DNA of 51,012 nucleotides, taken from the sequence record NC_049815.1, one strand, 5' to 3'. A program made the translations under genes and the position numbers. Numbering within the stretch: position 1 is the first letter of the stretch; each line of letters begins with the position of its first letter. Below the pieces are notes generated by a model, which saw only the letters and a list, made by a program, of their open reading frames with translations, was not told the origin of the DNA and made no database searches. The DNA comes from Escherichia phage tonn. This document shows, in pieces, positions 1 to 51,012 of this stretch.

Positions 1-666
1 AAATTCTACCGCGCCATCAAGCTTAATTTTTACTGTCATTTCCTCATCTCCTTTGTCATTTAGAACCTCGTCACTATACGGAAAATCTTGCTCGCTATCA
101 AGATTTAATTTAGCAATGCCAGCACGACCACGAAAGACAAGTGCAATGTGATTAACACGGATATTCGTCTGAATGGCGTCAAATTTAACCCAATCAGGAG
201 AATCAGGCTTCCAGTCTTCTTTAAGGTCTTCCTCAAATAAGTAATCACCAGTTTTATTATTACCCCAGCCTGGCTTGTCAATATCAACCGATGTGTAACC
301 AACTGAAATTTCCGCCGCGTCTTTCTTTTTTGCACTCTCAATTGCTCGCTTTGAGTAAATACTTAACGGAACTTCAACGCCAATCCCATTTGGAACACCA
401 GCGCCAGCACAAGAACCAACTACAACCTTTTCGGCGTTTTCTGGCGTTACCGTGACGTGACCAACCGTGACCGGCTTCCCTGCAAAGGTGGCGAGCGAGT
501 CGGCCTTGAATACTTCTGACGCAGGGCGAAATTCTCGGCGCTCACCGAAAGGAGTCTGATAGACTTGTAAACCAATTCGCGCCACGATAGGGCGATCAAC
601 TAAAAACCCGTTATCATCAAAGTGCGCCTTTACTTTGGCGCTATCAAATCTTTGTTTTGCCTTCAT
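1..666 (-). CDS. putative head maturation protease/scaffold-type head assembly protein, 5' part (ORF runs off the window start)
   Basis: ATG at 666-664 followed by 222 sense codons with no stop down to position 1 (own manual translation); directly downstream of the head morphogenesis gene; frame-continuous with 50581..51012 if window ends are joined. Confidence 0.4.
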   Translation of the reverse strand, partial: MKAKQRFDSAKVKAHFDDNGFLVDRPIVARIGLQVYQTPFGERREFRPASEVFKADSLATFAGKPVTVGHVTVTPENAEKVVVGSCAGAGVPNGIGVEVPLSIYSKRAIESAKKKDAAEISVGYTSVDIDKPGWGNNKTGDYLFEEDLKEDWKPDSPDWVKFDAIQTNIRVNHIALVFRGRAGIAKLNLDSEQDFPYSDEVLNDKGDEEMTVKIKLDGAVEF

Positions 667-676
667 TTAATACCTC

Positions 677-1432
677 TTAACTGTTCCAATCTGGTATGGC
701 CCAACAACGACAACCGAAAGGCTCACCAGGAAAATCATGTTCAGAATCTAGCGCAATGCGCTTACCTTCCCATTGTACATGCTGCAATCGCTCTCTGTCA
801 TCAAGCATACCATGCCAAAAATAATGAGTTACTTTTGAATCATAAAGACGCTGGCGCATGAGTCTACTATTCCAAGCGCCTATGATGTTTTCCGCCCTTG
901 TCTTACCCCAAGAGCTATACACTGCGAACCTCTTACCAGCCAATTCATTAACCTGGCTATCTCTCATTCCGCGAAAGTTTGCCAATCTAATATTGGTTGA
1001 CCAGTCAGACACGATGTTTCCAAATAGCTTTTGAAGAGATGCGATCGTCATGTCATGCCATTGACCGTATAGCGTCCTATACCAACTCTCATTCGCATTG
1101 GCCCCAATAGCCATAAGGATGATAACGGCTGAATTTGACTTGCCTCCCGTTGATTTGGCTACGTTAATAAATTGCTTCGCGTTGAATTTATAAACAGCAA
1201 GACCGATAGCCGGAAGTGATGCGGCGATGCCAGCTATTAGCTTTAACGCGAAGCTACTAATCTCATCCTCTGCGGCGTTGATTTCTTCGGTGTCCGCGTC
1301 AAATTTCATTTCCTTTGTTTTGCTGCGCATCAGCACAACAAGATCCCTTATCGCCTCCTGAATTGAGCGGCGCAATTGCCGCTCGCTTGCTTCAGGAAAG
1401 CGCCATTGTTTAACGACGCCTTTCACTATCAT
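677..1432 (-). CDS. phage head morphogenesis / minor head protein (Mu F / SPP1 gp7-like)
   Basis: 251 aa; position right after portal with ATGA overlap; sequence character of Mu F-like minor head proteins (recognised by eye). Confidence 0.7.
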   Translation of the reverse strand: MIVKGVVKQWRFPEASERQLRRSIQEAIRDLVVLMRSKTKEMKFDADTEEINAAEDEISSFALKLIAGIAASLPAIGLAVYKFNAKQFINVAKSTGGKSNSAVIILMAIGANANESWYRTLYGQWHDMTIASLQKLFGNIVSDWSTNIRLANFRGMRDSQVNELAGKRFAVYSSWGKTRAENIIGAWNSRLMRQRLYDSKVTHYFWHGMLDDRERLQHVQWEGKRIALDSEHDFPGEPFGCRCWAIPDWNS

Positions 1433-2727
1433 TGATTGCTACCCTCTGTTGTTCCTGGCTCCGGCTCTACGTCTTGCTCAGGTAATTTAATGTCATTGCC
1501 GTCTTTTAGTTTAACGTTAGGCGCAATGGCTCGCAATGTGTCGCGCGCCTCTTCTGCATCCATGAATTGACCGTCAATAGCCTTACTCAAAGAATCAATG
1601 TTCTTGTTCAAGATTTCGGCCTGGTCCTTTTCGCTTGGAACGCTTAACGGCGCAAACTGAATGCTCCATTCTTCCTCTTGAATAAGGAACGGGATCAGAA
1701 ATTCAAGGATTGGTTTGTATTCTTCCTTTCGCTTTCGGTCGATCAGCTTGTAGAAGGTTTCAAGCGCCGTGTTTTGGCTCGCGCTAACACCGCCAACGTT
1801 CTTGTTTTTGAGGATGATTTCATGGATGCCGGAAAGAGATACAATGCGATCCATCTTCTTTTCCAAGAACGAATCGACGGCAGAAATATCAGAATTTAAA
1901 ACATCATATTCCTCATCTTCCGCATCAATGCCGATCGCACGGCCTACGCCACCCTCATCATCAACTTGAGCAAGTCGCAAACGTGCGGCACTAACACCAT
2001 CATCATCATCACAAAGATCAGCAAGACCTTTAACTTTCCATACCGCCTGTTGCTTACGTCGCAACAATTGAGTTGCTAAGTTTTCGCAGTAGTTATAATC
2101 ACAAATAGCCTCAACAAGTCTCTTATTCAGGATCGACTCACCCCACCCATCATTTGATTGACGCCGCTGATTTGGTAGCCGCTCACCGTCGATAATACAG
2201 ACTCGCGAATAGTGAACCTGGTATTCTGGCAAGTCGACACCAGGTGAAATGGTGTAAATTAATGGCTCACCATATCTTACCTTGCGTGGATTAGTTTCGC
2301 GCTTTTCTACCCTAACCTGAAAGCGATCGTAAACGCGAACATCTTCAAGGATTGCACCAGGCGCTACAGGTGACTTTAACGACCTGCCATCCTGGACGAT
2401 TGCCACGATTGCAGCGCCACCAAAAAGACGCGACCAGCAAAGCGCATCAATGATTTTATCGTTTAGTCGCTTCTCATCCCACAAAGATCTAAAACTTTCC
2501 TCATCTTCCACGCCATCAATATTAAATCCAGGCGTCACCATTTCTTCTGGAACAACGTCGATGATTCGTTTTGCTAGGCCGTCACGAATGTAAAAATCAG
2601 CGTGCGTGGTGTATTCGAACCCCTGCATAAAGAAAGGCAACTCTACACACCCATTGCCCTTACTACCCTTGAAAATCTCGTTGTATCCATCGGCCTTAAC
2701 TAGCCTTGTTTTTTCGCTCATCGTCAA
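1429..2727 (-). CDS. portal protein
   Basis: 432 aa, acidic C-terminus, located between terminase large subunit and head morphogenesis gene. Confidence 0.8.
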   Translation of the reverse strand: MTMSEKTRLVKADGYNEIFKGSKGNGCVELPFFMQGFEYTTHADFYIRDGLAKRIIDVVPEEMVTPGFNIDGVEDEESFRSLWDEKRLNDKIIDALCWSRLFGGAAIVAIVQDGRSLKSPVAPGAILEDVRVYDRFQVRVEKRETNPRKVRYGEPLIYTISPGVDLPEYQVHYSRVCIIDGERLPNQRRQSNDGWGESILNKRLVEAICDYNYCENLATQLLRRKQQAVWKVKGLADLCDDDDGVSAARLRLAQVDDEGGVGRAIGIDAEDEEYDVLNSDISAVDSFLEKKMDRIVSLSGIHEIILKNKNVGGVSASQNTALETFYKLIDRKRKEEYKPILEFLIPFLIQEEEWSIQFAPLSVPSEKDQAEILNKNIDSLSKAIDGQFMDAEEARDTLRAIAPNVKLKDGNDIKLPEQDVEPEPGTTEGSNQ

Positions 2728-2734
2728 ATCTCCA

Positions 2735-2768
2735 TAATAAAAAAGGCTGGAAAAATCCAGCCTTGATT
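2735..2768 (-). terminator. hairpin AAGGCTGG-n6-CCAGCCTT followed by T-run (- strand) between terL and portal
   Basis: inverted repeat plus T6 on the coding strand; likely partial terminator or RNA stability element. Confidence 0.4.
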
Positions 2769-2776
2769 ATATAACT

Positions 2777-2798
2777 TTTTAGCAATTAGTGCTATTTA
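2777..2798 (-). promoter_or_regulatory. variant copy of the 21-bp intergenic motif (AAATAGCACTAATTGCTAAAA), followed by TATAAT
   Basis: motif match; its TAG is the terL stop codon. Confidence 0.45.
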
Positions 2799-4360
2799 TT
2801 GCGTAGACCAGCCAGCTTTTTCATCCTTGCTACCGGATCATCTGCCAAGTTCATTTCGACGTTAACAGCATCAACTATATTATCGACAATATCATCATGG
2901 GGATGAGAATCGTCAAAAGTGAACGCTGCAACCTCTGCCATTATCTCAGGTAACATGGGATGACTTTCTGGCAGTGCCACACGTCCGGCCCTCATTACTG
3001 GCGCGGCGTCCATTGCTCGCGTTACCTTGTCATTGCTTCGCTGAACGGGATTTATATCAATCGGGATCTTCTTTTTGGCCCCCTGAATCAAACCCGTGCC
3101 GCTGGCCTTATCCTCAATGTGGATACGTCGCAAGCTGCCACACTCCTTATTGCGCTTCCAGCACTGATTAACGAAGGCAATAAAATTTAATTCAAGATCC
3201 GGCGCTTCCCACTTTCCGCGAATGCCATCAATGAAGTAAACGCGATTCTTATACATCCCCCAATAACAAAAAACTGAATAGTCGTTAAGCTCTCCGGCCT
3301 TCTGCGCGGTATCACCAGTAATAAATGTGTATTCAAAGCGATCCGGTTTAGGAAGTGCGCATTTTTCGCCGCTGCCGTAATACTGGAACCACTCTGTTTT
3401 AAACACGTTGCCGCCAAGCGCGATGGGTTGCTGTTGGTACTGACTGGCGAACGTATAAGGATCTGCATTGCGCAATGCAAGCAATTCCTCCGCGCTTTCC
3501 TTCGCAGGCCAAAATGAATAATGAGCAACGCCATCTATCATCACTGGCTTACTTGACAACACATCACGATCAAATTCAGGCTTCAACCAATCAGGAAGCG
3601 TTTCGCGGTATTCTTTCGTAACCAGCGCCGGAATACTCACAACTTTAAACTCAATACCACCCATCCCGCCATTAAGCATAAACCAGGTGGAATCATTAAC
3701 GTGTAGTCGCTGTTGCACCATAACAATCGGCGTAGTGTCTTTCATTCGACGCGATCGCACTGTGTTTTTTAACCGCATGTGGATCGCCTCACGCTTGACC
3801 TTAGAAAGCATATCATCCGGCTTGTCTGGATCGTCCAGAACCAGCATACCAGTAAAACCATCGTCCATATAGCCGCCACGCAAACCTGTTACCTGTCCGC
3901 CAATAGAACGTGAGTTAACTTGCAATTTAACCTTGCCGCCATCCGTAACTATGAGATCTTTTGCGCTCGCCTTTGCCAGTTTTCCTGGCCATAGCTCTTG
4001 CCACTCAGGAGAACCGATAATCTCCTTTATCCTGTTGCTGTTTTGCTGGACAAGTCCATCACTAAACGAAAGGTTAAGGTTTCTCACCTTCCGACTTTTC
4101 AATGACGCGTAGGGTGACATGTGGATCGAGAAAATCTCAGTCTTACCGCTACCTGGCGTAATGTTGAAAATCACATTCTGCGACTCTCCATTGATGATCT
4201 TCTCTACCTCACTGCACAATAAGCTAAAATGCCAGTTGCTCTGGAATTTTTGCCCCTGCAATAACTGAAACCAGATTCTGATCATCTTTTCGAATGAATG
4301 CTCACTGATTTCTTTAATGGCTCGCTTTTGCGCCGCCGTCAAATCTTCCCATATGATCAT
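2792..4360 (-). CDS. terL: terminase large subunit
   Basis: 522 aa; Walker A-like NITPGSGKTE near N-terminus, C-terminal RNaseH-like nuclease region with acidic residues; TAATG overlap with upstream terS. Confidence 0.9.
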   Translation of the reverse strand: MIIWEDLTAAQKRAIKEISEHSFEKMIRIWFQLLQGQKFQSNWHFSLLCSEVEKIINGESQNVIFNITPGSGKTEIFSIHMSPYASLKSRKVRNLNLSFSDGLVQQNSNRIKEIIGSPEWQELWPGKLAKASAKDLIVTDGGKVKLQVNSRSIGGQVTGLRGGYMDDGFTGMLVLDDPDKPDDMLSKVKREAIHMRLKNTVRSRRMKDTTPIVMVQQRLHVNDSTWFMLNGGMGGIEFKVVSIPALVTKEYRETLPDWLKPEFDRDVLSSKPVMIDGVAHYSFWPAKESAEELLALRNADPYTFASQYQQQPIALGGNVFKTEWFQYYGSGEKCALPKPDRFEYTFITGDTAQKAGELNDYSVFCYWGMYKNRVYFIDGIRGKWEAPDLELNFIAFVNQCWKRNKECGSLRRIHIEDKASGTGLIQGAKKKIPIDINPVQRSNDKVTRAMDAAPVMRAGRVALPESHPMLPEIMAEVAAFTFDDSHPHDDIVDNIVDAVNVEMNLADDPVARMKKLAGLRNK

Positions 4361-4887
4361 TAAAGTTGCTCCAGAATATCAATAACAGCCTCTTTCACCT
4401 CATCGGCAGTTACTGCGTCAATGCTTGCATTAGCTGCCGCGCTAGCTTCAACGCTCACTGTTGCTGGCTTCTCTACGCCGATCTCTTTACCGATAAATCC
4501 AGCATTAATCATGTTATTTGCCGCAAGCTGGAATTTTTGCTCGTAAATTACTTTATCAACAAACTCCATCACATCGCAGAATCCAGGCTCTTTACGCCAT
4601 TTGCTTACGGCAGCCTCAGTCACGCCGAGATACAAGCTGAATCCGTTAACCGTGAAAACGCGAGGCTTGTAAACTCTGCTCTCGTACACGTCACCCTGAA
4701 AGGAAGCAGTTTCAGCCGCCTGGATGTGATTCTCTTCGGCCCAAGTGAAATAGCGGATCGCCATATCAAAAACCTGTTCCGGCGTGTACTTGTGGCGGTT
4801 GTTTAGCGTGACAATATCGCCATAAGTTTTATTATATAACTCTTTGAAATTTAATGCCTTTACAGCAGGCTCAACGTTTTTAGCCAT
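4360..4887 (-). CDS. terS: terminase small subunit (putative)
   Basis: 176 aa from ATG at 4887 with AAGGAGG 7 nt upstream; immediately upstream of and overlapping terL; listed ORF start 4929 is a TTG inside the promoter. Confidence 0.6.
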   Translation of the reverse strand: MAKNVEPAVKALNFKELYNKTYGDIVTLNNRHKYTPEQVFDMAIRYFTWAEENHIQAAETASFQGDVYESRVYKPRVFTVNGFSLYLGVTEAAVSKWRKEPGFCDVMEFVDKVIYEQKFQLAANNMINAGFIGKEIGVEKPATVSVEASAAANASIDAVTADEVKEAVIDILEQL

Positions 4888-4909
4888 TGTTAATCCTCCT
4901 TTGGTTAGA

Positions 4910-4935
4910 TGCCTGATTATACCAAACAACGGGCA
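4910..4935 (-). promoter_or_regulatory. sigma70-type extended -10 promoter (TGGTATAAT) for the packaging/head operon
   Basis: TGGTATAAT on - strand at 4924..4916, ~20 nt upstream of the terS RBS and just downstream of a terminator hairpin. Confidence 0.4.
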
Positions 4936-4936
4936 A

Positions 4937-4968
4937 TAAAAAACCCGCCGTGCGGCGGGTAATTTTTA
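4937..4968. terminator. rho-independent terminator hairpin ACCCGCCG-tg-CGGCGGGT flanked by A-run and T-run
   Basis: perfect 8-bp GC-rich stem with flanking A6/T5; separates early arm from terS. Confidence 0.55.
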
Positions 4969-5190
4969 AGCTGTATATTTTACTTTTCCATCTTTGGCTC
5001 GAATGGAATTTAGGATCTTGCTGCCGATCATCAGGTATTGACCACGTACAAGCCATTTCTTTTGTTTTTCGCTCCAGATGGCAGAAGCGTACCAACCTTT
5101 ATTAATCACGAACTTATAAGCAAAGCGCATGACAACGGAAAAGATAATGATAGCCATGATAAAACCAATGCAGAAAGATAATGCGATCAT
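4966..5190 (-). CDS. small membrane protein
   Basis: 74 aa, N-terminal hydrophobic helix (IALSFCIGFIMAIIIFSVV). Confidence 0.45.
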   Translation of the reverse strand: MIALSFCIGFIMAIIIFSVVMRFAYKFVINKGWYASAIWSEKQKKWLVRGQYLMIGSKILNSIRAKDGKVKYTA

Positions 5191-5468
5191 TGTAAAGCCC
5201 TCACAAGATTAATTGAAAATTGATGTGTTTCAGGATTAGCGCCCGATTGCTCTTTTGCTTTTGCTACTGCTTCCAGTTCATCAAGAGCATCAACTACGCA
5301 TTCATATTCCTGTTTGCATGATTGGCAGTTACGCCCCATTCGCCGGATCGTCATCTTCACTTTGTAATTCATCAGCGACAACCTCACGCTTAATGCTGGT
5401 AATGTTGTGAATCGGATAAGCAACATTGCCGATAGAAATGCAAGTTTCGTCACCGCCAAGCTGATCAC
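5187..5468 (-). CDS. hypothetical protein (start uncertain, probably an internal ATG at ~5339-5372)
   Basis: ORF overlaps 5329..5562 by 140 nt in another frame; C-terminal part contains CxxC..C cluster. Confidence 0.3.
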   Translation of the reverse strand: MISLAVTKLAFLSAMLLIRFTTLPALSVRLSLMNYKVKMTIRRMGRNCQSCKQEYECVVDALDELEAVAKAKEQSGANPETHQFSINLVRALQ

Positions 5469-5562
5469 TTGTCGCTTCTACTGTAAAGCTGTTAACAAAG
5501 CTATTGTAGAAAGGATGAATAACGGTATCACGGAAAGAAACGGTTAATTTGTATTTAATCAT
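5329..5562 (-). CDS. hypothetical protein
   Basis: 77 aa ORF with GGAG RBS upstream of ATG. Confidence 0.4.
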   Translation of the reverse strand: MIKYKLTVSFRDTVIHPFYNSFVNSFTVEATSDQLGGDETCISIGNVAYPIHNITSIKREVVADELQSEDDDPANGA

Positions 5563-5576
5563 TTTGGATCTCCATT

Positions 5577-5635
5577 AAAAAAGGCGATACGTCTTACGGA
5601 TTATTTTGCATTGCAAAAACCTCCTGCATATCGCC
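5577..5635 (-). other. structured intergenic element: stem GGCGATA/TATCGCC enclosing a 39-nt loop with inner palindrome TTTTGCA-t-TGCAAAA, followed by T-run
   Basis: inverted repeats read directly; sits between two - strand genes. Confidence 0.35.
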
Positions 5636-5724
5636 GTTGTTGTGTGACTATCGCGTCACGCGTTCGGACAAAGCCGCTCTTATGTAAACGACGCCATGCT
5701 AACCAATCAGGAAAGAGTTGTCAA

Positions 5725-5976
5725 TCATTCCCTGTCGAAAGCGTTCCCCCAACGTCCGCGCAAGTAACCACATAGCCAAATGAATTGAGTGATCGTCAAC
5801 ATTGGCGCGATTGGCTGGTAGTGTTCTGCAATGATTCCCTTCATTACTTCATCAACATACTTCCCGCGCTTTTCCACATCCGCTTTCATTGCCTCGCCGC
5901 ACTTTTTAGCCTGGCGTTTAGCTGCGTTGAATTGCGCCTCGTTCATGCCGAACATCAGTATCCTCTCCCCTTCCAT
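5725..5976 (-). CDS. hypothetical protein (alternative start at 5955)
   Basis: 83 aa ORF; lysine-rich N-terminal half. Confidence 0.45.
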   Translation of the reverse strand: MEGERILMFGMNEAQFNAAKRQAKKCGEAMKADVEKRGKYVDEVMKGIIAEHYQPIAPMLTITQFIWLCGYLRGRWGNAFDRE

Positions 5977-6083
5977 TCTTCCGCAAGTTTGAAATAGTTC
6001 ATAGCTTCTTCTACATCTCCGCGCTCAAGTGCTTCCTCCTGCTTCTCTTTGCACCATTGCGAGGGTTGTTTGTACTCATCCAT
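5955..6083 (-). CDS. small ORF (42 aa), stop overlaps possible start of downstream gene (TGATG)
   Basis: manual translation MDEYKQPSQW...; below the ORF-track size cutoff. Confidence 0.25.
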   Translation of the reverse strand: MDEYKQPSQWCKEKQEEALERGDVEEAMNYFKLAEEWKGRGY

Positions 6084-6153
6084 TAAATCACCTTACCAGA
6101 AAAATAGCTCGTTAGAATGCGATTGAGGCGCTCTAACGGCTATGCGTTTTTAA

Positions 6154-6468
6154 TTAAAAACCGTCGAGAATCTCTCGAAAGTTGTTTAGCGTCTTAACTT
6201 TGGCCTTATCCCACGTTACAGATCCTGCATCTTCCCACGGGGAACCAGGGCCGTGATTTGTCATATCATCAATCAAGCAAGAGATCTCATCAATAACAAC
6301 ATCTTTTAAATGCTCGCGGTACTCAATATCTTCTACAGGCTCAAAAGCCTGAATGACACCGCCTAAAACCTGTTGCTGTGCCTTTGCCTTGTCCAAATCA
6401 TCATGGATGAAACGATGCTCTTTCTTGTTCTCGTTAGTTCCGATTTGGTAGTAGTGAATATAAATCAT
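6154..6468 (-). CDS. hypothetical protein
   Basis: 104 aa ORF in early arm. Confidence 0.5.
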   Translation of the reverse strand: MIYIHYYQIGTNENKKEHRFIHDDLDKAKAQQQVLGGVIQAFEPVEDIEYREHLKDVVIDEISCLIDDMTNHGPGSPWEDAGSVTWDKAKVKTLNNFREILDGF

Positions 6469-6716
6469 AAACCTGATTCCTCCATAGTCTCGTTTATGCG
6501 CTTCCAGTCTTCAATAGCTTTCTGGATGTATCCAGCCTCGTTGCGCCATGCGGCAGTTTCTGCCGCTCGCGTTGGTGCTGGTGTAAGTTGACGGCAAATC
6601 TGATCCGCAACTTCACCCATAGCGCCTTCCATACCAAAGCCAGAAATGTAGCGCATCACTTGATATGCTTGCTTCTCTGAAAGGTTAATCGTGATCATTC
6701 TTCTACTACCTCGCAT
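6465..6716 (-). CDS. hypothetical protein
   Basis: 83 aa ORF, 4-nt overlap with neighbour. Confidence 0.5.
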   Translation of the reverse strand: MRGSRRMITINLSEKQAYQVMRYISGFGMEGAMGEVADQICRQLTPAPTRAAETAAWRNEAGYIQKAIEDWKRINETMEESGL

Positions 6717-6907
6717 TCGTCATGGTTAACACTAATATTGTCGCCAGCCTTGATAAACTCGCTGTTGCGCGGCGCAATAACACAATAAGATCCGTCGCTG
6801 AAATGTCCGTCAACTTCCAGCACATCACCAACAACCAAGCCACATTGCTCAAGAGTGATTGATCCGTCGCCGTTGATAGTGTCGATTTTGGTGATTTTGA
6901 TTTTCAT
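6695..6907 (-). CDS. small acidic protein
   Basis: 70 aa, strongly acidic (D/E rich) with Cys residues. Confidence 0.45.
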   Translation of the reverse strand: MKIKITKIDTINGDGSITLEQCGLVVGDVLEVDGHFSDGSYCVIAPRNSEFIKAGDNISVNHDECEVVEE

Positions 6908-6964
6908 TGCGCTTTCCTCTGTTTCGCTTCAATAAGGGCACTTTACCAAATGCCCTTGCGGAAG

Positions 6965-6986
6965 TTTTAACAAAAAGTGCTATTAA
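6965..6986 (-). promoter_or_regulatory. 21-bp intergenic motif copy
   Basis: TTTTAACAAAAAGTGCTATTA on + strand = motif on - strand; contains stop of upstream gene. Confidence 0.5.
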
Positions 6987-7273
6987 CTCAGATAGTAAAG
7001 CTCATCGCGCGCGAAGCCGTCAAAATCTCGCTGTGTCAGCGGTCGATCCTCTCGCGCCGCTTCCTCTATCATGTTGATCAAAAAATCGTTCATCACCCCT
7101 AGTCCGCCATCCGGCATATAGCAAGCTGCGAAAGCTCGCGCCCATGAACGAGTATTTTTGAATCCGGCGCGCTTCATTGTGATTGGCGAGTGTTTAGAGT
7201 CGTTCCACTTGTTACACTGCGCGATGTTTTCAAAAGCGTTAACCAGTAGTTTGCGGTAAGTTTTGTTTGCCAT
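6983..7273 (-). CDS. hypothetical protein
   Basis: 96 aa ORF ending inside motif copy. Confidence 0.5.
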   Translation of the reverse strand: MANKTYRKLLVNAFENIAQCNKWNDSKHSPITMKRAGFKNTRSWARAFAACYMPDGGLGVMNDFLINMIEEAAREDRPLTQRDFDGFARDELYYLS

Positions 7274-7284
7274 TTCATATCCCC

Positions 7285-7488
7285 TTATTTTTGTTTAAGC
7301 CCCATCAGCATCTTGCGCACACCATCCTTTTTCCCGTCAGAGTAGCCAGCAATTGAACCAGCGGCAAACATCATCAAGTTGCCCCAAAAGGCCATAATGC
7401 CCTCATAGTTAATGGTTAAATGACTGCCGAAAAGAATCAGGAAAAGAATAATAATACCAGTTTTCATTTTCACCTCAGTAACAATCAT
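7285..7488 (-). CDS. small membrane protein
   Basis: 67 aa, two hydrophobic segments. Confidence 0.45.
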   Translation of the reverse strand: MIVTEVKMKTGIIILFLILFGSHLTINYEGIMAFWGNLMMFAAGSIAGYSDGKKDGVRKMLMGLKQK

Positions 7489-7723
7489 TAACGTGAATCA
7501 GCACGGAAAAACGACACTTGCGTAAGCGGTGGCGCTTCTTGACGTACATATAAGCATCGCTGTAATACTTAAATTCAGTGGCAATGATGCCGAAAAAGTC
7601 GTCTGTAACATAGTGCCAATTGCCGCCTAAGCTGCGTCGCTGCACATGATAAGTAGAACAGTCGCGGCAAAATACGATCCGGTATTCCGGCTTAAACAGT
7701 CGTTTCAATGCGTTAAAAACCAT
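7475..7723 (-). CDS. hypothetical Cys-containing protein
   Basis: 82 aa; CRDC...C motif. Confidence 0.45.
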   Translation of the reverse strand: MVFNALKRLFKPEYRIVFCRDCSTYHVQRRSLGGNWHYVTDDFFGIIATEFKYYSDAYMYVKKRHRLRKCRFSVLIHVNDCY

Positions 7724-7822
7724 AGTAGCGCCCTCATGCTATAAAGAAAAAGTAGCATTGATAATACCGCAATCATTGCGGAATGAAAATCAAAAGGTGG
7801 CTTAGGATTCGTTGCGTTATTG

Positions 7823-8269
7823 TTATTTCCCAGCATTGCGCGCAATCCCCTTATACATGCCGTAAAAATCATCGCCAGGCTTTTTGAACTTGATCGCATT
7901 TCGCGCAAGTCGGCGCATACGTCGCGCATCGTATCTCGCTCGCTGAAATGGTGTTTTCATTGCCTTAACATGACGACCGAGATGATCGCTGATTCTCTTA
8001 AGCTCAATCAAAACTCCTTGAGTCGCCACTACGCAATAATTATCAAAGCCAATACGGCGAGTAATGATATAGCCATTATTGATGCGCGGACGGCAAAAGT
8101 CACCACTAACACCACGATAAATACTATCCACCGCAACAACCTGGCCCTTGCTAACGCCACAATATTTATCTGCCCAGGTTACGCGAAATTTTGTTCCAAC
8201 GCGAATGTCGTTTAACTCCACCATGATTGTTTCCTCTCGTTGATTGGTGTTTGCATTATAGCGAGGCAT
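7823..8269 (-). CDS. hypothetical protein
   Basis: 148 aa ORF; preceded by a TATAAT-containing cassette. Confidence 0.5.
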   Translation of the reverse strand: MPRYNANTNQREETIMVELNDIRVGTKFRVTWADKYCGVSKGQVVAVDSIYRGVSGDFCRPRINNGYIITRRIGFDNYCVVATQGVLIELKRISDHLGRHVKAMKTPFQRARYDARRMRRLARNAIKFKKPGDDFYGMYKGIARNAGK

Positions 8270-8280
8270 TGCGCCCCGCG

Positions 8281-8301
8281 TTTAGCAATTCGTGCTATTT
8301 A
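8281..8301 (-). promoter_or_regulatory. 21-bp intergenic motif copy (variant AAATAGCACGAATTGCTAAA) with TATAAT 22 bp downstream
   Basis: motif match; TAG inside motif is stop of kinase gene. Confidence 0.5.
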
Positions 8302-8885
8302 ATCTTTGTGTGCTTCCATTTGACAGCATTGACGATCTCGTTTACAGCCAGTTCCGGCTTGCCGTCCTGCAAGTGGAAGTCATAGTGATGGATTCGATAG
8401 TGATAACCGCTCAGGTCAATGTAGTCTCTCGAATCGCCAGCAAACGTGAAGCCGTCGCGATGCAATCGGCAAATATGCACATCATGCCCTGCCTTAACAA
8501 GCGGCTTGACTTCTTCGGGGAATCCTCCATCACTGATCACAACCGCCAAATCTCGGTACATCTCGTGAATCTCTTCAACCATGCGACGCCCGAAATAGTG
8601 ATCCCCAAAGACTGGCTTCATTACATCCTCGCTAATCCAGATCATGAATTGTCGAGGTGACTTGCCTCCTAAGATAACTTGAGGCTTTTCTTTTTGCTCA
8701 CGGTCGTTGTACAGGTCAATAAACTCATCATATCGAGTCGGGCCAAGCATGGAAAACGCAATATCGAACATCGGCTGTTTGAATGACGCCTTAACCGCTG
8801 GGTAACGATGGCCCGTTAGGTAAGCTGCAATAGTGTCCTTCCCGCAACCTGGCGGCCCATTAAGGATGATAATGTCTCGTTTCAT
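8295..8885 (-). CDS. P-loop kinase (T4 dNMP kinase / polynucleotide 5'-kinase-like)
   Basis: 196 aa; N-terminal Walker A NGPPGCGKDT resembling the GKDT P-loop of T4 gp1 and the GSGKST of T4 Pnk. Confidence 0.6.
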   Translation of the reverse strand: MKRDIIILNGPPGCGKDTIAAYLTGHRYPAVKASFKQPMFDIAFSMLGPTRYDEFIDLYNDREQKEKPQVILGGKSPRQFMIWISEDVMKPVFGDHYFGRRMVEEIHEMYRDLAVVISDGGFPEEVKPLVKAGHDVHICRLHRDGFTFAGDSRDYIDLSGYHYRIHHYDFHLQDGKPELAVNEIVNAVKWKHTKIK

Positions 8886-8887
8886 GA

Positions 8888-9037
8888 TTAATGATCTCCA
8901 TAGCGAAAAATCGCATTAAATTTTTTCCCGCGCTTCTTGTCTTCGTTGCGCTTCTTGCGTTGCTTTTTCACAAGCTCCACATGCTCATCGTACCCGCGAC
9001 GCTTCTTTTTGGTAATGATTTTTTCAAAGTTACGCAT
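8888..9037 (-). CDS. small highly basic protein (49 aa)
   Basis: manual translation MRNFEKIITKKKRRGYDEHVELVKKQRKKRNEDKKRGKKF...; GGGGGAG RBS; ends 2 nt before kinase ATG. Confidence 0.3.
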   Translation of the reverse strand: MRNFEKIITKKKRRGYDEHVELVKKQRKKRNEDKKRGKKFNAIFRYGDH

Positions 9038-9096
9038 CGTCTCCCCCTTTAGGTTTTCTCAACATGGCGCACTGCATGAATGCGCCATAGCAAGAA

Positions 9097-9282
9097 TCAC
9101 CACTCAAATTTCTGTTTGTCTCTGATGATCTCGTAAATTGCTAACCACACCCAAACAAACCAGAAAGCGAGAACGATTTTATCGTCCTTGTCTGTCGCGC
9201 CAGAATATTTCACAAACGCGCGGAACGTGAATAAGCCTGAAATGTAAAGAAAAACAACCAAAAAAGCAAGTAACAAAATCAT
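9097..9282 (-). CDS. small membrane protein
   Basis: 61 aa, two hydrophobic helices. Confidence 0.45.
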   Translation of the reverse strand: MILLLAFLVVFLYISGLFTFRAFVKYSGATDKDDKIVLAFWFVWVWLAIYEIIRDKQKFEW

Positions 9283-9542
9283 TTATTTTCTCCCTCTACT
9301 ACCAGAGTGTAAAGCAGAACAGGCTCTACCATGTCGCGGCGGCGCGGCTCTCGTGGCGAATCGAGCCATGCGCATTTCCCGTTTGACACAATATGGCCTA
9401 CCAGGTCACTAATTTTTGATATTCCATCTCGACGGATAACGTTGTACCCAATATCCTTGCCGTCAATAGAATGGATAGCAAAGAAGCTAGGCTCGCCGTC
9501 GATAATGTCTACAGCTTTAAAAAACTCGATCTTGTTAGCCAT
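9279..9542 (-). CDS. hypothetical protein
   Basis: 87 aa ORF with RBS GAGGA. Confidence 0.5.
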   Translation of the reverse strand: MANKIEFFKAVDIIDGEPSFFAIHSIDGKDIGYNVIRRDGISKISDLVGHIVSNGKCAWLDSPREPRRRDMVEPVLLYTLVVEGENK

Positions 9543-9600
9543 GATTTAATCCTCGTTTGTTGTTGATGGGCTTACTATACAGCAAGCCCGATGATCTGTT

Positions 9601-9621
9601 TTTTGCAAAAAGTGCTATTTA
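9601..9621 (-). promoter_or_regulatory. 21-bp intergenic motif copy (AAATAGCACTTTTTGCAAAA) with TATAGT downstream inside a hairpin loop
   Basis: motif match. Confidence 0.5.
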
Positions 9622-9776
9622 CGAACGCATAACGCTGTTACATCCTTCCCACTATCTGACATGTGGAGAATAACTTGCTTTCGCGCTTCCTGGCATCTTG
9701 ATTCGCCGTGGAACTCCTGCGACTCAATAGCTGCGGAGTTGTAACTTGTGACAAAGATTAAAAGCAACCAAGTCAT
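9615..9776 (-). CDS. small ORF (53 aa) with N-terminal hydrophobic segment, ATGA-coupled to phosphatase gene
   Basis: manual translation MTWLLLIFVTSYNSAAIES...; stop is the TAG of the motif copy, as for many neighbouring genes. Confidence 0.3.
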   Translation of the reverse strand: MTWLLLIFVTSYNSAAIESQEFHGESRCQEARKQVILHMSDSGKDVTALCVRK

Positions 9777-10327
9777 TTTAAACACTCCACGCCGTGAGAT
9801 TGCAGGTGAGCGTGCGGCTTGTCGTATTCAGTGACCTGATAGGTTGTGATCCCCAGGCTGCGGAAGTGCTTAACAACGTTCGGAGAATCGTCAAAGGCGC
9901 AAACAATATTGTCCAGGCCAATATCGCGCAAGGCTTCTTCTTTAATAACCGTATCCTTTCGGTTGTCCTCCTGGCGGCGCATGATGATTTCGTCAAACTT
10001 CACGCCGTTCTCATTCAACCATTTGCATGTTTCATAGCGCACTTCGTCGCTGCGTCCGGTCAAGATGACGATGGCAAATCCCGACACCCACAAACCGTTA
10101 ATAACCGCGATCGTGCTTTTAATCGGTGAATCTCCGGCGGCGGCCCTGTTAAATTCGCTCCACGATTCCGTAAGGTGTAAGTTTTCAGTTGGCAGCAAAT
10201 GCAAACGATGCGATCCGTCCGATAGTGTGCCGTCCAGGTCAACGATAACAATCGGCTTGCTGGTGATTAATTCGTACTTCTTGCCCCATAGTTCGAAAGT
10301 GTATTTTTTCATTATAAAACCTATCAA
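9773..10327 (-). CDS. HAD-family phosphatase, T4 Pnk 3'-phosphatase domain-like
   Basis: 184 aa; DLDGTL motif I and C-terminal RQEDNRKDTVIKEE / AFDDSPNVV blocks closely resembling the T4 polynucleotide kinase phosphatase domain (from memory). Confidence 0.7.
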   Translation of the reverse strand: MIGFIMKKYTFELWGKKYELITSKPIVIVDLDGTLSDGSHRLHLLPTENLHLTESWSEFNRAAAGDSPIKSTIAVINGLWVSGFAIVILTGRSDEVRYETCKWLNENGVKFDEIIMRRQEDNRKDTVIKEEALRDIGLDNIVCAFDDSPNVVKHFRSLGITTYQVTEYDKPHAHLQSHGVECLK

Positions 10328-10545
10328 TTAAAATGGATTTGCTTGTATTCTATTTCATCTGCCAGATCATTTAACTTATCTGCCAGCTTGCGCACTTGGT
10401 CAACGGTAAGTATCGACCTAAAATCCGGCCTACGCCCACCTTCAAACGTGCCATCAATAAAAACTCGATCGCCAAACTTGTATACATCAATCGCGTCGCC
10501 GTGGTTATCAGTAAACCTGTGCTTGACGCGCTTATTTGTTTTCAT
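10324..10545 (-). CDS. hypothetical protein
   Basis: 73 aa ORF. Confidence 0.5.
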   Translation of the reverse strand: MKTNKRVKHRFTDNHGDAIDVYKFGDRVFIDGTFEGGRRPDFRSILTVDQVRKLADKLNDLADEIEYKQIHFN

Positions 10546-10777
10546 CTTTCACTTCCTCAAATTCCGCGTCTGTAATCTGCTCAAACTCGGCAACTACGTT
10601 TTCAAACGCAACGATCTCTGTTCCATTCTCGCCGTTAAGGTAAAACTTGTATCCGTTGTTGCAGTGAACATGATAAGAGTGACCATCTCTTGTGTCCTTC
10701 TTGCCCTGGTACACCTTGCCAGGCGTGAAGAATGGTCTATTGCTCTTAACGCAAAGAAAATTGTTTTCAATGATCAT
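10532..10777 (-). CDS. small protein, member of intragenomic paralog family
   Basis: 81 aa; shares F.PG..Y...FLNG..GT...AEFE pattern with 10774..10995. Confidence 0.5.
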   Translation of the reverse strand: MIIENNFLCVKSNRPFFTPGKVYQGKKDTRDGHSYHVHCNNGYKFYLNGENGTEIVAFENVVAEFEQITDAEFEEVKDENK

Positions 10778-10995
10778 TGTTTCACTTCCTCAAATTCAGC
10801 CATTACCATAGCGTGTGCCATAACCTTAGTGCCTTCGCCGCCGTTCAGGAACATGCGATGCCCCTTACTATTGCTCACGTAAAAAGATCCGGTTGATGAT
10901 TTCAGTTTTTTCGCTGTATAGATTTCGCCAGGCTTGAACATACCAGAGCAAGCATAGTTAACGGAAACGCATTTCATCTTCTTTTTAATGTACAT
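10774..10995 (-). CDS. small protein, paralog of 10532..10777
   Basis: start moved to ATG at 10995 (GAAGGAG RBS); listed longer ORF would run into the promoter cassette. Confidence 0.5.
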   Translation of the reverse strand: MYIKKKMKCVSVNYACSGMFKPGEIYTAKKLKSSTGSFYVSNSKGHRMFLNGGEGTKVMAHAMVMAEFEEVKQ

Positions 10996-11049
10996 CGTTT
11001 TATCTCCTTCGTTGAAAGTAGGGCCATTATACCTGGCCCCACATTTGAG

Positions 11050-11071
11050 TTTTAACAATTCGTGCTATTTA
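11050..11071 (-). promoter_or_regulatory. 21-bp intergenic motif copy with TATAAT 21 bp downstream inside hairpin GGGGCC..GGCCC
   Basis: motif match; TAA of motif is stop of upstream gene. Confidence 0.5.
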
Positions 11072-11962
11072 CACTTTGACCTTCCACTTAACCATCGTTC
11101 CGCGCTTAATGCTGATCTCACCTGCAATCGTCCGGTTTTTATAGCCGCCGTAGTGAAGCAGAAGGATAACAACGTCATCATGAATCTCGATCGTCTTTGG
11201 TGTTGCCGTTACTTCATACCAGGTGCCGTCATCAAGCCGGACTCCTTTTAGAGTGGCTGCAACTGGCATATCTTCAATTGCGCCCTGCGTTACGATTTCT
11301 TGATTTGCAAATGCGCTCTTGTCAATGCGCCAGCCTCCAGGCGCTTTCATTTCGGCAGCCGCTTTGTGGATCTCATCGCCAATGATTTTTTGAATTGACG
11401 TCTTACCGCCGCCGAATGGAGTTTCTCCAAATAAGTGTTTTGTAATATCTTCCACGTAATACACTTTATCTTTTTCGTTGTGCGGATTGTATCTATTGTG
11501 ACCGTTGACAAAGAAATCAACTTTCAACTCTGATTTCGTACCATCGCTATAAACGCCATTGTCGCGCGATGTGAATCGAATCGTTGAATTACCAACCGTG
11601 TAGAACGTGATCGGATACTTGATATTGTCAACACTTAAGCACCACAGCTTTTTATAGTCGCATGTTTTCATCTCGACCATCGGAATCTCTGCGCGTTCCG
11701 GTGAGCGCACTGGCAACACCTGGCCTTTATATGGCTTGTAGTGGAAGCTGGTATATCCTGGCATTGCATAGCCATAGTCTTTAAGTGCGTTGTACTGCGT
11801 ATTGTGCGCATCAATAAAGTGTTCAATCTCCATGTCTGATGGGCTTAGTTTGTCGCTATTCATATCAACCTTATGGCATGTTTTTTCATCGGTAAAAATG
11901 TAATGACCAATGCCGCGAGATTCGAAGGTGATCGGGAATTTAATGTCAGCAAGTTTTAACAT
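11069..11962 (-). CDS. hypothetical protein (297 aa)
   Basis: long ORF with RBS GGAGAAAG; no recognisable motif. Confidence 0.55.
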   Translation of the reverse strand: MLKLADIKFPITFESRGIGHYIFTDEKTCHKVDMNSDKLSPSDMEIEHFIDAHNTQYNALKDYGYAMPGYTSFHYKPYKGQVLPVRSPERAEIPMVEMKTCDYKKLWCLSVDNIKYPITFYTVGNSTIRFTSRDNGVYSDGTKSELKVDFFVNGHNRYNPHNEKDKVYYVEDITKHLFGETPFGGGKTSIQKIIGDEIHKAAAEMKAPGGWRIDKSAFANQEIVTQGAIEDMPVAATLKGVRLDDGTWYEVTATPKTIEIHDDVVILLLHYGGYKNRTIAGEISIKRGTMVKWKVKV

Positions 11963-12041
11963 GGTGCTTTCTCCTGATTGGTTTTGTGGGCGACGCCGTG
12001 CCGCCCTATGTGATTTATTATGCCTGGTTATCGTTTTCGAG

Positions 12042-12063
12042 TTTTAACAAAAAGTGCTATTTA
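12042..12063 (-). promoter_or_regulatory. 21-bp intergenic motif copy with CATAAT 22 bp downstream
   Basis: motif match. Confidence 0.5.
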
Positions 12064-12246
12064 GAATTTGACCTCTTCCACAAGCTCAACCATCTTGTAA
12101 CCAAGACGATAAGAGTCACCGAACAACAAGATCCCCATAAATTCATCGTGGATTATTGACTCCTTGCCAACCGTTCTAAGCTCGCCGTTGTGAATCACAG
12201 TATCGCCGATCTTGATTTCTGACTTATGGACTAGTTTCGTTTTCAT
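12061..12246 (-). CDS. hypothetical protein
   Basis: 61 aa ORF. Confidence 0.45.
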   Translation of the reverse strand: MKTKLVHKSEIKIGDTVIHNGELRTVGKESIIHDEFMGILLFGDSYRLGYKMVELVEEVKF

Positions 12247-12261
12247 CTATTCACCTGCTAA

Positions 12262-12447
12262 TTAAAAGAACGCTACATAGTTTGCAATGCCTTTGGCGTC
12301 ATCGTTTGGCATTGCTTTTACAGCCAGGTCATAACCTGCCTCTACCTTCTGCTTTGCTGTTTCTTCGTTGTAGCCCCAGATAACCAGGATTTTAACTACG
12401 TTTTCTTTGTTCAGGACTTTAAGGTCTTTGGTGATGCGACGTGCCAT
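12262..12447 (-). CDS. hypothetical protein
   Basis: 61 aa ORF. Confidence 0.45.
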   Translation of the reverse strand: MARRITKDLKVLNKENVVKILVIWGYNEETAKQKVEAGYDLAVKAMPNDDAKGIANYVAFF

Positions 12448-12504
12448 TTTTGTTTCCTCAATCTCGTTTCGATGAGGCTATTATGCCAGGCTTTGCGCCT
12501 GGCG

Positions 12505-12526
12505 TTTTAACAAAAAGTGCTATTTT
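12505..12526 (-). promoter_or_regulatory. 21-bp intergenic motif copy with hairpin CCAGGC-n5-GCCTGG and CATAAT
   Basis: motif match; leader contains CATCGAAACGA. Confidence 0.5.
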
Positions 12527-12792
12527 GTCTCTACGGTCATATGTTCTGTCTTCGTGCCTTTGCCATTGCTTTTCGACACTTCCCAGCTAGTCGTGCCCTT
12601 ACAGTTGGTGAAGTAAACAGTGCGATCGTCATAGAATCGGTAAACGGTGCAACCGTCAGCGGTGAATAGCTCCCTTACGCTGTAGTCATCGCCAGGGTTA
12701 GCCATCTGCACATTGCCAACATGCGCGCCATCTTCTTTGCATCCGGTCAGGAATGCCATTGCCGCCAAAACGCTGATTAATGCCTTTTTCAT
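12520..12792 (-). CDS. lipoprotein (signal peptide with lipobox LTGC)
   Basis: MKKALISVLAAMAFLTGC N-terminus; ATGA overlap with upstream gene; second gene of the consensus-promoter operon. Confidence 0.55.
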   Translation of the reverse strand: MKKALISVLAAMAFLTGCKEDGAHVGNVQMANPGDDYSVRELFTADGCTVYRFYDDRTVYFTNCKGTTSWEVSKSNGKGTKTEHMTVETK

Positions 12793-13250
12793 TGCTCTTC
12801 CTCTTTGATGATTTCGCGGATCATATCCTGGTAGCGGCTTACGCCCTCGCAAGCCCCAGCCAGTTTATCCCCTTCCAGGTCAACGATATTCGGGATTGCT
12901 GCCAGTAAGCGATCGGCAAACTTTTTGATCGCCCTTGCCTTGATTGCTGGCAATTCTTCGGGTGTGATGATTTTCCTTTTCGATTCGCGCACCATGCGGA
13001 AAACGTAAAATTTATCATCTTCCGTTTCCTCTACCTTGATGCTTACCCGACCTGCGGCCCTTACTTCTGGAACGCGGTTGATAATGGTCCGGCTGTAGGA
13101 TGAACTGCGCGTGATCTTGTAGCAGTCGTCACCGCTTAACATTCCGGCCAGGTCAATTAGTGACATTTTATACTCTTCAATATCGCCACTAGCCAGGCGG
13201 CGACCAAGCTCGCGAAGCCAATCGCAATAGTCCTTAGTGGTCTTCTGTTC
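12789..13250 (-). CDS. hypothetical immediate-early protein
   Basis: ATG at 13250 with GGAGGAAAGGAA RBS, just downstream of consensus promoter. Confidence 0.5.
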   Translation of the reverse strand, partial: EQKTTKDYCDWLRELGRRLASGDIEEYKMSLIDLAGMLSGDDCYKITRSSSYSRTIINRVPEVRAAGRVSIKVEETEDDKFYVFRMVRESKRKIITPEELPAIKARAIKKFADRLLAAIPNIVDLEGDKLAGACEGVSRYQDMIREIIKEEEQ

Positions 13251-13284
13251 CATTTCCTTTCCTCCAGTTGTTGACTGTTGGCGC

Positions 13285-13312
13285 ATTATAAAAGCTATTT
13301 GGTGCGTGTCAA
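13285..13312 (-). promoter_or_regulatory. consensus sigma70 promoter TTGACA-16-TATAAT (leftward early promoter)
   Basis: perfect -35 (13312..13307) and -10 (13290..13285) hexamers on - strand with 16-bp spacer. Confidence 0.6.
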
Positions 13313-13419
13313 TGTTTTTGTTGTATTCAAAACGTTACCAATATCGAAAAACTACAAAATCATGCGCAAGTTATTGATTTCAGGGCTGTTATTTTTCTGT
13401 TCACGCTGTTAACGCAATC

Positions 13420-13630
13420 CGCCGGAAAAAGTATATATACATATGCAATCCGCCGCGCGCGCAACTATCCATATATACCCACACACAACCACACCATAAC
13501 CAACAAAAAGCACTGTAACAGTGAGAACAAAAAGAAAACATTATAGATATATATAAATAAATAATCTTTATTTTCAATGTATTATAAAGGATTTTTTTTG
13601 TTTTTTCCGTTTTCGATACACCGGAAAACC
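13420..13630. repeat. AT-rich noncoding element, copy A (homologous to 34036..34280)
   Basis: shared ordered blocks CGCCGGA..TATATACATA, CACAAACAACCAAAACCACAA-like CA-rich run, ATAAATAAATAA, TCGATA(A)CACCGGAAAAC. Confidence 0.55.
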
Positions 13631-13748
13631 GCGCGGAAACACGCCGCCTGAAATCGGTAACAGGGGTGAACAAAAGACAACAACCGCTGACAGCCAGGCG
13701 GAAAAGTGAGGCAAGAGGGGAAGGTTTCACTATCTCCCCTGCAACCAA

Positions 13749-13840
13749 TGATTAAACGTGATTACTTTTCTCATCAAATTTGCAAAGGCAATCATCATTT
13801 TGACGAGATTTGATTACGAATGATTACTTTTGATTATTTC
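13749..13840. repeat. iteron-like direct repeats of TGATTAC(TTTT) (5 copies)
   Basis: TGATTA at 13749, 13759, 13811, 13821, 13831. Confidence 0.5.
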
Positions 13841-13865
13841 GATCGCAATCCTGGCGATAACCGTC

Positions 13866-13886
13866 AAATAGCACTTTTTGTTAAAA
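13866..13886 (+). promoter_or_regulatory. 21-bp intergenic motif copy (rightward) with TACATT 22 bp downstream
   Basis: exact AAATAGCACTTTTTGTTAAAA; leader CATCGAAACGAAC at 13917..13929. Confidence 0.5.
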
Positions 13887-13946
13887 CCCAGGCCGCCTGA
13901 TCGGGTACATTACACACATCGAAACGAACCGCTCAGGAGATAGTAA

Positions 13947-14219
13947 ATGAACATCAGCAAAACCACTTTCAATTTCGCTAAGCGTCACGGTCTGGATCTG
14001 ACTGTTGAAGATTTTGGCGATGTTCTGCAACTCTGCATATGGGAAGCAGATAACGATTGCGAGTGGCTTTGCTCTTATCGCATTAACTACGATTGCTTGA
14101 CCTGGCACTGCAATATCTATCTGCCGCAAGAAGTGAAAGAAGAATTGCCAGCGACTATCAACAACGAAGTTTTCTTGCGCCAGGTGCTGAAATTTATCAG
14201 TAAGGAGATCAAGAAGTAA
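13947..14219 (+). CDS. hypothetical protein (Cys-rich)
   Basis: 90 aa; GGAGATAG RBS. Confidence 0.5.
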   Translation: MNISKTTFNFAKRHGLDLTVEDFGDVLQLCIWEADNDCEWLCSYRINYDCLTWHCNIYLPQEVKEELPATINNEVFLRQVLKFISKEIKK

Positions 14220-14485
14220 TGGCGGTGATTACCGAAAATGATTTGGATCTGGCGGAGGCGTTTTGCAGGGCCGCCAGGGCTAACCTGGATGTGACCACTA
14301 AATTTCTTCCGGCGCGACCACTCTTTTCGTGTGCGCCCGTGAATAAACCGACTCGCGTAATGATCGTGATTGAAGGTGATGGCCTGTACGCTGAAAAGAC
14401 GTTCCACATCAGCAACATTAAGGGCCGTGCTGATTTTATCAATGATGTTTGCTTATTGCAGGAGAAGAAAAAATGTTGGATGTGA
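14219..14485 (+). CDS. hypothetical protein
   Basis: 88 aa; TAATG coupling with upstream gene. Confidence 0.5.
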   Translation: MAVITENDLDLAEAFCRAARANLDVTTKFLPARPLFSCAPVNKPTRVMIVIEGDGLYAEKTFHISNIKGRADFINDVCLLQEKKKCWM

Positions 14486-14682
14486 TCAAGAAAGCACATG
14501 AGATGGGTATGGATGTTTCAATCTGCGACGCTTCCGCGCGTCACCCGTCAGCGCCTGAAAATATGGTTGTTGTCATCGTGCATAATCACCGCTATGAGTG
14601 CCGTGCGATGTTTGAGAAGCAGGATAAAGAGTATCAACGCTGTTTTATCAACGAAGTTTGCGATCTGTATGGGAGGATCTGA
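14473..14682 (+). CDS. hypothetical protein
   Basis: start set to ATG 14473 (AGGAGAAG RBS). Confidence 0.45.
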   Translation: MLDVIKKAHEMGMDVSICDASARHPSAPENMVVVIVHNHRYECRAMFEKQDKEYQRCFINEVCDLYGRI

Positions 14683-14683
14683 A

Positions 14684-14896
14684 ATGTTCAAGAAATTGTT
14701 ATGGCTGTACCGCTCCAGGCGCAATAAGGGATATTGCATGGGCACGGAAAGGAATCTTGACCGCGCTTATAAATACTGCCTGTTGTTGCTCGCCAGTCTG
14801 CCGGAAAACAGGAAGGAATATATTGCACTGCGAGAAATAACAATGCGGATATATAGTTACCGCAATAAACTATACGTCTTTAAATCTTTACGATAA
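14684..14896 (+). CDS. small basic protein
   Basis: ATG 14684 with GGGAGGA RBS; 70 aa. Confidence 0.4.
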   Translation: MFKKLLWLYRSRRNKGYCMGTERNLDRAYKYCLLLLASLPENRKEYIALREITMRIYSYRNKLYVFKSLR

Positions 14897-14908
14897 GGAG
14901 TAATAACC

Positions 14909-15172
14909 ATGAAAATTAATGCACCTATTCCAGTTAAGCGCAAAGCACGTTTGCTCAATAACGGGTGTTACGCCCTGCGGCCTGCATTTAAGGATCGCAC
15001 ATTTCCGGTTATCGTTAACGTGTCTCACGTAAGCCGTAGCGGAAATCTGGTATTCGTTAAAGGTGAAGATCTGGCGGCGCTTGGATTCTATGGCGGTGTT
15101 CACGGCGAACCGCTCGGATTCTGGCTTGTGGATCCGTTAACTGGAGAGCGTGAAATCGAATTCCTGGACTAA
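14909..15172 (+). CDS. hypothetical protein
   Basis: 87 aa, TAAGGAG RBS; stop TAA is first triplet of motif copy. Confidence 0.5.
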   Translation: MKINAPIPVKRKARLLNNGCYALRPAFKDRTFPVIVNVSHVSRSGNLVFVKGEDLAALGFYGGVHGEPLGFWLVDPLTGEREIEFLD

Positions 15173-15191
15173 ATAGCACTTTTTGTTAAAA
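15171..15191 (+). promoter_or_regulatory. 21-bp intergenic motif copy with TATAGT 22 bp downstream in hairpin loop
   Basis: exact motif. Confidence 0.5.
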
Positions 15192-15247
15192 ACGATGCGC
15201 TGCTGATTGGTATAGTAAGCGCATCGACAACAAACGAGGATTTAAAG

Positions 15248-15445
15248 ATGGAAAATCAGGTTGATGTTAAAGTTGTTAAGCGCGACAAGTCTCACGAAAA
15301 AGGTTTGTTTAAGAAAGGTGCTGAAATCACCATTGACCTTGATGATATGGAGGCGTACCACTCAGGGCTAACTTGGAATGTGCGCAAATGTGAAAACGGC
15401 CTGTTCAAGTTAAATGGCTTTGAAACATACATGGAGATCATCTAA
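15248..15445 (+). CDS. small protein (possible paralog family member)
   Basis: 65 aa. Confidence 0.5.
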   Translation: MENQVDVKVVKRDKSHEKGLFKKGAEITIDLDDMEAYHSGLTWNVRKCENGLFKLNGFETYMEII

Positions 15446-15657
15446 TGGCAAAGCAATTAAAAATTAAATGCGTAGAAACTTATGACTCAACTTGGAGATT
15501 TACGCGCGGAAAAGAATACCCGCTAATGGGAAATCTCAAAGAAGATCCTCATGTAATTTCAGATAATGGCCTTCACCTTTATTTAATGGAATACAACGAT
15601 GGATATATTGGTGCTGGTGTTCCAGGTCATAAATTTAAGATGAAAAATAAGAAATGA
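15445..15657 (+). CDS. small protein (possible paralog family member)
   Basis: 70 aa; pattern FTRGKEY...NG..LYL similar to 10532..10777. Confidence 0.5.
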   Translation: MAKQLKIKCVETYDSTWRFTRGKEYPLMGNLKEDPHVISDNGLHLYLMEYNDGYIGAGVPGHKFKMKNKK

Positions 15658-15765
15658 GGCTATTTATTTTCAAAAATGCCTGGATGGTAGCGGTTGCAAA
15701 TGACCATTACGGCGGCGACGGAAAAAGAGCACGACGCCATTCATATTTCAATTGAGGATATTTAA

Positions 15766-15993
15766 ATGAAAGCAAAAGTTTTAAACATTATGGCAACTAT
15801 TGACGCTCATCACCGCGTGGCTGTAAAACTTGATAAGTCTTGCGGAATTAGCCAAATCACTATCACCGAGGGCAAAGGCGGCTATCTTATTGGTATCCAT
15901 CCAGGCGGTAAGGTGCGCAAATACAATAAAGATCAGTTAAAAGAATTACTGGAAGAAAACGCTTTCTATATTCAAAGTTGGCGTGCTCTTTAA
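15766..15993 (+). CDS. hypothetical protein
   Basis: 75 aa; followed by hairpin GGCGGC-gtttt-GCCGCC. Confidence 0.5.
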   Translation: MKAKVLNIMATIDAHHRVAVKLDKSCGISQITITEGKGGYLIGIHPGGKVRKYNKDQLKELLEENAFYIQSWRAL

Positions 15994-16034
15994 TTAATAT
16001 GGCGGCGTTTTGCCGCCTTTTAAATGAGGTGGAA

Positions 16035-16151
16035 ATGATAGATAAGGCTATTGATTTCTTTTTTTATTCGATTATTGGCGCGGTTGGCTTTTTGGTTACT
16101 GCTGCTGGCCTGGCTATTATCTTGGCTGTTATTAAGGGGATTATGCGATGA
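16035..16151 (+). CDS. small hydrophobic peptide (38 aa, one TM helix)
   Basis: manual translation MIDKAIDFFFYSIIGAVGFLVTAAGLAIILAVIKGIMR; GAGGTGG RBS; ATGA overlap with next gene. Confidence 0.3.
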   Translation: MIDKAIDFFFYSIIGAVGFLVTAAGLAIILAVIKGIMR

Positions 16152-16372
16152 GTCAAGACGGATTTTTTGAGCGCCTTCAAATGGCAGAAGATGCCGGACT
16201 AAATAAAGAGGCGGCGCTTGAAGTGGCATATAAAATTAAGCCTCTTGATGAGGCTTTAGGTGATATGGATATGGATCTTGAATCAAGCGCAATATTTGCA
16301 GATCCCACTATGATTGTTAATGATTGTGGATGCGATTTCGATCCTGGTTGTCCGCGCTGTTTTCCGTTTTGA
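16148..16372 (+). CDS. small acidic Cys-rich protein
   Basis: 74 aa; C-terminal CGCDFDPGCPRCF cluster. Confidence 0.5.
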   Translation: MSQDGFFERLQMAEDAGLNKEAALEVAYKIKPLDEALGDMDMDLESSAIFADPTMIVNDCGCDFDPGCPRCFPF

Positions 16373-16383
16373 GGTAATGACGA

Positions 16384-17093
16384 TGTATAAAGGTTTAATA
16401 TTCTCCCTATTTGATGGATCTGGTAAAGCAGTTAAAGATTGGGCTGATAATGGATATAAGTGCATTTGCTTTAATGCTGACGGCGGCGATCACGGTGATT
16501 ACCAGTCAGTGCGCATACAGCATGAGAATATCGAATACGTTAACGTCTGGATTGATGATGCTTTTTATGTTAAGGCAATCAATAATGAGTTGGGCAATCC
16601 TGATTTTATTATGGCGTTCCATCCTTGCACCGACCTTGCAAATAGCGGATCTCGCCATTGGGCCAAAAAACGCCTTGAGAATCCATCGTTCCAGGATGAG
16701 GCCGCCGACACTTGCAGAATCGCGGCTGATATAGCTGATTATTTCGGTGTTCCTTACATGATCGAAAATCCGGTTGGCAAGTTGTCAACGTTATGGCGTA
16801 AGCCTGATTATACGTTCCATCCGTGCGATTACGCTGGCTATCTGCCGGAAGATGATAAACATCCCGACTTCCCTGATATTATTCCGGCGCGTGATCGCTA
16901 TTTTAAGAAAACGTGCCTCTGGACTGGCAACGGCTTTGTTATTCCTCCACGCGCTTTAATCCTGCCGAAAGAGGAAGACAAAGATAATCCAGGCTGGGCC
17001 AAAACTGGAGGCAAGTCATCGCGCACAAAGATGATCCGCTCCCTCACTCCGCGCGGATTTGCTCGCGCCGTCTTTGAGTCAAACTCAAAATAG
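16384..17093 (+). CDS. DNA cytosine-5 methyltransferase-fold protein, atypical and without a normal target recognition domain
   Basis: 236 aa from ATG 16384 (GAGG RBS); FSLFDGSG (motif I-like), HPC-T at residues 80-83 (motif IV-like), ENPVG (motif VI-like), PARDRYF (motif VIII-like) at M.HhaI-like spacing. Confidence 0.55.
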
Positions 17094-17108
17094 CACTTTT
17101 TGTTAAAA
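17088..17108 (+). promoter_or_regulatory. 21-bp intergenic motif copy with hairpin GCCAGGT-n6-ACCTGGC then CATAAT
   Basis: exact motif; TAG in motif is stop of methyltransferase-fold gene. Confidence 0.5.
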
Positions 17109-17162
17109 GCCAGGTGTAAAAACCTGGCATAATCACATCGAACAAACAAAGGAGATCTGATC

Positions 17163-17549
17163 ATGAATGTTATCTGTAATGAAACCAACGTATTGATGAA
17201 AGGCCGTTTTAAAACGGTTTATCAGAAGATTGCAGGAAGTGATGATGTGATCGAGGTGGAAGAGTTCCAGGTTAAGACGCTTGTTAAGGGTAGCCGCTGG
17301 CTTCCAGCAAACCGAGATGATTACCGCGCCATTAACACAAAAACCGTTCTTTGCACGTTTGTAGATCATAACATGCCGTGCAAAAAGCACTTTAAGCAGG
17401 GCAAGCGATACCAGATCGAGAAAGGGCGACCGCTTGGAAGCGTTGCGGGTTATGTTTTTGATGAGTGCGGCGACCGCTGGAACCTGTACCGTGAAGAGGT
17501 AGGATTCTCTGCTGGCGGCTGTTATCTGTTTGAGGGCAAATATCTGTGA
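17163..17549 (+). CDS. hypothetical protein
   Basis: 128 aa; GGAG RBS. Confidence 0.5.
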   Translation: MNVICNETNVLMKGRFKTVYQKIAGSDDVIEVEEFQVKTLVKGSRWLPANRDDYRAINTKTVLCTFVDHNMPCKKHFKQGKRYQIEKGRPLGSVAGYVFDECGDRWNLYREEVGFSAGGCYLFEGKYL

Positions 17550-17767
17550 TAAACAGTGAAAACCGTTACAAAGTAACGCATTCTACCACAAAGACTTTCA
17601 AGCCTGGCGATATAGTCAGGCCCATCAAAAAAACGGCGGTAGGTTGGCTGATTGGTTTTTCATATCATAAGGCGCTTTACTTTACGTTTAAGGATGGGAT
17701 TACAGGAGAATGCTACAGCGACCGCCAGCCTGATCGACTTCTGGTTGCAATAGAGCGGATCAAATAG
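17546..17767 (+). CDS. hypothetical protein
   Basis: 73 aa; ATGA-type overlap upstream. Confidence 0.5.
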   Translation: MINSENRYKVTHSTTKTFKPGDIVRPIKKTAVGWLIGFSYHKALYFTFKDGITGECYSDRQPDRLLVAIERIK

Positions 17768-17782
17768 CACTTTTTGACAAAA
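17762..17782 (+). promoter_or_regulatory. 21-bp intergenic motif copy (TTGACA variant) with TAAAAT in hairpin loop
   Basis: AAATAGCACTTTTTGACAAAA. Confidence 0.5.
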
Positions 17783-17835
17783 CGGGGTAGTATTGGGCCG
17801 TTAAAATTTACGGCCCACAAAGGAGAAGCTAACGA

Positions 17836-19416
17836 ATGTTTTCATTAGAAACGAACAAATTAACTCCACAACAAATAATCGCTATGGCTGAAAGCCAGAA
17901 CCTTTCGCCAGTTCGCGTATCAATTCAGGCTAACGGCTATCGCCAGTCGTCCAGCTTTTGGGGCGACGTAAAGGATGTGAATAGCGGTCACGATCGCTAC
18001 CCCGTTATTTCTCTTGGTAATGATATTGATGTTGTCGGCAAGTTATCACGCAGCATTGCGCGATCCGTTCAATTCCCTGAATCATCGGCTTACATGCACT
18101 TTATCGGCTGCATTTCTGCCGCTATGCTTGGACGCTTTACGGTTGACTATCACGGAACCGATCAGCCGACTGCGCTTTACGTCGTTACAAGCCAGCCGCC
18201 GTCAACTGGTAAATCTGCGATCAACAGCATGGCTATTGCTCCGATGATTGCGGAAGTTGAGAAGATCAACGAGCAACGCCGCAAGGAAAGAAAGAAAATA
18301 CAGGCAAAGCTGGCAGGTCTTGCAAAGGAGATGAAAAGCGAAAGATCCGGCGCTGATATGGAATCTCTATACCAGGAAAAAGAGGATCTGGAGGAAAAGC
18401 TGGAAAAAATGTGTGATATAACTTTTCCTGTTTCAGATACAACTCCAGAAGGCTTGGCGAAAATCAACAACAAGCAAGGTAACTTTGCCGTAATATCTGA
18501 TGAAGCAACAAGTATTAACAGTCTGTTAGGCTTGACCTATGCAAATAGCGAAAGGAAGACTAACAGTGAGTTAGTGCTTAAGGCGTGGGATAATGGTCAC
18601 GTATCAATTGCCCGTGCTAATGCTGACAATAATATGAGTTTTCGCGCGCTTGGATGTATGAGCGTCATAGCCCAGGATGAAACGATAAGCGGAATCATGG
18701 ACGCTGGATCGCGAGGCATCGGTGTTAGTGAGCGTTTTTTGTTGGTCCGAGAGGAATCATTCTTAGGCCGTCGCTCATTCATTGATGAAAATGGTGATTC
18801 TACCTATGAGGCGGTGGATTCTGAATTGAAAGCCCAATATTATCAATTGGTGCATAACATCATGAGCGAATCAAATATATCGCTGAAAATAAGCCGTTCA
18901 GCTATGCGAGTGCTCAACATTGCTCGCCAGGATATGGAACCGCATCTTGCAGACGGAGGAAAGTATTCTCATACAATGTTACGCGGTGCGCTGGGTAAAA
19001 TGGATAAACAGGTGATCAGGCTTGCTTCCGTCCTGCATGTTATCCGTAACTGGTTTAATCCTGCCGGATACCCGCAGAAGTCGAAAGAGATCGACGTGGA
19101 AACAATGCAAGAGGCGTTGATCATGTTTCAGGAATTGAGCAAAACATACATTAGCGCCGCCAATGCTTCTGGTTATGCTGGTGATGATGCTGAAATGGGT
19201 AAATTGATTGAATTGATCACGAGGCACGGCAAGGCTAATAAAGGGATTCTGAATATCCGCGCCCTGTACGAATCAGCGAGAAAGGTAAAACCTTTCGTTG
19301 GTCAGGCTGGCGTAATGAAAAGGATAGAAGGGCACTTACTGCCAATGCTGGAAGAAAGAAATTATGTTTGTGTGATTAATGGTGTTATTTTTGTCAATCC
19401 AATACTGCTGGGATGA
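17836..19416 (+). CDS. P-loop NTPase of unknown function (526 aa)
   Basis: Walker A-like SQPPSTGKSA (~res 120), charged coiled-coil-like insert, Walker B-like FAVISDEATS (~res 215); AAGGAG RBS. Confidence 0.6.
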   Translation: MFSLETNKLTPQQIIAMAESQNLSPVRVSIQANGYRQSSSFWGDVKDVNSGHDRYPVISLGNDIDVVGKLSRSIARSVQFPESSAYMHFIGCISAAMLGRFTVDYHGTDQPTALYVVTSQPPSTGKSAINSMAIAPMIAEVEKINEQRRKERKKIQAKLAGLAKEMKSERSGADMESLYQEKEDLEEKLEKMCDITFPVSDTTPEGLAKINNKQGNFAVISDEATSINSLLGLTYANSERKTNSELVLKAWDNGHVSIARANADNNMSFRALGCMSVIAQDETISGIMDAGSRGIGVSERFLLVREESFLGRRSFIDENGDSTYEAVDSELKAQYYQLVHNIMSESNISLKISRSAMRVLNIARQDMEPHLADGGKYSHTMLRGALGKMDKQVIRLASVLHVIRNWFNPAGYPQKSKEIDVETMQEALIMFQELSKTYISAANASGYAGDDAEMGKLIELITRHGKANKGILNIRALYESARKVKPFVGQAGVMKRIEGHLLPMLEERNYVCVINGVIFVNPILLG

Positions 19417-19808
19417 TTATGTTTTTGCTTGATCTGTATAAATGGTGTGAGTCATACGATTGGTTTAACAGGCAGCACATAGCCAAATTTATCTATCAGC
19501 ATAGAGAATGTGAGCGGCTCGCACGGGCCGCCGGACTTACGCCGCGAATGTTCGCCAGCCTTGCATCTAAGGAATTTTGCGCAAGAATGATGACGGCTGG
19601 TTATATAGATGGAGTCTGCGGAAAATACTGGTCCAAAGGATCGTCAAAGCGGCCTTTCGGATTCGAATTGTATAGCCTGGATGGTATGCGCAACGACTGG
19701 ATCAGGGATATAGCTAGAATAGGGGAGATGGGCGATGATGAATTGTTCCAGGCAAAAGCTAATAGACAAGATCTTGAAGCACTGCGCCGTAAATTCAATA
19801 TCACATGA
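19413..19808 (+). CDS. hypothetical protein
   Basis: 131 aa; ATGA overlap with NTPase gene. Confidence 0.5.
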   Translation: MIMFLLDLYKWCESYDWFNRQHIAKFIYQHRECERLARAAGLTPRMFASLASKEFCARMMTAGYIDGVCGKYWSKGSSKRPFGFELYSLDGMRNDWIRDIARIGEMGDDELFQAKANRQDLEALRRKFNIT

Positions 19809-19929
19809 TGATTTTATTCATGCTTTACTTACGCTACTTTATTCAGATATGCGAGCTTTTAGCACCACTGAACACGTTTTATGCAATGATGATGGTGTGT
19901 TATTGGTTACAGTAAAGCGTATGGAATAG
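19735..19929 (+). CDS. hypothetical small protein (overlaps 19413..19808 out of frame; start uncertain)
   Basis: ends with the TAG inside a motif copy. Confidence 0.3.
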   Translation: MMNCSRQKLIDKILKHCAVNSISHDDFIHALLTLLYSDMRAFSTTEHVLCNDDGVLLVTVKRME

Positions 19930-19944
19930 CATTTTTTGTTAAAA
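19924..19944 (+). promoter_or_regulatory. 21-bp intergenic motif copy with hairpin CCCGAC-n6-GTCGGG then TATATT
   Basis: GAATAGCATTTTTTGTTAAAA; leader CATCGAAACGAAC at 19975..19987. Confidence 0.5.
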
Positions 19945-20006
19945 CTCCCGACCTTGTGTCGGGTATATTTGTTTCATCGAAACGAACCAACCAAAAAGGA
20001 AAAATT

Positions 20007-20231
20007 ATGTCCAGCAAGTTTTTAGTAGTTCGCGTATACAATCATGCAAATGGATCTTCTTCTGAAATTCCGACAGTTTACGATAAGGATTCAGGCTGGA
20101 GTGAGCAATCGGCGGTTGAAAATGAGCGCAAGATTGCAGAAATGTACGGCGACACTTGCAGCATTGAAGTAAGGCAGTACGACGAATCGAACAAGCCAAC
20201 AAACGAAACTCATATGTGGCCCGACGCATAA
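20007..20231 (+). CDS. hypothetical protein
   Basis: start moved to ATG 20007 (listed start lies inside the promoter cassette). Confidence 0.5.
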   Translation: MSSKFLVVRVYNHANGSSSEIPTVYDKDSGWSEQSAVENERKIAEMYGDTCSIEVRQYDESNKPTNETHMWPDA

Positions 20232-20265
20232 AAATAAAGGAGGCATTAAGCCTCCTTTTTCTTTT
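20231..20265. terminator. bidirectional rho-independent terminator between convergent genes
   Basis: stem GGAGGC/GCCTCC with A-run before and T-run after. Confidence 0.6.
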
Positions 20266-20641
20266 CTCTCCAGTAAAGACAAATCAGCACAAGAAACACA
20301 ACAACGCATATGATTACTGGATCGTACCATCTGCCGTTATTACCCTGCACGACCTGAATTTTGTCTGCCTTGATGGTATTGGCCTGAATGGTTGATGTTG
20401 TGAAATCCTTCTTGCTGGACGTGTCCACCTTGTCAACCGCAGATTCCTTTATTGTGGTTTCCTGTTTTGTGCTGGCGTCCTGCTTTGCTGTAATGCCAAC
20501 TGTCTGCTTCACGTTCTCCGCTCCAGCCTGTGCTGTGATTTCCGGCTTACTGCCGATTAATCCGGTCAGTGGCGTAACGCTTGAACATCCAGACAAGATC
20601 ACCGCCATTGCGATTGGTGTAAGTAAAAAATTCTTCATCAT
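20246..20641 (-). CDS. unimolecular spanin (T1 gp11-like)
   Basis: 131 aa; N-terminal lipoprotein signal (AVILSGC) plus C-terminal TM helix ([16 protein letters not shown]); ATGA overlap with endolysin gene. Confidence 0.7.
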
Positions 20642-21129
20642 TTCAGATCCATTGTGCAATATTTGTATTCGACCTTGCGCCTGTTAAGTAAGCCTTTAGA
20701 CTTCTCGCGCTTTCCTGTTTTTGGGTTATGGTAATAAGTCCAACGATAAAGCTGATCGCAAGCCTCGTTTAATTTCCCCTGGTTGATGAGTTTCAGCATT
20801 GTTGAATTTCTGAAAGCTCCCACACCTGCATTGTAAGTGAATGAGTACATTGCTGCACGCATACTATCAGGAATATCAACCTTAACTTGCTTGTCAACTT
20901 CCTTTTTAGCAACCTGGATATGCTTAGCCAACAAAGCATCACACTCTTTTTTAGTGTACGTTTTCCCCAGGATAACATCTGGTCCGGTGATTCCTGCGCA
21001 AACCGTCCATACTCCAGCAATATCTTTGTATGGCTTGTATCTTACCCCTTCGATCTCTTCAAGAAGTGGAGAAGTCAAGGCAACCGCAACGCCAAAGGCC
21101 GCCGCCGCTACCCTGTTCTTTATGCTCAT
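20638..21129 (-). CDS. SAR endolysin (T4-lysozyme-like muramidase)
   Basis: N-terminal weakly hydrophobic Gly/Ala-rich SAR segment followed by E-x8-D-x5-T catalytic triad. Confidence 0.75.
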
Positions 21130-21344
21130 TACTTGCCCCTGATTTCAATAGCTTTTTGAATATCACCTTTTTCGATCGCCTCGTGGAATTTTTTACTATC
21201 ACGCCAGCGAAGGTAAGCGCCCCATGCACCGAATGCAGCCATTAAAACAAAGCTGGCAATAGCAATGGTTAACTGCCCTGTAGCGGCGCTTGCGATAGAT
21301 GAACCGCCAGATCCAGCGGTAGCTGCGTTAATAAAATCTTTCAT
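21129..21344 (-). CDS. holin (pinholin-like)
   Basis: 71 aa, Gly/Ala/Ser-rich first segment and hydrophobic second helix, charged C-terminus; TAATG coupling to endolysin. Confidence 0.6.
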
Positions 21345-21489
21345 TTTTATTCTCCATATTAATTAAAGTCAATATATTGACCGCATGATAAACGTACATG
21401 GTAAAAAATTAAACAAAAAAAAGAGGCGACAAACGCCGCCCCTTTGCAAGTTTTTGATTTAATTTGTCATTGATTTAAATAAAAATTCA

Positions 21490-22605
21490 TCAATTCATCA
21501 TTTCTGGATAGTGAACAAATCGCCCCACCTCTCCATGCTCTTTGTCGTAAATGATAACCGCCGCACGGCGTCGAGATCGCCAGCCACCGCGCGCGGCGTA
21601 TGCGTCTTTTGCCGCCAGGGTGCTATGCACCTCAACGATGCCAAGCGACGTTTCTGTCACGGTCTGGTGATGCCAGTGCCCTACGTGCGCATACATCGTT
21701 TTTGAGTTTCCGAAGTCCTCCCGCCAATCTGACGCGCACATCATTAGCAAAGCCTCCGGTTTACGCACTGTGTGCCCGTGATGGTACGCAAGGAAAGTTT
21801 TTCCGTATTGCGTGTGGTGCACAACGCGAGGGGAAACATCAACGTAAACGCGCGGCTCGTTTTCATATGCTGCCGCCATTGCTGCGCGTAGCCAAATCAT
21901 TCCTGATTGGTCATGATTGCCCTCTACGATCTGGACTTCAACATGTTTATGCTTTAACAACATTTTATTGATTGCGCGTCGCATTGCACGGATGGCAACG
22001 TAAACCAATTTTGCATATCGACTATCTTGATCCAGTACGTGACCGCTTGCAGGTGTAACCGCCTCCAGGCCGTCGCTATGCAGCATATCGCCACCAATCA
22101 GGATGACAGCCTTTTCGCTATCCGGTGCGCACATTAAAGCATAGTCGATAAAGTTATTCATAACGCGCTCTGCCGTGGCAGTATCCCAATTTTCGCCGCA
22201 TTCGTGCTTATGGGCCATAGCGCCTAAGTGCATGTCAAAGATCGGATACAAGGAAAGCGTTTCGTTATAGTCGCGCTCCTGTAATGGAACCGGATCTAAT
22301 CGCGGCACTTCCTCGCTAAATGCCTCCATTGCTGCGCGCATTAATGCTTCTAATTGCTCTTTATCCTTGCTGGTTTTAGTCCACTTTAGGATTATGTTGC
22401 CTTCTTTGTCAGTCATTACTGACTCACCATGAACGCCAAAACCAGGCGCTCCAATGGTGGATACCTGGCCTTGCTTTGCAAGTCGCGCCGCGCGACGCTC
22501 GACGCTTCTCACATTCATTCCGTACTCTTGAGCGATCTGTTTATATGTCTTACCCGCCGCCCGTTCGATCTTGAATTGCTCATCTGTAATTTTTACATTT
22601 TTCAT
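21490..22605 (-). CDS. calcineurin-like metallophosphoesterase (Mre11/SbcD-like) with N-terminal HTH
   Basis: start at ATG 22605 (MKNVKITDEQ); DMHLG, GDMLHSDG and GNHD motifs. Confidence 0.6.
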   Translation of the reverse strand: MKNVKITDEQFKIERAAGKTYKQIAQEYGMNVRSVERRAARLAKQGQVSTIGAPGFGVHGESVMTDKEGNIILKWTKTSKDKEQLEALMRAAMEAFSEEVPRLDPVPLQERDYNETLSLYPIFDMHLGAMAHKHECGENWDTATAERVMNNFIDYALMCAPDSEKAVILIGGDMLHSDGLEAVTPASGHVLDQDSRYAKLVYVAIRAMRRAINKMLLKHKHVEVQIVEGNHDQSGMIWLRAAMAAAYENEPRVYVDVSPRVVHHTQYGKTFLAYHHGHTVRKPEALLMMCASDWREDFGNSKTMYAHVGHWHHQTVTETSLGIVEVHSTLAAKDAYAARGGWRSRRRAAVIIYDKEHGEVGRFVHYPEMMN

Positions 22606-22699
22606 TCTGCTACCTATCTCATCACTATATGGTACATAACTGTAACAGCGATGATAACTGGTAACGGTAGAACAAACAAGCGCCACATGATAACTATCC

Positions 22700-22963
22700 T
22701 CATTTATAATATTTGCGAGGCTCTCGGATTTTAGCCATTGCCTCTTTGAAATCAATTTTTGTTGGAACTGCTGGAACTCTTACCATTTTTCGCGGCCTTT
22801 CCTTGAGGAAAGTCATCTTATCACCGCTAATTATGCTCACATCTGCAATATCAAAGTATTGCGCGATCTTCTTTATATCGTCTGCTATTCCGCATTCTTT
22901 AGCGTGATTCCATACCGCCTCTCTACCTTGTTCAACCTTCATGCTTATAATATGCCTCCGCAA
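22700..22963 (-). CDS. hypothetical protein
   Basis: 87 aa. Confidence 0.45.
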   Translation of the reverse strand: MRRHIISMKVEQGREAVWNHAKECGIADDIKKIAQYFDIADVSIISGDKMTFLKERPRKMVRVPAVPTKIDFKEAMAKIREPRKYYK

Positions 22964-23117
22964 ATTCTAATGGGTAGTGACCATATGCAACGCGAAGTAG
23001 AATCATTGCAGCGCCCCAATCAAGCTGCATATTGTTTTTCGTTCCACCTTTTACCGCCTCGCGTGCGGCTTGTTGCGCCTGGTCAAATGCTTTCTTGCTA
23101 TATACTACCATTTTCAT
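22932..23117 (-). CDS. hypothetical protein
   Basis: 61 aa; preceded by motif cassette and GAGGAAATGAAA RBS. Confidence 0.4.
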   Translation of the reverse strand: MKMVVYSKKAFDQAQQAAREAVKGGTKNNMQLDWGAAMILLRVAYGHYPLEFAEAYYKHEG

Positions 23118-23168
23118 TTCCTCACGTTCGTTTCGATGAAATAATTATGCCCGACAAAATGCCGGGCG

Positions 23169-23189
23169 TTTTAACAAAAAGTGCTATTA
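23169..23189 (-). promoter_or_regulatory. 21-bp intergenic motif copy with hairpin and CATAAT; leader CATCGAAACGAAC
   Basis: motif match. Confidence 0.5.
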
Positions 23190-23444
23190 GTGGATCATTC
23201 CGTTCTGAAAATTCCACGAATCGACAAACTCTTGCATGTCATTTCTTATTTGTTCGTGCCATTTTTCAAGATGTAGTTTTCTTGTATCCTCAAAGCTCAT
23301 ATCTAATGCGCTTGAAAATTCCCACGGATCGCAATCAATCATCTTTTTCACGTTAGGGTTTTTATCAAGTGCATCGCACACCATAGCGCGAAATAACAAC
23401 CACTCGCCAGTTTCATTTAAATAAACGCTTCTCTCTTTTTTCAT
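23187..23444 (-). CDS. hypothetical protein
   Basis: 85 aa. Confidence 0.5.
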   Translation of the reverse strand: MKKERSVYLNETGEWLLFRAMVCDALDKNPNVKKMIDCDPWEFSSALDMSFEDTRKLHLEKWHEQIRNDMQEFVDSWNFQNGMIH

Positions 23445-23448
23445 CGTG

Positions 23449-24174
23449 TTAGCTCCGTTTGCGCGCGCGGCGTTCGGTTACAGAAGGGCAAATATCGCTG
23501 ATCTTAACGTATCGCGTTTTCTGCTCTTCGCCTTCTTTAAGTTTACGCATGACAAAAATCACGCTCCCCTTATTGTTGCCCTGTACAGGCTCGCCAGTCA
23601 ATCCAGACACAAAGGCGATTCTTCCGGTGCGGGAATATTCCACTCCCCCCTCTTCGTAAACCTCGCCAGTGATCCAGATGATTTCAGCCGCGTTTTTCTG
23701 CGCCTCATAAAACCATGCTGTAGAGTTGTCGGATGGCAACAAAACATCAATTTGGTTGTTGTGCTCCATTTGCTCAATTGCTTTCTTGATAAATGGAGTT
23801 GGGTTGCTGTGCGGCGGGTTAAGCCATACGTGCTTGTTGCTACCCCACCAACGCTTTAAGCAATTTGTTTCCTTGCTGTAGAACTTCTCGCAAACTGCGT
23901 TTTCCTGGCTTGCTGCCGCGTCGAGATCGTATTCACCAAATTCTGATTCCATCCACTCCACGATCTCTTGAGGCGTGCTCCACATATCGCGCACAACGTC
24001 CGGCGTAGTGCTTCCAGCGTATCGGTTGCCGCTTACCTTATAATATTGATTTGGCTTTACTGCCTGGTAATGGCCTCCAGTTGCAAGAGCATTTCCTATA
24101 AACGTTTCTCTCTCCAACTGCTCAAAGCTAACGAATGCGTCATATGTGTCTTTATCTAAAATATCTTTAGCCAT
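23449..24174 (-). CDS. dam: DNA N6-adenine methyltransferase (phage Dam family)
   Basis: W-x-TP motif near N-terminus and NPPHS (DPPY-type) catalytic motif. Confidence 0.7.
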   Translation of the reverse strand: MAKDILDKDTYDAFVSFEQLERETFIGNALATGGHYQAVKPNQYYKVSGNRYAGSTTPDVVRDMWSTPQEIVEWMESEFGEYDLDAAASQENAVCEKFYSKETNCLKRWWGSNKHVWLNPPHSNPTPFIKKAIEQMEHNNQIDVLLPSDNSTAWFYEAQKNAAEIIWITGEVYEEGGVEYSRTGRIAFVSGLTGEPVQGNNKGSVIFVMRKLKEGEEQKTRYVKISDICPSVTERRARKRS

Positions 24175-24239
24175 TTTCATTTCTCCGCTATTAAAAGCCA
24201 TCTCGTGTTATTGAATTATGGCGCAATCCATCGCGCCAG

Positions 24240-24261
24240 TTTTAACAAAAAGTGCTATTTA
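24240..24261 (-). promoter_or_regulatory. 21-bp intergenic motif copy with hairpin GGCGCG..GCGCC and CATAAT
   Basis: motif match. Confidence 0.5.
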
Positions 24262-24674
24262 AGCATGTATTCAATAGCTAACTTAAACTGATTAAATCCG
24301 TAGGCGACCGCAGCGAATCCTCCTAAGCTGCGAACGCGACGCAAAAAAGACTTTTGTTCATCGCTGACTGGTGATGCTTTCCCCTTGCCTGATTTATTAA
24401 CTCGTTTGATCTCAATCGCTGCAAAGGGGTATTTTCCGTTTGAACCAATCAGGATGATGAAATCGCTTACCCCCTTAACCAAGCCGGACTGCTGATCAAT
24501 CATCGCCGTTACTTTCGACTTCTCATTCTCGTTTACCGTATGCCACGCTAGCAAATAAGGATGAGCATAAGTCAACCACTGAAAGCTATCTATCTGGTGA
24601 TTAACTTCCTTTCTCGTGTCGGTTGGATCTCTTTCGTAAAACTCAAGATAATCTCCTTTATCAGTTATAGCCAT
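24255..24674 (-). CDS. VRR-NUC domain nuclease
   Basis: 139 aa; D-x(n)-E-x-K PD-(D/E)xK-like core (DFIILIG...AIEIK). Confidence 0.55.
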   Translation of the reverse strand: MAITDKGDYLEFYERDPTDTRKEVNHQIDSFQWLTYAHPYLLAWHTVNENEKSKVTAMIDQQSGLVKGVSDFIILIGSNGKYPFAAIEIKRVNKSGKGKASPVSDEQKSFLRRVRSLGGFAAVAYGFNQFKLAIEYMLK

Positions 24675-26671
24675 TAAACAAACTCCCGTTTTGCAATGTT
24701 ATCCTCACCTTTGCCGTTTTTGCGATGCGTTACGCGTACAGGCGGCATGATGTGATGAGCGTATGACATTATTTTACGAGCATTTCTATAGCTCGCCACC
24801 ATACCAGCAATCTTGCGATCCGGTATGTGCTGCAATGCTATTTTTCTCCATATCGTCCGGCAAATGTTGCTTTCTGACTCAGGGAAAAATCTTTCGTATG
24901 CCTTGAACGTGTCTCCGTTGGCCTCAAGCTCATAGCAAAAAATAATTCCTTTCTGGTTTTTCGTCATATCAACGAGGAAAGATTTAACGTTGCACCAATC
25001 GTTTTTGGTGTAGTGCTTACCGCTTAACTTCTCGTTAGGATCGACAAGAGAAATATCGCAACAACGGCATACTCTCGCCACTACGTCGTTTTTTGTTCCG
25101 CAACCGCGCTTGATTATCTTTTTCGTTCTCTGATCTACCTGGTCCTCGCAAATTCTGTAAGTCCAAAAATGCTCACATCGCTTCCCGTTATCGTCTACGT
25201 GCATACATCGGCGAGCGTAAAAGCTGTTTAGCGTTCCACATATCGGACAAGTCTTAGGCTCTTTCCCGTTTGTAAATCTCTTTTGGAATTGCGCTTGCTC
25301 AAGGATTGGATCGAAATACAAATCACCTAACTCATCCATAGTACCTGCAAAATCCAATACAAGATGATCTTTTTTCTTGAATCCCTGCTCAATGTGCCAT
25401 TGCTTAAGCAGTCGCATGCCGCGCCCCAAAAGCTGGATAAGCAATGTTAGAGATCCTATCTTTCTCAGTATTACAGAAGTATCCCAAAACGGAACGTTAA
25501 CGCCAGTGGTAAGCGCCTGTACCTGGAAGATGTATTTTACTTTTCCCTCGTATGCCTCCCTCAGCCACTCTTTACGCTGATTATCTCCAGTCTTGCCAGT
25601 TATGATCCTGTATTCAACGCCTGGCGGCAGTGCGGCGGCGGCCTCCTTGCAGTGCCTTTCCCCTGCGCATGTAACTAAAACTCCGTTCCTGTCTTTGCAT
25701 ATCTCATGGACTTTAGCCATGATTTTCTGTGTCATTGTTGCGTCTTGATGGATCTTTTCTTCCATCTTGCGCAATGTTTTAGCGTCAAAGTCTGAAACGC
25801 CATCCTCGCTACTGGCTTCGAACTCTGAAAGGTCATAACCCAGGTCGCCTACGTCGCCGAAGTTTGTTGGCACTACCGAACCGAATTTGATTAAGTAGTT
25901 TGTGTCTATGTTAGTCACCTGCTCACGCCAGAATCCCTTTTTGTTCTTATCTTCAACCAGTATTGGAACCACGCCGCGAAACTCAGATCCAGTCATGCCG
26001 AATATTCGCAATTCGTGCCCGTATGCCTCGCGACACCTACGCATCATTTCCATGATTATTACGGTGTACTGTGTGCGCCCTGTTCCGAACATTGGATCGC
26101 CATTGGAATCAAATTGCTGTTCTTCTCCAATCAGTACAGGCAAATCCTTCTTAGTGGTCATCTGCTGGTAAGATTCATTATTTTCTATCGCGTCCGCGAG
26201 ATCCTCCCAATCCACCTGGTGACATTCATCAATACCGATAACGTGCGGAACATAGTCACCTAACGACTTAAACAATCCGTTTACTACAGTGCCCTCAGAA
26301 CCGACTACGATCGGAAAGTATGCGCTTTTTGTTTTCAGTCCTGCGCAATAGATTGAGTTTGGCACGCCAAGATTGCTGATCTCTTCCGAATCCTGATCAA
26401 CAATTTCAGCCTGGCGAGCAAGGACCATCATTTTCAATCCCATTTTGCGGCATTGCGCCGCAACCATCGCAAACATCAATGTTTTGCCAGCCGATACAGA
26501 AGCCTTAACAAAGAAAGGATGCTCATAGTTTTTCATGCGCTTTGCGATCTCAGCATACGCAACGCACTGATAAGGATAAGGCACTATATTGCCAACCGTG
26601 AATCGCTCTTGGATGCTTTTTATTACTGCCTCGCCTAACGCTGATATTTGTTTTTCGATATTTGGAATCAT
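24674..26671 (-). CDS. SF2 DNA helicase
   Basis: 665 aa; Walker A VSAGKT, DEAD-like GIDECH, C-terminal Cys-rich zinc-finger-like region. Confidence 0.8.
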   Translation of the reverse strand: MIPNIEKQISALGEAVIKSIQERFTVGNIVPYPYQCVAYAEIAKRMKNYEHPFFVKASVSAGKTLMFAMVAAQCRKMGLKMMVLARQAEIVDQDSEEISNLGVPNSIYCAGLKTKSAYFPIVVGSEGTVVNGLFKSLGDYVPHVIGIDECHQVDWEDLADAIENNESYQQMTTKKDLPVLIGEEQQFDSNGDPMFGTGRTQYTVIIMEMMRRCREAYGHELRIFGMTGSEFRGVVPILVEDKNKKGFWREQVTNIDTNYLIKFGSVVPTNFGDVGDLGYDLSEFEASSEDGVSDFDAKTLRKMEEKIHQDATMTQKIMAKVHEICKDRNGVLVTCAGERHCKEAAAALPPGVEYRIITGKTGDNQRKEWLREAYEGKVKYIFQVQALTTGVNVPFWDTSVILRKIGSLTLLIQLLGRGMRLLKQWHIEQGFKKKDHLVLDFAGTMDELGDLYFDPILEQAQFQKRFTNGKEPKTCPICGTLNSFYARRCMHVDDNGKRCEHFWTYRICEDQVDQRTKKIIKRGCGTKNDVVARVCRCCDISLVDPNEKLSGKHYTKNDWCNVKSFLVDMTKNQKGIIFCYELEANGDTFKAYERFFPESESNICRTIWRKIALQHIPDRKIAGMVASYRNARKIMSYAHHIMPPVRVTHRKNGKGEDNIAKREFV

Positions 26672-26738
26672 CTTAAACCTTTAAAAAATGCCATTTGGAG
26701 TATATAATAGACTCATTACAATAAACTGTTTTAACAAA

Positions 26739-26758
26739 AAATGCTATGAGGTGACTAG
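26739..26758 (-). promoter_or_regulatory. 21-bp intergenic motif copy (variant) with TATTAT 22 bp downstream; promoter candidate for helicase operon
   Basis: CATAGCATTTTTTGTTAAAA on - strand. Confidence 0.45.
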
Positions 26759-27235
26759 ATGAAAGATGCACGAATTGCAGTTTCTACGGGTGAGATCGAC
26801 AAGCGCACTATTAACGGTAACAACGGAACGCGACGAGGTAAAGACAAAAAGCCACGAAAACACCGAACCGGATTTCTTATCCTGCGAGATGAGGTAAAAG
26901 CAAGCCTGAAATCTCGCCTGGATATTCTGATCGAGTATTATGGCGGTGTTCCTGCTATGGCTCGACGTCTACGCGTATCTCAGCAAGTCGTTAACCAATG
27001 GCGAAAGCGTGGTATGATTTCAGCCGCTGGAGCACAAAAGGTGCATAACGACTACAAATATAATGGATGCAAAGGATACCGCGCATCATTTTGTCGTCCA
27101 GATCTGCGGTTTGATTCTAACGGTAAGCCTCTTACTACCCGTTGCGACAAATACGAGATGTTGCGCGTAGTCAAAAATTCAGACTACGAACCAGGCGGAC
27201 GATTCTACAAAGGTGATAACAGCACAAATAGCTAA
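26759..27235 (+). CDS. Cro/YdaS-like HTH DNA-binding protein (putative regulator)
   Basis: HTH-like segment GGVPAMARRLRVSQQVVNQWRKRG. Confidence 0.5.
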   Translation: MKDARIAVSTGEIDKRTINGNNGTRRGKDKKPRKHRTGFLILRDEVKASLKSRLDILIEYYGGVPAMARRLRVSQQVVNQWRKRGMISAAGAQKVHNDYKYNGCKGYRASFCRPDLRFDSNGKPLTTRCDKYEMLRVVKNSDYEPGGRFYKGDNSTNS

Positions 27236-27290
27236 TGATAAGGCTCAGCGAAATGATAATATTTGCTGGGCTTTTTTATTGAGGTTTGCC

Positions 27291-28220
27291 ATGAATACTG
27301 AAAACTTTATGACCTATCAGAAAGAAGATGTTTTGCCATATATGAAGGGGTTATGGCGTGAAGCACTACAAAGCATTTGCGGACTGCATAGCGATGTTTT
27401 CAACAAAAAGCATCAGCCTTGCCCACACTGCGGCGGTAAGGATCGTTTTAGGTGGACTGATAAGCTAAATGAAGAGGGCGACGGCGGCGCGATCTGCAAC
27501 GTATGCGGCAACGACACGGGGATCGGTTGGTTAATGAAATTAACTGGCGAACCTTACAGCGAGGCCATCAACATTTTGGGCCGCTTCCTCGGAAAAGTGC
27601 CACAAGATTACAGAATCAGAGCAAACAAACGCGCTTCGCGTTCTTCTGGTTACTCGTTCGGGAAACAGGCAAGTCATGAATGTTGCGAAAAAGTGATGGC
27701 AAAAACATTAAAATTCGATCGCACACCTTTAAGCGTTTATGAGGGGATATATCCGCCGGAAGATTGTCATTATGATTGCGGCGTCAAGGATGGTCGATAC
27801 ATTCACGCGCTACCTTGTCACCTGGTGCATGATGACGGGCTGGATGATGAAATGTGTAACGTGCTTTTCATTGATGAGGATGGAAAGGATTGGTTTTTAG
27901 CTCGCGACTACACGCGCGGATCTGTTGTTAAAACAGGTAGCACAGATAAGACGATCTATTTGTGCCTTGATTGGGTTGATTCTCAGCATGTTCATTTATC
28001 AACTGGTCAAGAGGTGTGGGCCTGTTTTACTCCTTCAAATCTTGAAATGGTTGCGCATAGATATAAAGGAGAAAGAAGAATGCGCGTAGTCTGCCGGAAA
28101 GATGATCGTGATGTGATAATCGCGGCAGAGGAAAGAGGGCTTGACATAATGATGCCTGTTAACGATAATTTTAAACATGGCGTAGAAAGAAAAATCTACA
28201 AGCCTGAATCACTGCTATAA
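27291..28220 (+). CDS. DNA primase (zinc-binding domain)
   Basis: CPHCGG...CNVCGN zinc-ribbon near N-terminus; start set to ATG 27291 with GAGG RBS. Confidence 0.6.
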   Translation: MNTENFMTYQKEDVLPYMKGLWREALQSICGLHSDVFNKKHQPCPHCGGKDRFRWTDKLNEEGDGGAICNVCGNDTGIGWLMKLTGEPYSEAINILGRFLGKVPQDYRIRANKRASRSSGYSFGKQASHECCEKVMAKTLKFDRTPLSVYEGIYPPEDCHYDCGVKDGRYIHALPCHLVHDDGLDDEMCNVLFIDEDGKDWFLARDYTRGSVVKTGSTDKTIYLCLDWVDSQHVHLSTGQEVWACFTPSNLEMVAHRYKGERRMRVVCRKDDRDVIIAAEERGLDIMMPVNDNFKHGVERKIYKPESLL

Positions 28221-28236
28221 AACTCCGCTAGTATTG

Positions 28237-28261
28237 CCCCGCTTATGCGGGGTTTTTTTTT
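28237..28261 (+). terminator. rho-independent terminator after primase gene
   Basis: CCCCGC-ttat-GCGGGG followed by T9. Confidence 0.65.
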
Positions 28262-28326
28262 GCATTTAAAAATGCTATTATCTGAATTGTCATTGGCAAA
28301 AAGTGCTATTTAGGAGGATTTTACAA

Positions 28327-30321
28327 ATGGCGATTTACAGACAAGGCCAAGCGTCTATGGACGCGCAAGGTTATGTAACTGGTTACGGTACAAAATGGCG
28401 TGAGCAATTAACCTTGATTCGCCCAGGTGCAACTATTTTCTTTCTTTCTCAACCTTTGCAAGCTGCTGTGATTACGGAAGTGATTAGCGATACAAGCATT
28501 CGCGCAATTACTACTGGCGGCGCGGTAGTACAGAAGACAAATTACCTGATCTTGCTTCATGACTCGTTAACGGTTGACGGTCTTGCGCAAGACGTAGCGG
28601 AAACGCTGCGTTATTACCAGGGGAAGGAATCGGAGTTTGCTGGATTTATTGAGATCATCAAGGATTTTGATTGGGATAAGCTACAGAAGATCCAGGAAGA
28701 CGTAAAGACAAATGCTGATGCAGCATCAGCAAGCAAGCAGGCAGCTAAAACCAGCGAGAATAACGCGAAGACAAGCGCAACAAATGCAGCGAATAGCGAG
28801 AAAGGTGCTGATACTGCAAAGGCTGCCGCTGAATCCGCGCGCGACGCTGCAAACACTGCAAAGACTGGAGCTGAAACAGCAAAGTCTGGCGCTGAATCCG
28901 CGCGTGACGCTGCGAACACTGCAAAGGCAGGAGCTGAAAGTGCGCGAGATCAAGCGGAGGAATACGCAAAGCAGGCCGCAGAACCTTACAAAGATTTATT
29001 GCAACCGTTGCCGGACGTGTGGATACCGTTTAATGATTCACTTGATATGATAACTGGTTTTGCGCCTGGGTATAAAAAGATAAAAGTTGGTGATGATGTG
29101 ATCAATATGCCGTCAGATAAAGTTGTAAATTTTAAGCGAGCATCAAAGGCGACATACATTAATAAGTCGGGATTTCTTACTGATGCTGACATTGACGAAC
29201 CGCGTTTTGAACGTGAAGGCTTGCTAATTGAGGGGCAGAGAACAAACCTTCTCATAAATAGTACCAATCCTTCAAAATGGAACAAGTCATCAAACATGGT
29301 GTTAAGCCAATCAGGAGTTGATGATTTCGGTTTTTCATTTGGCAAGTTTACATTAAAGCCAGAAATGGTAGGGAAAACATCGGCTATTAACATAGTTACA
29401 GTATCTGCTAATAAGGGTTTTGATGTTACTGGTGAAGAAAAAAGAGTAACAATCTCATGCAGAGTCAAGGGTGGTGAAGGAAACATAAGATGCAGACTTA
29501 AATTTGAAAGTTATAATGATAGCGGATATACCTTTCTAGGTGGTGCTTATCTCGGTCTTGAGGATTTGTCAATAGAAAAAACCGGCGGCGCTGCAAACAG
29601 GATAACAGCAAGAGCGGTAATGGATGAGTCAAGCAAATGGATATTTTTTGAGGCTACGATCACAGCATTAGAACAGGAAAGCATGATTGGTGCAATGGTG
29701 CAATATGCCCCGCGAAAAGGAGGAAGCACAGAAGTTGATGATTACATATACATCTCAACACCTCAATTGGAAGGTGGTGCGTGCTCGTCGTCATTTATCG
29801 TCACAGAGGGAACTCCTGCGACAAGGGCTAGTGACTTAGTTAATGTCGTGTCATTTAATAATTTAATATCTCACCCGCTTAGTTTTTTGCTTGAGGTAAA
29901 TAAAACATGGACTACCTTACCAAATTCATCGCCGAGGATATGGGATATTGGTGCGCCTGATGTTGGCGAGTCAATGGTATGCTCAATAAGAAGCGATAAA
30001 CATTCAACATACTGGAATATTGCTAGATATGGCGAGTCACCAACCGTATACATTTCCACTGAAATAAAGAATAATTATGATTCTGCTCAGGGAGCAATAA
30101 CAGTTGGCGGAGTATACGACGGGAGTTATGCGTATATCTTTTCAAATTCCGTAAAAGGGAACAAAGCAGAGGTTAAGCATGGTTTTAAGCCAACAACCAG
30201 TAAGATAATAAGATTCGGTGGCGCAGGATCTGATGGTGCTCGTCACTTTTTCGGACACTTAAGAAACTTCCGCATATGGCACAAGACACTAACAGATCAC
30301 CAAATGGGGGAAATTGTATAA
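28327..30321 (+). CDS. tail fibre protein
   Basis: ATG 28327 with AGGAGG RBS; Ala-rich 21-aa tandem repeats typical of fibre shafts; C-terminal beta-rich domain. Confidence 0.8.
   Translation: MAIYRQGQASMDAQGYVTGYGTKWREQLTLIRPGATIFFLSQPLQAAVITEVISDTSIRAITTGGAVVQKTNYLILLHDSLTVDGLAQDVAETLRYYQGKESEFAGFIEIIKDFDWDKLQKIQEDVKTNADAASASKQAAKTSENNAKTSATNAANSEKGADTAKAAAESARDAANTAKTGAETAKSGAESARDAANTAKAGAESARDQAEEYAKQAAEPYKDLLQPLPDVWIPFNDSLDMITGFAPGYKKIKVGDDVINMPSDKVVNFKRASKATYINKSGFLTDADIDEPRFEREGLLIEGQRTNLLINSTNPSKWNKSSNMVLSQSGVDDFGFSFGKFTLKPEMVGKTSAINIVTVSANKGFDVTGEEKRVTISCRVKGGEGNIRCRLKFESYNDSGYTFLGGAYLGLEDLSIEKTGGAANRITARAVMDESSKWIFFEATITALEQESMIGAMVQYAPRKGGSTEVDDYIYISTPQLEGGACSSSFIVTEGTPATRASDLVNVVSFNNLISHPLSFLLEVNKTWTTLPNSSPRIWDIGAPDVGESMVCSIRSDKHSTYWNIARYGESPTVYISTEIKNNYDSAQGAITVGGVYDGSYAYIFSNSVKGNKAEVKHGFKPTTSKIIRFGGAGSDGARHFFGHLRNFRIWHKTLTDHQMGEIV
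28828..28953 (+). repeat. two tandem 63-bp direct repeats inside the tail fibre gene
   Basis: GCTGAATCCGCGCG(C/T)GACGCTGC(A/G)AACACTGCAAAG... repeated at 28828 and 28891. Confidence 0.7.
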
Positions 30322-30599
30322 TGCGTGATTTAACACTGAAATTTGTAGACAAGGCGGAGTTTTCCGCCTTTATTGAAAAAATCGAATGGAAAGAAAACGA
30401 AAATATTCAGAATGCAATCCTGCTCGATGTAATCGGTACTACTTACACAGTAGTTGCACGATCTGACGATGGCGATGAGATTGCACAAAAGAACGACGGT
30501 TATTTTGTCAATGTTCGAATCATTGATAATAAGTTTGATTCCGTAATTTTTAATGATTATGTTGTTGAGTTGGATCAGCCGATTAGAGAATGGGCTTAA
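30321..30599 (+). CDS. hypothetical protein (fibre-associated?)
   Basis: 92 aa; TAATG coupling to tail fibre gene. Confidence 0.45.
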   Translation: MRDLTLKFVDKAEFSAFIEKIEWKENENIQNAILLDVIGTTYTVVARSDDGDEIAQKNDGYFVNVRIIDNKFDSVIFNDYVVELDQPIREWA

Positions 30600-30605
30600 G
30601 GAGTT

Positions 30606-31286
30606 ATGAAAATGGCTACAGTTACTAATATTCCTGGTGATATAACGAAGCTGAAAAGTGATGTTTCGACACTAAAACAGGATGTTGCAGGAAAAGCATC
30701 AACTACTGATGTTGACAATAAGTTGAAGCTGTATCTAAAACAAACTGATCTATCATCCGAGTTGGATAGCGGAAGGTATAGTGGGAGTTTTTACCCACTA
30801 ACTGGTAACGATGCATTTTATTTATTTAATCTTAACACAACCGCTCAATCAGCAAACTTATGGCTTGATCCAAATGCTGGAGTGTCGCAAGTTTTACGCT
30901 CCACTTCCTCTTCTCGTTATAAGCGCAGCGTAGAATCGGTTATTGATGAATATGCGGATCTGATGCTTGAAATGCGTCCTGTGTGGTATCGGTCAACTTG
31001 TGAAAGCGACCGTAAAGATTGGGGATGGTACGGGCTAATCGCGGAAGAGGTTGGAGAAATTGCGCCGGAGTACGTTCACTGGCGACCGCTGCAAGAAGGA
31101 GAAGATCCTGCCATTGCTTCAAGTAATGGCATGGTAGCGGAAGGCGTTATGTATGACCGCCTCACTGTTCCACTGATTCACCACGTTAAGAAACTGAAAG
31201 CGGAAAACGATGAGATGAGAAAAGAAATTGACGAGCTAAAAGCGGTTGTAGCGGCACTGGTAAACAAACCAACCACGTTAGACTAA
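30606..31286 (+). CDS. protein with peptidase S74 / intramolecular chaperone-like domain (fibre accessory)
   Basis: S.RYKRSVESV..EY..LMLEMRPVWYR...WYGLIAEEV.EIAPEYV pattern resembling the autoproteolytic chaperone domain of endosialidase-type fibres. Confidence 0.55.
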   Translation: MKMATVTNIPGDITKLKSDVSTLKQDVAGKASTTDVDNKLKLYLKQTDLSSELDSGRYSGSFYPLTGNDAFYLFNLNTTAQSANLWLDPNAGVSQVLRSTSSSRYKRSVESVIDEYADLMLEMRPVWYRSTCESDRKDWGWYGLIAEEVGEIAPEYVHWRPLQEGEDPAIASSNGMVAEGVMYDRLTVPLIHHVKKLKAENDEMRKEIDELKAVVAALVNKPTTLD

Positions 31287-31315
31287 AAAATGCCCCGCAT
31301 ATGCGGGGCTTTTTG
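31285..31315. terminator. bidirectional rho-independent terminator between convergent fibre and SSB units
   Basis: GCCCCGC-atat-GCGGGGC with flanking A6 and T5. Confidence 0.65.
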
Positions 31316-31318
31316 TTA

Positions 31319-31771
31319 TCAGAATGGTATATCGTCGTCAAAGTCAATCGGAGGCTGATTGCTTTGCTGCGGCTGCTGTTGAGTATTTTGTTTCTGTTGC
31401 TGTTGTGGTTGCCCCCAGCCTCCTTGCGTTCGCTGCTGATATTGTTGCTGGCTTTCACCTCTCTGGCTAAATAGCAAGTTTGCAAATCCGCCAGGCTGCA
31501 CGGTGCTGTAAATCTTTCCGTTGTATTCTCGCGTTTCAACTCGCAAGGTATCGCAGGAAACAGAAACAACCTTTCCTACCTGGAACGCCTCGGCATACCA
31601 ACCATTCAGGCCGTCTGTTTTCGCATTAAAGAAAAACACATAGTTTGTATACTGCCAATTTCCTTCTCGGTCTTTGTATCGCTCGGAAAGCTCAATAACA
31701 TATAGCGTGCTGCCGTTAGGCATTTGCTTTACTTTTGGCTCTTTTCGAATCTCACCTGTAATAACGTGCAT
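31319..31771 (-). CDS. ssb: single-stranded DNA-binding protein
   Basis: OB-fold-like N-terminal domain, Gly/Gln-rich linker and C-terminal acidic tail DFDDDIPF; AGGAGAAAACAAA RBS before ATG 31771. Confidence 0.85.
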   Translation of the reverse strand: MHVITGEIRKEPKVKQMPNGSTLYVIELSERYKDREGNWQYTNYVFFFNAKTDGLNGWYAEAFQVGKVVSVSCDTLRVETREYNGKIYSTVQPGGFANLLFSQRGESQQQYQQRTQGGWGQPQQQQKQNTQQQPQQSNQPPIDFDDDIPF

Positions 31772-31814
31772 TTTGTTTTCTCCTATGACAAAAGGGGCGC
31801 AAGCGCCCCGTTTA

Positions 31815-32471
<657 letters not shown>

Positions 32472-32729
32472 TTATTCCTTCTCGCTTTCAAGCATTTTAA
32501 TAAATTCTTCTGTTGATTCAGCAACCAACCTCTCGCGCTCTTTGTTTCCCTTGCTCATCGTTGCAACAAGGATAACGTTGTCAATGGATGCAACCACGTC
32601 CTTGATGTAAGTCTTCATTTCTTCCGACTCTTTAATGTTCATCGGCTTAATAAATTCTTTCATTGCAATGGTTACTCGATCAATGAATCGTTCTAAATGC
32701 AATAATGTGGCATTGTCTTTGTCTGTCAT
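32472..32729 (-). CDS. hypothetical protein
   Basis: 85 aa. Confidence 0.5.
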   Translation of the reverse strand: MTDKDNATLLHLERFIDRVTIAMKEFIKPMNIKESEEMKTYIKDVVASIDNVILVATMSKGNKERERLVAESTEEFIKMLESEKE

Positions 32730-32804
32730 TTCTCATTCTCCCGTTATCTGGTTGGCGAATTATATCACCAACCATTATAAAAGTTTAGCTATTTGTTTAG
32801 TTTA

Positions 32805-33860
32805 TCAAAGATAATGCCTGAATTGAGCACGAACCCAATCAGGAGTATCAAGATCAATTTCCGGTTGCCCGTTTGCATACGAAGGCCATTCGTCTAACTG
32901 CTGGCAAACGTTGAACTTGTTGATCACGCTCATGTACTGGATGCGCCCGATCTTCAATTGCTCAATATTCATGCGGAAAGCAAGCGGCAAGTAAGGCTCT
33001 TTCTTCTCCTGCGCAAGCAATCTTACAATTACTGGCCTTTCCTCGTCTGGATACGCCTTTTTGAATAAGTCATGTTGCAAAGCCATTTTAAGATAATAGC
33101 CGTGATTGTAAGCCAGGCGCTGGAAGTCAACCGGATTTGCGCTAACCGTTGTTTTGTAGTCAGTGATAATCACCGCTTCTGGATAGGTGACTTCTTCATA
33201 AATCGGCCTGCCTTTTTCGTCGTAACCGTTAATGATTGTTGCCTTTACATCCTTGTTTACGTCAACGTGATCAAGACGCACTTTTACTTTTACGCCGTTG
33301 ATGATCCCAAATATTGACATTTCACGCTGCGCGGTTGGGCTGTTCATGCAAGCGTTATGCTCCGGTATGGCCTCAAGTACGCGCCGCATCGCTACACAGG
33401 CATCATAATCTTTAGCGTCTATTAACTGCACTCCGTCCGCTGCGGCCTGGCATTCTGCCATCATTTCGATAAGCCACCACACATTGAGATCCTCGCCGCA
33501 CTTGTACAGCATTTCCAGTAATTCAGGGTATTGTTTACCCGTTGTACCTTTCAGGCCAAAAGATTTCAGCTTTGATGCTAACGCCGTTTGACTAGTGATC
33601 AGATCTTTAAAATCATCCTGCGACGGTGCGCGGCGATATGTTTTTTCGAATAGCTCCTTGCTTTCAAAGTTGGTATGCGACTGCGTACCGAAAACAAGTG
33701 CTTTAGTTTCCTGGCGCGGCTTGTACTTCCAGTACGCCGGGCAAGTGCTGTAAATCTCCGCCAGGCTGGAACCGCTGACATATTCAGCCGTCCACGCGTT
33801 AGGATCATGATAAAGCTCGTTGCTCATTTCTTCGCTAGTGTAGGCTTTAAAATCACTCAT
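32805..33860 (-). CDS. PD-(D/E)xK recombination exonuclease (RecE/YqaJ/Cas4-like)
   Basis: 351 aa; D...E.K-type block IITDYKTT; strong AAGGAG RBS. Confidence 0.6.
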   Translation of the reverse strand: MSDFKAYTSEEMSNELYHDPNAWTAEYVSGSSLAEIYSTCPAYWKYKPRQETKALVFGTQSHTNFESKELFEKTYRRAPSQDDFKDLITSQTALASKLKSFGLKGTTGKQYPELLEMLYKCGEDLNVWWLIEMMAECQAAADGVQLIDAKDYDACVAMRRVLEAIPEHNACMNSPTAQREMSIFGIINGVKVKVRLDHVDVNKDVKATIINGYDEKGRPIYEEVTYPEAVIITDYKTTVSANPVDFQRLAYNHGYYLKMALQHDLFKKAYPDEERPVIVRLLAQEKKEPYLPLAFRMNIEQLKIGRIQYMSVINKFNVCQQLDEWPSYANGQPEIDLDTPDWVRAQFRHYL

Positions 33861-34035
33861 CTTTAATGCTCCTTGTTGCTTTATGCGTGCATTGTAGCCA
33901 TTTGGTTGATTTAGTCAATAGCTGTTTTGTTTTTTTCTGTTTTCTAAACGTTCTCAGATGGCAAGAAAACAGATTTGACTCATAAGTTAATGATTAATAT
34001 GTGTTATTTTTCTTGTTCCCCTGTTCTCTCAGATA

Positions 34036-34280
34036 CGCCGGATTATATACATACACATGAATGATGGCACATACAGATACTCAGAAAGAAAAATCACCAC
34101 AAACAACCAAAACCACAAGAAACGCAGATAACAAGAAAAAACAAATATACATACATAAATAAATAAACTATTGATTTTATATGTATATATCTATTTTATT
34201 GATTGTTTATTGATCTTATGTTGTCTAAATTTTGCGCTAAATTTACGCCGTCTTAAATTCGATAACACCGGAAAACAAAA
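34036..34280. repeat. AT-rich noncoding element, copy B (homologous to 13420..13630)
   Basis: same ordered sequence blocks as copy A, same orientation. Confidence 0.55.
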
Positions 34281-34286
34281 AATAAC

Positions 34287-34306
34287 AAATAGCACTTTTT
34301 GCTAAA
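34287..34306 (+). promoter_or_regulatory. 21-bp intergenic motif copy (AAATAGCACTTTTTGCTAAA) with TATAGT 21 bp downstream
   Basis: motif match. Confidence 0.5.
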
Positions 34307-34362
34307 CGCGATGCCCAAGATCGTGTATAGTTGCATCCAACAACAACTAAGGAGTATTGAAG

Positions 34363-34632
34363 ATGAAAAAGTTAATCGCAGTTATCGCCACTGTAGCCGC
34401 TCTGACAGGATGCGCAGCGTCGCCTACTGGCAACTTCAAGGAGATCGATTGCACGGCAAAATTTAACGTTAAAACATTCCCTGTTAACGGATTCCATGAA
34501 GTCAAAATTAATGCAGTCCGCGAAAACAGATTCAGCCAAAAGCAATACAGGTTGAGCGTTGACAATAAAGAAGTTAAATTTATCAACCGTTGGCAAAATG
34601 AAAGTAAATTTATTGATTTGAGGTGTAATTAA
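34363..34632 (+). CDS. lipoprotein (possible Cor/Llp-like superinfection exclusion protein)
   Basis: MKKLIAVIATVAALTGC lipobox; AAGGAG RBS; next to tail tip gene. Function is inference. Confidence 0.5.
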   Translation: MKKLIAVIATVAALTGCAASPTGNFKEIDCTAKFNVKTFPVNGFHEVKINAVRENRFSQKQYRLSVDNKEVKFINRWQNESKFIDLRCN

Positions 34633-34910
34633 TGGCGCAATATGGTTATGCAATATATGACGATCGAGGAAGGGAAGTTACAGGACTTTTAACGCCTGTT
34701 TTCTTCCTTGATAAATTCACTCAGCCATCAGGTAGCAAGACTTACCAAAACAGGCCGCCAGGTAAATCATTGAAAGCAATATATGTTGGCATGAATTCCT
34801 GGCGTGGTGGCGACCCTGGCGCACCAAACTTAGGGGTAAGTGGCGACACCGTTACATGGAGTGGGCTTTCTGGATCTGATTCAAGATATATATATACTTT
34901 TTGGGGGTGA
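34632..34910 (+). CDS. hypothetical protein
   Basis: 92 aa. Confidence 0.45.
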   Translation: MAQYGYAIYDDRGREVTGLLTPVFFLDKFTQPSGSKTYQNRPPGKSLKAIYVGMNSWRGGDPGAPNLGVSGDTVTWSGLSGSDSRYIYTFWG

Positions 34911-35527
34911 TAATGTACGGGATGAGTATAAAAAAATCAGACGGATCGTTATGGTTAAGTCCAGATTTCACTCCAGTTAATCTAATTGATCGGGCCGTAA
35001 TATCTGCTAATACCGGAACCGTTTTTACTTCGTCAATTCCTGTTGATAGGGTATGTTTTTTCTTTGTTAGATTGACCGCTAAATCATACATATCATTCAC
35101 GCAATTTAACAATGGTGGAAGGCACGCAATAAGACTTGATAGATCTGATAATCAGGGTGAGGTTATTGTTTATGCTTTTAGTAATATGGTGACTCCCCCA
35201 GGTAGTCACGGCATAGCGTTTTATAATGCTCATGGTGAAATGGTTTATCATGGAAAAATGAGGCCGCTAGATGCAAAGCAAGTAGGCGTAAGCGGGATCG
35301 CATTTGATGTTAACATGGGCTATCCTTGCGCCATAATGCCATCACTGACAGCATTAAACTCTGTTCCTAATCCGGCTTTAGGTGGATTCATGATTTTTGA
35401 GTCTCAAGCTGCCGCGTATGGTAACGGGATCTACTCTTTTTCTAGGCAGGTTGCACAAACTCCTGGACCTGTTGGTATTTACACCGCTTCATCTGTTTTG
35501 GTTATAAATGCATCACACTATGATTAA
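34901..35527 (+). CDS. hypothetical protein
   Basis: 208 aa. Confidence 0.5.
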   Translation: MGVIMYGMSIKKSDGSLWLSPDFTPVNLIDRAVISANTGTVFTSSIPVDRVCFFFVRLTAKSYISFTQFNNGGRHAIRLDRSDNQGEVIVYAFSNMVTPPGSHGIAFYNAHGEMVYHGKMRPLDAKQVGVSGIAFDVNMGYPCAIMPSLTALNSVPNPALGGFMIFESQAAAYGNGIYSFSRQVAQTPGPVGIYTASSVLVINASHYD

Positions 35528-35555
35528 AATTAAAGGGGGCTATGCCCCCTTTTTT
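35527..35555. terminator. bidirectional rho-independent terminator
   Basis: GGGGGC-tat-GCCCCC flanked by A-rich and T6. Confidence 0.6.
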
Positions 35556-38500
35556 ACCAGCTTCCGGTAATCCTTCCGACTTCAACCCTCAATACTCCGT
35601 TTGCATCTTTTACCTTCAATCCCTCATTGGTGAATTTAGTAGCTCCTTCTCCTGGCGTTGATCCGTAATTCTCAAAGATTCCGTTTTTATCAAGCCTCCA
35701 TCCTTGCTGGTTTTGAACAAAGTTGTTTGACTGAATCACATTACCAATCATGGCATTAGTGATTGAACCGTTCTTCACCAAAAGACTATTAATGAAAACC
35801 TGATTATTCTCAACCACGAAAGGCAAAGTAAAAGTCCCTCCAGTAGAGCTAGTCATAATGGCGAACCTGTTAGCATCAAACAAAATTTGCGAGATAAGGC
35901 CGGATGAACCCTGCGAAAGCTGCATCACCATTCCTGCGCTGTATTGCTGGCCTTTGTAAGTAAGGCCAAGTTTCATAGCGTATTTAGCGCCAACTGAATC
36001 AACGCTCGCCCAAGAATCCAACTTTTCAACCAATGCAGATTCAACGTCGCCAAATCGTGCTGTTAATGCCTGGTCAGCCTGAACCCTTGCCTCTGTCTCA
36101 TTGGCGATCGCCTGTTTCACTTCTGAGATGTTAGCCTCGACTTCTGTTTTGATAACTCCGTCAAGGTCGTTTATCTCTTTCGTGAACTTAGCGTCAAGCT
36201 GCTGAACGGCCTGAGCGCGCGCTTCTGACTCGTTAGTGATTGTCTGCCTTACATCGCTAATGCTTGCAGAAGTATCCTTGCGCACGCCGTCGATTTCTTT
36301 TGTGAATTTAGAATCAAGCTGCTGAATTTGAGTCGCTCGCGTCTCTGATTCAGTGGCAATTGCCTCCTGCACTGTCTTGATGCTTGATGTTATCTCGCCA
36401 TCAATTGATGCCCTTAACTCTTCGATTTGAGTTACGCGCGCTTCTGTTTCATTGGCGATAAGCTCAAGAGCATGACCATATTCAGCCTTGCGCTTTCCGT
36501 TTTGCACTCGCGTCCACTTCACATCTGCATCATTTGCCAACGCGTTCTGTATGATTGATTGTGCCTGGTCTTTGATTTTATTGGCGCTGTCTATGGCGTT
36601 CTCTTTGATTTCTTGACCAGCTTCTGTATCAAAAATCTTGTCCAGAATGTCGCCCAAAACAGATTCAACATCATCTGACGCCATACCGCGAACAAAGTCA
36701 GTCCAACTGGAAACGTTGCCTATTCTGTCAACGCTGCGGATTCTATACCATACAACTTGCCCCGCTGGTAACGTGCTATGCCAATACTCATATTGAGGAT
36801 ATGGAATCAGCGTAAGCAGACTTGAGTTTTCAACCGTTCCGTCTGGCGATTGGTGAAGCTCAATGTAAGCCGTATCGCCTGATCCTTCCGGCATACCCCA
36901 TTTGACACGAATGCCAAAAACTTCATTATCAGAAGCCGTAAGATTAATCGGCGCTCCTGGCTCGCCAACTTTACCTGTCAGAGTGGCGGTTGCAATCTTT
37001 GACCACGGGGAAGCGTTACCGCTTGCAGAAACGGATCTCACCCTTACTTGGTAGTTGCCAGAGTAAATCCCTTCTACCTCTATCTCTTTGTTAGCGGTCT
37101 GCGGCGTATTCAGCCAGTTACCATCACCTTTTCGCCACTGCATTTCATAAAGCGATGCGTAAGGAACCTTATCCCATGAAACAACCATAGTCTCAACGCT
37201 AACACCCTGCACGACGCGAGAATAAGATGAGATCTTAACGTTCTCAGGCGCTGCCATCACGTCAGGCTGAACAATTGAAATCGGTCTGTCATCAATGTTT
37301 ACTCCATAATCAATCTCGTCGTATTTGTTCGGATCGTACTCTACAGCCGTGATTGAATAGGTAAACTCGTTTTCGTCATCACCCTTGCTGATGGTTGTCA
37401 CAACGTATTGCTGCAACGCAAGATCAGTACGGTCAATCGCAAAAACAGTATCAGGCTTAACATCAAAACCAAATCCAATATTTAACTCAATGGTTTTTCC
37501 GTCTGCGCTAACCTTTGAGATCGTGCGCTTAACTGGCTTGCCGTCCGGCTTGTTGATGATAATAAAATCACCAGGGCGAGCATCAACCTTAAACGGAACG
37601 AAAACCTGCAATCCTGAAACTTCCATCACTCGGCCCGATAGGTTTAACGTTAGGTTGCTGCTCTGAAAATTATCAGCGATAGCAATCACATCACCTATTG
37701 ATGGAATCATCCCCTCTAGTCCGGTAGCAAAGTTTACAGTAGTGCTTCTAAGGTTTGTTTTCAAAACCCACCGACCGCGACGATTCGCTTCGCTCCTGCG
37801 TGTACAACCGATCGCTGTAATGCTTGTTGGATTGTATCCAAATCGTAATGCAGCCTCAGTATCAAAAACCCCCTCTACGTCCTGCTGATACATGTTTTGT
37901 TCGTCGTCAAACGTCACGTTACACTGCGTGTACATGCTTTTTTCGCTTGCGTTTGTGTACTGAAAATCACCGTTGATGACGTTTTCATTAGTAAACACGT
38001 ATGATGGATCGCGCGGCTTATCAATCACGATTGATAAGCTCTCACCATTCCAAAAACTCATTCCGCGAAAGATTGAGCAAATGTCACGGATTAGCTGATA
38101 AGCCTCAACTTGATTCTGAATCACCACATCGCATAGGTAGCGAGGCTCTGTACCACCCTTGCCGTCTGGAACTTTCTGATCACAGTAAACGCCCGCCTCG
38201 TATAAGCTCCACTTGTCGATCTGTATTCCTAACTCTCGCTGATCAAGTCCGTAACGCTGATTTGTCACCAGATCATAAAGAACCCAAGCCGGATTATTTG
38301 ACCACGCTTTTTTAAAAGTCCCATCCCATGACCCGTGATATTCTCTTGATATTGGATCATAGTTGCTTGGCACATTAATAATCTTCCATTTCTTTTTTAT
38401 AGAAATGTTAGGGATTTGCGTAGGAAACAATTCGCTGTCAAATTCTACGAATACAAGGCCAGTCAGAGGATAACGGAATTTTGCATCAACAACCTCAGCG

Positions 38501-39132
38501 TAACTTTGCAGCTTGATTTTATCAGTCACCTTTGAAGATGTGCTGTCTGGAGTCAGTCGCTTTACTCGGATTAAAACGCGCTCATCAAACTTAGGAAGAT
38601 CAATCCTTCTGCTGCGGTCGTATCCTGATCTTGTCTTGCCGTCAATTACATCTCTCATAACCTCGCTATAAGAACCGCCATCAATAGCCATATCTACGGC
38701 ATACTCAACCCTTACGCCAACAAGATCGCCGTTATCCTCCTGTTTTATGCCAACTGGCATCAGAATCTTGATTCTTATTGCAGAAAGATTTTTGTTTGTC
38801 ACAGAGATAATATAGGGATTGTCTGTTGTAATGTCTCGCGAAACTGTCACCTCGCTTGATGTGTCAGTAAACCCCTGGATGTAATCTTGCGTCTGTGTGC
38901 CTGGTCTATATTCAGCCGTAACTCCCTCGTAGTTAACAGTGCCATCGCTGGCAATAACCGGAACATCATCAAGATAAAGATCGCGCAACGTGAAATCTGG
39001 ATCGCACTCGCCATCAGATACAGCCAGCAAAACTTTAATCTTGTTTATCGAGATCAGGTTATCTTCCATCTCTTTTGGCACGTATGGCTTTTTGCTTCCG
39101 CCCTTACTGCCGCTTATCATATATTTAGCCAT
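35554..39132 (-). CDS. tail tip / host specificity protein (lambda J-like)
   Basis: ~1192 aa from ATG 39132; last gene of M-L-K-I-J-type tail tip cluster. Confidence 0.85.
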   Translation of the reverse strand: MAKYMISGSKGGSKKPYVPKEMEDNLISINKIKVLLAVSDGECDPDFTLRDLYLDDVPVIASDGTVNYEGVTAEYRPGTQTQDYIQGFTDTSSEVTVSRDITTDNPYIISVTNKNLSAIRIKILMPVGIKQEDNGDLVGVRVEYAVDMAIDGGSYSEVMRDVIDGKTRSGYDRSRRIDLPKFDERVLIRVKRLTPDSTSSKVTDKIKLQSYAEVVDAKFRYPLTGLVFVEFDSELFPTQIPNISIKKKWKIINVPSNYDPISREYHGSWDGTFKKAWSNNPAWVLYDLVTNQRYGLDQRELGIQIDKWSLYEAGVYCDQKVPDGKGGTEPRYLCDVVIQNQVEAYQLIRDICSIFRGMSFWNGESLSIVIDKPRDPSYVFTNENVINGDFQYTNASEKSMYTQCNVTFDDEQNMYQQDVEGVFDTEAALRFGYNPTSITAIGCTRRSEANRRGRWVLKTNLRSTTVNFATGLEGMIPSIGDVIAIADNFQSSNLTLNLSGRVMEVSGLQVFVPFKVDARPGDFIIINKPDGKPVKRTISKVSADGKTIELNIGFGFDVKPDTVFAIDRTDLALQQYVVTTISKGDDENEFTYSITAVEYDPNKYDEIDYGVNIDDRPISIVQPDVMAAPENVKISSYSRVVQGVSVETMVVSWDKVPYASLYEMQWRKGDGNWLNTPQTANKEIEVEGIYSGNYQVRVRSVSASGNASPWSKIATATLTGKVGEPGAPINLTASDNEVFGIRVKWGMPEGSGDTAYIELHQSPDGTVENSSLLTLIPYPQYEYWHSTLPAGQVVWYRIRSVDRIGNVSSWTDFVRGMASDDVESVLGDILDKIFDTEAGQEIKENAIDSANKIKDQAQSIIQNALANDADVKWTRVQNGKRKAEYGHALELIANETEARVTQIEELRASIDGEITSSIKTVQEAIATESETRATQIQQLDSKFTKEIDGVRKDTSASISDVRQTITNESEARAQAVQQLDAKFTKEINDLDGVIKTEVEANISEVKQAIANETEARVQADQALTARFGDVESALVEKLDSWASVDSVGAKYAMKLGLTYKGQQYSAGMVMQLSQGSSGLISQILFDANRFAIMTSSTGGTFTLPFVVENNQVFINSLLVKNGSITNAMIGNVIQSNNFVQNQQGWRLDKNGIFENYGSTPGEGATKFTNEGLKVKDANGVLRVEVGRITGSW

Positions 39133-39424
39133 GACTTTTAACCTTTTGTGCTGTTTCTTGGTTTGCACATTATAAATGCACAAAAAAACCAGCGCAATGC
39201 TGGTTAAATCTACTTTCCGTGGTTTATGTGGAATTTGTTTAAAACTTCAATCTCTATCATCTTTTCTGCCGCTTCCTGCCTCACTTCCTTTCTTTATCCT
39301 TCTTCCTACGTCTACAGCCCAAAATAACTTACCGTCATTATAATAAAAAATATCACGCCACATGATCACATCCTTAATTAATTGTAAAGCGAAAATCCGT
39401 TTTCGCTTTAACATATTGTGCTAT

Positions 39425-40021
39425 TTATGCTTTGTCCTCTGCGTAGCTGCCAGCCGACCAGATCGCGCCGCCTACTGTCCTATATCCATATGGCAAAGGA
39501 ACCGGATAACCTGCCGCCGTGGTATTTACTGCGCCTCCGAAAGCGTAAGAAGGCTTATTTTCTGCTGATTGGCTTTGCAGTTTCATTCCGCCCTGCTGCG
39601 GCGAGATCATTTGCATGACACCGCCAAGCGCGATAGCACCACCCATCATAAATGCGGAAGATGCAAAAGCGCCCATAGCCGCCAGGCTTGCACCGCCAGT
39701 AATGAACGCAGTAGCCATAATTACAGCACCAAAAACAACATTGAACAGGCCGCCGGACTTAGAACCAGTTGGAACAGGAACTATTCGAACCTCTCGCGCG
39801 CACTTCCATGATTTTTCATCATGCTGACCAACGTTTTTTCCATCAACGAATACAGCGTACTTCATGCGCGATCCTACTTCGCTTTGCATGTAGTCTTTGA
39901 ACCCTTCAACCTGGGAAGATAACGCACGTATTGCTTCGGGGTATGAGTCAACCGCCATTTTGTGAAAGACGCCAAATCTACGCCCCAGTGAACCAGATAG
40001 CTTAATTACTTTCAATGTCAT
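39425..40021 (-). CDS. tail assembly protein (lambda I-like)
   Basis: 198 aa; Gly/Ala-rich hydrophobic C-terminal half; downstream of K-like gene. Confidence 0.7.
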   Translation of the reverse strand: MTLKVIKLSGSLGRRFGVFHKMAVDSYPEAIRALSSQVEGFKDYMQSEVGSRMKYAVFVDGKNVGQHDEKSWKCAREVRIVPVPTGSKSGGLFNVVFGAVIMATAFITGGASLAAMGAFASSAFMMGGAIALGGVMQMISPQQGGMKLQSQSAENKPSYAFGGAVNTTAAGYPVPLPYGYRTVGGAIWSAGSYAEDKA

Positions 40022-40733
40022 ATTTCAGATCCTTATGTCGGCAAATTTTTACAGTGTGCTCCTGATACCATCCAGAATACAAGTCGATGCGAGATAGCTT
40101 TCCAAACGCATGATGTAATAGCTGGTTGTTACCCAAATAAATTCCCGCATGATTCCAGACTGGTGATGATAGTTGCATAATCACCATATCACCAGGTTTT
40201 GGAGGCTCGTTAGTTTCAACAAATCCCTCTTTCAAATAATTATCCTGGTAAAGATTTTCACCATATTCTGACTTCCACCACTCGTAAGGCTTTCGGAAGT
40301 CATTCAATACTACTCCGTGCTGTTTATGCCATGCCATGATAAGACCCCAGCAATCGAACGACCCCAGCGACCACGGGCGACCGATAAGCGGCCTCTCCTG
40401 CGGCTCGACAATTCTCATATCACCTTCGGGCCATGAAACTATAATCCACGACACACCCATTTCATCGCACATACATGAGTCGTGCGCGCTCGGTATCGTA
40501 CTAGCACCATCACCGCAATGGGAATGCACCACCGCGATTAATTCGCCTTTGTCGAGCGATTCAGCGTATTCTACGGCGTCCATTTCAAAGTGATTTTCTG
40601 GATCGTCATGCACGTTGGTTATGCGGTGATATTTCTGTACCCGTGACTTTTGAGTTATGACGCCGCAAGCCTCTTTAGGGTATTCCTCTTTAACGTGCTG
40701 CATTATTTCAAGTTTAATTTTTGCACTAATCAT
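40002..40733 (-). CDS. tail assembly protein (lambda K-like; JAMM/MPN plus NlpC/P60)
   Basis: HSHCGDGASTIPSAHD JAMM-like motif; C-terminal Cys/His peptidase-like region; TAATG coupling to L. Confidence 0.75.
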   Translation of the reverse strand: MISAKIKLEIMQHVKEEYPKEACGVITQKSRVQKYHRITNVHDDPENHFEMDAVEYAESLDKGELIAVVHSHCGDGASTIPSAHDSCMCDEMGVSWIIVSWPEGDMRIVEPQERPLIGRPWSLGSFDCWGLIMAWHKQHGVVLNDFRKPYEWWKSEYGENLYQDNYLKEGFVETNEPPKPGDMVIMQLSSPVWNHAGIYLGNNQLLHHAFGKLSRIDLYSGWYQEHTVKICRHKDLKYDIESN

Positions 40734-41494
40734 TATTGATTCCTCCGTAGCAGTGACGCCACCGCGCAACCGCCGAAATCCAACTCGTTTTGCTGACCGA
40801 ATCTCAATTTGCAAGCCGTTACAGTTCCGGCGCAATAGTCTTGTGATGGATCTGTTACTGGCTTATTGTCTTTATCGAACATTGCCGATCCGTTATAAGA
40901 GCAACCCTTTCCGCTCCTGTACCATCCCCTTTGCGCCCAATAGCAAACGCTTTGAGTGATGCGCGGCGGGATCATCAGTCCATCCATATCGTAAGGCGAT
41001 GTTAGATCAAATTTCGCTATCTCTCTATTGTACTGGCTTGGGCGCTCAATGTAATAAACCAATTTTCTGTAAGCGCCATCTTTGATTGCTCCGCCTTCTC
41101 CGATAAATTCCTTTGCCGTTATCCAGAAAGTCACCTTTGCTTGCATCATGCCATTGTAATTTCTGATCATGGCGCTCACCCTGCTGTCAAGGTTTGACAC
41201 TATAAGCTGAGGCTTATCTGCCCTGCCGTTACTTGTGAAGTTAATACCGCTCACACCGAAAGGCCGCGCTCCGTAAACCTCACCCTGAAAAATAATATCT
41301 TTCGGCGGCAATATTCCGGTTTGCTGCGCTTGCATTAATTCTTCGGCAGTATAAGAGATGTTCTCATTGTGAAATCGGTAAATATTTGCTCCGAACTTCG
41401 TCCCGTCAATCTCTACAAGCGTTATAATTTCGCCTGGGTACAAACTTTGTAGGCAGTTCTCAAATTCAACTCTACCTGATTCTTTATTAGCCAT
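40733..41494 (-). CDS. minor tail protein (lambda L-like)
   Basis: 253 aa; between M-like and K-like genes. Confidence 0.7.
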   Translation of the reverse strand: MANKESGRVEFENCLQSLYPGEIITLVEIDGTKFGANIYRFHNENISYTAEELMQAQQTGILPPKDIIFQGEVYGARPFGVSGINFTSNGRADKPQLIVSNLDSRVSAMIRNYNGMMQAKVTFWITAKEFIGEGGAIKDGAYRKLVYYIERPSQYNREIAKFDLTSPYDMDGLMIPPRITQSVCYWAQRGWYRSGKGCSYNGSAMFDKDNKPVTDPSQDYCAGTVTACKLRFGQQNELDFGGCAVASLLRRNQ

Positions 41495-41556
41495 TTTCTA
41501 CCTCCTTTTTGCTCATTGTAACATCAAGAAAAAAGCCGCACAAAGGCGGCTTTAAA

Positions 41557-41913
41557 TTACTGCATTGATGTAAATTGTTCCGTAAAAGTGGCTTTTACTT
41601 CCTGAACGGTTGGCGACAATGGAGTAAGGCCGACGCTACCGCTTTTCACCCTAAACAATCCAGGGCTTCCATCTGGCATGATCCACAAGAAAGGTTTTAG
41701 CCTGTGCTCATTCAGGAACTTGACAACATCTCTGTAATCAAGCCCAGCGTAAACAATGCTGAACTCTCGCCGGATTGTGTTAAAACCTCCAGATGCTACC
41801 TGTGTGTATCCGTTACCGAATGCAATCTCTCGATCGTTATTCGATGACGTCATGGCCCCGCCACCATTCTGAACCTGCGTACACCACTTAAACTGATCCA
41901 GCTTCATTATCAA
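41557..41913 (-). CDS. minor tail protein (lambda M-like)
   Basis: 118 aa; immediately downstream of tape measure gene with 4-nt overlap. Confidence 0.65.
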   Translation of the reverse strand: MIMKLDQFKWCTQVQNGGGAMTSSNNDREIAFGNGYTQVASGGFNTIRREFSIVYAGLDYRDVVKFLNEHRLKPFLWIMPDGSPGLFRVKSGSVGLTPLSPTVQEVKATFTEQFTSMQ

Positions 41914-44591
41914 CCTCGCTTGCTCATAACAAATTCGTAAACCTCGCCGCCCTGCATACAGGAACGTTTAATCATATCAGTAAAGATCATCTTAACACCA
42001 GTTTCGATGCCCTTCGGATCGTTTCCGTTAGTGATGCTAACATCAATCCCGCCGATGTTAAATTGAGGTGCTCCACCAGTTACAGCGCCACCGCCAGTAT
42101 AGCCGGAACTACCAACAACGCCGCCGTTAGCATAGCCTCGCATCATGCGGTACAAGTTTCCTACCCCGATACGCTGCGTCGCCTCCTTCGTCATGACAAA
42201 TTCACCTTTATGGACAATTCCGGCTGGCTCATACTTCCCGCCGTCTCCAGTGTATCCACCGCCAGCAAATCCGCCAATATTCTTAAGCAAGCTCCCCATC
42301 GTCCAGGTTTGACCACCCATCAGGCCAGATAACGCATTAAAGACGACCATTTTCGTGATCATCTGAATAATCATTTTGATGATAGCCGTCGAGAAGTCTT
42401 TAAAGTTTGCCTTGCCAGTAGCGATAAAATTCGCTAATTGGTTTGTAAGGCCGTTTAACGCCTCGCTTGCGATCTGCTGAACATTGCCATAGGCATTGTT
42501 TGCATCTTCCGCGAACATCTCCCATGCGTTTTTTGCTCCTGCCAACCAGTTGCCTTGAACCTCATCCTGTGTCTGATAATACTGCTTAAGTTTCGCCTCC
42601 ATTTGCTGAAAAACTTCATCGCTAACGCTTCCGCCTTGCGCCTCGTAGTCGGTGCGCAGCTTGCGTAACTCTAGCTCACGCTCGATCTGCTTTTCAGTGT
42701 AGCCAAGTTGCTTAAGGCCAAGCACATCAATAGCCGCCTGAGTTTCACGGATAAACTTAATGCTATCTTGCTCCAGCTTGTTTTTGCGCTCCTGTAAAAC
42801 AATCTGATCCCCTAGCTCCGCTTTTTGCCTTGCCATTTCAAGAACGGCTTTTTGCTCGTTTAGTAGCGCCTGTTCCGCTCCGGTCAATTTACGCTTGCTC
42901 TGCGCTTCCTCCAGGATCTCGATCTGCTTTTCGATACTCCATAATGATTTACGCTGGCGAGAAATAACATCGTTAACAGTGCGATGCTCTTTAAGCATCT
43001 CCAGTTGCGCTTTTAAAACGTACAACTCTTTATCAAGCTGCTCAGTCGGGCCGCGAACTATTCCACCTTTAGCCTCTTTCTTTTTCTGCTCCTGCTTCTT
43101 GATTTCCTCAAGCTCTTTGCGCCTAAACTCCACGTTTTCAGCCGCTCGCTTTTTCAGTTCTTCATCAGCCGAACGCGCCACATTTTTCTGATCCTCAATG
43201 GCTTTGTTTAAAGCCTCCTGTGCTGCGCGCACTCTGTTTAAGGCCAGGTTTTCTTTGTCGATTCGCTCCGCTCGTTCAGCCATGTCCTTATTCGCATCTT
43301 TTACGACCTTTCCAATGTCTTCATAAGTGTTAAGTGCAAACTTAAGCATAGGGTTAACATAGCCAAGCTCCTTACCTAACAGGCCGCCGGACGGGGAAGC
43401 GTAATCACGCTTCGCTTTCAAAACCTCATACCACGAATCGCCCAACTCAAGGACTTTGTTTTTGTGGTTTGCAATTTCGTTATTCAAGCTGACAAAGCTA
43501 GACGCGCCCTTGTACTCGTTGACTTTCTTTTTTGCGTCATCATAAGTCATGCCAACGTCAACCAGTTTTTTAATCGCCTCGCTCGCGCCGTCTTTCGTGG
43601 TGATGTAAGCCTTTGCCAGATCTTCGGCGCTTTCGCCTGTCTTGTCGGAAAGCTCCTTGATTCCTATAGCAATCTTTTCGGCAAACTCACCACTCAAGCC
43701 AGTTGTTTCCTGAACTGTTTTTTTAATTTCCTCAAGCTCTGTCTGTGCTTTGTAGGCATTATATGCAGCAATTGCCAGCGTGCCTGAAAGTAAGCCAAAC
43801 GCCACGTTTACCGGATTCAGGAAAGATAGCAACGCTTTTAAAGCATTGGATGCGCCACCAAAAGAATCCTTAATCTGTCCGCCCTGCTGGATTGCGACCA
43901 ACCAAACAGGCATTCCAGAAGCAAGTGAAGTCACCACGTCTGTGATCTGCATTGGCAATTGCGCCATTGCTTGTTTGTATTGGCCCGTAGAAATTCCAAG
44001 TTTTTGGATCTGCTTTTCCTGCTCTTTCAGCCTTGCGATGTAAGGCGCTGCCTCCTGGCTAACACCAAGCTGTGCCGCTTTCATTTCCAGCAATTCAGAC
44101 TTGCTTTTTCCGGCTGCTTCTTCCTGCTCACGCAAAGCCTGGACGAATTTTTTAGCCTCTTCCGCTGCACGCGCTTTGTTCTTTGATTCCTCAAGCGCCG
44201 CGCGGCCTTCCTCCGTCATCGCTTTTTTTGTTGCGATCAGCTTGTTTTGCTGCGTCTCAAGAATTGCCCCAAGCTCAAAAAAAGTCTGATCAGGAACAAT
44301 GCCCTTTTTCCATAGCGCATCAAGCTGTGTCGCTGCCTTTCGCAGCTTATCCATCTTTGACGCTGTGGGATCAATTGACTCCTGGATTTTCTTAAATTCT
44401 GCTTTCTGGCGCGCCAGTTCTTCGGCAAGCTGTTTTGCTTGCTGTCGGGCCACAACCTCAGAATCAACAAATTCATTAACGCTTTTTTTTGCGTCGTCGT
44501 TTGCCTTCTTGAATTGCTGCAATGATTTAACAGCATTGTTGACCTGCGACACGTCAACGCCTAGCGTTAGGCCAGCGTATTTTTCAGCCAT
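41910..44591 (-). CDS. tail tape measure protein
   Basis: 893 aa, long alpha-helical/coiled-coil charged repeats, Gly-rich C-terminal region. Confidence 0.85.
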   Translation of the reverse strand: MAEKYAGLTLGVDVSQVNNAVKSLQQFKKANDDAKKSVNEFVDSEVVARQQAKQLAEELARQKAEFKKIQESIDPTASKMDKLRKAATQLDALWKKGIVPDQTFFELGAILETQQNKLIATKKAMTEEGRAALEESKNKARAAEEAKKFVQALREQEEAAGKSKSELLEMKAAQLGVSQEAAPYIARLKEQEKQIQKLGISTGQYKQAMAQLPMQITDVVTSLASGMPVWLVAIQQGGQIKDSFGGASNALKALLSFLNPVNVAFGLLSGTLAIAAYNAYKAQTELEEIKKTVQETTGLSGEFAEKIAIGIKELSDKTGESAEDLAKAYITTKDGASEAIKKLVDVGMTYDDAKKKVNEYKGASSFVSLNNEIANHKNKVLELGDSWYEVLKAKRDYASPSGGLLGKELGYVNPMLKFALNTYEDIGKVVKDANKDMAERAERIDKENLALNRVRAAQEALNKAIEDQKNVARSADEELKKRAAENVEFRRKELEEIKKQEQKKKEAKGGIVRGPTEQLDKELYVLKAQLEMLKEHRTVNDVISRQRKSLWSIEKQIEILEEAQSKRKLTGAEQALLNEQKAVLEMARQKAELGDQIVLQERKNKLEQDSIKFIRETQAAIDVLGLKQLGYTEKQIERELELRKLRTDYEAQGGSVSDEVFQQMEAKLKQYYQTQDEVQGNWLAGAKNAWEMFAEDANNAYGNVQQIASEALNGLTNQLANFIATGKANFKDFSTAIIKMIIQMITKMVVFNALSGLMGGQTWTMGSLLKNIGGFAGGGYTGDGGKYEPAGIVHKGEFVMTKEATQRIGVGNLYRMMRGYANGGVVGSSGYTGGGAVTGGAPQFNIGGIDVSITNGNDPKGIETGVKMIFTDMIKRSCMQGGEVYEFVMSKRG

Positions 44592-44630
44592 TTTAAAACC
44601 TCCAGATATTAAAAAAGCGCCTCGCGGCGC

Positions 44631-45265
44631 TTATGTTTTGTTTGAATGAATCATTTCTAGCGCCTTTTGTTCCATGATGCGCAAATCATTTAGCGCCATC
44701 TCCCGATCCTCAATCTTGTAAATGTCAAAAAGCATAGGCAAAACGTTATAGTCGAACCCATACACACTGCCGCTAGTCGATCTCCATTGCGTCTGCATAG
44801 CGCAAAACAGATCCCAAGATTGAAACATTGATTCATCAAAAATTACCTCCGGCGGCTCCTCCCCTTCGTAGTCTGAACGGGATAGGCCGACGGCCTCTAA
44901 TTGTGCGTCAGTTGGCGGCTTGAGGTAAAACAGGTAAACCGCCCGCTTTAGTTTTTTACCCGCTGCCCCGCAAGTGCTTTCATATAATGACCAGTCAGCG
45001 ATAATGACGCAGACGGGTAATAATCCAGCAATTTAGCAACGTTTTCCTCGTTAAATTCATCTTCCAGATCCCAACCGGAAGCAAGGAAGGTGATCATTTC
45101 TACGTCGCTCATCGGCTTTTCTGCCGTGTATCGTTCGTGAATTTCGCTTGCCTTCTTGTGGCGCACGGTAAAAACAATAACTTGCTCATCACCATTTGGA
45201 AGCACGAAAGAAACAGGCAGCTTAAAATCAGGCAGTGGGCCTAACGTTAGTTTCATCTTTGCCAT
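44631..45265 (-). CDS. tail assembly chaperone GT-like fusion made by -1 programmed frameshift
   Basis: -1 frame after A_AAA_AAC continues open for ~106 codons to stop at 44631 (manually translated ...KLKRAVYLFYLKPPTDAQLEAVGLSRSDYEGEEPPEVIFDESMFQSWD...). Confidence 0.5.
44948..45265 (-). CDS. tail assembly chaperone (lambda G-like)
   Basis: 105 aa ORF directly upstream of tape measure gene; ends at slippery site. Confidence 0.7.
   Translation of the reverse strand: MAKMKLTLGPLPDFKLPVSFVLPNGDEQVIVFTVRHKKASEIHERYTAEKPMSDVEMITFLASGWDLEDEFNEENVAKLLDYYPSASLSLTGHYMKALAGQRVKN
44951..44957 (-). other. slippery heptamer A AAA AAC (programmed -1 ribosomal frameshift site)
   Basis: codons GTA AAA AAC TAA at end of the G-like ORF; X_XXY_YYZ pattern. 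Confidence 0.55.
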
Positions 45266-45277
45266 CTTAAGATCTCC

Positions 45278-45298
45278 TTATAGCACTTTTTGTTAAAA
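45278..45298 (+). promoter_or_regulatory. 21-bp motif copy in antisense orientation within the tail module
   Basis: TTATAGCACTTTTTGTTAAAA on + strand while flanking genes are on - strand. Confidence 0.35.
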
Positions 45299-45337
45299 GT
45301 GGAATTAATTTATTTGATAGATTGATTTTACAGGAAT

Positions 45338-45366
45338 GAAAAAAGGGGCGCAACGCCCCTTGTTTT
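45338..45366. terminator. rho-independent terminator immediately after major tail protein gene
   Basis: GGGGCG-caa-CGCCCC flanked by A7 and TTGTTTT. Confidence 0.6.
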
Positions 45367-46027
45367 ACTTAACGTCGGAAGGTAAGAACGTGAATCGGCC
45401 TTTCAGAGATACAGAAAGGGAAACAGTTTCCATTTCGTTCATAGTTGTTTGCGGAATGTCATTAAAAGACAATACGCCAGCCCAGCAACGCATCTCTTTA
45501 GCTTTCGGCACGTACATACGCAAAGCGGTTACGTCGCCGGATTCCTCAGCCTCGCGCAAGATCGGATAAATCGGATTATCATATTCATGCGCGAAAGTAT
45601 AGGTAAGAGAAACGGCGCTCTTGTAGGTCGGCAACTGCTGTTCCTGGTCATCAGCCAAACACTGATAAGTGTAATACTGTTGCTCGCCGCCGTCCTGCGC
45701 AAGATCCTGTACGCAAGGAACCTCTACCCAAGATTTCACCTCTCGGAAAGTTGCTGTATTAGAACCAGCCGGAAATACGTTTTGATCGATTGTGTCTACA
45801 CCTTCAAGAGTTACGCTTGCGTTATCAGATACTTCTTTTACCCGCAACACACGACTAACCAGTTTACCCCAGGAAGACGTTTCAATCAGAACATAAGCAC
45901 CTTTTTTGATCTGCTGTGAATTACTAACAGTAAAAACCGGATCTTTAGCGTTTGAAATATCAGTAGCGCTAATTGGCTCACCCATATTAACGCCGATGAA
46001 AATTTGAGAACCATTAGGCAAGTGCAT
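45365..46027 (-). CDS. major tail protein
   Basis: 220 aa; upstream of G/GT chaperone and followed by terminator, the usual arrangement for the abundant tail tube protein. Confidence 0.65.
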   Translation of the reverse strand: MHLPNGSQIFIGVNMGEPISATDISNAKDPVFTVSNSQQIKKGAYVLIETSSWGKLVSRVLRVKEVSDNASVTLEGVDTIDQNVFPAGSNTATFREVKSWVEVPCVQDLAQDGGEQQYYTYQCLADDQEQQLPTYKSAVSLTYTFAHEYDNPIYPILREAEESGDVTALRMYVPKAKEMRCWAGVLSFNDIPQTTMNEMETVSLSVSLKGRFTFLPSDVK

Positions 46028-46029
46028 GA

Positions 46030-46464
46030 TTATTCCTCCTTTGTGTCAAGCCTAACACTGAAACGGATCGGTAAGAACCAACCTGTTTCACTTTTTAGTA
46101 ATGTGTGGACCTTTGCCCCATCGCTAATATAGCCAGTTTCAAACATTCTACCATCATAGAAAAATCTCGCAATCTCTTTAGCCAGCAAACGCGCTTTATC
46201 AGTGCCGCCGCCAGGAGGCATAACAATTCCAACCTGAACCAATCCGATATAAGAAACGCATTTTCTATCAAGAGATATGCGATCTGTGTCGGCTTCCATG
46301 TATTCAAATTTTAACCACATCGAACCATCACCAGGCGGAACAAAATCAACGTTTTCATAGGCGATCTTGAATCGTGATTCATATTCCGCCGCCAGCGCCT
46401 TACGCGCCGATAGCATTAATTCATAGTGACTCATGTTGAACTCCGTGATTTTTGTGGTATCCAA
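46030..46464 (-). CDS. tail terminator / tail completion protein (putative; start probably internal)
   Basis: position immediately upstream of major tail gene. Confidence 0.45.
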   Translation of the reverse strand: MDTTKITEFNMSHYELMLSARKALAAEYESRFKIAYENVDFVPPGDGSMWLKFEYMEADTDRISLDRKCVSYIGLVQVGIVMPPGGGTDKARLLAKEIARFFYDGRMFETGYISDGAKVHTLLKSETGWFLPIRFSVRLDTKEE

Positions 46465-46930
46465 AATTTAATTCTGCATCTTTTCTTGCTTTAGCAGCCT
46501 CATCAAAGCTAACAAAGAAACCTAAGTGCAACCTCTTTTTGTTGTGCATTATTTGAGCGTACCATTTCTTGTTTTTTCGATGATAGTAAACACCGGTAAC
46601 TCCGCTTGAGTTTCTTTTGTCGATTGTTTTGTTTCTCATGTTTCCAGATCTATCAACAATCCTTAGATTCTCAATTCTGTTGTCAGTTGTGTCGTGATTA
46701 ATATGGTCAATCTCCATGCCGTCAGGAATTGGCCCGTTGTGCATCTCCCAAACTATGCGATGAACCCTAAACTGACCGCCAAACATATTAACAACAACGT
46801 ATCCGCGATTATTTACATTTCCAGCTACGTCGCCAACAGAACAAGGATACTTACATTTTGACTGATCTTTAATCTGAATCTTCCAGTAAATAAGTCCATC
46901 TTTGTATGTGAATATATCATCATAGTGCAT
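46421..46930 (-). CDS. HNH homing endonuclease with AP2-like DNA-binding domain
   Basis: HNH block IDHINHDTTDNRIENLRIV...N, and YYHRKNKKWYAQI...LGFF AP2-like block; overlaps both neighbours. Confidence 0.8.
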   Translation of the reverse strand: MHYDDIFTYKDGLIYWKIQIKDQSKCKYPCSVGDVAGNVNNRGYVVVNMFGGQFRVHRIVWEMHNGPIPDGMEIDHINHDTTDNRIENLRIVDRSGNMRNKTIDKRNSSGVTGVYYHRKNKKWYAQIMHNKKRLHLGFFVSFDEAAKARKDAELNFGYHKNHGVQHESL

Positions 46931-47363
46931 TTTTATCCCTCGACTCTTTTATTGCTTCAGCCATATAAGATCTCAACTTAACCGCGACAATCCCAAGCAC
47001 ACCCGCTGGCGCTTGTTTTGAATGACCGTACTCAAGTACGTTAGCGTAAATAAGCATATTTGAAAAATAAATGGCCCTTACTGCGCCGCCACCTCGTAAC
47101 ATTGCGTATATAGCTCGCTTACCTTCCGCGATCGTTTTGTCGCCGTGCTTATCGTACTGGTTAAGCGCATACAATGGCGGCTTGTTTGCTGTTACCTGCC
47201 AGTTTGCACGGTAACGACCAGTATCAACCGGAGAACGCTTAACAAGGTCTGTATGCACTTTTTCGGCGAATAACTCCACGCAATCCTTTAGTCCACTATC
47301 AACGGCGTTTATCCACGCATCAATGTTGCCGTGAAATTCCCTTATCGTATAGTTTTTAGCCAT
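46920..47363 (-). CDS. head-tail joining / tail completion protein (putative)
   Basis: 147 aa; position in connector module. Confidence 0.45.
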   Translation of the reverse strand: MAKNYTIREFHGNIDAWINAVDSGLKDCVELFAEKVHTDLVKRSPVDTGRYRANWQVTANKPPLYALNQYDKHGDKTIAEGKRAIYAMLRGGGAVRAIYFSNMLIYANVLEYGHSKQAPAGVLGIVAVKLRSYMAEAIKESRDKNAL

Positions 47364-47733
47364 GCACAGAAATCCTTCTCAAAATAGGCCGATAAGCAAC
47401 TGTGACATTGGTTTGTCTGATTGGTCTTGCTTCAACTACAACATATAATTCACCATCAACATCAATATGATACCCGTTCTTAATTTCAACTTTATTGTTA
47501 AAAGCTCCCAACTTATCAGTTACTCGTATTGTTTCTCCGTCAACCTCGCGTACTTTTGGTGAGCGAATTAAACCCTTAATCATTACACTGATCTCTGGCT
47601 TTTCTACTTCTTCGCCTCCGATGATTTCAACGCTTCCACGCTGCGTTATGCACTTAAACTCACCGTTGCCATCACTAAAGAAGTTAATTCCTTCAGTTGC
47701 CATTCTTGCGATCTCGTTATAGTTCATTTGCAA
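47356..47733 (-). CDS. head-tail connector protein (putative)
   Basis: 125 aa; overlapping neighbours in connector module. Confidence 0.45.
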
Positions 47734-48140
47734 CGCCTCCTAAATCCAGTCACAAGACCAAATCCACCGCCTTTCTTACGATTTAGCGTTTCGTACATTT
47801 TCCCCCAGGGAGTTTGTCTAATATCTTTTCCGCCAGAGTCGCCTGACACTCGATCAAAAGTCTGGCTAAATTCACCAGTCAGTGAAAATGACGCAACTCG
47901 CCGCGAGTAACTTTCTACGCTTTCCCCTTCTTGCTTCATGGCTCCATCAAGCGTCATAAGGTGCAACGTATAAAGAGCAACCGCTTTAGGATATGACTCT
48001 TTAAACCGCTTCTTGCAAACAAATTCCTTTGCAAGCTCAATCCATGACACCATTAAATCTGGATCAATCTGCTTCATCGGTGGCGCTAATTTCACGATTT
48101 GCTGCGTGATTTCTGCGTCAGTGAAAAATTCATCAACCAT
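47724..48140 (-). CDS. head-tail connector protein (putative)
   Basis: 138 aa. Confidence 0.45.
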
Positions 48141-48187
48141 TGTGTTTCCTCCAGATATGACAAAGGGCGCTTATAGCGCCCTCTTTA

Positions 48188-48460
48188 TTAATAGATGCCG
48201 CCGTCTTCAAGTTCGGCTTTGCTCTTGCCCTCTCGCGGGTCTTTTTTACGTTTGCTTGCTGCGCTCTGTTTGATTTCTTCGTTCAATGCGGAGTTATCTT
48301 TAACCTCCAGATCGCCTTTTGCAATTAGATATTCAAACGCGCTTGTTTTCAATTTTGATTCTTCTACGTCAAACTCTTTGCCTGGATGATAATGCTCACC
48401 ATCAACAATAATAAGGCATACGCCGGAAACCTTTAGCGTTACAGTTTTTTCTTTAGCCAT
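48188..48460 (-). CDS. hypothetical structural protein
   Basis: 90 aa; between major capsid terminator and connector genes. Confidence 0.45.
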   Translation of the reverse strand: MAKEKTVTLKVSGVCLIIVDGEHYHPGKEFDVEESKLKTSAFEYLIAKGDLEVKDNSALNEEIKQSAASKRKKDPREGKSKAELEDGGIY

Positions 48461-48474
48461 TTTATAACCTCCAA

Positions 48475-48503
48475 TAAAAAAGGGAATCCAGTTAAGGATT
48501 CCC
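48475..48503 (-). terminator. rho-independent terminator after major capsid gene
   Basis: GGGAATCC-agttaa-GGATTCCC followed by T6 on the - strand. Confidence 0.55.
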
Positions 48504-48516
48504 CAATGTTATACGA

Positions 48517-49491
48517 TTAACTTGATTTTTTCAAGCCAGTAATAAGCACTAGCGTAAACGGACGGTAAATCGTCAGGCCAGTACATTTTGAAGTGCAGGG
48601 AACTTTGAAATGCAGATCTTTTGGTTGCGCCGGAAGCATGTTAAATGCTTCTGGAATTTCGATCGACATGTTCATCGGGTCTTTCTCATATACCAGACAG
48701 CCTTTCGTTCCTGTGCCGTCAATATCCTCAAGCTCTGCGATCGAGTCAATGGCGATTCCGCTGTTTTGTTTCTGGAAGTATTCCAGATAACTTTCAGTGG
48801 TGTTTTCCATTCGAACGGAAAGAACCTTGCGCATAGACGGCGGAATCAGGATATTGGTTGCGCGGTGCTGACCATTGGTAATGGTCTGAATGGTTTCAAT
48901 AGCCTTTTCCAGTTCATCAGATGCCGCCTGTGGGAACTTGGTGTTTTCATCAGCGCTTAACCAGCCAGCTGACGTAATTTTTGTCAGGTTAGGATGTTCA
49001 AACACCGAAAGAATCTTATGCGGCTTTGAACCCTTAAACACCAGGCGGTTAACTTCCTGATCATGAGCGTTTTGCGCTGCGTTTGCCTTGCGAGTGGAAA
49101 GGCTCTTACCAGTACGCTGACCAGACTTGATTTCGTCAATTGAGATCAAGAACGCGTTACCCAAGCGGAAAACTTTACCGAATTCGCTAGACATCAGCGC
49201 GTCAACGGTCGGCAGGTCGTCGGTGTAATCAGCGATAATTTTTGCGTAACCAACTTTGTCAAACATCTGATATTCAAAAGTCTTATCAGTATCAGAAAGC
49301 TCATTAGTTACAGGGAATACACGAAGCGCAGAACCTGCCGGATATTCTTTCTCGTAAGCATCAGAGCGAATCTTATGCAGTTCTTTAGCGGCCCAAATAC
49401 CCATGTCGTACGCATCACCTTTAACGCCGCGAGTAGCCAGATAGCTAGAAACAATATCCGCATCTAGCTGATCAAATTTTTCTTTTTCCAT
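48517..49491 (-). CDS. major capsid protein
   Basis: 325 aa from ATG 49491 (GGAGGAAGAAA RBS); position after two small head genes; followed by terminator. Confidence 0.65.
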   Translation of the reverse strand: MEKEKFDQLDADIVSSYLATRGVKGDAYDMGIWAAKELHKIRSDAYEKEYPAGSALRVFPVTNELSDTDKTFEYQMFDKVGYAKIIADYTDDLPTVDALMSSEFGKVFRLGNAFLISIDEIKSGQRTGKSLSTRKANAAQNAHDQEVNRLVFKGSKPHKILSVFEHPNLTKITSAGWLSADENTKFPQAASDELEKAIETIQTITNGQHRATNILIPPSMRKVLSVRMENTTESYLEYFQKQNSGIAIDSIAELEDIDGTGTKGCLVYEKDPMNMSIEIPEAFNMLPAQPKDLHFKVPCTSKCTGLTIYRPFTLVLITGLKKSS

Positions 49492-49536
49492 TTTCTTCCT
49501 CCATATATAAAGGCTGTTAGTATGTAACGCCACAAT

Positions 49537-49555
49537 GATAGCATTTTTTGTTAAA
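49537..49555 (+). promoter_or_regulatory. degenerate 21-bp motif copy in antisense orientation upstream of major capsid gene
   Basis: GATAGCATTTTTTGTTAAA on + strand. Confidence 0.3.
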
Positions 49556-49574
49556 CGTGCAACATAATTTTGTG

Positions 49575-50021
49575 TTATGCGTTAATGCTTACCCCGACAA
49601 TATATGAATCATGATCAACCTTTACATGTTCGCCAGTAAAGATCCAACCAATCAGCAAGTCGCCTTCACTGTATGCTGCATCTCCATCTTGCGTTACAAA
49701 TACTTTGTCTCCATATTCTGGCGCTTCGCTCTCAGAAGTTAAGCACCACACAATACCTCGACTAACAACACTAACTGGATCGCCATCCTCATATATGCAC
49801 GAGCCCAGCGGCCTTACTGCCACGCCAATAACAAGATCCCCATTAATACTGGCTATTTTGTATCCATTTGTTATATGTGATAGTCGAACAATCTTACCTG
49901 GCGCAATAAATTCATCTCCGCACACGAAAGAACCGTTAATCACCATTATTGAAGAATCGACCATGCACCCTGGCGACTCAGCGCCAACAATGACTGAATA
50001 ATCACTCATAAGAAACTCCAA
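49575..50021 (-). CDS. head structural protein (paralog of 50056..50568; decoration-like?)
   Basis: shares GVAV, G.VW.L..E..AP.(F/Y)G.K and W(I)(A/F)TG blocks with upstream gene. Confidence 0.5.
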   Translation of the reverse strand: MEFLMSDYSVIVGAESPGCMVDSSIMVINGSFVCGDEFIAPGKIVRLSHITNGYKIASINGDLVIGVAVRPLGSCIYEDGDPVSVVSRGIVWCLTSESEAPEYGDKVFVTQDGDAAYSEGDLLIGWIFTGEHVKVDHDSYIVGVSINA

Positions 50022-50025
50022 ATAT

Positions 50026-50048
50026 AAAAAAGGCGCTCAGTGAGCGCC
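50026..50048 (-). terminator. terminator-like hairpin GGCGCTC-agt-GAGCGCC followed by T-run on - strand
   Basis: between the two paralogous head genes. Confidence 0.45.
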
Positions 50049-50055
50049 ATATTTA

Positions 50056-50568
50056 TTAACCTGCTGAAGATGCAGGAACTTTTTGCACCTGAACCTCTAC
50101 CAGCTTCAAGTCTTGAAACTTGGTAAAGTCACCAGTTGCGATCCAGTTTGTTTCGATAGTGCCAGACCCGGTATCAACCTGACCATCATCAGACAGTTTG
50201 ATTTTAGTGCCGAACGCTGGCGCGGTGGCGTCTTCAGCCAACATCCAAACACGCCCTTCAGTCATTACGTTGATTCCGCCGCCAGATTCATAAATCATTC
50301 GGCCGTCAGACGAAGTTGTCTGAAAGTGAGATCGAATTGCAACGCCGTAAGCCTTGCCGCTTGCCGCCATCGGCTTAATTAGCTTATTGCCCATAGCATC
50401 AACGCCGCCATGCTGGACTGCAACACCAACAAAAATGTTTTTGTTCTGGTTGCCTTGCGCATTCTCAAGAACACAAGCGCCATCAATATTATAAGCTGAA
50501 GTGTCAGAAACCTGACCAGGTAACGCACGAGACATTACAGCAAAATAACTTGCTCCAATTGTAGCCAT
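50056..50568 (-). CDS. head structural protein (paralog of 49575..50021)
   Basis: 170 aa; see paralog blocks above. Confidence 0.55.
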   Translation of the reverse strand: MATIGASYFAVMSRALPGQVSDTSAYNIDGACVLENAQGNQNKNIFVGVAVQHGGVDAMGNKLIKPMAASGKAYGVAIRSHFQTTSSDGRMIYESGGGINVMTEGRVWMLAEDATAPAFGTKIKLSDDGQVDTGSGTIETNWIATGDFTKFQDLKLVEVQVQKVPASSAG

Positions 50569-50580
50569 GTTTATTTCTCC

Positions 50581-51012
50581 TTATTTAAGTTTTTTCAAAC
50601 GCGCAGTCGGATCAAGGGAGTCGGTTTTTTCACTCTTGCCAGATTCGAAAGAATCGCCCTTAACAGATTTACGCTGCGCCGCCATTTTATCAGACTGCTT
50701 CGCAAGGTCAAAAGCTGTTTCAATATATGCATCGGCTTTTTCTGAAATATCGGCGCCGGTGACTTCTTTGACGTAAGCAACTTTGATCGCTTTGGCGTCC
50801 AAGCCGTCACACTTGATGCCAATTTCAGTTGCATCTGCAACCAGCTTGGCGTGTTCTTCTGCGTCAGTCTTTGCCTTCTTAACAGCTTCTGCAATCTGCT
50901 CCGGAATGCCATCGACTTTAGTTTTCAGGGCGTCGCGCTCGGCCTCAAGGCCATCAGCTTTTTCGGTTGCAGCTTTTGCATCTGCCTTTAACGCCTCAAT
51001 ATGATCAGCAAC
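50581..51012 (-). CDS. scaffold-like head protein, 3' part (ORF enters from beyond the window end)
   Basis: frame open from 51012 to stop at 50581 (144 codons); Ala/Lys/Glu/Asp-rich helical composition typical of scaffolding proteins. Confidence 0.5.
   Translation of the reverse strand, partial: VADHIEALKADAKAATEKADGLEAERDALKTKVDGIPEQIAEAVKKAKTDAEEHAKLVADATEIGIKCDGLDAKAIKVAYVKEVTGADISEKADAYIETAFDLAKQSDKMAAQRKSVKGDSFESGKSEKTDSLDPTARLKKLK

What the first reader, a model, noticed from the sequence alone, without database searches (positions are those of the whole stretch)
45278..45366. Antisense-oriented motif copies inside the structural module
Two motif copies (45278..45298 and a degenerate one at 49537..49555) are on the + strand although all surrounding genes are on the - strand. 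The first is followed 40 bp later by the strong bidirectional terminator after the major tail gene, so if it is a promoter it would make only a very short antisense RNA. Alternatively the motif is a protein-binding site that works in either orientation, or these are decayed remnants.
Basis: seen in the sequence. Interest (0 to 1): 0.35.

Follow-up and report, generated by a model that had tools for sequence, protein, structure and literature searches.

The report
Inverted promoter repeats facing late promoters
Two backwards-pointing copies of the repeated promoter motif of T1-like phages are real, are conserved across several genera, and sit on top of the ordinary promoters of the tail-chaperone and major-capsid genes, so they most likely act as brakes on those late genes and are neither debris nor small-RNA genes.

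Summary
The window is a T1-like phage (Warwickvirus, 99.8% identical to swan01 over the 1.3 kb compared). The motif is the published 21-nt 'direct repeat' (DR) of phage TLS, whose function is unknown. It has 19 copies here against 0.3 expected.

In this window and in T1, a -10-like hexamer lies exactly 19 nt after the DR in about 75% of copies. The background rate is 2% per position. The DR is therefore the upstream half of a promoter.

The copy at 45280(+) keeps the whole unit: DR, 19 nt, then TAGATT. It is conserved in 12 phages of at least four genera. The DR is invariant and the spacer length is fixed, although the spacer sequence has diverged to 39% identity. It points head-on into a conserved sense promoter (TTGCGC-N17-TAAAAT) that restarts transcription after the major-tail terminator. 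The same face-to-face design links the regulator and helicase promoters at 26680-26747.

The copy at 49538(+) has no antisense -10. Its reverse complement forms the spacer and the TGnTAT of a conserved extended -10 promoter for the capsid gene.

Best reading: occlusion or interference with late promoters (confidence 0.42, inferred). Decayed remnants are rejected. A functional short RNA is unlikely, because the + strand T-tract exists only in this lineage.

The parts
45278..45298 (+). Inverted copy of the T1-family 21-nt direct repeat (ttATAGCACTTTTTGTTAAAA). Its first bases overlap the Shine-Dalgarno sequence (AAGGAG, 45279->45274) of the tail assembly chaperone gene on the - strand.
   Evidence: Identical in 10 of 12 related phages and changed by 1 nt in the other two.
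45299..45317 (+). 19-nt spacer between the DR and the antisense -10. Its length is fixed and its sequence is free.
   Evidence: Length is 19 in all 12 phages. Mean pairwise identity is 39%.
45318..45323 (+). Antisense -10-like hexamer TAGATT. The predicted + strand start is near 45330.
   Evidence: Offset 19 is the offset used by 14 of 19 window copies and 15 of 20 T1 copies. The pattern T-A-n-n-(A/T)-T is kept in 11 of 12 phages.
45325..45330 (-). Sense-strand -10 TAAAAT of the promoter that restarts transcription for the chaperone and tape-measure genes. The predicted - strand start is near 45318.
   Evidence: TA(A/C/G/T)(A/T)AT in 10 of 10 phages with a comparable junction, including the four without the DR. 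TA(A/G/C)AAT in 12 of 12. Almost all of the variation is at hexamer position 3.
45348..45353 (-). -35-like TTGCGC, formed by the loop and descending stem of the terminator, 17 nt upstream of the sense -10.
   Evidence: TTGCGC, TTGCAC or TTGCGT at 16-17 nt in 10 of 10 phages. It matches only 3 of 6 consensus positions, so the simple scan did not list it.
45343..45361 (.). Terminator hairpin after the major tail protein gene (stop codon 45365-45367). There is a T-run on the - strand at 45337-45342, and TTGTTTT on the + strand at 45360-45366.
   Evidence: The + strand T-tract is absent in T1, pSf-1, BubbaBully and BHUENT2.
49538..49556 (+). Inverted DR copy ATAGCATTTTTTGTTAAAC. On the - strand it forms the 16-nt spacer and the TGC-TAT of an extended -10.
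   Evidence: Present in window, swan01, morffagbaw, pSf-1, Sazh, TLS (listed there as DR7), Klebsiella K50, phi2013, T1 and KMI8.
49535..49543 (-). Extended -10 TGCTATCAT of the major capsid gene promoter. The predicted start is near 49528.
   Evidence: TATCAT, TATTAT or TATATT with TG upstream in all 10 phages, and TATAAT in ECH1.
49557..49562 (-). -35 hexamer TTGCAC of the capsid gene promoter, 16 nt upstream of the -10.
   Evidence: TTGCAC, TTGACG, TTGAAC, TTGACC or TTGCGT at 16-17 nt in 11 phages (read from the printed sense strands).
49512..49531 (-). Hairpin followed by TTTATAT, beginning 3 nt after the -10. It is followed by the SD GGAGG (49502->49498) and the capsid gene ATG at 49491. 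The equivalent hairpin in TLS is listed as terminator T35.
   Evidence: TLS Table S1.
28258..28309 (-). Third inverted site, before the + strand tail-fibre gene. It holds a degenerate DR (28291-28309), which abuts the SD, and a DR-like TGCTATTAT upstream of it.
   Evidence: An inverted DR at the same place in T1 (34902+) and Rtp (33762+).
26680..26747 (.). Reference architecture. The sigma70 promoter of the Cro-like regulator gene (+, TTTAAA-17-TATAAT, -10 at 26703-26708) lies face-to-face with the DR-dependent helicase promoter (-, DR 26747->26729, -10 26709->26704).
   Evidence: The same arrangement occurs in T1 and TLS, where it is P57 with DR11.

Best explanation
Both sites are functional, selected copies of the Drexlerviridae DR element. 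The DR is the upstream half of the phage's own promoter class: DR, 19 nt, then TAnnnT. Here it is placed backwards, on top of ordinary sigma70-type late promoters, where it works as a negative element.

At 45280 the whole promoter unit is present. It points head-on at the promoter (TTGCGC-N17-TAAAAT) that restarts transcription for the tail chaperone and tape-measure genes after the major-tail terminator. The two -10 hexamers are 1 nt apart, and the two predicted starts (about 45330 on + and about 45318 on -) lie inside each other's footprint. RNA polymerase engaged at one promoter therefore excludes the other. In addition, the sense transcript has to pass through the occupied DR, which lies immediately before its ribosome-binding site. 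In this phage the antisense polymerase runs straight into the terminator hairpin, so the roughly 38-nt RNA is a by-product.

At 49538 there is no antisense -10. The DR instead fills the spacer and supplies the TGnTAT of the capsid promoter, so whatever reads the DR occludes that promoter directly.

Shown: the sequences, the geometry and their conservation. Inferred: that these promoters fire, that they interfere with each other, and what reads the DR (host polymerase alone, or polymerase with the phage's Cro-like regulator).
For: 1. The DR is a promoter element. A hexamer with A at position 2, T at position 6 and at least 4 of 6 consensus matches lies at offset 19 in 14 of 19 window copies and 15 of 20 T1 copies. 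The background rate is 2.1% per position.
2. The 45280 copy has TAGATT at offset 19. Across 12 phages of Warwick-, Henuseptima-, Hanriver- and Tunavirus plus BHUENT2, the DR is invariant, the spacer is always 19 nt, and the hexamer is T-A-n-n-(A/T)-T in 11 of 12. The spacer sequence itself is only 39% identical.
3. The sense promoter is kept whether or not the DR is present. The -10 varies almost only at position 3 (A, C, G or T), and TTGCGC-like sits at 16-17 nt, in 10 of 10 phages.
4. In BEBK14 a 4-nt deletion keeps both hexamers by making them overlap (TAGATTCTA).
5. The same face-to-face pairing of a canonical promoter with a DR promoter occurs at the regulator/helicase junction in the window, T1 and TLS (TLS P57 and DR11). 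There the second promoter has an obvious job.
6. At the capsid site, -35 TTGnnn, 16 nt, then TGnTAT(C/T/A)(A/T)T is conserved in 10 phages. The 'spacer' is kept DR-identical, which a spacer alone would not require.
7. A third inverted DR lies just downstream of a sigma70-type promoter before the tail-fibre gene in the window and T1, and an inverted DR abuts the tail-fibre gene start in Rtp.
Against: - There are no transcript or binding data for any T1-like phage in the searchable literature. Every promoter here is predicted.
- The sense promoter's -35 matches only TTG. Neither promoter of the pair at 45318-45353 passed the simple consensus scan.
- DR promoters also drive the lysis cassette (34289+) and a tail gene (39406-). 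The class is therefore not purely early, and a simple 'early on, late off' timer is not established.
- TLS, Sazh, Klebsiella K50 and KMI8 manage without the DR at the chaperone junction, so the brake is dispensable.
- The T and A of the antisense hexamer could be conserved partly because they form the start region of the sense promoter.
- The phages compared share ancestry, so the counts are not independent trials.
Confidence: 0.42

Rival explanations
1. The DR is simply the operator of a DNA-binding protein, most plausibly the Cro-like regulator encoded at 26759-27235. It works in either orientation as a roadblock or occluder next to ribosome-binding sites and promoters. On this view antisense transcription is irrelevant.
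For: - Late-region DR copies without a -10 at offset 19 exist in both orientations: 49538(+), 28291(-), 2777(-), T1 8362(+), and a weak DR-like copy at 39136(-).
- Several abut a Shine-Dalgarno sequence or a start codon.
- The regulator gene itself is preceded by a DR, which would give autoregulation.
- The protein has an HTH of the Cro/YdaS type, with sub-threshold Pfam hits, and matches PHROG 2856 'transcriptional regulator' at 1.6e-72.
- The TLS authors suggested a stoperator-like role.
Against: - The DR is not a palindrome, whereas Cro-type dimers usually need one.
- At the chaperone site the 19-nt spacing and the TAnnnT hexamer are conserved, which a plain operator would not need.
- Regulator and DR occur together in every subfamily checked (T1, TLS, Rtp and the window), so co-occurrence does not discriminate.
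Confidence: 0.25
2. The 45280 promoter exists to make a regulatory antisense RNA. This would be either the roughly 38-nt hairpin RNA seen in this phage or a longer RNA complementary to the 3' end of the major tail protein mRNA. It would act like lambda OOP RNA does on cII, or as an Hfq-type small RNA.
For: - There is a complete promoter unit with a conserved -10.
- The RNA would carry an A-rich 5' tail, a stable hairpin and a U-run.
- There is a sub-threshold Rfam match to the sRNA family STnc50 on the + strand at 45288-45372: 33.8 bits against a gathering score of 55.
Against: - The + strand T-tract is confined to this lineage, so the length and the 3' end of the RNA are not conserved.
- Every conserved base of the transcribed stretch is already explained by the sense -10, the sense T-run and the hairpin. 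That stretch is equally conserved in phages that lack the antisense promoter.
- The + strand ORF that starts at 45336 is not conserved, because Hanrivervirus has no ATG there.
- The Rfam hit is below threshold and is dominated by the terminator.
- The 49538 copy has no -10 and could not make an RNA.
Confidence: 0.12
3. The copies are by-products of genome mosaicism. On this view they are promoter cassettes left behind in the wrong orientation by recombination, or short homology patches that serve as module boundaries, with no regulatory role.
For: - DR cassettes flank small or mobile genes. Rtp has sense copies before the HNH genes rtp20 and rtp40 and before the inserted gene rtp34 at this very junction.
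- The DR plus spacer behaves as a discrete insertion or deletion of about 35 bp between lineages.
- The cassettes resemble the PeSL cassettes of T4-type phages (PMC2839356, listed; what PeSLs are is from my own knowledge).
Against: - Sequence conservation is perfect, and position and orientation are fixed, across subfamilies, while the flanks have diverged.
- The spacer length is conserved.
- The capsid-site copy is integrated into a promoter whose -35 and -10 co-vary as expected for a working promoter.
Confidence: 0.08
4. The reverse complement acts at the RNA level. UUUUAACAAAAAGUGCUAU would be an unstructured A/U-rich leader immediately upstream of the Shine-Dalgarno sequence that boosts translation.
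For: The reverse-complemented DR abuts the SD of the chaperone gene (45279), the tail-fibre gene (28310) and the regulator gene (26749).
Against: - At the capsid site the element lies upstream of the predicted start, and a hairpin separates it from the SD by about 30 nt.
- Four lineages translate the chaperone without it.
- A translational enhancer would not need 19 of 19 identity to a promoter repeat, nor a fixed distance to a hexamer on the other strand.
Confidence: 0.05

Closest known systems
21-nt direct repeats DR1-DR18 of phage TLS (PMC11447400; also reported there, as unpublished observations, for T1, Rtp and Rogue1)
   Same: Same sequence family, with consensus aaATAGCACnnnTTGnTAAAA. 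The TLS table even lists the capsid-site copy as DR7 on the 'neg' strand at 15044..15024.
   Different: The paper states that all repeats lie in the direction of transcription, about 76 nt upstream of start codons, and it leaves the function open (stoperator, enhancer or UP element). The two copies here are inverted and have no gene downstream. The chaperone-site copy does not exist in TLS. The fixed 19-nt distance to a -10 is not described there.
Convergent, overlapping ('face-to-face') promoters that cause transcriptional interference, such as pR/pL of coliphage 186 (own knowledge, not checked here)
   Same: Two promoters on opposite strands whose polymerase footprints overlap or collide, so that activity of one lowers the other.
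   Different: Here the antisense partner has no gene and, in this phage, terminates after about 38 nt. The -10 elements are adjacent, so occlusion would dominate over collision. No functional data exist.
Lambda OOP RNA (own knowledge)
   Same: A short antisense transcript made from its own promoter, ending at a terminator, and complementary to the 3' end of a neighbouring mRNA.
   Different: The 3' end and length are not conserved among relatives. No sequence constraint is attributable to the RNA.
Mycobacteriophage L5 stoperators (PMC1170222, as cited by the TLS paper; the details below are from my own knowledge)
   Same: Many copies of a short asymmetric site in intergenic regions, mostly in one orientation relative to transcription.
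   Different: L5 is temperate and its repressor is known. These phages are virulent and no binding protein is known. Most DR copies are tied to a -10 at a fixed distance, which makes them promoters and not stops.
PeSL (promoter-early stem-loop) cassettes of T4-type phages (PMC2839356, listed; the description is from my own knowledge)
   Same: A repeated promoter plus stem-loop cassette that flanks small and mobile genes. Several DR copies carry a hairpin in or around the 19-nt spacer.
   Different: Different sequence and phage family. A role for DRs in recombination is untested.
T4 MotA-dependent middle promoters and class II activator sites (own knowledge)
   Same: A specific box replaces the -35 and is combined with a normal sigma70 -10. 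The 21-nt DR would be centred near -42.
   Different: No activator has been identified. The DR may be read by host polymerase alone.

Membership tests
Drexlerviridae 21-nt direct repeat (TLS DR family) | Matches the consensus aaATAGCACnnnTTGnTAAAA | tested here: met
   45280: 0 core mismatches. 49538: 2 core mismatches. Consensus taken.
Drexlerviridae 21-nt direct repeat (TLS DR family) | Intergenic location | tested here: met
   45266-45364 lies between the chaperone and major tail genes. 49492-49574 lies between the capsid and decoration genes.
Drexlerviridae 21-nt direct repeat (TLS DR family) | Oriented in the direction of transcription, about 76 nt upstream of a start codon | tested here: not met
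   Both copies are on the + strand among - strand genes. There is no conserved + strand ORF downstream.
DR-class promoter (as defined here: DR, 19 +/- 1 nt, then TAnnnT) | -10-like hexamer (A at position 2, T at position 6, at least 4 of 6 matches) at offset 18-20 after the DR | tested here: met
   45280 has TAGATT at offset 19. 49538 has TATGCG there, so this feature is NOT met for that copy.
Canonical sigma70 promoter (antisense direction at 45280) | -35 hexamer resembling TTGACA, 16-18 nt upstream of the -10 | tested here: not met
   The bases 16-18 nt upstream of the -10 hexamer are AAAGTG, AAAAGT and TAAAAG. The DR's own TTG lies 22 nt from the -10. The site is not listed by the scan.
Canonical sigma70 promoter (sense direction, capsid gene, 49535-49562) | -35 TTGnnn, 16-18 nt spacer, -10 TAnnnT, optional TG extension | tested here: met
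   TTGCAC-16-TGC-TATCAT. The pattern is conserved in 11 phages. The -35 matches only 3 of 6 in the window but 5 of 6 in T1, swan01 and KMI8.
Bidirectional intrinsic terminator | G+C-rich hairpin with a T-run on both strands | tested here: met
   One search lists 45343-45361 on both strands. Energy -15.6 kcal/mol. The + strand T-run is not conserved in other genera.
Rfam sRNA family STnc50 (RF02059) | Score at or above the family's gathering threshold | tested here: not met
   33.8 bits against 55.
L5-type stoperator | Bound by a phage repressor that blocks elongating polymerase in an orientation-dependent way | not testable with these tools
   This needs binding and transcription assays. Only a candidate HTH protein was identified.
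Convergent-promoter transcriptional interference module | Two active promoters on opposite strands with overlapping footprints, where activity of one reduces the other | tested here: inconclusive
   The geometry is met: the -10 hexamers are at 45318-45323(+) and 45330-45325(-), and both are conserved. Activity and interference cannot be tested in silico.

The most novel reading that the evidence does not exclude
T1-like phages use one short asymmetric element as a two-way switch. Read forwards, it is the promoter of most non-structural genes. Placed backwards on the promoters of the capsid, tail-chaperone/tape-measure and tail-fibre genes, and on the regulator's own promoter, it shuts them while the first class is engaged. 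That would give a hard-wired timer and stoichiometry control for late genes without a phage sigma factor or RNA polymerase. This would be the first mechanistic account of temporal control in the least understood of the classical T phages. It would also explain why the TLS authors' in silico search found only three canonical sigma70-like promoters in TLS.
Probability: 0.25. Interest if true: 0.6.

Novelty: new variant of a known kind. Interest (0 to 1): 0.4.

Why it matters
T1-type phages are common laboratory contaminants and phage-therapy candidates. How they time their genes is still unknown, and the TLS reannotation of 2024 found only three canonical promoters and left the 21-nt repeats unexplained.

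This work shows two things. The repeat sits at a rigid 19 nt from a -10 hexamer. Its few inverted copies are conserved and overlap ordinary late promoters.

Together these turn a vague 'repeat of unknown function' into a specific, cheaply testable model. The tests are one 5'-end mapping experiment and a few point mutants.

If the model is wrong, the result is still useful for annotation. Promoters of the capsid, chaperone and regulator genes can now be placed in about 200 deposited genomes in which nothing is annotated at these sites.

Tried and rejected
- **Sigma54 promoter.** The DR contains TAGCAC...TTG, but the spacing is 2 nt shorter than the invariant GG-N10-GC, and a sigma70-type -10 follows. 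Rejected by inspection.
- **CRP, FNR or IHF sites.** No convincing match by eye. A loose resemblance to the degenerate Lrp consensus was recalled from memory and was not tested.
- **The DR's TTGnTA as a normal -35.** It lies 22 nt from the -10, which is too far.
- **A protein-coding gene on the + strand.** The ORF 45336..45569 (77 aa) is not conserved. T1 has only 21 codons and Hanrivervirus has no ATG.
- **Rfam.** Only sub-threshold hits driven by the terminator. A BLAST of the STnc50 consensus against E. coli genomes found nothing. The only paper that mentions STnc50 gives no location.
- **Literature on transcription starts or transcriptomes of T1-like phages.** None found. The T1 genome paper is not held.
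- **Weak DR copies (3-4 mismatches).** These occur at chance level, except 28291 and 39136.
- **Co-occurrence of the regulator and the DR across subfamilies.** Both are present everywhere I looked, so the comparison says nothing either way.
Full report
**1. What the window is**

A 1.3-kb stretch around the finding is 99.8-99.9% identical to Escherichia phages EC195, EC125 and swan01. Swan01 is a Warwickvirus (Drexlerviridae, Tempevirinae), that is, a T1-like virulent siphophage.

In swan01 every gene from the tail protein to the head protease lies on the - strand of the window orientation. ORF 45365..46027(-) is the major tail protein. ORF 44948..45265(-) is a tail assembly chaperone (Pfam Phage_TAC_4, 5e-31). 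ORF 49575..50021(-) is a minor capsid or cement protein. The capsid gene starts at the ATG at 49491, preceded by GGAGG, and not at the GTG at 49533 that the ORF lister gives.

**2.

- ATAGCAYTTTTTGTTAAA has 19 matches at up to 3 mismatches, against 0.30 expected; none of 100 shuffles reaches 19.
- The copy at 45280-45298(+) is a perfect 19-mer. The copy at 49538-49556(+) has two core mismatches.
- The hairpin at 45343-45361 is scored as terminator-like on both strands and folds at -15.6 kcal/mol.

**3. The motif is already in the literature, without a function**

The 2024 reannotation of phage TLS describes 18 intergenic copies of a 21-nt 'direct repeat' with consensus aaATAGCACnnnTTGnTAAAA. 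The paper says they lie in the direction of transcription, about 76 nt upstream of start codons. [quoted passage not shown] It proposes stoperators, enhancer sites or UP elements as possible roles (PMC11447400).

Its Table S1 nevertheless lists DR7 on the 'neg' strand at 15044..15024, inside the + strand head genes. That is the TLS counterpart of the window's 49538 copy. The inverted orientation therefore went unremarked.

I found no transcript mapping for any T1-like phage.

**4. The repeat is half of a promoter**

I printed every copy with its downstream sequence and scored hexamers at each offset.

| Genome | Copies with a -10-like hexamer at exactly 19 nt | Copies with one at 18 or 20 nt |
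|---|---|---|
| Window | 14 of 19 | 3 |
| T1 | 15 of 20 | 1 |

A -10-like hexamer here means A at position 2, T at position 6 and at least 4 of 6 matches to TATAAT. Such hexamers occur at 2.1% of random positions.

There is no TTGACA-like hexamer 16-18 nt upstream of these -10s, and the repeat's own TTG is 22 nt away. The repeat therefore replaces the -35 and does not act as one. With the -10 at -12 to -7, the 21-mer spans about -52 to -32.

Whether host polymerase reads the repeat alone or with a phage factor cannot be decided here. The phage encodes a conserved Cro-like HTH protein at 26759..27235. Its Pfam hits to YdaS and P22_Cro are sub-threshold, and it matches PHROG 2856 'transcriptional regulator' at 1.6e-72.

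**5. The 45280 copy is a complete promoter unit, conserved, and aimed backwards**

After the repeat come 19 nt and then TAGATT (45318-45323). This predicts a + strand start near 45330.

In a first alignment of 11 phages, the inverted repeat is present at this junction in the window, morffagbaw, pSf-1, phi2013, T1 and BHUENT2. It is cleanly absent, as an indel of about 35 bp, in TLS, Sazh, Klebsiella K50 and KMI8.

A second alignment of 12 repeat-bearing phages covers Warwickvirus, Henuseptimavirus, Hanrivervirus, Tunavirus and BHUENT2. It shows:

- The repeat is identical in 10 phages and changed by 1 nt in the other two.
- The spacer is 19 nt in all.
- The hexamer is T-A-n-n-(A/T)-T in 11 of 12. 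The exception is slyngel, with TTTCAT.

The mean pairwise identity is 100% for the repeat, 39% for the spacer and 72% for the hexamer. A BLAST of the 107-nt intergenic region finds 236 phage records. By my estimate from the query ranges in the 40 rows shown, roughly 190 of them cover the repeat. Nothing is annotated in the intergenic stretch in any listed record. This conservation rules out decayed remnants.

**6. What the 45280 copy faces**

On the - strand, all ten phages with a comparable junction carry TA(A/C/G/T)(A/T)AT, whether or not they have the repeat. In the window this is TAAAAT at 45330->45325. It lies 16-17 nt downstream of TTGCGC, TTGCAC or TTGCGT, which is formed by the loop and descending stem of the terminator (45353->45348).

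Almost all variation falls at hexamer position 3, where all four bases occur (position 4 is A or T), while T1, A2, A5 and T6 never change. That is how a working -10 evolves. I read this as a sigma70-type promoter that restarts transcription for the chaperone and tape-measure genes after the terminator. Its -35 is weak, at 3 of 6, and the simple scan did not list it.

The predicted start of this promoter (about 45318) lies in the antisense -10, and the antisense start (about 45330) lies in the sense -10. The two hexamers are 1 nt apart. In BEBK14 a 4-nt deletion keeps both hexamers by overlapping them, as TAGATTCTA. The sense transcript then has to cross the repeat (45298->45280), which runs into its Shine-Dalgarno sequence (45279->45274).

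**7. The same design occurs where its purpose is clear**

At 26680-26747 the regulator gene has a good sigma70 promoter on the + strand: TTTAAA-17-TATAAT, 10 of 12 matches, with the -10 at 26703-26708.

The helicase gene on the - strand has a repeat-dependent promoter: repeat at 26747->26729 and -10 TATTAT at 26709->26704. The two -10s overlap, and the regulator's mRNA must read through the repeat, which again abuts its SD.

T1 has the same arrangement, with TTGAAT-17-TATAAT facing repeat-19-TATTAT. So does TLS, with P57 TTGACT-17-TATCAT facing DR11-18-TATGAT.

The chaperone junction is this module without a gene on the far side. That is why I favour interference over an RNA product.

**8. The short RNA is probably incidental**

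The + strand T-tract (TTGTTTT) exists only in the window's lineage. BEBK14, BubbaBully, Hanrivervirus, Tunavirus and BHUENT2 have no run of T there. In those phages antisense transcripts would run into the major tail gene.

Every conserved base between 45324 and 45361 is explained by the sense -10, the sense T-run and the hairpin. That stretch is equally conserved in phages without the antisense promoter.

The + strand ORF at 45336 is not conserved. Rfam gives only a sub-threshold match, to STnc50 at 33.8 bits against 55.

**9. The 49538 copy is different**

At offset 19 it has TATGCG. T1, swan01 and morffagbaw have TATACA, TATTCA and TAGTGC. None of these has T at position 6, so it is not an antisense promoter.

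It is nevertheless the more widely conserved of the two copies, present in 10 of 11 phages across Tunavirinae, Tempevirinae, a Klebsiella phage and KMI8.

Read on the - strand, all ten give the same plan:

- a -35 of TTGCAC, TTGACG, TTGAAC or TTGACC;
- a 16-17-nt spacer that is the reverse complement of the repeat;
- TGC (TGCT in Klebsiella K50);
- a -10 of TATCAT, TATTAT or TATATT.

ECH1, where the repeat has decayed, still has TTGCGT-16-GTG-TATAAT.

In ordinary forward copies the three bases 5' of ATAGCAC vary, and the reverse complement rarely ends in T. The T at hexamer position 6 is therefore specific to this site.

This is a capsid-gene promoter whose spacer is held identical to the repeat. 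A spacer needs no such conservation, so something else must read it.

A hairpin with a T-run (49531->49512, listed as 'T35' in TLS) begins 3 nt after the -10. The predicted start near 49528 falls inside its ascending stem. Transcripts that start here would escape a terminator that stops read-through from upstream. This step is inference.

**10. Other late-region copies fit the same pattern**

- **Tail-fibre gene.** Before the + strand tail-fibre gene the window has terminator, TGCTATTAT, 17 nt, reversed repeat, then GGAGG. T1 has TTGCAA-17-TAAAAT followed at once by the reversed repeat and the SD. Rtp keeps an inverted copy there too.
- **Rtp.** At the major-tail junction Rtp has a forward copy that drives an inserted gene, rtp34.
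- **Copies without a -10 at offset 19.** These include window 2777(-), between the stop codon of ORF 2792..4360 and its terminator, and T1 8362(+), directly before terS.

**11. Limits**

- Everything above is sequence and comparison. No promoter has been shown to fire.
- Repeat promoters also precede the lysis cassette (34289+) and a tail gene (39406-). I therefore cannot call the class 'early', and the timer idea remains a hypothesis.
- Four lineages lack the chaperone-site copy.
- The phages share ancestry, so the counts overstate independence.

**12. Verdict**

- 'Decayed remnants' is rejected.
- 'Promoter making a very short RNA' is right about the promoter and probably wrong about the point of it.
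- 'Orientation-independent binding site' remains viable, especially for 49538.
- Most likely, these are inverted copies of the family's promoter element that sit on late sigma70 promoters and damp or gate them (confidence 0.42).
- The element is known. The inverted, promoter-overlapping arrangement and the 19-nt geometry are new but modest findings, and they are readily testable.

Noticed in passing
window 26680-26760: The promoter of the Cro-like regulator gene (TTTAAA-17-TATAAT, + strand) and the repeat-dependent helicase promoter (- strand) are face-to-face with overlapping -10 hexamers. The regulator mRNA must read through the repeat. The arrangement is conserved in T1 and TLS and looks like an autoregulatory switch.
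   Followed up: yes
window 28236-28330: Before the tail-fibre gene lie a terminator, then a repeat-like TGCTATTAT (an extended -10 on the sense strand), then a second, degenerate reversed repeat that abuts GGAGG. The scan tool also reports an antisense TTGCCA-16-TAGCAT here (28299->28272).
   Followed up: partly
window 2720-2800: A forward repeat copy begins right at the stop codon of ORF 2792..4360 (probably large terminase). It is followed after 5 nt by a perfect TATAAT and, 3 nt later, by a strong terminator hairpin and then the start of ORF 1429..2727. A promoter-like unit that runs straight into a terminator mirrors the capsid-site layout.
   Followed up: partly
window 39118-39136: A weak repeat copy (ACAGCACAAAAGGTTAAAA) sits 3 nt before the ATG of the large tail protein gene 35554..39183, and its AAAAGG serves as the SD. 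It is the counterpart of TLS DR8.
   Followed up: no
window 12444-12524, 23108-23188, 19925-19987, 13866-13927: Whole cassettes of 60-80 nt are repeated at 64-87% identity. Each has the repeat, a G+C-rich hairpin in or around the 19-nt spacer, the -10, and a conserved leader (CATCGAAACGA...GAGGAAA). In other copies the -10 sits in the hairpin loop. They look like compact stop-and-restart units and resemble the PeSL cassettes of T4-type phages.
   Followed up: partly
window 45288-45372 (+): Sub-threshold Rfam match to the Salmonella sRNA family STnc50 over the full model (33.8 bits, gathering score 55). The match is probably driven by the terminator. I could not find where STnc50 lies in its host genomes.
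   Followed up: partly
TLS terminators listed in Table S1 of PMC11447400; window 45348-45353: Several late-region terminators of TLS have TTGCG in the loop (T28, T42, T49, T54). This is the same sequence that serves as the -35 at the chaperone junction. Terminator-embedded -35 elements may be a general design of the late 'transcriptons' in this family.
   Followed up: no
window 49476-49600 compared with L001 10176-10295 and L005 9277-9398: The capsid-upstream region of the window is nearly identical to that of Shigella phage pSf-1 (Hanrivervirus) and differs from swan01, although the tail region is 99.8% swan01-like. Swan01 also carries a different, larger gene upstream of the capsid gene. The head and tail modules therefore have different nearest relatives (mosaicism).
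   Followed up: no
window 28799-28949: In-frame tandem repeats of 63 nt (86% identical), with a 21-nt substructure, lie inside the tail-fibre gene 28303..30321.
   Followed up: no
window 13417-13567 and 34126-34211, 34878-34911: Very A+T-rich stretches with ATATATA-type direct and inverted repeats shared between two distant places, both near strand-switch regions. Their function is unknown; an origin or a packaging-related site are guesses.
   Followed up: no

What the first reader, a model, noticed from the sequence alone, without database searches (positions are those of the whole stretch)
46421..46930. HNH-AP2 homing endonuclease inserted between tail completion genes
A 169-aa HNH endonuclease with an AP2-like DNA-binding domain sits within the otherwise conserved connector/tail module and overlaps both neighbours (11 nt upstream, up to 44 nt downstream). 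This is typical of a free-standing homing endonuclease insertion and is likely variable among relatives.
Basis: partly seen in the sequence, partly recalled or inferred. Interest (0 to 1): 0.45.

Follow-up and report, generated by a model that had tools for sequence, protein, structure and literature searches.

The report
Mobile HNH-AP2 homing endonuclease gene
A small selfish nuclease gene sits between two tail-assembly genes of this T1-like coliphage, and it appears to have arrived from a phage of another genus together with about 4.5 kb of head genes; the kind of element is already known.

Summary
ORF 46421..46930 (-) encodes 169 aa with an I-HmuI-like N-terminal region and HNH_3 nuclease, followed by an AP2-fold DNA-binding domain. 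It is an exact 499-bp insertion between the tail-completion and tail-terminator genes. About 146 related GenBank phages and 8 IMG/VR contigs have the uninterrupted site. Only four GenBank phages (BEK7, BEK1-23, BEC3, BEK12B) and at least 23 metagenome contigs carry it.

The insert is spliced into the 11-nt gene overlap. It uses the terminator's own ATG and ribosome-binding site, re-creates a GGAG-ATG start for the terminator, and duplicates 8 nt (CACTATGA) that supplies its stop codon.

The window is a Warwickvirus genome, 98-100% identical to EC195, probably phage tonn. The exception is a ~5-kb Hanrivervirus-type patch. One edge lies 27-40 nt past the HNH gene; the other lies ~4.5 kb upstream in the head protease gene.

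Among nine carriers the insert differs by 0.29%, against 5.6% in the adjacent gene. An 80%-identical ortholog occupies the same site in a Tls-like phage (dN/dS 0.07).

Verdict: a free-standing homing endonuclease of the known HNH-AP2 ("IPA-HNH") class, already annotated as such in the BEK phages. The natural record of cross-genus transfer is a useful detail. Cleavage activity and target site are untested.

The parts
46421..46930 (-). HNH-AP2 homing endonuclease ORF, 169 aa. Residues 1-54 form an I-HmuI-like N-terminal beta region, 55-100 the HNH_3 nuclease motif, and about 105-160 the AP2-fold DNA-binding domain.
46429..46927 (-). The 499-bp insert relative to empty-site phages. The boundary is ambiguous by 8 nt because of the flanking CACTATGA repeat. 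GC is 37.7% against 44.5% for the genome.
   Evidence: Alignments with PGN590, vojen, EC195 and swan01; GC content.
46920..46927 (-). Upstream copy of the 8-nt direct repeat CACTATGA. It contains the tail-completion stop codon TGA and HNH codons 2-3.
46421..46428 (-). Downstream copy of CACTATGA. It contains the HNH stop codon TGA and lies within terminator codons 3-5 (His, Tyr and the first two bases of Glu).
46429..46445 (-). Re-created translation start for the tail terminator at the 3' end of the insert: GGAG, then 7 nt, then ATG plus one extra Ser codon.
   Evidence: Sequence. The Tls-like ortholog L055 has the same arrangement, with Gly in place of Ser.
46920..47363 (-). Tail completion / Neck1 gene (HK97 gp10-like), the upstream neighbour. 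It is Hanrivervirus-type.
46030..46434 (-). Tail terminator gene, the downstream neighbour. Its first ~30-40 nt are Hanrivervirus-type and the rest is Warwickvirus-type.
46389..46402 (.). Near recombination breakpoint. The last Hanrivervirus-specific base is about 46402 and the first Warwickvirus-specific base about 46389. It lies within a shared AAGGCGCTGGCG block, 27-40 nt downstream of the insertion point.
46403..51012 (.). Main part of the Hanrivervirus-derived patch: HNH, tail completion, head closure, adaptor, DUF7444, major capsid, two cement/decoration genes and the 3' part of the protease/scaffold gene. It is 95-100% identical to BEK12B and to carrier contigs, but only 65-82% identical to EC195.
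1..412 (.). Remainder of the patch across the permuted genome end. The far breakpoint lies between diagnostic sites 394 (Hanrivervirus-type) and 412 (Warwickvirus-type), inside the head protease/scaffold gene.

Best explanation
This is a free-standing homing endonuclease gene (HEG) of the HNH_3 + AP2 class. Shown: the protein has an I-HmuI-like N-terminal region and HNH motif with the catalytic-type residues conserved, plus a C-terminal AP2 fold. The gene is a 499-bp cassette placed exactly in the 11-nt overlap between the tail-completion and tail-terminator genes. It borrows the terminator's ATG and ribosome-binding site, and supplies a new GGAG-ATG start for the terminator, so the coupled late operon stays intact. 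Most relatives lack it. Carriers share a nearly identical copy in diverged backgrounds. In this genome it lies at the edge of a ~5-kb tract of foreign (Hanrivervirus) DNA inside an otherwise Warwickvirus genome. Inferred: during co-infection the enzyme, made late with the structural genes, nicks or cuts the uninterrupted site of a HEG-less phage near AAAAATG|CACTATGA. The AP2 domain may anchor on the GC-rich stretch just downstream. The break is repaired by recombination with the HEG-carrying genome. That copies the HEG in together with flanking donor DNA: here about 30 nt on the tail side and about 4.5 kb of connector/head genes on the other. The insertion itself splits the site, which would protect carriers. 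An I-HmuI-type single-strand nick converted to a one-ended break at a replication fork would account for the strongly one-sided tract. This last step is speculation.
For: Domains and fold:
- Pfam HNH_3 4.8e-22 and PHROG 99 1.4e-65.
- The family profile matches I-HmuI (1u3e) over its residues 1-104, E=1.1e-7, aligning the family's VHR...IDH...NRIENL...N..N motif with I-HmuI's VHR...VDH...NLSTNL...N..N.
- AF2 model pLDDT 86.7. Foldseek top hit is I-HmuI, then AP2 domains.
- H57, D75, N88 and N100 are invariant and H76, N84 and N97 are at least 90% conserved in 52 homologs.

Insertion anatomy:
- Exact 499-bp indel with an 8-nt flanking repeat.
- The N-terminus MHY is taken from the terminator (family consensus is MNW), and the 5-aa C-terminal extension is encoded by the junction.

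Polymorphism:
- 4 filled against about 146 empty GenBank relatives; 8 empty and 0 filled in IMG/VR.
- At least 23 metagenome contigs carry the identical protein. All 10 distinct places shown have it at this site.

Mobility:
- Insert diversity is 0.29%, against 5.6% in the adjacent tail-completion gene, among 9 carriers.
- GC 37.7% against 44.5%, in the lowest 1.8% of windows.
- Homologs of 40-53% identity occupy many other sites in T1-like phages, including terS|terL, morphogenesis|protease, helicase and tail J|I.
- An 80% ortholog sits at the same site in a Tls-like phage, with dN/dS 0.07.

Cross-genus transfer:
- The window is 98-100% identical to EC195 over about 45.5 kb, but 95-100% identical to Hanrivervirus carriers from about 46400 through 51012 and 1 to about 400. 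Breakpoints are at 46389-46402 and 394-412.

Precedent:
- HNH-AP2 'IPA-HNH' HEGs at exchange boundaries (PMC10448857).
- Recombinogenic nicks by HNH HEGs with flank co-conversion (PMC2790892; PMC3428280).
Against: - No cleavage or nicking activity, target site or strand has been measured. All mechanistic steps after 'the gene is there and moves' are inferred.
- The ~4.5-kb one-sided tract is longer than the ~2-kb maximum reported for T4 homing (PMC2790892). It may therefore reflect an ordinary second crossover rather than resection or co-conversion.
- Only one Warwickvirus-background carrier (this window) was seen, so the breakpoint coincidence rests on a single event. My rough estimate of it arising by chance is about 2% for a 5-kb patch that happens to contain the gene.
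- AP2 falls below Pfam's gathering score on this single sequence.
- Near-identity of the insert among carriers could partly reflect recent common ancestry of that segment, followed by recombination in the flanks.
Confidence: 0.85

Rival explanations
1. Passive cargo. The gene encodes an HNH-AP2 protein, but it reached this genome by ordinary homologous recombination between co-infecting T1-like phages. A 5-kb head-module swap happened to include it, with no break made by the enzyme. The enzyme may be inactive or serve another purpose.
For: T1-like phages are highly mosaic and encode their own exonuclease/recombinase pair (EC195 annotation). The tract is longer than typical T4 co-conversion. 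Only one such recombinant was observed.
Against: One breakpoint lies 27-40 nt from the insertion point. The insert shows a sharp diversity trough relative to its immediate flank, 0.29% against 5.6%. The tail-completion gene of this window is closer to HNH-less vojen/PGN590 (95-98%) than to HNH+ BEK12B (91-94%), so the gene and its flank have different histories. Catalytic-type residues are conserved, and dN/dS of 0.07 argues for a working protein.
Confidence: 0.1
2. Packaging-associated HNH, like HK97 gp74. On this view the nuclease is an accessory factor that stimulates terminase cleavage, and so is a functional part of the morphogenesis module rather than a selfish element.
For: It lies in the structural/late gene block, and HNH proteins are common near phage packaging genes (PMC3592412 abstract).
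Against: It is about 7 kb from the terminase genes, between tail-completion and terminator. It is absent from about 97% of close relatives, which package normally. It belongs to the I-HmuI-like HNH_3 family with an AP2 domain, not to the zinc-ribbon/CxxC type described for cos-site HNH proteins in PMC3592412. Its homologs are scattered over unrelated sites.
Confidence: 0.02
3. Domesticated DNA-binding regulator or inter-phage weapon. The AP2 domain binds phage DNA to regulate expression, or the protein mainly serves to damage competitors, with gene mobility being incidental.
For: HEG DNA-binding domains have been co-opted as regulators, and plant AP2 factors derive from such HEGs (PMC10448857 discussion). 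Flank inheritance gives a competitive benefit to linked head genes.
Against: A pure regulator would not need the conserved nuclease residues. The presence/absence pattern and the precise cassette are those of a mobile gene. The 'weapon' reading is a consequence of homing, not a true alternative to it.
Confidence: 0.03

Closest known systems
IPA-HNH homing endonucleases: HNH_3 + C-terminal AP2 (Barth, Dunham & Seed 2023, PMC10448857), the class that paper traces to an earlier report (its ref. 45)
   Same: Same domain order, N-terminal HNH_3 then C-terminal AP2. Free-standing, next to essential structural genes, variable among close relatives, and located at a boundary of genetic exchange between phages.
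   Different: That paper reports enrichment in ICP1, Barbaviruses and Flaumdraviruses. This copy is in Tempevirinae (T1-like) coliphages, at a site not described there. Only one edge of the exchanged module is marked by a HEG, rather than a HEG-bracketed island.
I-HmuI (phage SPO1; PDB 1u3e) and relatives I-HmuII, I-BasI and I-PfoP3I
   Same: The family profile matches I-HmuI residues 1-104 (E=1.1e-7), covering the N-terminal beta region and the HNH motif including the D-H pair. I-HmuI is also the best structural match. These enzymes nick one strand and still drive homing with inheritance of flanking markers.
   Different: I-HmuI is encoded in a group I intron in a DNA polymerase gene, and its C-terminal DNA-binding part is different. 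Here the gene is free-standing, with an AP2 domain in its place. Whether it nicks or makes a double-strand cut is unknown.
T4 MobE and other free-standing HNH 'mob' endonucleases (PMC2790892)
   Same: A free-standing, promoterless HNH gene that depends on upstream transcription, lies between essential genes, and drives co-conversion of flanking DNA into a related phage. No promoter excess was found around this gene.
   Different: The DNA-binding domain and host phage family differ. T4 tracts reach at most about 2 kb, against about 4.5 kb here.
'Homing endonuclease' CDS QGH77406.1 of Escherichia phage BEK12B, with BEK7, BEK1-23 and BEC3
   Same: 99.4% identical protein at the same site with the same junctions. 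It is already annotated as a homing endonuclease in GenBank.
   Different: Those phages are Hanriverviruses throughout. This window carries the gene in a Warwickvirus backbone.

Membership tests
HNH (His-Me finger) nuclease, HNH_3 / I-HmuI-like subgroup | Significant match to the family model above the curated threshold | tested here: met
   Pfam PF13392 scores 77.8 bits against a cut-off of 24.8. The profile matches 1u3e at E=1.1e-7.
HNH (His-Me finger) nuclease, HNH_3 / I-HmuI-like subgroup | Conserved catalytic-type residues: the D-H pair, the structural Asn, and the distal metal-binding Asn | tested here: met
   D75-H76, N84/N88 and N97/N100 are present, and are invariant or at least 90% conserved in 52 homologs. 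The D-H pair aligns with the D-H of I-HmuI. That the I-HmuI pair is residues D74/H75, and what role each residue plays, comes from my own knowledge of the I-HmuI structure paper and was not checked here.
HNH (His-Me finger) nuclease, HNH_3 / I-HmuI-like subgroup | beta-beta-alpha-metal fold | tested here: met
   The AF2 model has pLDDT above 90 over residues 40-100, with strands 72-76 and 89-93 and helix 94-98. The best PDB match is I-HmuI.
AP2/ERF-type DNA-binding domain | Match to Pfam AP2 above the gathering score | tested here: not met
   22.9 bits against 33.3 for this sequence. Several homologs do carry a precomputed PF00847 hit.
AP2/ERF-type DNA-binding domain | Three-stranded sheet packed on a C-terminal helix (AP2 fold) | tested here: met
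   Strands 114-117, 122-129 and 132-139 with helix 142-156. Foldseek gives TEM1, WRI1 and AtERF1 AP2 domains at probability 0.99-1.0. The profile matches WRI1 at E=0.0014.
Free-standing homing endonuclease gene | Presence/absence polymorphism at one fixed site with precise boundaries | tested here: met
   A 499-bp indel with identical junctions in all carriers examined. Empty sites are found in about 146 GenBank and 8 IMG/VR relatives.
Free-standing homing endonuclease gene | A history of the gene that differs from that of its flanks (horizontal spread) | tested here: met
   Diversity of 0.29% against 5.6%. Transfer into a Warwickvirus backbone. Low GC.
Free-standing homing endonuclease gene | Co-conversion of flanking donor sequence starting at the insertion or cleavage site | tested here: inconclusive
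   The donor tract starts 27-40 nt beyond the insert and runs about 4.5 kb the other way. This is a single natural event and cannot be distinguished from an unrelated crossover with certainty.
Free-standing homing endonuclease gene | Site-specific cleavage or nicking of the HEG-less allele, with immunity of the HEG-containing allele | not testable with these tools
   Needs enzyme assays or in-vivo break mapping.
Terminase-associated packaging HNH (HK97 gp74-like) | Adjacent to terminase/cos and conserved in all relatives | tested here: not met
   Located between the tail-completion and terminator genes, and absent from most relatives.

The most novel reading that the evidence does not exclude
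The gene records a natural homing event across genus boundaries. A Hanrivervirus HNH-AP2 enzyme, perhaps a nickase like I-HmuI, broke a Warwickvirus genome at the tail-completion/terminator junction. Repair dragged in a whole 4.5-kb capsid/connector module on one side only, producing a viable chimeric virion with a Hanrivervirus head and connector on a Warwickvirus portal, terminase and tail. If this is general, such HEGs would be a main driver of module-scale mosaicism in T1-like phages, and one-sided tracts would be the signature of nick-initiated, fork-dependent repair.
Probability: 0.35. Interest if true: 0.6.

Novelty: new member of a known kind. Interest (0 to 1): 0.35.

Why it matters
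The element itself is ordinary. HNH-AP2 homing endonucleases are a described class, and this gene is already labelled 'homing endonuclease' in four GenBank phages.

The value lies in the detail. The donor type, the recipient type (EC195/swan01-like) and the recombinant are all available as sequences, with both breakpoints mapped to within 20 nt. This is a clean natural example of a HEG sitting at the boundary of a module exchange between two ICTV genera.

It offers a tractable coliphage system for three questions: whether HNH-AP2 enzymes nick or cut, how long co-conversion tracts run between 75-80% identical genomes, and whether HEGs decide which head alleles win in mixed infections. It also shows how a HEG can be spliced into a translationally coupled gene overlap without disturbing either neighbour.

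Tried and rejected
- A single-sequence search of PDB sequences gave only chance matches to coronavirus spike and neuraminidase, E of 0.02 or worse. The family profile was needed to reach I-HmuI and AP2.
- tblastn of the protein against the window found no paralog, so this genome carries one copy of the family.
- IMG/VR held no close relative, with a best match of 57%.
- The one IMG/VR match to the 'filled junction' pattern (L081) has no HNH and is a chance match.
- A first MAFFT-based identity profile against BEK12B understated identity in the tail region and suggested a simple 'HNH 99% against flanks 89%' picture. BLAST-based profiles with Warwickvirus references showed the real structure, a genus-level chimera.
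- Promoter-like sites in 45300-48600 are no more frequent than in shuffles, 7 against 7.3. There is thus no evidence for a private promoter. The only convincing terminator-like hairpins on the coding strand lie outside the block, at 48504-48481 and 45361-45343.
- Target-site duplication by a transposase was considered for the 8-nt repeat. It was rejected as the primary reading because there is no transposase and there are no terminal inverted repeats. The repeat coincides exactly with the stop/start overlap that both junctions need to keep. Microhomology-mediated first insertion remains possible.
- The packaging-HNH role was rejected on position and distribution.

Full report
**1. The observation**

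The minus-strand ORF 46421..46930 (ATG start, 169 aa) exists as described. It overlaps the upstream gene 46920..47363 by 11 nt.

The listed downstream ORF starts at TTG 46464, which would give a 44-nt overlap. An ATG at 46434 preceded by GGAG is the start supported by relatives. Carriers call a 133-aa product, and the empty allele begins MHYELM. The real overlap is therefore 14 nt.

The upstream neighbour is a tail-completion/Neck1 protein (PHROG 169, 2.9e-52; HK97 gp10-like). The downstream neighbour is the tail terminator (Pfam Phage_tail_terminator_5, 8.4e-22), followed by the major tail tube protein.

**2. The protein**

- Pfam gives HNH_3 at 4.8e-22 (residues 55-99) and AP2 at 1.1e-4. The AP2 score of 22.9 bits is below the gathering score of 33.3.
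- PHROG 99 'HNH endonuclease' scores 1.4e-65 over residues 4-167.
- A search of about 5.8 billion proteins found 252 homologs with E of 1e-10 or better, several with precomputed HNH_3 + AP2 hits.
- In an alignment of 52 of them, H57, D75, N88 and N100 are invariant, and H76, N84 and N97 are at least 90% conserved.
- The family profile matches the solved homing endonuclease I-HmuI (1u3e) over its residues 1-104 at E=1.1e-7. It aligns VHR...IDH...NRIENL...N..N with I-HmuI's VHR...VDH...NLSTNL...N..N. It also matches the AP2 domains of WRI1 (0.0014) and TEM1 (0.047).
- An AlphaFold2 model (pLDDT 86.7) finds I-HmuI as the best PDB match, followed by TEM1, WRI1 and AtERF1 AP2 domains at probability 0.99-1.0.

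The protein is therefore an I-HmuI-like N-terminal region and nuclease fused to an AP2 fold. This architecture is named IPA-HNH by Barth et al. 2023 and was previously noted as a HEG family in protists, cyanobacteria and phages (PMC10448857).

**3. Anatomy of the insertion**

Empty-site phages of two genera read ...GAGGGC(T/A)AAAAATG|CACTATGA(A/T)TTAATG... These are the Hanriverviruses PGN590 and vojen and the Warwickviruses EC195 and swan01. In them the terminator ATG lies 8 nt before the tail-completion stop, forming the overlap ATGCACTATGA.

In the window, 499 bp sit at the bar. The consequences are read directly from the sequence:

- The HNH ORF starts at the terminator's original ATG and ribosome-binding site. 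Its first three residues, MHY, are the terminator's, whereas the family consensus begins MNW.
- The 3' end of the insert carries GGAGTTCAAC-ATG-AGT. This gives the terminator a new ribosome-binding site, a new start and one extra Ser.
- The 8 nt CACTATGA are present at both ends (46920-46927 and 46421-46428). The HNH ORF therefore ends at a copy of the same TGA that ends the tail-completion gene, and the stop/start coupling is rebuilt as ATGAGTCACTATGA.
- The last five HNH residues, QHESL, are encoded by this junction. Homologs end at about residue 163-164.

The insert has 37.7% GC against 44.5% for the genome, in the lowest 1.8% of 499-nt windows. No excess of promoter-like sites surrounds it. 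It is probably expressed as part of the late operon.

**4. Distribution**

- In GenBank phages, four near-identical Belgian Hanriverviruses (BEK7, BEK1-23, BEC3, BEK12B) have the gene at this site. It is 99.4% identical at the protein level and annotated 'homing endonuclease'.
- About 146 records at 80-90% flank identity show the two flanks joined, about 350 nt against the 851-nt query. That is the empty site.
- IMG/VR has 8 exact empty sites and no filled one. The single pattern match, L081, is chance.
- The identical protein is on at least 23 metagenome contigs. All 10 distinct places shown across searches have it between the 147-aa and 133-aa genes, in Hanrivervirus-type backgrounds (tape-measure protein of 967-970 aa).
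- An 80%-identical, 169-aa ortholog sits at the same site in a contig whose closest HNH-less relatives are Tls-like phages. It has the same MHY fusion and an extra Gly codon in the terminator. dN/dS between the two orthologs is 0.07, so the protein is under purifying selection.
- Homologs at 40-53% identity occupy many other sites in related phages: terS|terL, head morphogenesis|protease, next to the helicase, tail J|I, and next to the exonuclease. None is at this site.
- The window has no second copy of the family.

**5. Evidence of movement**

*Diversity.* Among nine carriers, mean pairwise divergence is 0.29% in the insert. It is 5.6% in the adjacent tail-completion gene and 1.7% in the terminator. 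The window's tail-completion gene is closer to HNH-less vojen and PGN590 (95-98%) than to HNH+ BEK12B (91-94%).

*A genus-level chimera.* The window is 98-100% identical to the Warwickviruses EC195 and swan01 over about 45.5 kb. From about 46400 through 51012, and on through 1 to about 400, it is only 65-82% identical to them. Over that stretch it is 95-100% identical to Hanrivervirus carriers.

*The breakpoints.* Diagnostic sites place the near breakpoint between 46402 and 46389, inside a shared AAGGCGCTGGCG block, 27-40 nt downstream of the insertion point. The far breakpoint lies between 394 and 412, in the head protease/scaffold gene.

An EC195-like Warwickvirus has thus received the HNH gene plus about 4.5 kb of Hanrivervirus connector and capsid genes on one side and about 30 nt on the other. 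I estimate roughly a 2% chance that an edge of a random 5-kb patch containing the gene would fall this close to it. This is a rough calculation, not a tool result.

**6. Mechanism**

*Shown.* The gene is a mobile, selectively maintained nuclease gene that sits at a recombination boundary.

*Inferred.* The enzyme nicks or cuts the empty site in a co-infecting phage, and recombinational repair copies the gene and donor flanks. Carriers would be protected because the site is split.

*Precedent.*
- T4 MobE makes a recombinogenic strand-specific nick and co-converts flanks, with tracts of up to about 2 kb in T4 (PMC3428280; PMC2790892).
- HEGs at boundaries of exchanged modules are described in PMC10448857.

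*Open points.* The tract here is longer than in T4 and strongly one-sided. A nick converted to a one-ended break at a fork would explain that, but this is speculation. An ordinary second crossover is equally possible.

**7. Rivals**

- Passive carriage by ordinary recombination cannot be fully excluded (0.10).
- A packaging role like HK97 gp74 is contradicted by position, distribution and family (0.02).
- A purely regulatory AP2 protein is contradicted by the conserved nuclease residues (0.03).

**8. Novelty**

This is a new member of a known kind. The gene is already annotated as a homing endonuclease in the BEK phages, and the class is described. The added value is the seamless operon splice and the well-resolved cross-genus transfer.

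The window's length (51,012 bp) and GC content (44.5%) equal those tabulated for Escherichia phage tonn (MN850596, Warwickvirus) in PMC7552041. It is probably that genome. This was not verified by sequence.

Noticed in passing
window 1-51012: The length of 51,012 bp and GC of 44.5% match the values tabulated for Escherichia phage tonn (MN850596, Warwickvirus) in PMC7552041. The record appears circularly permuted and opens inside the head protease/scaffold gene. It was not among the hits in the phage collection searched.
   Followed up: partly
window 12061-12509: Two 61-aa ORFs (12061..12246 and 12262..12447, minus strand) lie in a ~450-nt segment that is absent from EC195, although the flanks are 95-98% identical. 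This is a small accessory-gene indel of unknown function.
   Followed up: partly
window ~29000-30250: The C-terminal part of the 672-aa side-tail-fibre ORF (28303..30321, plus strand) is only 72-76% identical to EC195, inside a genome that is otherwise 98-100% identical. This is probably a receptor-binding-domain swap.
   Followed up: no
window 394-412 and the gene spanning 51012/1: The far edge of the Hanrivervirus patch falls inside the 370-aa head protease/scaffold gene (Pa193_gp24-like). That protein is therefore a Warwickvirus/Hanrivervirus chimera. The portal and terminase are Warwickvirus-type, while the capsid, cement and connector proteins are Hanrivervirus-type.
   Followed up: partly
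L063-L070 (Hanrivervirus metagenome contigs); BEK12B (L009): Carriers of this HEG have further variable HNH_3 genes at other sites: terS|terL in L064, terL|portal in L063, L068 and L069, and after tail gene I in L070. BEK12B has four CDS annotated 'homing endonuclease'. HEG load varies greatly among near-identical phages.
   Followed up: no
L003 (Shigella phage 2019SD1, NC_049820): The connector region of this record aligns in five pieces, with shifted and odd-length CDS (for example a 194-aa 'tail completion' protein). One IMG/VR copy of its empty site has one A fewer in the A-run. This suggests frameshift-type sequencing errors in that 'UNVERIFIED_ASMBLY' record rather than biology.
   Followed up: no
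L055 8280-8768 (minus strand): The Tls-like contig carrying the 80% ortholog has a second, oppositely oriented HNH_3 gene (162 aa) between the tail-chaperone genes and the tape-measure gene.
   Followed up: no

Follow-up and report, generated by a model that had tools for sequence, protein, structure and literature searches.

The closest described system is the head of phage T1, solved as PDB 9KZJ (Chen et al., Viruses 2025, PMC11945409). [quoted passage not shown] The seven MCP chains and the single gp48 chain in the asymmetric unit of 9KZJ are consistent with 360:60. Both gp49 and gp48 possess beta-tulip folds. The N-terminal arm of gp49 inserts through the shell to the inner surface; gp48 is located outside only and carries a poorly ordered C-terminal domain, for which the authors suggest a role as adsorption aid (PMC11945409). 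According to a figure legend of the same paper (PMC11945409), heterotrimers account for two of the six trimers that surround a hexon. In a T=7 lattice every hexon borders two sites adjacent to a penton, three quasi-threefold sites formed by hexons only and a single strict threefold site, so that the heterotrimers should correspond to the penton-adjacent class, an assignment that follows from our own counting and is absent from the T1 paper. The T1 GenBank record lists a rho-independent terminator at 14235..14267, between genes 49 and 48, and the TLS paper describes the T1 late region as modules bounded by terminators, arranged in series.

XM1 gp53, E217 gp24, Pam3 gp6 and TW1 gp56 are trimeric cement proteins encoded by a single gene. 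They belong to PF22758/PF23982, the same families as the proteins described below, and as in the present locus their gene is located directly upstream of an HK97-fold MCP gene. XM1 possesses one cement gene and homotrimers only, whereas the present locus possesses two paralogs and, by homology to T1, probably mixed trimers at one of the site classes. The herpesvirus triplex is a 1:2 heterotrimer of one Tri1 and two Tri2. Like the T1 heterotrimer it clamps three capsomers, and a similarity of fold has been noted (PMC11945409), but it is without sequence relation, heterotrimeric at every site and essential for assembly, whereas the mixed trimers of T1 occupy only the 60 penton-adjacent positions. 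The trimeric beta-tulip stabiliser gpD of phage lambda occupies threefold sites of a T=7 head, and its fold is called analogous (PMC11945409). It is encoded by a single gene, and gpD-type proteins are located on the outer surface only, in contrast to gp49 with its arm reaching the inner surface (PMC11945409).

The window, i.e. the whole stretch of DNA that was analysed, comprises 51,012 nucleotides of Escherichia phage tonn (NC_049815.1). This is a T1-like phage (Drexlerviridae, Hanrivervirus), and its head-gene region is 96-97% identical to that of Hanrivervirus coliphages (Drexlerviridae, Tempevirinae). Every gene at 46000..51012 lies on the minus strand. The record is linearised within the protease gene, the 5' part of which is found at the window start in the ORF map. 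In the order of transcription, the 3' part of the protease/scaffold gene is followed by a 170-aa ORF, a hairpin with a U-run, a second ORF, a spacer of 83 nt, the MCP gene and a terminator-like hairpin, with the following features:

50581..51012, minus strand: prohead protease/scaffold gene, 3' part, counterpart of T1 gp50 (PHROG 36941 and 530, head maturation protease, 1e-60; T1 gene order)
50056..50568, minus strand: cement protein copy 1, 170 aa, ATG start (Pfam Phage_cement 7.6e-27; PDB 9KZJ/9KMG 2.4e-45; member of the copy-1 clade)
50026..50048, minus strand: intrinsic-terminator-like element (7-bp stem with six G-C pairs, 3-nt loop, U6; equivalent annotated in T1)
49575..50009, minus strand: cement protein copy 2, 144 aa (Pfam XM1_gp53 2.1e-25, Phage_cement 8.7e-14; no Big_2; hhalign to T1 gp48 99.6%)
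49535..49562, minus strand: promoter-like element before the capsid gene, TTGCAC-N16-TGcTATCAT (conserved in relatives)
49512..49531, minus strand: capsid-gene leader hairpin, just 3' of the promoter-like element (paired changes among relatives)
48517..49491, minus strand: major capsid protein, HK97 fold, 324 aa from the likely ATG (Pfam Major_capside 2.6e-54; PDB T1 MCP 1.5e-156)
48473..48504, minus strand: terminator-like hairpin (48504..48481) with T-run after the capsid gene (present in nearly all relatives; annotated in T1)

T1 shows the same gene order, with protease, gp49-type gene, terminator, gp48-type gene, promoter-like element, MCP gene and terminator. Strong terminators also follow other abundant structural genes in the late region of the window, as annotated in T1. 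An Rfam scan of the whole window yielded no family at the gathering threshold.

The RBS of copy 1 (AAGGAG, 50582..50577) overlaps the stop codon of the protease gene. Residues 1-162 of the protein match the 158-aa "cement protein II / decoration protein" of PDB 9KZJ, 9KMG and 9KMH with E=2.4e-45, and on sequence grounds copy 1 is orthologous to T1 gp49, the major cement subunit. Identity to gp49 is 54% over the full length, N-terminal arm included; copy 1 differs by a 6-residue insertion near its residues 36-41 and by a 7-residue C-terminal tail that extends past the gp49 end. The preliminary description had placed this 170-aa ORF correctly. For the second ORF it had given 148 aa, which corresponds to a TTG start (49575..50021) that is less likely than the ATG at 50009. 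The latter is preceded by GGAG at 50019..50016, and 144 aa is the likely product because the upstream TTG overlaps this RBS and because relatives annotate 435 nt.

Copy 2 matches T1 gp49 (3e-10) and the N-terminal 145 residues of T1 gp48, a 255-aa "BIG2 domain-containing protein" (8.5e-9), in the PDB, and in a single-sequence phmmer search it scores no better against gp48 than against gp49. The profile comparison of the copy-2 family with gp48 (hhalign) reaches 99.6%, E=4e-24. Copy 2 is, in terms of position, the counterpart of T1 gp48; given the lack of preference in the single-sequence search and the grade that copy-2 proteins form in the tree (see below), orthology with gp48 rests on position and on the profile comparison. 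In a global alignment of the shared domain about 43% of the aligned positions are identical.

Both genes had been described as tandem paralogs, and pairwise BLASTP between their products is significant (E=3e-13, 33% identity over 89 aa). In Pfam, copy 1 scores 94.7 bits against Phage_cement (PF22758, the E217 gp24/Pam3 gp6 family) and 68.6 bits against XM1_gp53_minor_capsid (PF23982, the XM1 gp53 minor capsid family); copy 2 scores 52.3 and 89.8 bits, respectively. Membership was defined by the curated gathering cut-off of 27 bits, which both proteins exceed in both families, and both match PHROG 1989. Against the lambda gpD-type family PF09956 (Phage_cement_2), copy 2 scores 14.1 bits (E=0.062, cut-off 24), and copy 1 yields no match. 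Among the sequence blocks reported as shared by the two proteins, G(R/I)VW.L..E..AP.(F/Y)G.K and W(I)(A/F)TG are homologous. The GVAV block of the 170-aa protein (residues 48-51) is not; in the alignment, G75-V-A-I78 of copy 1 is the stretch that pairs with the copy-2 GVAV. The location of the pair upstream of the major capsid gene is confirmed by the next gene in order (Major_capside, 2.6e-54). The suggestion of decoration or cement proteins with different stoichiometries finds support in the matches to gp49 (2.4e-45) and gp48 (hhalign, 4e-24) and, by analogy, in the 360 versus 60 copies present in T1.

For comparison, 72 related loci were fetched, and cement-family and capsid ORFs were mapped on them. 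In 52 loci the capsid gene is preceded by two cement genes in tandem, and 16 loci possess a single cement gene. The latter belong to Rtp, Rogue1, phiKP26 and their relatives (Rogunavirinae, also within Drexlerviridae). A neighbour-joining tree rooted on the single-copy proteins combines all copy-1 proteins into one clade with short branches, and the copy-2 N-domains fall outside on long branches, where they form a grade and no clean clade. Copy 1 and copy 2 of one genome are only 32-44% identical. Recent or independent duplications in each lineage were rejected, as copy 1 and copy 2 of the same genome never group. The sequences fit one old duplication rather than repeated recent ones, in line with the ancient tandem duplication proposed in the preliminary description. 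Among 17 representative phages, mean identity is 40% for copy 2, 62% for copy 1 and 81% for the MCP. Copy 2 is less similar than copy 1 in 136 of 136 pairs and evolves faster.

The hairpin with a T-run noted previously between both genes is present as GGCGCUC-ACU-GAGCGCC at 50048..50032, with U6 at 50031..50026. It starts 7 nt past the copy-1 stop codon, and the end of the U-run is located 16 nt ahead of the copy-2 ATG. Its fold has a z of -2.8 against shuffles. With -11.6 kcal/mol its stem is the weakest among the 52 two-copy loci (range -11.6 to -18.9), in all of which a GC-rich stem (7-11 bp) encloses a 3-7 nt loop and leads into a run of 6-8 U/T. The same motif occurs in 2.7% of dinucleotide-shuffled spacers. 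Across these 52 loci the stems display 13 different stem arms, i.e. structure is kept and sequence varies, and the stem of the terminator annotated in T1 is likewise unrelated in sequence to that of the window. MAFFT and RNAalifold on 16 distinct hairpins returned no consensus structure. Alignment-based covariation is inapplicable, as these stems lack the sequence relation that an alignment would require, and the shuffle test and the count of distinct stem arms were used in its place.

Spacers between copy 1 and copy 2 measure 43-62 nt in the two-copy loci and are filled by the hairpin, the T-run and the RBS. This leaves no room for a promoter, so any copy-2 transcript must cross the hairpin. 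That the hairpin lowers expression of the second copy, as proposed earlier, is probable and, on the level of sequence and annotation, well supported by its occurrence in 52 of 52 loci, by the T1 annotation and by the missing room for a promoter. In the window, Shine-Dalgarno pairing amounts to -5.9 kcal/mol for copy 2, compared with -9.3 kcal/mol for both copy 1 and the capsid gene, and the Shine-Dalgarno sequence of copy 2 is weaker than that of copy 1 in 32 of 42 distinct loci. A literature search found no transcriptomics for T1-like phages.

The single cement gene of Rtp-like phages is also followed by a terminator (CCTCC-TTCG-GGAGG and T7), called in 15 of 16 loci; the sixteenth misses the call only through an N in the stem. 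The terminator did not, consequently, arise as a device for the duplicate, since relatives with a single cement gene carry one as well. Rogunavirinae (Rtp, Rogue1, phiKP26) resemble the window in the succession of cement gene, strong terminator, promoter-like sequence and MCP gene. They differ in having one cement gene only, and the gap is either empty or occupied by unrelated genes, which encode GDSL/SGNH esterase-like proteins or collagen-repeat proteins with CBM_5_12. Their promoter-like sequence, TTGCGT-N17-TATAAT with a TG, is situated after the cement terminator, and next in order comes the capsid gene or the inserted genes. The presence of terminator and promoter-like sequence in the single-copy relatives, too, points to a conserved frame with variable slot content, which consists of cement gene, terminator, variable slot, promoter-like sequence and capsid gene, with a cement paralog as the slot content in most of the family.

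In T1, gp48 has 255 aa including a proline-rich linker and an outward Big_2 domain (Pfam match 4.6e-7), whereas the 144-aa copy 2 of the window has neither. It yields no Pfam match to Big_2 and does not extend beyond the cement domain, and no Big_2 remnant was seen in the 83-nt spacer that follows. Copy-2 length is bimodal: the protein measures 143-168 aa in one group of 27 loci and 250-338 aa in the other group of 25. All long forms possess one type of C-terminal domain (ATDKTG.W ... W.ANDGSG), which is Big_2-like. A 239-aa protein with 50% identity to copy 2 of the window has a C-terminus that scores weakly as Big_2. Short and long forms are interspersed in the neighbour-joining tree, and one short form ends within the Pro/Glu-rich linker, the spacer behind it being unusually long at 150 nt. 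The simplest reading of these sequences is a repeated loss of the Ig-like domain, including a loss in the lineage of this phage.

Within the genus, dN/dS of copy 2 is 0.13-0.17 at dS ~0.5, and its ORF and RBS are intact in 52 of 52 two-copy loci; copy 2 is under purifying selection and very probably functional, not decaying. The word-indexed homolog search with copy 2 recovered 23 proteins, close relatives only, and an AlphaFold2 model from a 19-sequence alignment reached a mean pLDDT of 48. The predicted beta-tulip fold of copy 2 derives from homology to the solved chains of 9KZJ and 9KMG. No published data on a phage with a short copy 2 turned up in a literature search, and the TLS paper does not mention TLS's own short copy 2.

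The element upstream of the capsid gene resembles an extended -10 promoter and is regarded here as a candidate. It does not appear in a standard promoter scan, because its -35 hexamer matches at 3 of 6 positions only. Hexamers resembling -35 (TTGCAC, TTGACG or TTGAAC) and -10 (TATCAT, TATTAT or TATATT) sequences are kept in 50 of 52 two-copy loci. One copy of an 18-nt genome-wide repeat (49555..49538) is located inside this element; the window contains 20 copies of this repeat, where 0.49 would be expected, and both the repeat and the core of the promoter-like element are found in the spacer between copy 2 and the MCP gene in 52 of 52 two-copy loci. An interpretation of all repeat copies as plain sigma-70 promoters was rejected, as 15 of 20 are oriented opposite to the copy at the capsid gene. 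The putative leader hairpin 3' of the element shows apparent paired changes in relatives, e.g. GCCG/CGGC versus GCTG/CAGC. For the capsid gene, the ATG at 49491 (324 aa) is the most likely start, in preference to the GTG at 49533: the alignment with the solved capsid protein of T1 begins at residue 17 of the long ORF, and GGAGG is found ahead of this ATG. MCP identity between the window and T1 is 76%.

We consider it likely that the two genes form a two-component cement system of the T1 type, with copy 2 placed behind a terminator and expression graded by the layout. Copy 1 would be the abundant subunit, forming trimers on an HK97-fold shell of T=7, at both threefold and quasi-threefold sites, as suggested by its homology to gp49. 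Copy 2, by homology to the N-domain of gp48, would be the minor subunit and replace one of three subunits in the 60 trimers beside the pentons. The trimer positions and the 6:1 ratio of T1 presumably hold in this phage by analogy, corresponding to approximately 360 copy-1 and 60 copy-2 proteins per head. Copy 2 would have lost the outward-facing Big_2 (Ig-like) domain and retained the shell-binding module alone.

On the level of transcription, copy 1 would end a unit of portal, head morphogenesis protein, protease and copy 1 at the intrinsic terminator. Copy 2 would be made from read-through transcripts only, its yield being lowered further by the weaker Shine-Dalgarno sequence. We infer that the hairpin terminates partially and that read-through sets the ratio; partial termination combined with the weaker RBS might then account for approximately 6:1. 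The promoter-like element would restore high expression of the capsid gene, behind which lies a terminator of its own. The portal, present in 12 copies per virion, shares the unit with copy 1, so translation must also shape copy numbers strongly. Our literature search found no virion proteomics for Hanrivervirus and neither structure nor transcript data for this phage.

Three other readings concern the role of copy 2. A decaying remnant that became roleless after the loss of its Ig-like domain, i.e. a pseudogene in the making, would agree with copy 2 being the least conserved of the three head genes (40% versus 62% and 81%) and with the loss of the C-terminal domain in several lineages. This is nevertheless very unlikely in view of a dN/dS of 0.13-0.17 at dS ~0.5, an intact ORF and RBS in all 52 two-copy loci, the retention of family-invariant residues and the survival of short forms in several separate lineages. 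Hardly more credible, and if anything slightly less so, is an assembly scaffold or chaperone that is no component of the virion. Relatives are annotated as "putative scaffolding protein", and a catalytic helper would suit low expression, but these GenBank labels come without evidence, copy 2 belongs to cement families, the T1 structure shows its counterpart on the mature capsid, and the upstream protease/scaffold gene already provides a scaffold function. The strong divergence of copy 2 from T1 gp48 would permit that the short form does not co-assemble with copy 1 and instead forms its own homotrimers at some sites, or is located elsewhere, e.g. at the portal vertex. We regard this as improbable, as gene order, terminator and promoter-like element are conserved with T1, and the trimer-forming C-terminal blocks GRVW..L and W.(F/Y)TG are retained in both paralogs.

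The hairpin itself might represent an RNA processing or stability element, such as a protective stem at the 3' end, or a modulator of copy-2 translation instead of a terminator. Termination and 3'-end protection are inseparable by sequence, the stem would stabilise the upstream transcript, and the minimum-free-energy fold includes a weak outer helix towards the RBS region. The full signature of an intrinsic terminator is, however, present in every locus and recurs after other abundant structural genes, and the RBS lies outside the conserved stem, which leaves little probability for such an element in place of a terminator. A T1-type cement pair with its minor member behind a partial terminator remains our preferred reading.

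The cement pair as such is already known, since the T1 terminator is annotated in GenBank and the heterotrimer was published in 2025; the difference in the present phage is a minor copy without the Ig-like domain. Our modest addition is that a terminator and a promoter-like element bound a conserved low-expression slot across the family. The results also call for a correction of many coliphage records, in which the annotation reads "putative zonula occludens toxin" for copy 1 and either "scaffolding protein" or "hypothetical" for copy 2. The toxin label on copy 1 matters for phages considered for therapy.

The 6:1 protein ratio of a solved capsid becomes linked to a simple conserved layout of terminator, minor gene and promoter, a link that is testable. 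That purifying selection acts on a copy 2 without Ig-like domain speaks for a structural function at the vertices, a point not addressed in the T1 paper. Tentatively, and with somewhat less than even confidence, we suggest that the stretch between terminator and promoter serves throughout the family as a slot reached by read-through only, for head accessories needed in sub-stoichiometric amounts. In most Drexlerviridae it would hold a cement paralog for the penton-facing position of vertex-adjacent trimers, and in Rtp-like phages esterase-like or collagen-like genes. Retention of the Ig-less paralog would then indicate that its primary task is structural, namely fitting the lattice to the fivefold vertices, and that the display of an adhesion domain is secondary.

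The window seems to span an entire phage genome, with the record opening inside the prohead protease gene (1..~680 and 50581..51012). Features noted along it:

1429..2727, minus strand, portal gene, near the start of the window
2792..4360, minus strand, large terminase gene, next to the portal gene
35532..35552, minus strand, terminator-like hairpin
39187..39205, minus strand, terminator-like hairpin
41532..41553, minus strand, terminator-like hairpin
44615..44632, minus strand, terminator-like hairpin
45343..45361, minus strand, terminator-like hairpin
48164..48182, minus strand, terminator-like hairpin
49512..49562, minus strand, promoter-like element and leader hairpin upstream of the major capsid protein gene

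The strong terminator-like hairpins lie in series between structural genes, several of them after genes of abundant proteins, e.g. the major tail protein, and the annotated terminators of T1 show the same pattern.

In GenBank records of close relatives (phage JLBYU09, locus L001; database matches H5-H25), the cement protein (copy 1) goes by the name 'putative zonula occludens toxin', its paralog (copy 2) by 'putative scaffolding protein' and a head-tail connector gene by 'ribonucleoside-triphosphate reductase'. These labels are at odds with the family and structure matches of our analysis. The coliphage-type head module is also present in 19 records named 'Campylobacter phage' with Campylobacter jejuni as host (among them the matches H28, H30 and H37, i.e. 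MG065667, MG065671 and MG065657), one of which encodes a copy 2 with ~90% identity at the protein level; this host assignment looks doubtful.

In one relative (L028:~3480-3630) a copy 2 of 164 aa stops within the Pro/Glu-rich linker and is followed by an unusually long spacer of 150 nt, as if the Ig-like domain had been truncated recently. The 176-aa homolog P0003 of Shigella phage 2019SD1 ('UNVERIFIED_ASMBLY') has its C-terminal half repeated ahead of the N-terminal part, probably an assembly artefact. In Rtp/Rogue1-like phages the space from the terminator of the cement gene to the capsid gene is occupied by genes for GDSL/SGNH esterase-like proteins or for collagen-repeat proteins that include a CBM_5_12 module (L059:3062-4354, L064:3298-4341, L072:3073-4419, L066:3062-4507 and L067:3716-5233); these putative products may be accessories displayed on the head.

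An 18-nt repeat, TTTARCAAAAARTGCTAT, occurs 20 times in the window against 0.49 expected occurrences, with matches starting at 2778, 6966, 8281, 9601, 11051, 12043, 12506, 13868, 15173, 17090, 17764, 19926, 23170, 24241, 26730, 28292, 34289, 39407, 45280 and 49538. A 21-nt 'direct repeat' described in phage TLS, the function of which was left open by its authors (PMC11447400), corresponds to this repeat in reverse complement. Fifteen of the 20 copies read ATAGCAC..TTGTTAAA along the direction of the local genes. Each of these same-orientation copies begins where the preceding gene has its stop codon; behind it lie a GC-rich dyad of ~20 nt, a -10-like hexamer (TATAAT, CATAAT or TATAGT), a leader of ~35 nt and then a ribosome-binding site. 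Judged from its sequence, this arrangement looks like a candidate phage-specific promoter class, in which the upstream box would replace the -35 element.

The copy starting at 49538, before the capsid gene, is oriented opposite to most others. Here the reversed repeat forms the element TTGCAC-N16-TGcTATCAT, which is kept in 52 of 52 relatives, and a hairpin follows at the expected beginning of the transcript, in the leader of the capsid gene; its counterpart in T1 and other relatives carries a T-run. This hairpin could make the capsid mRNA more stable at its 5' end and could also block read-through from upstream.
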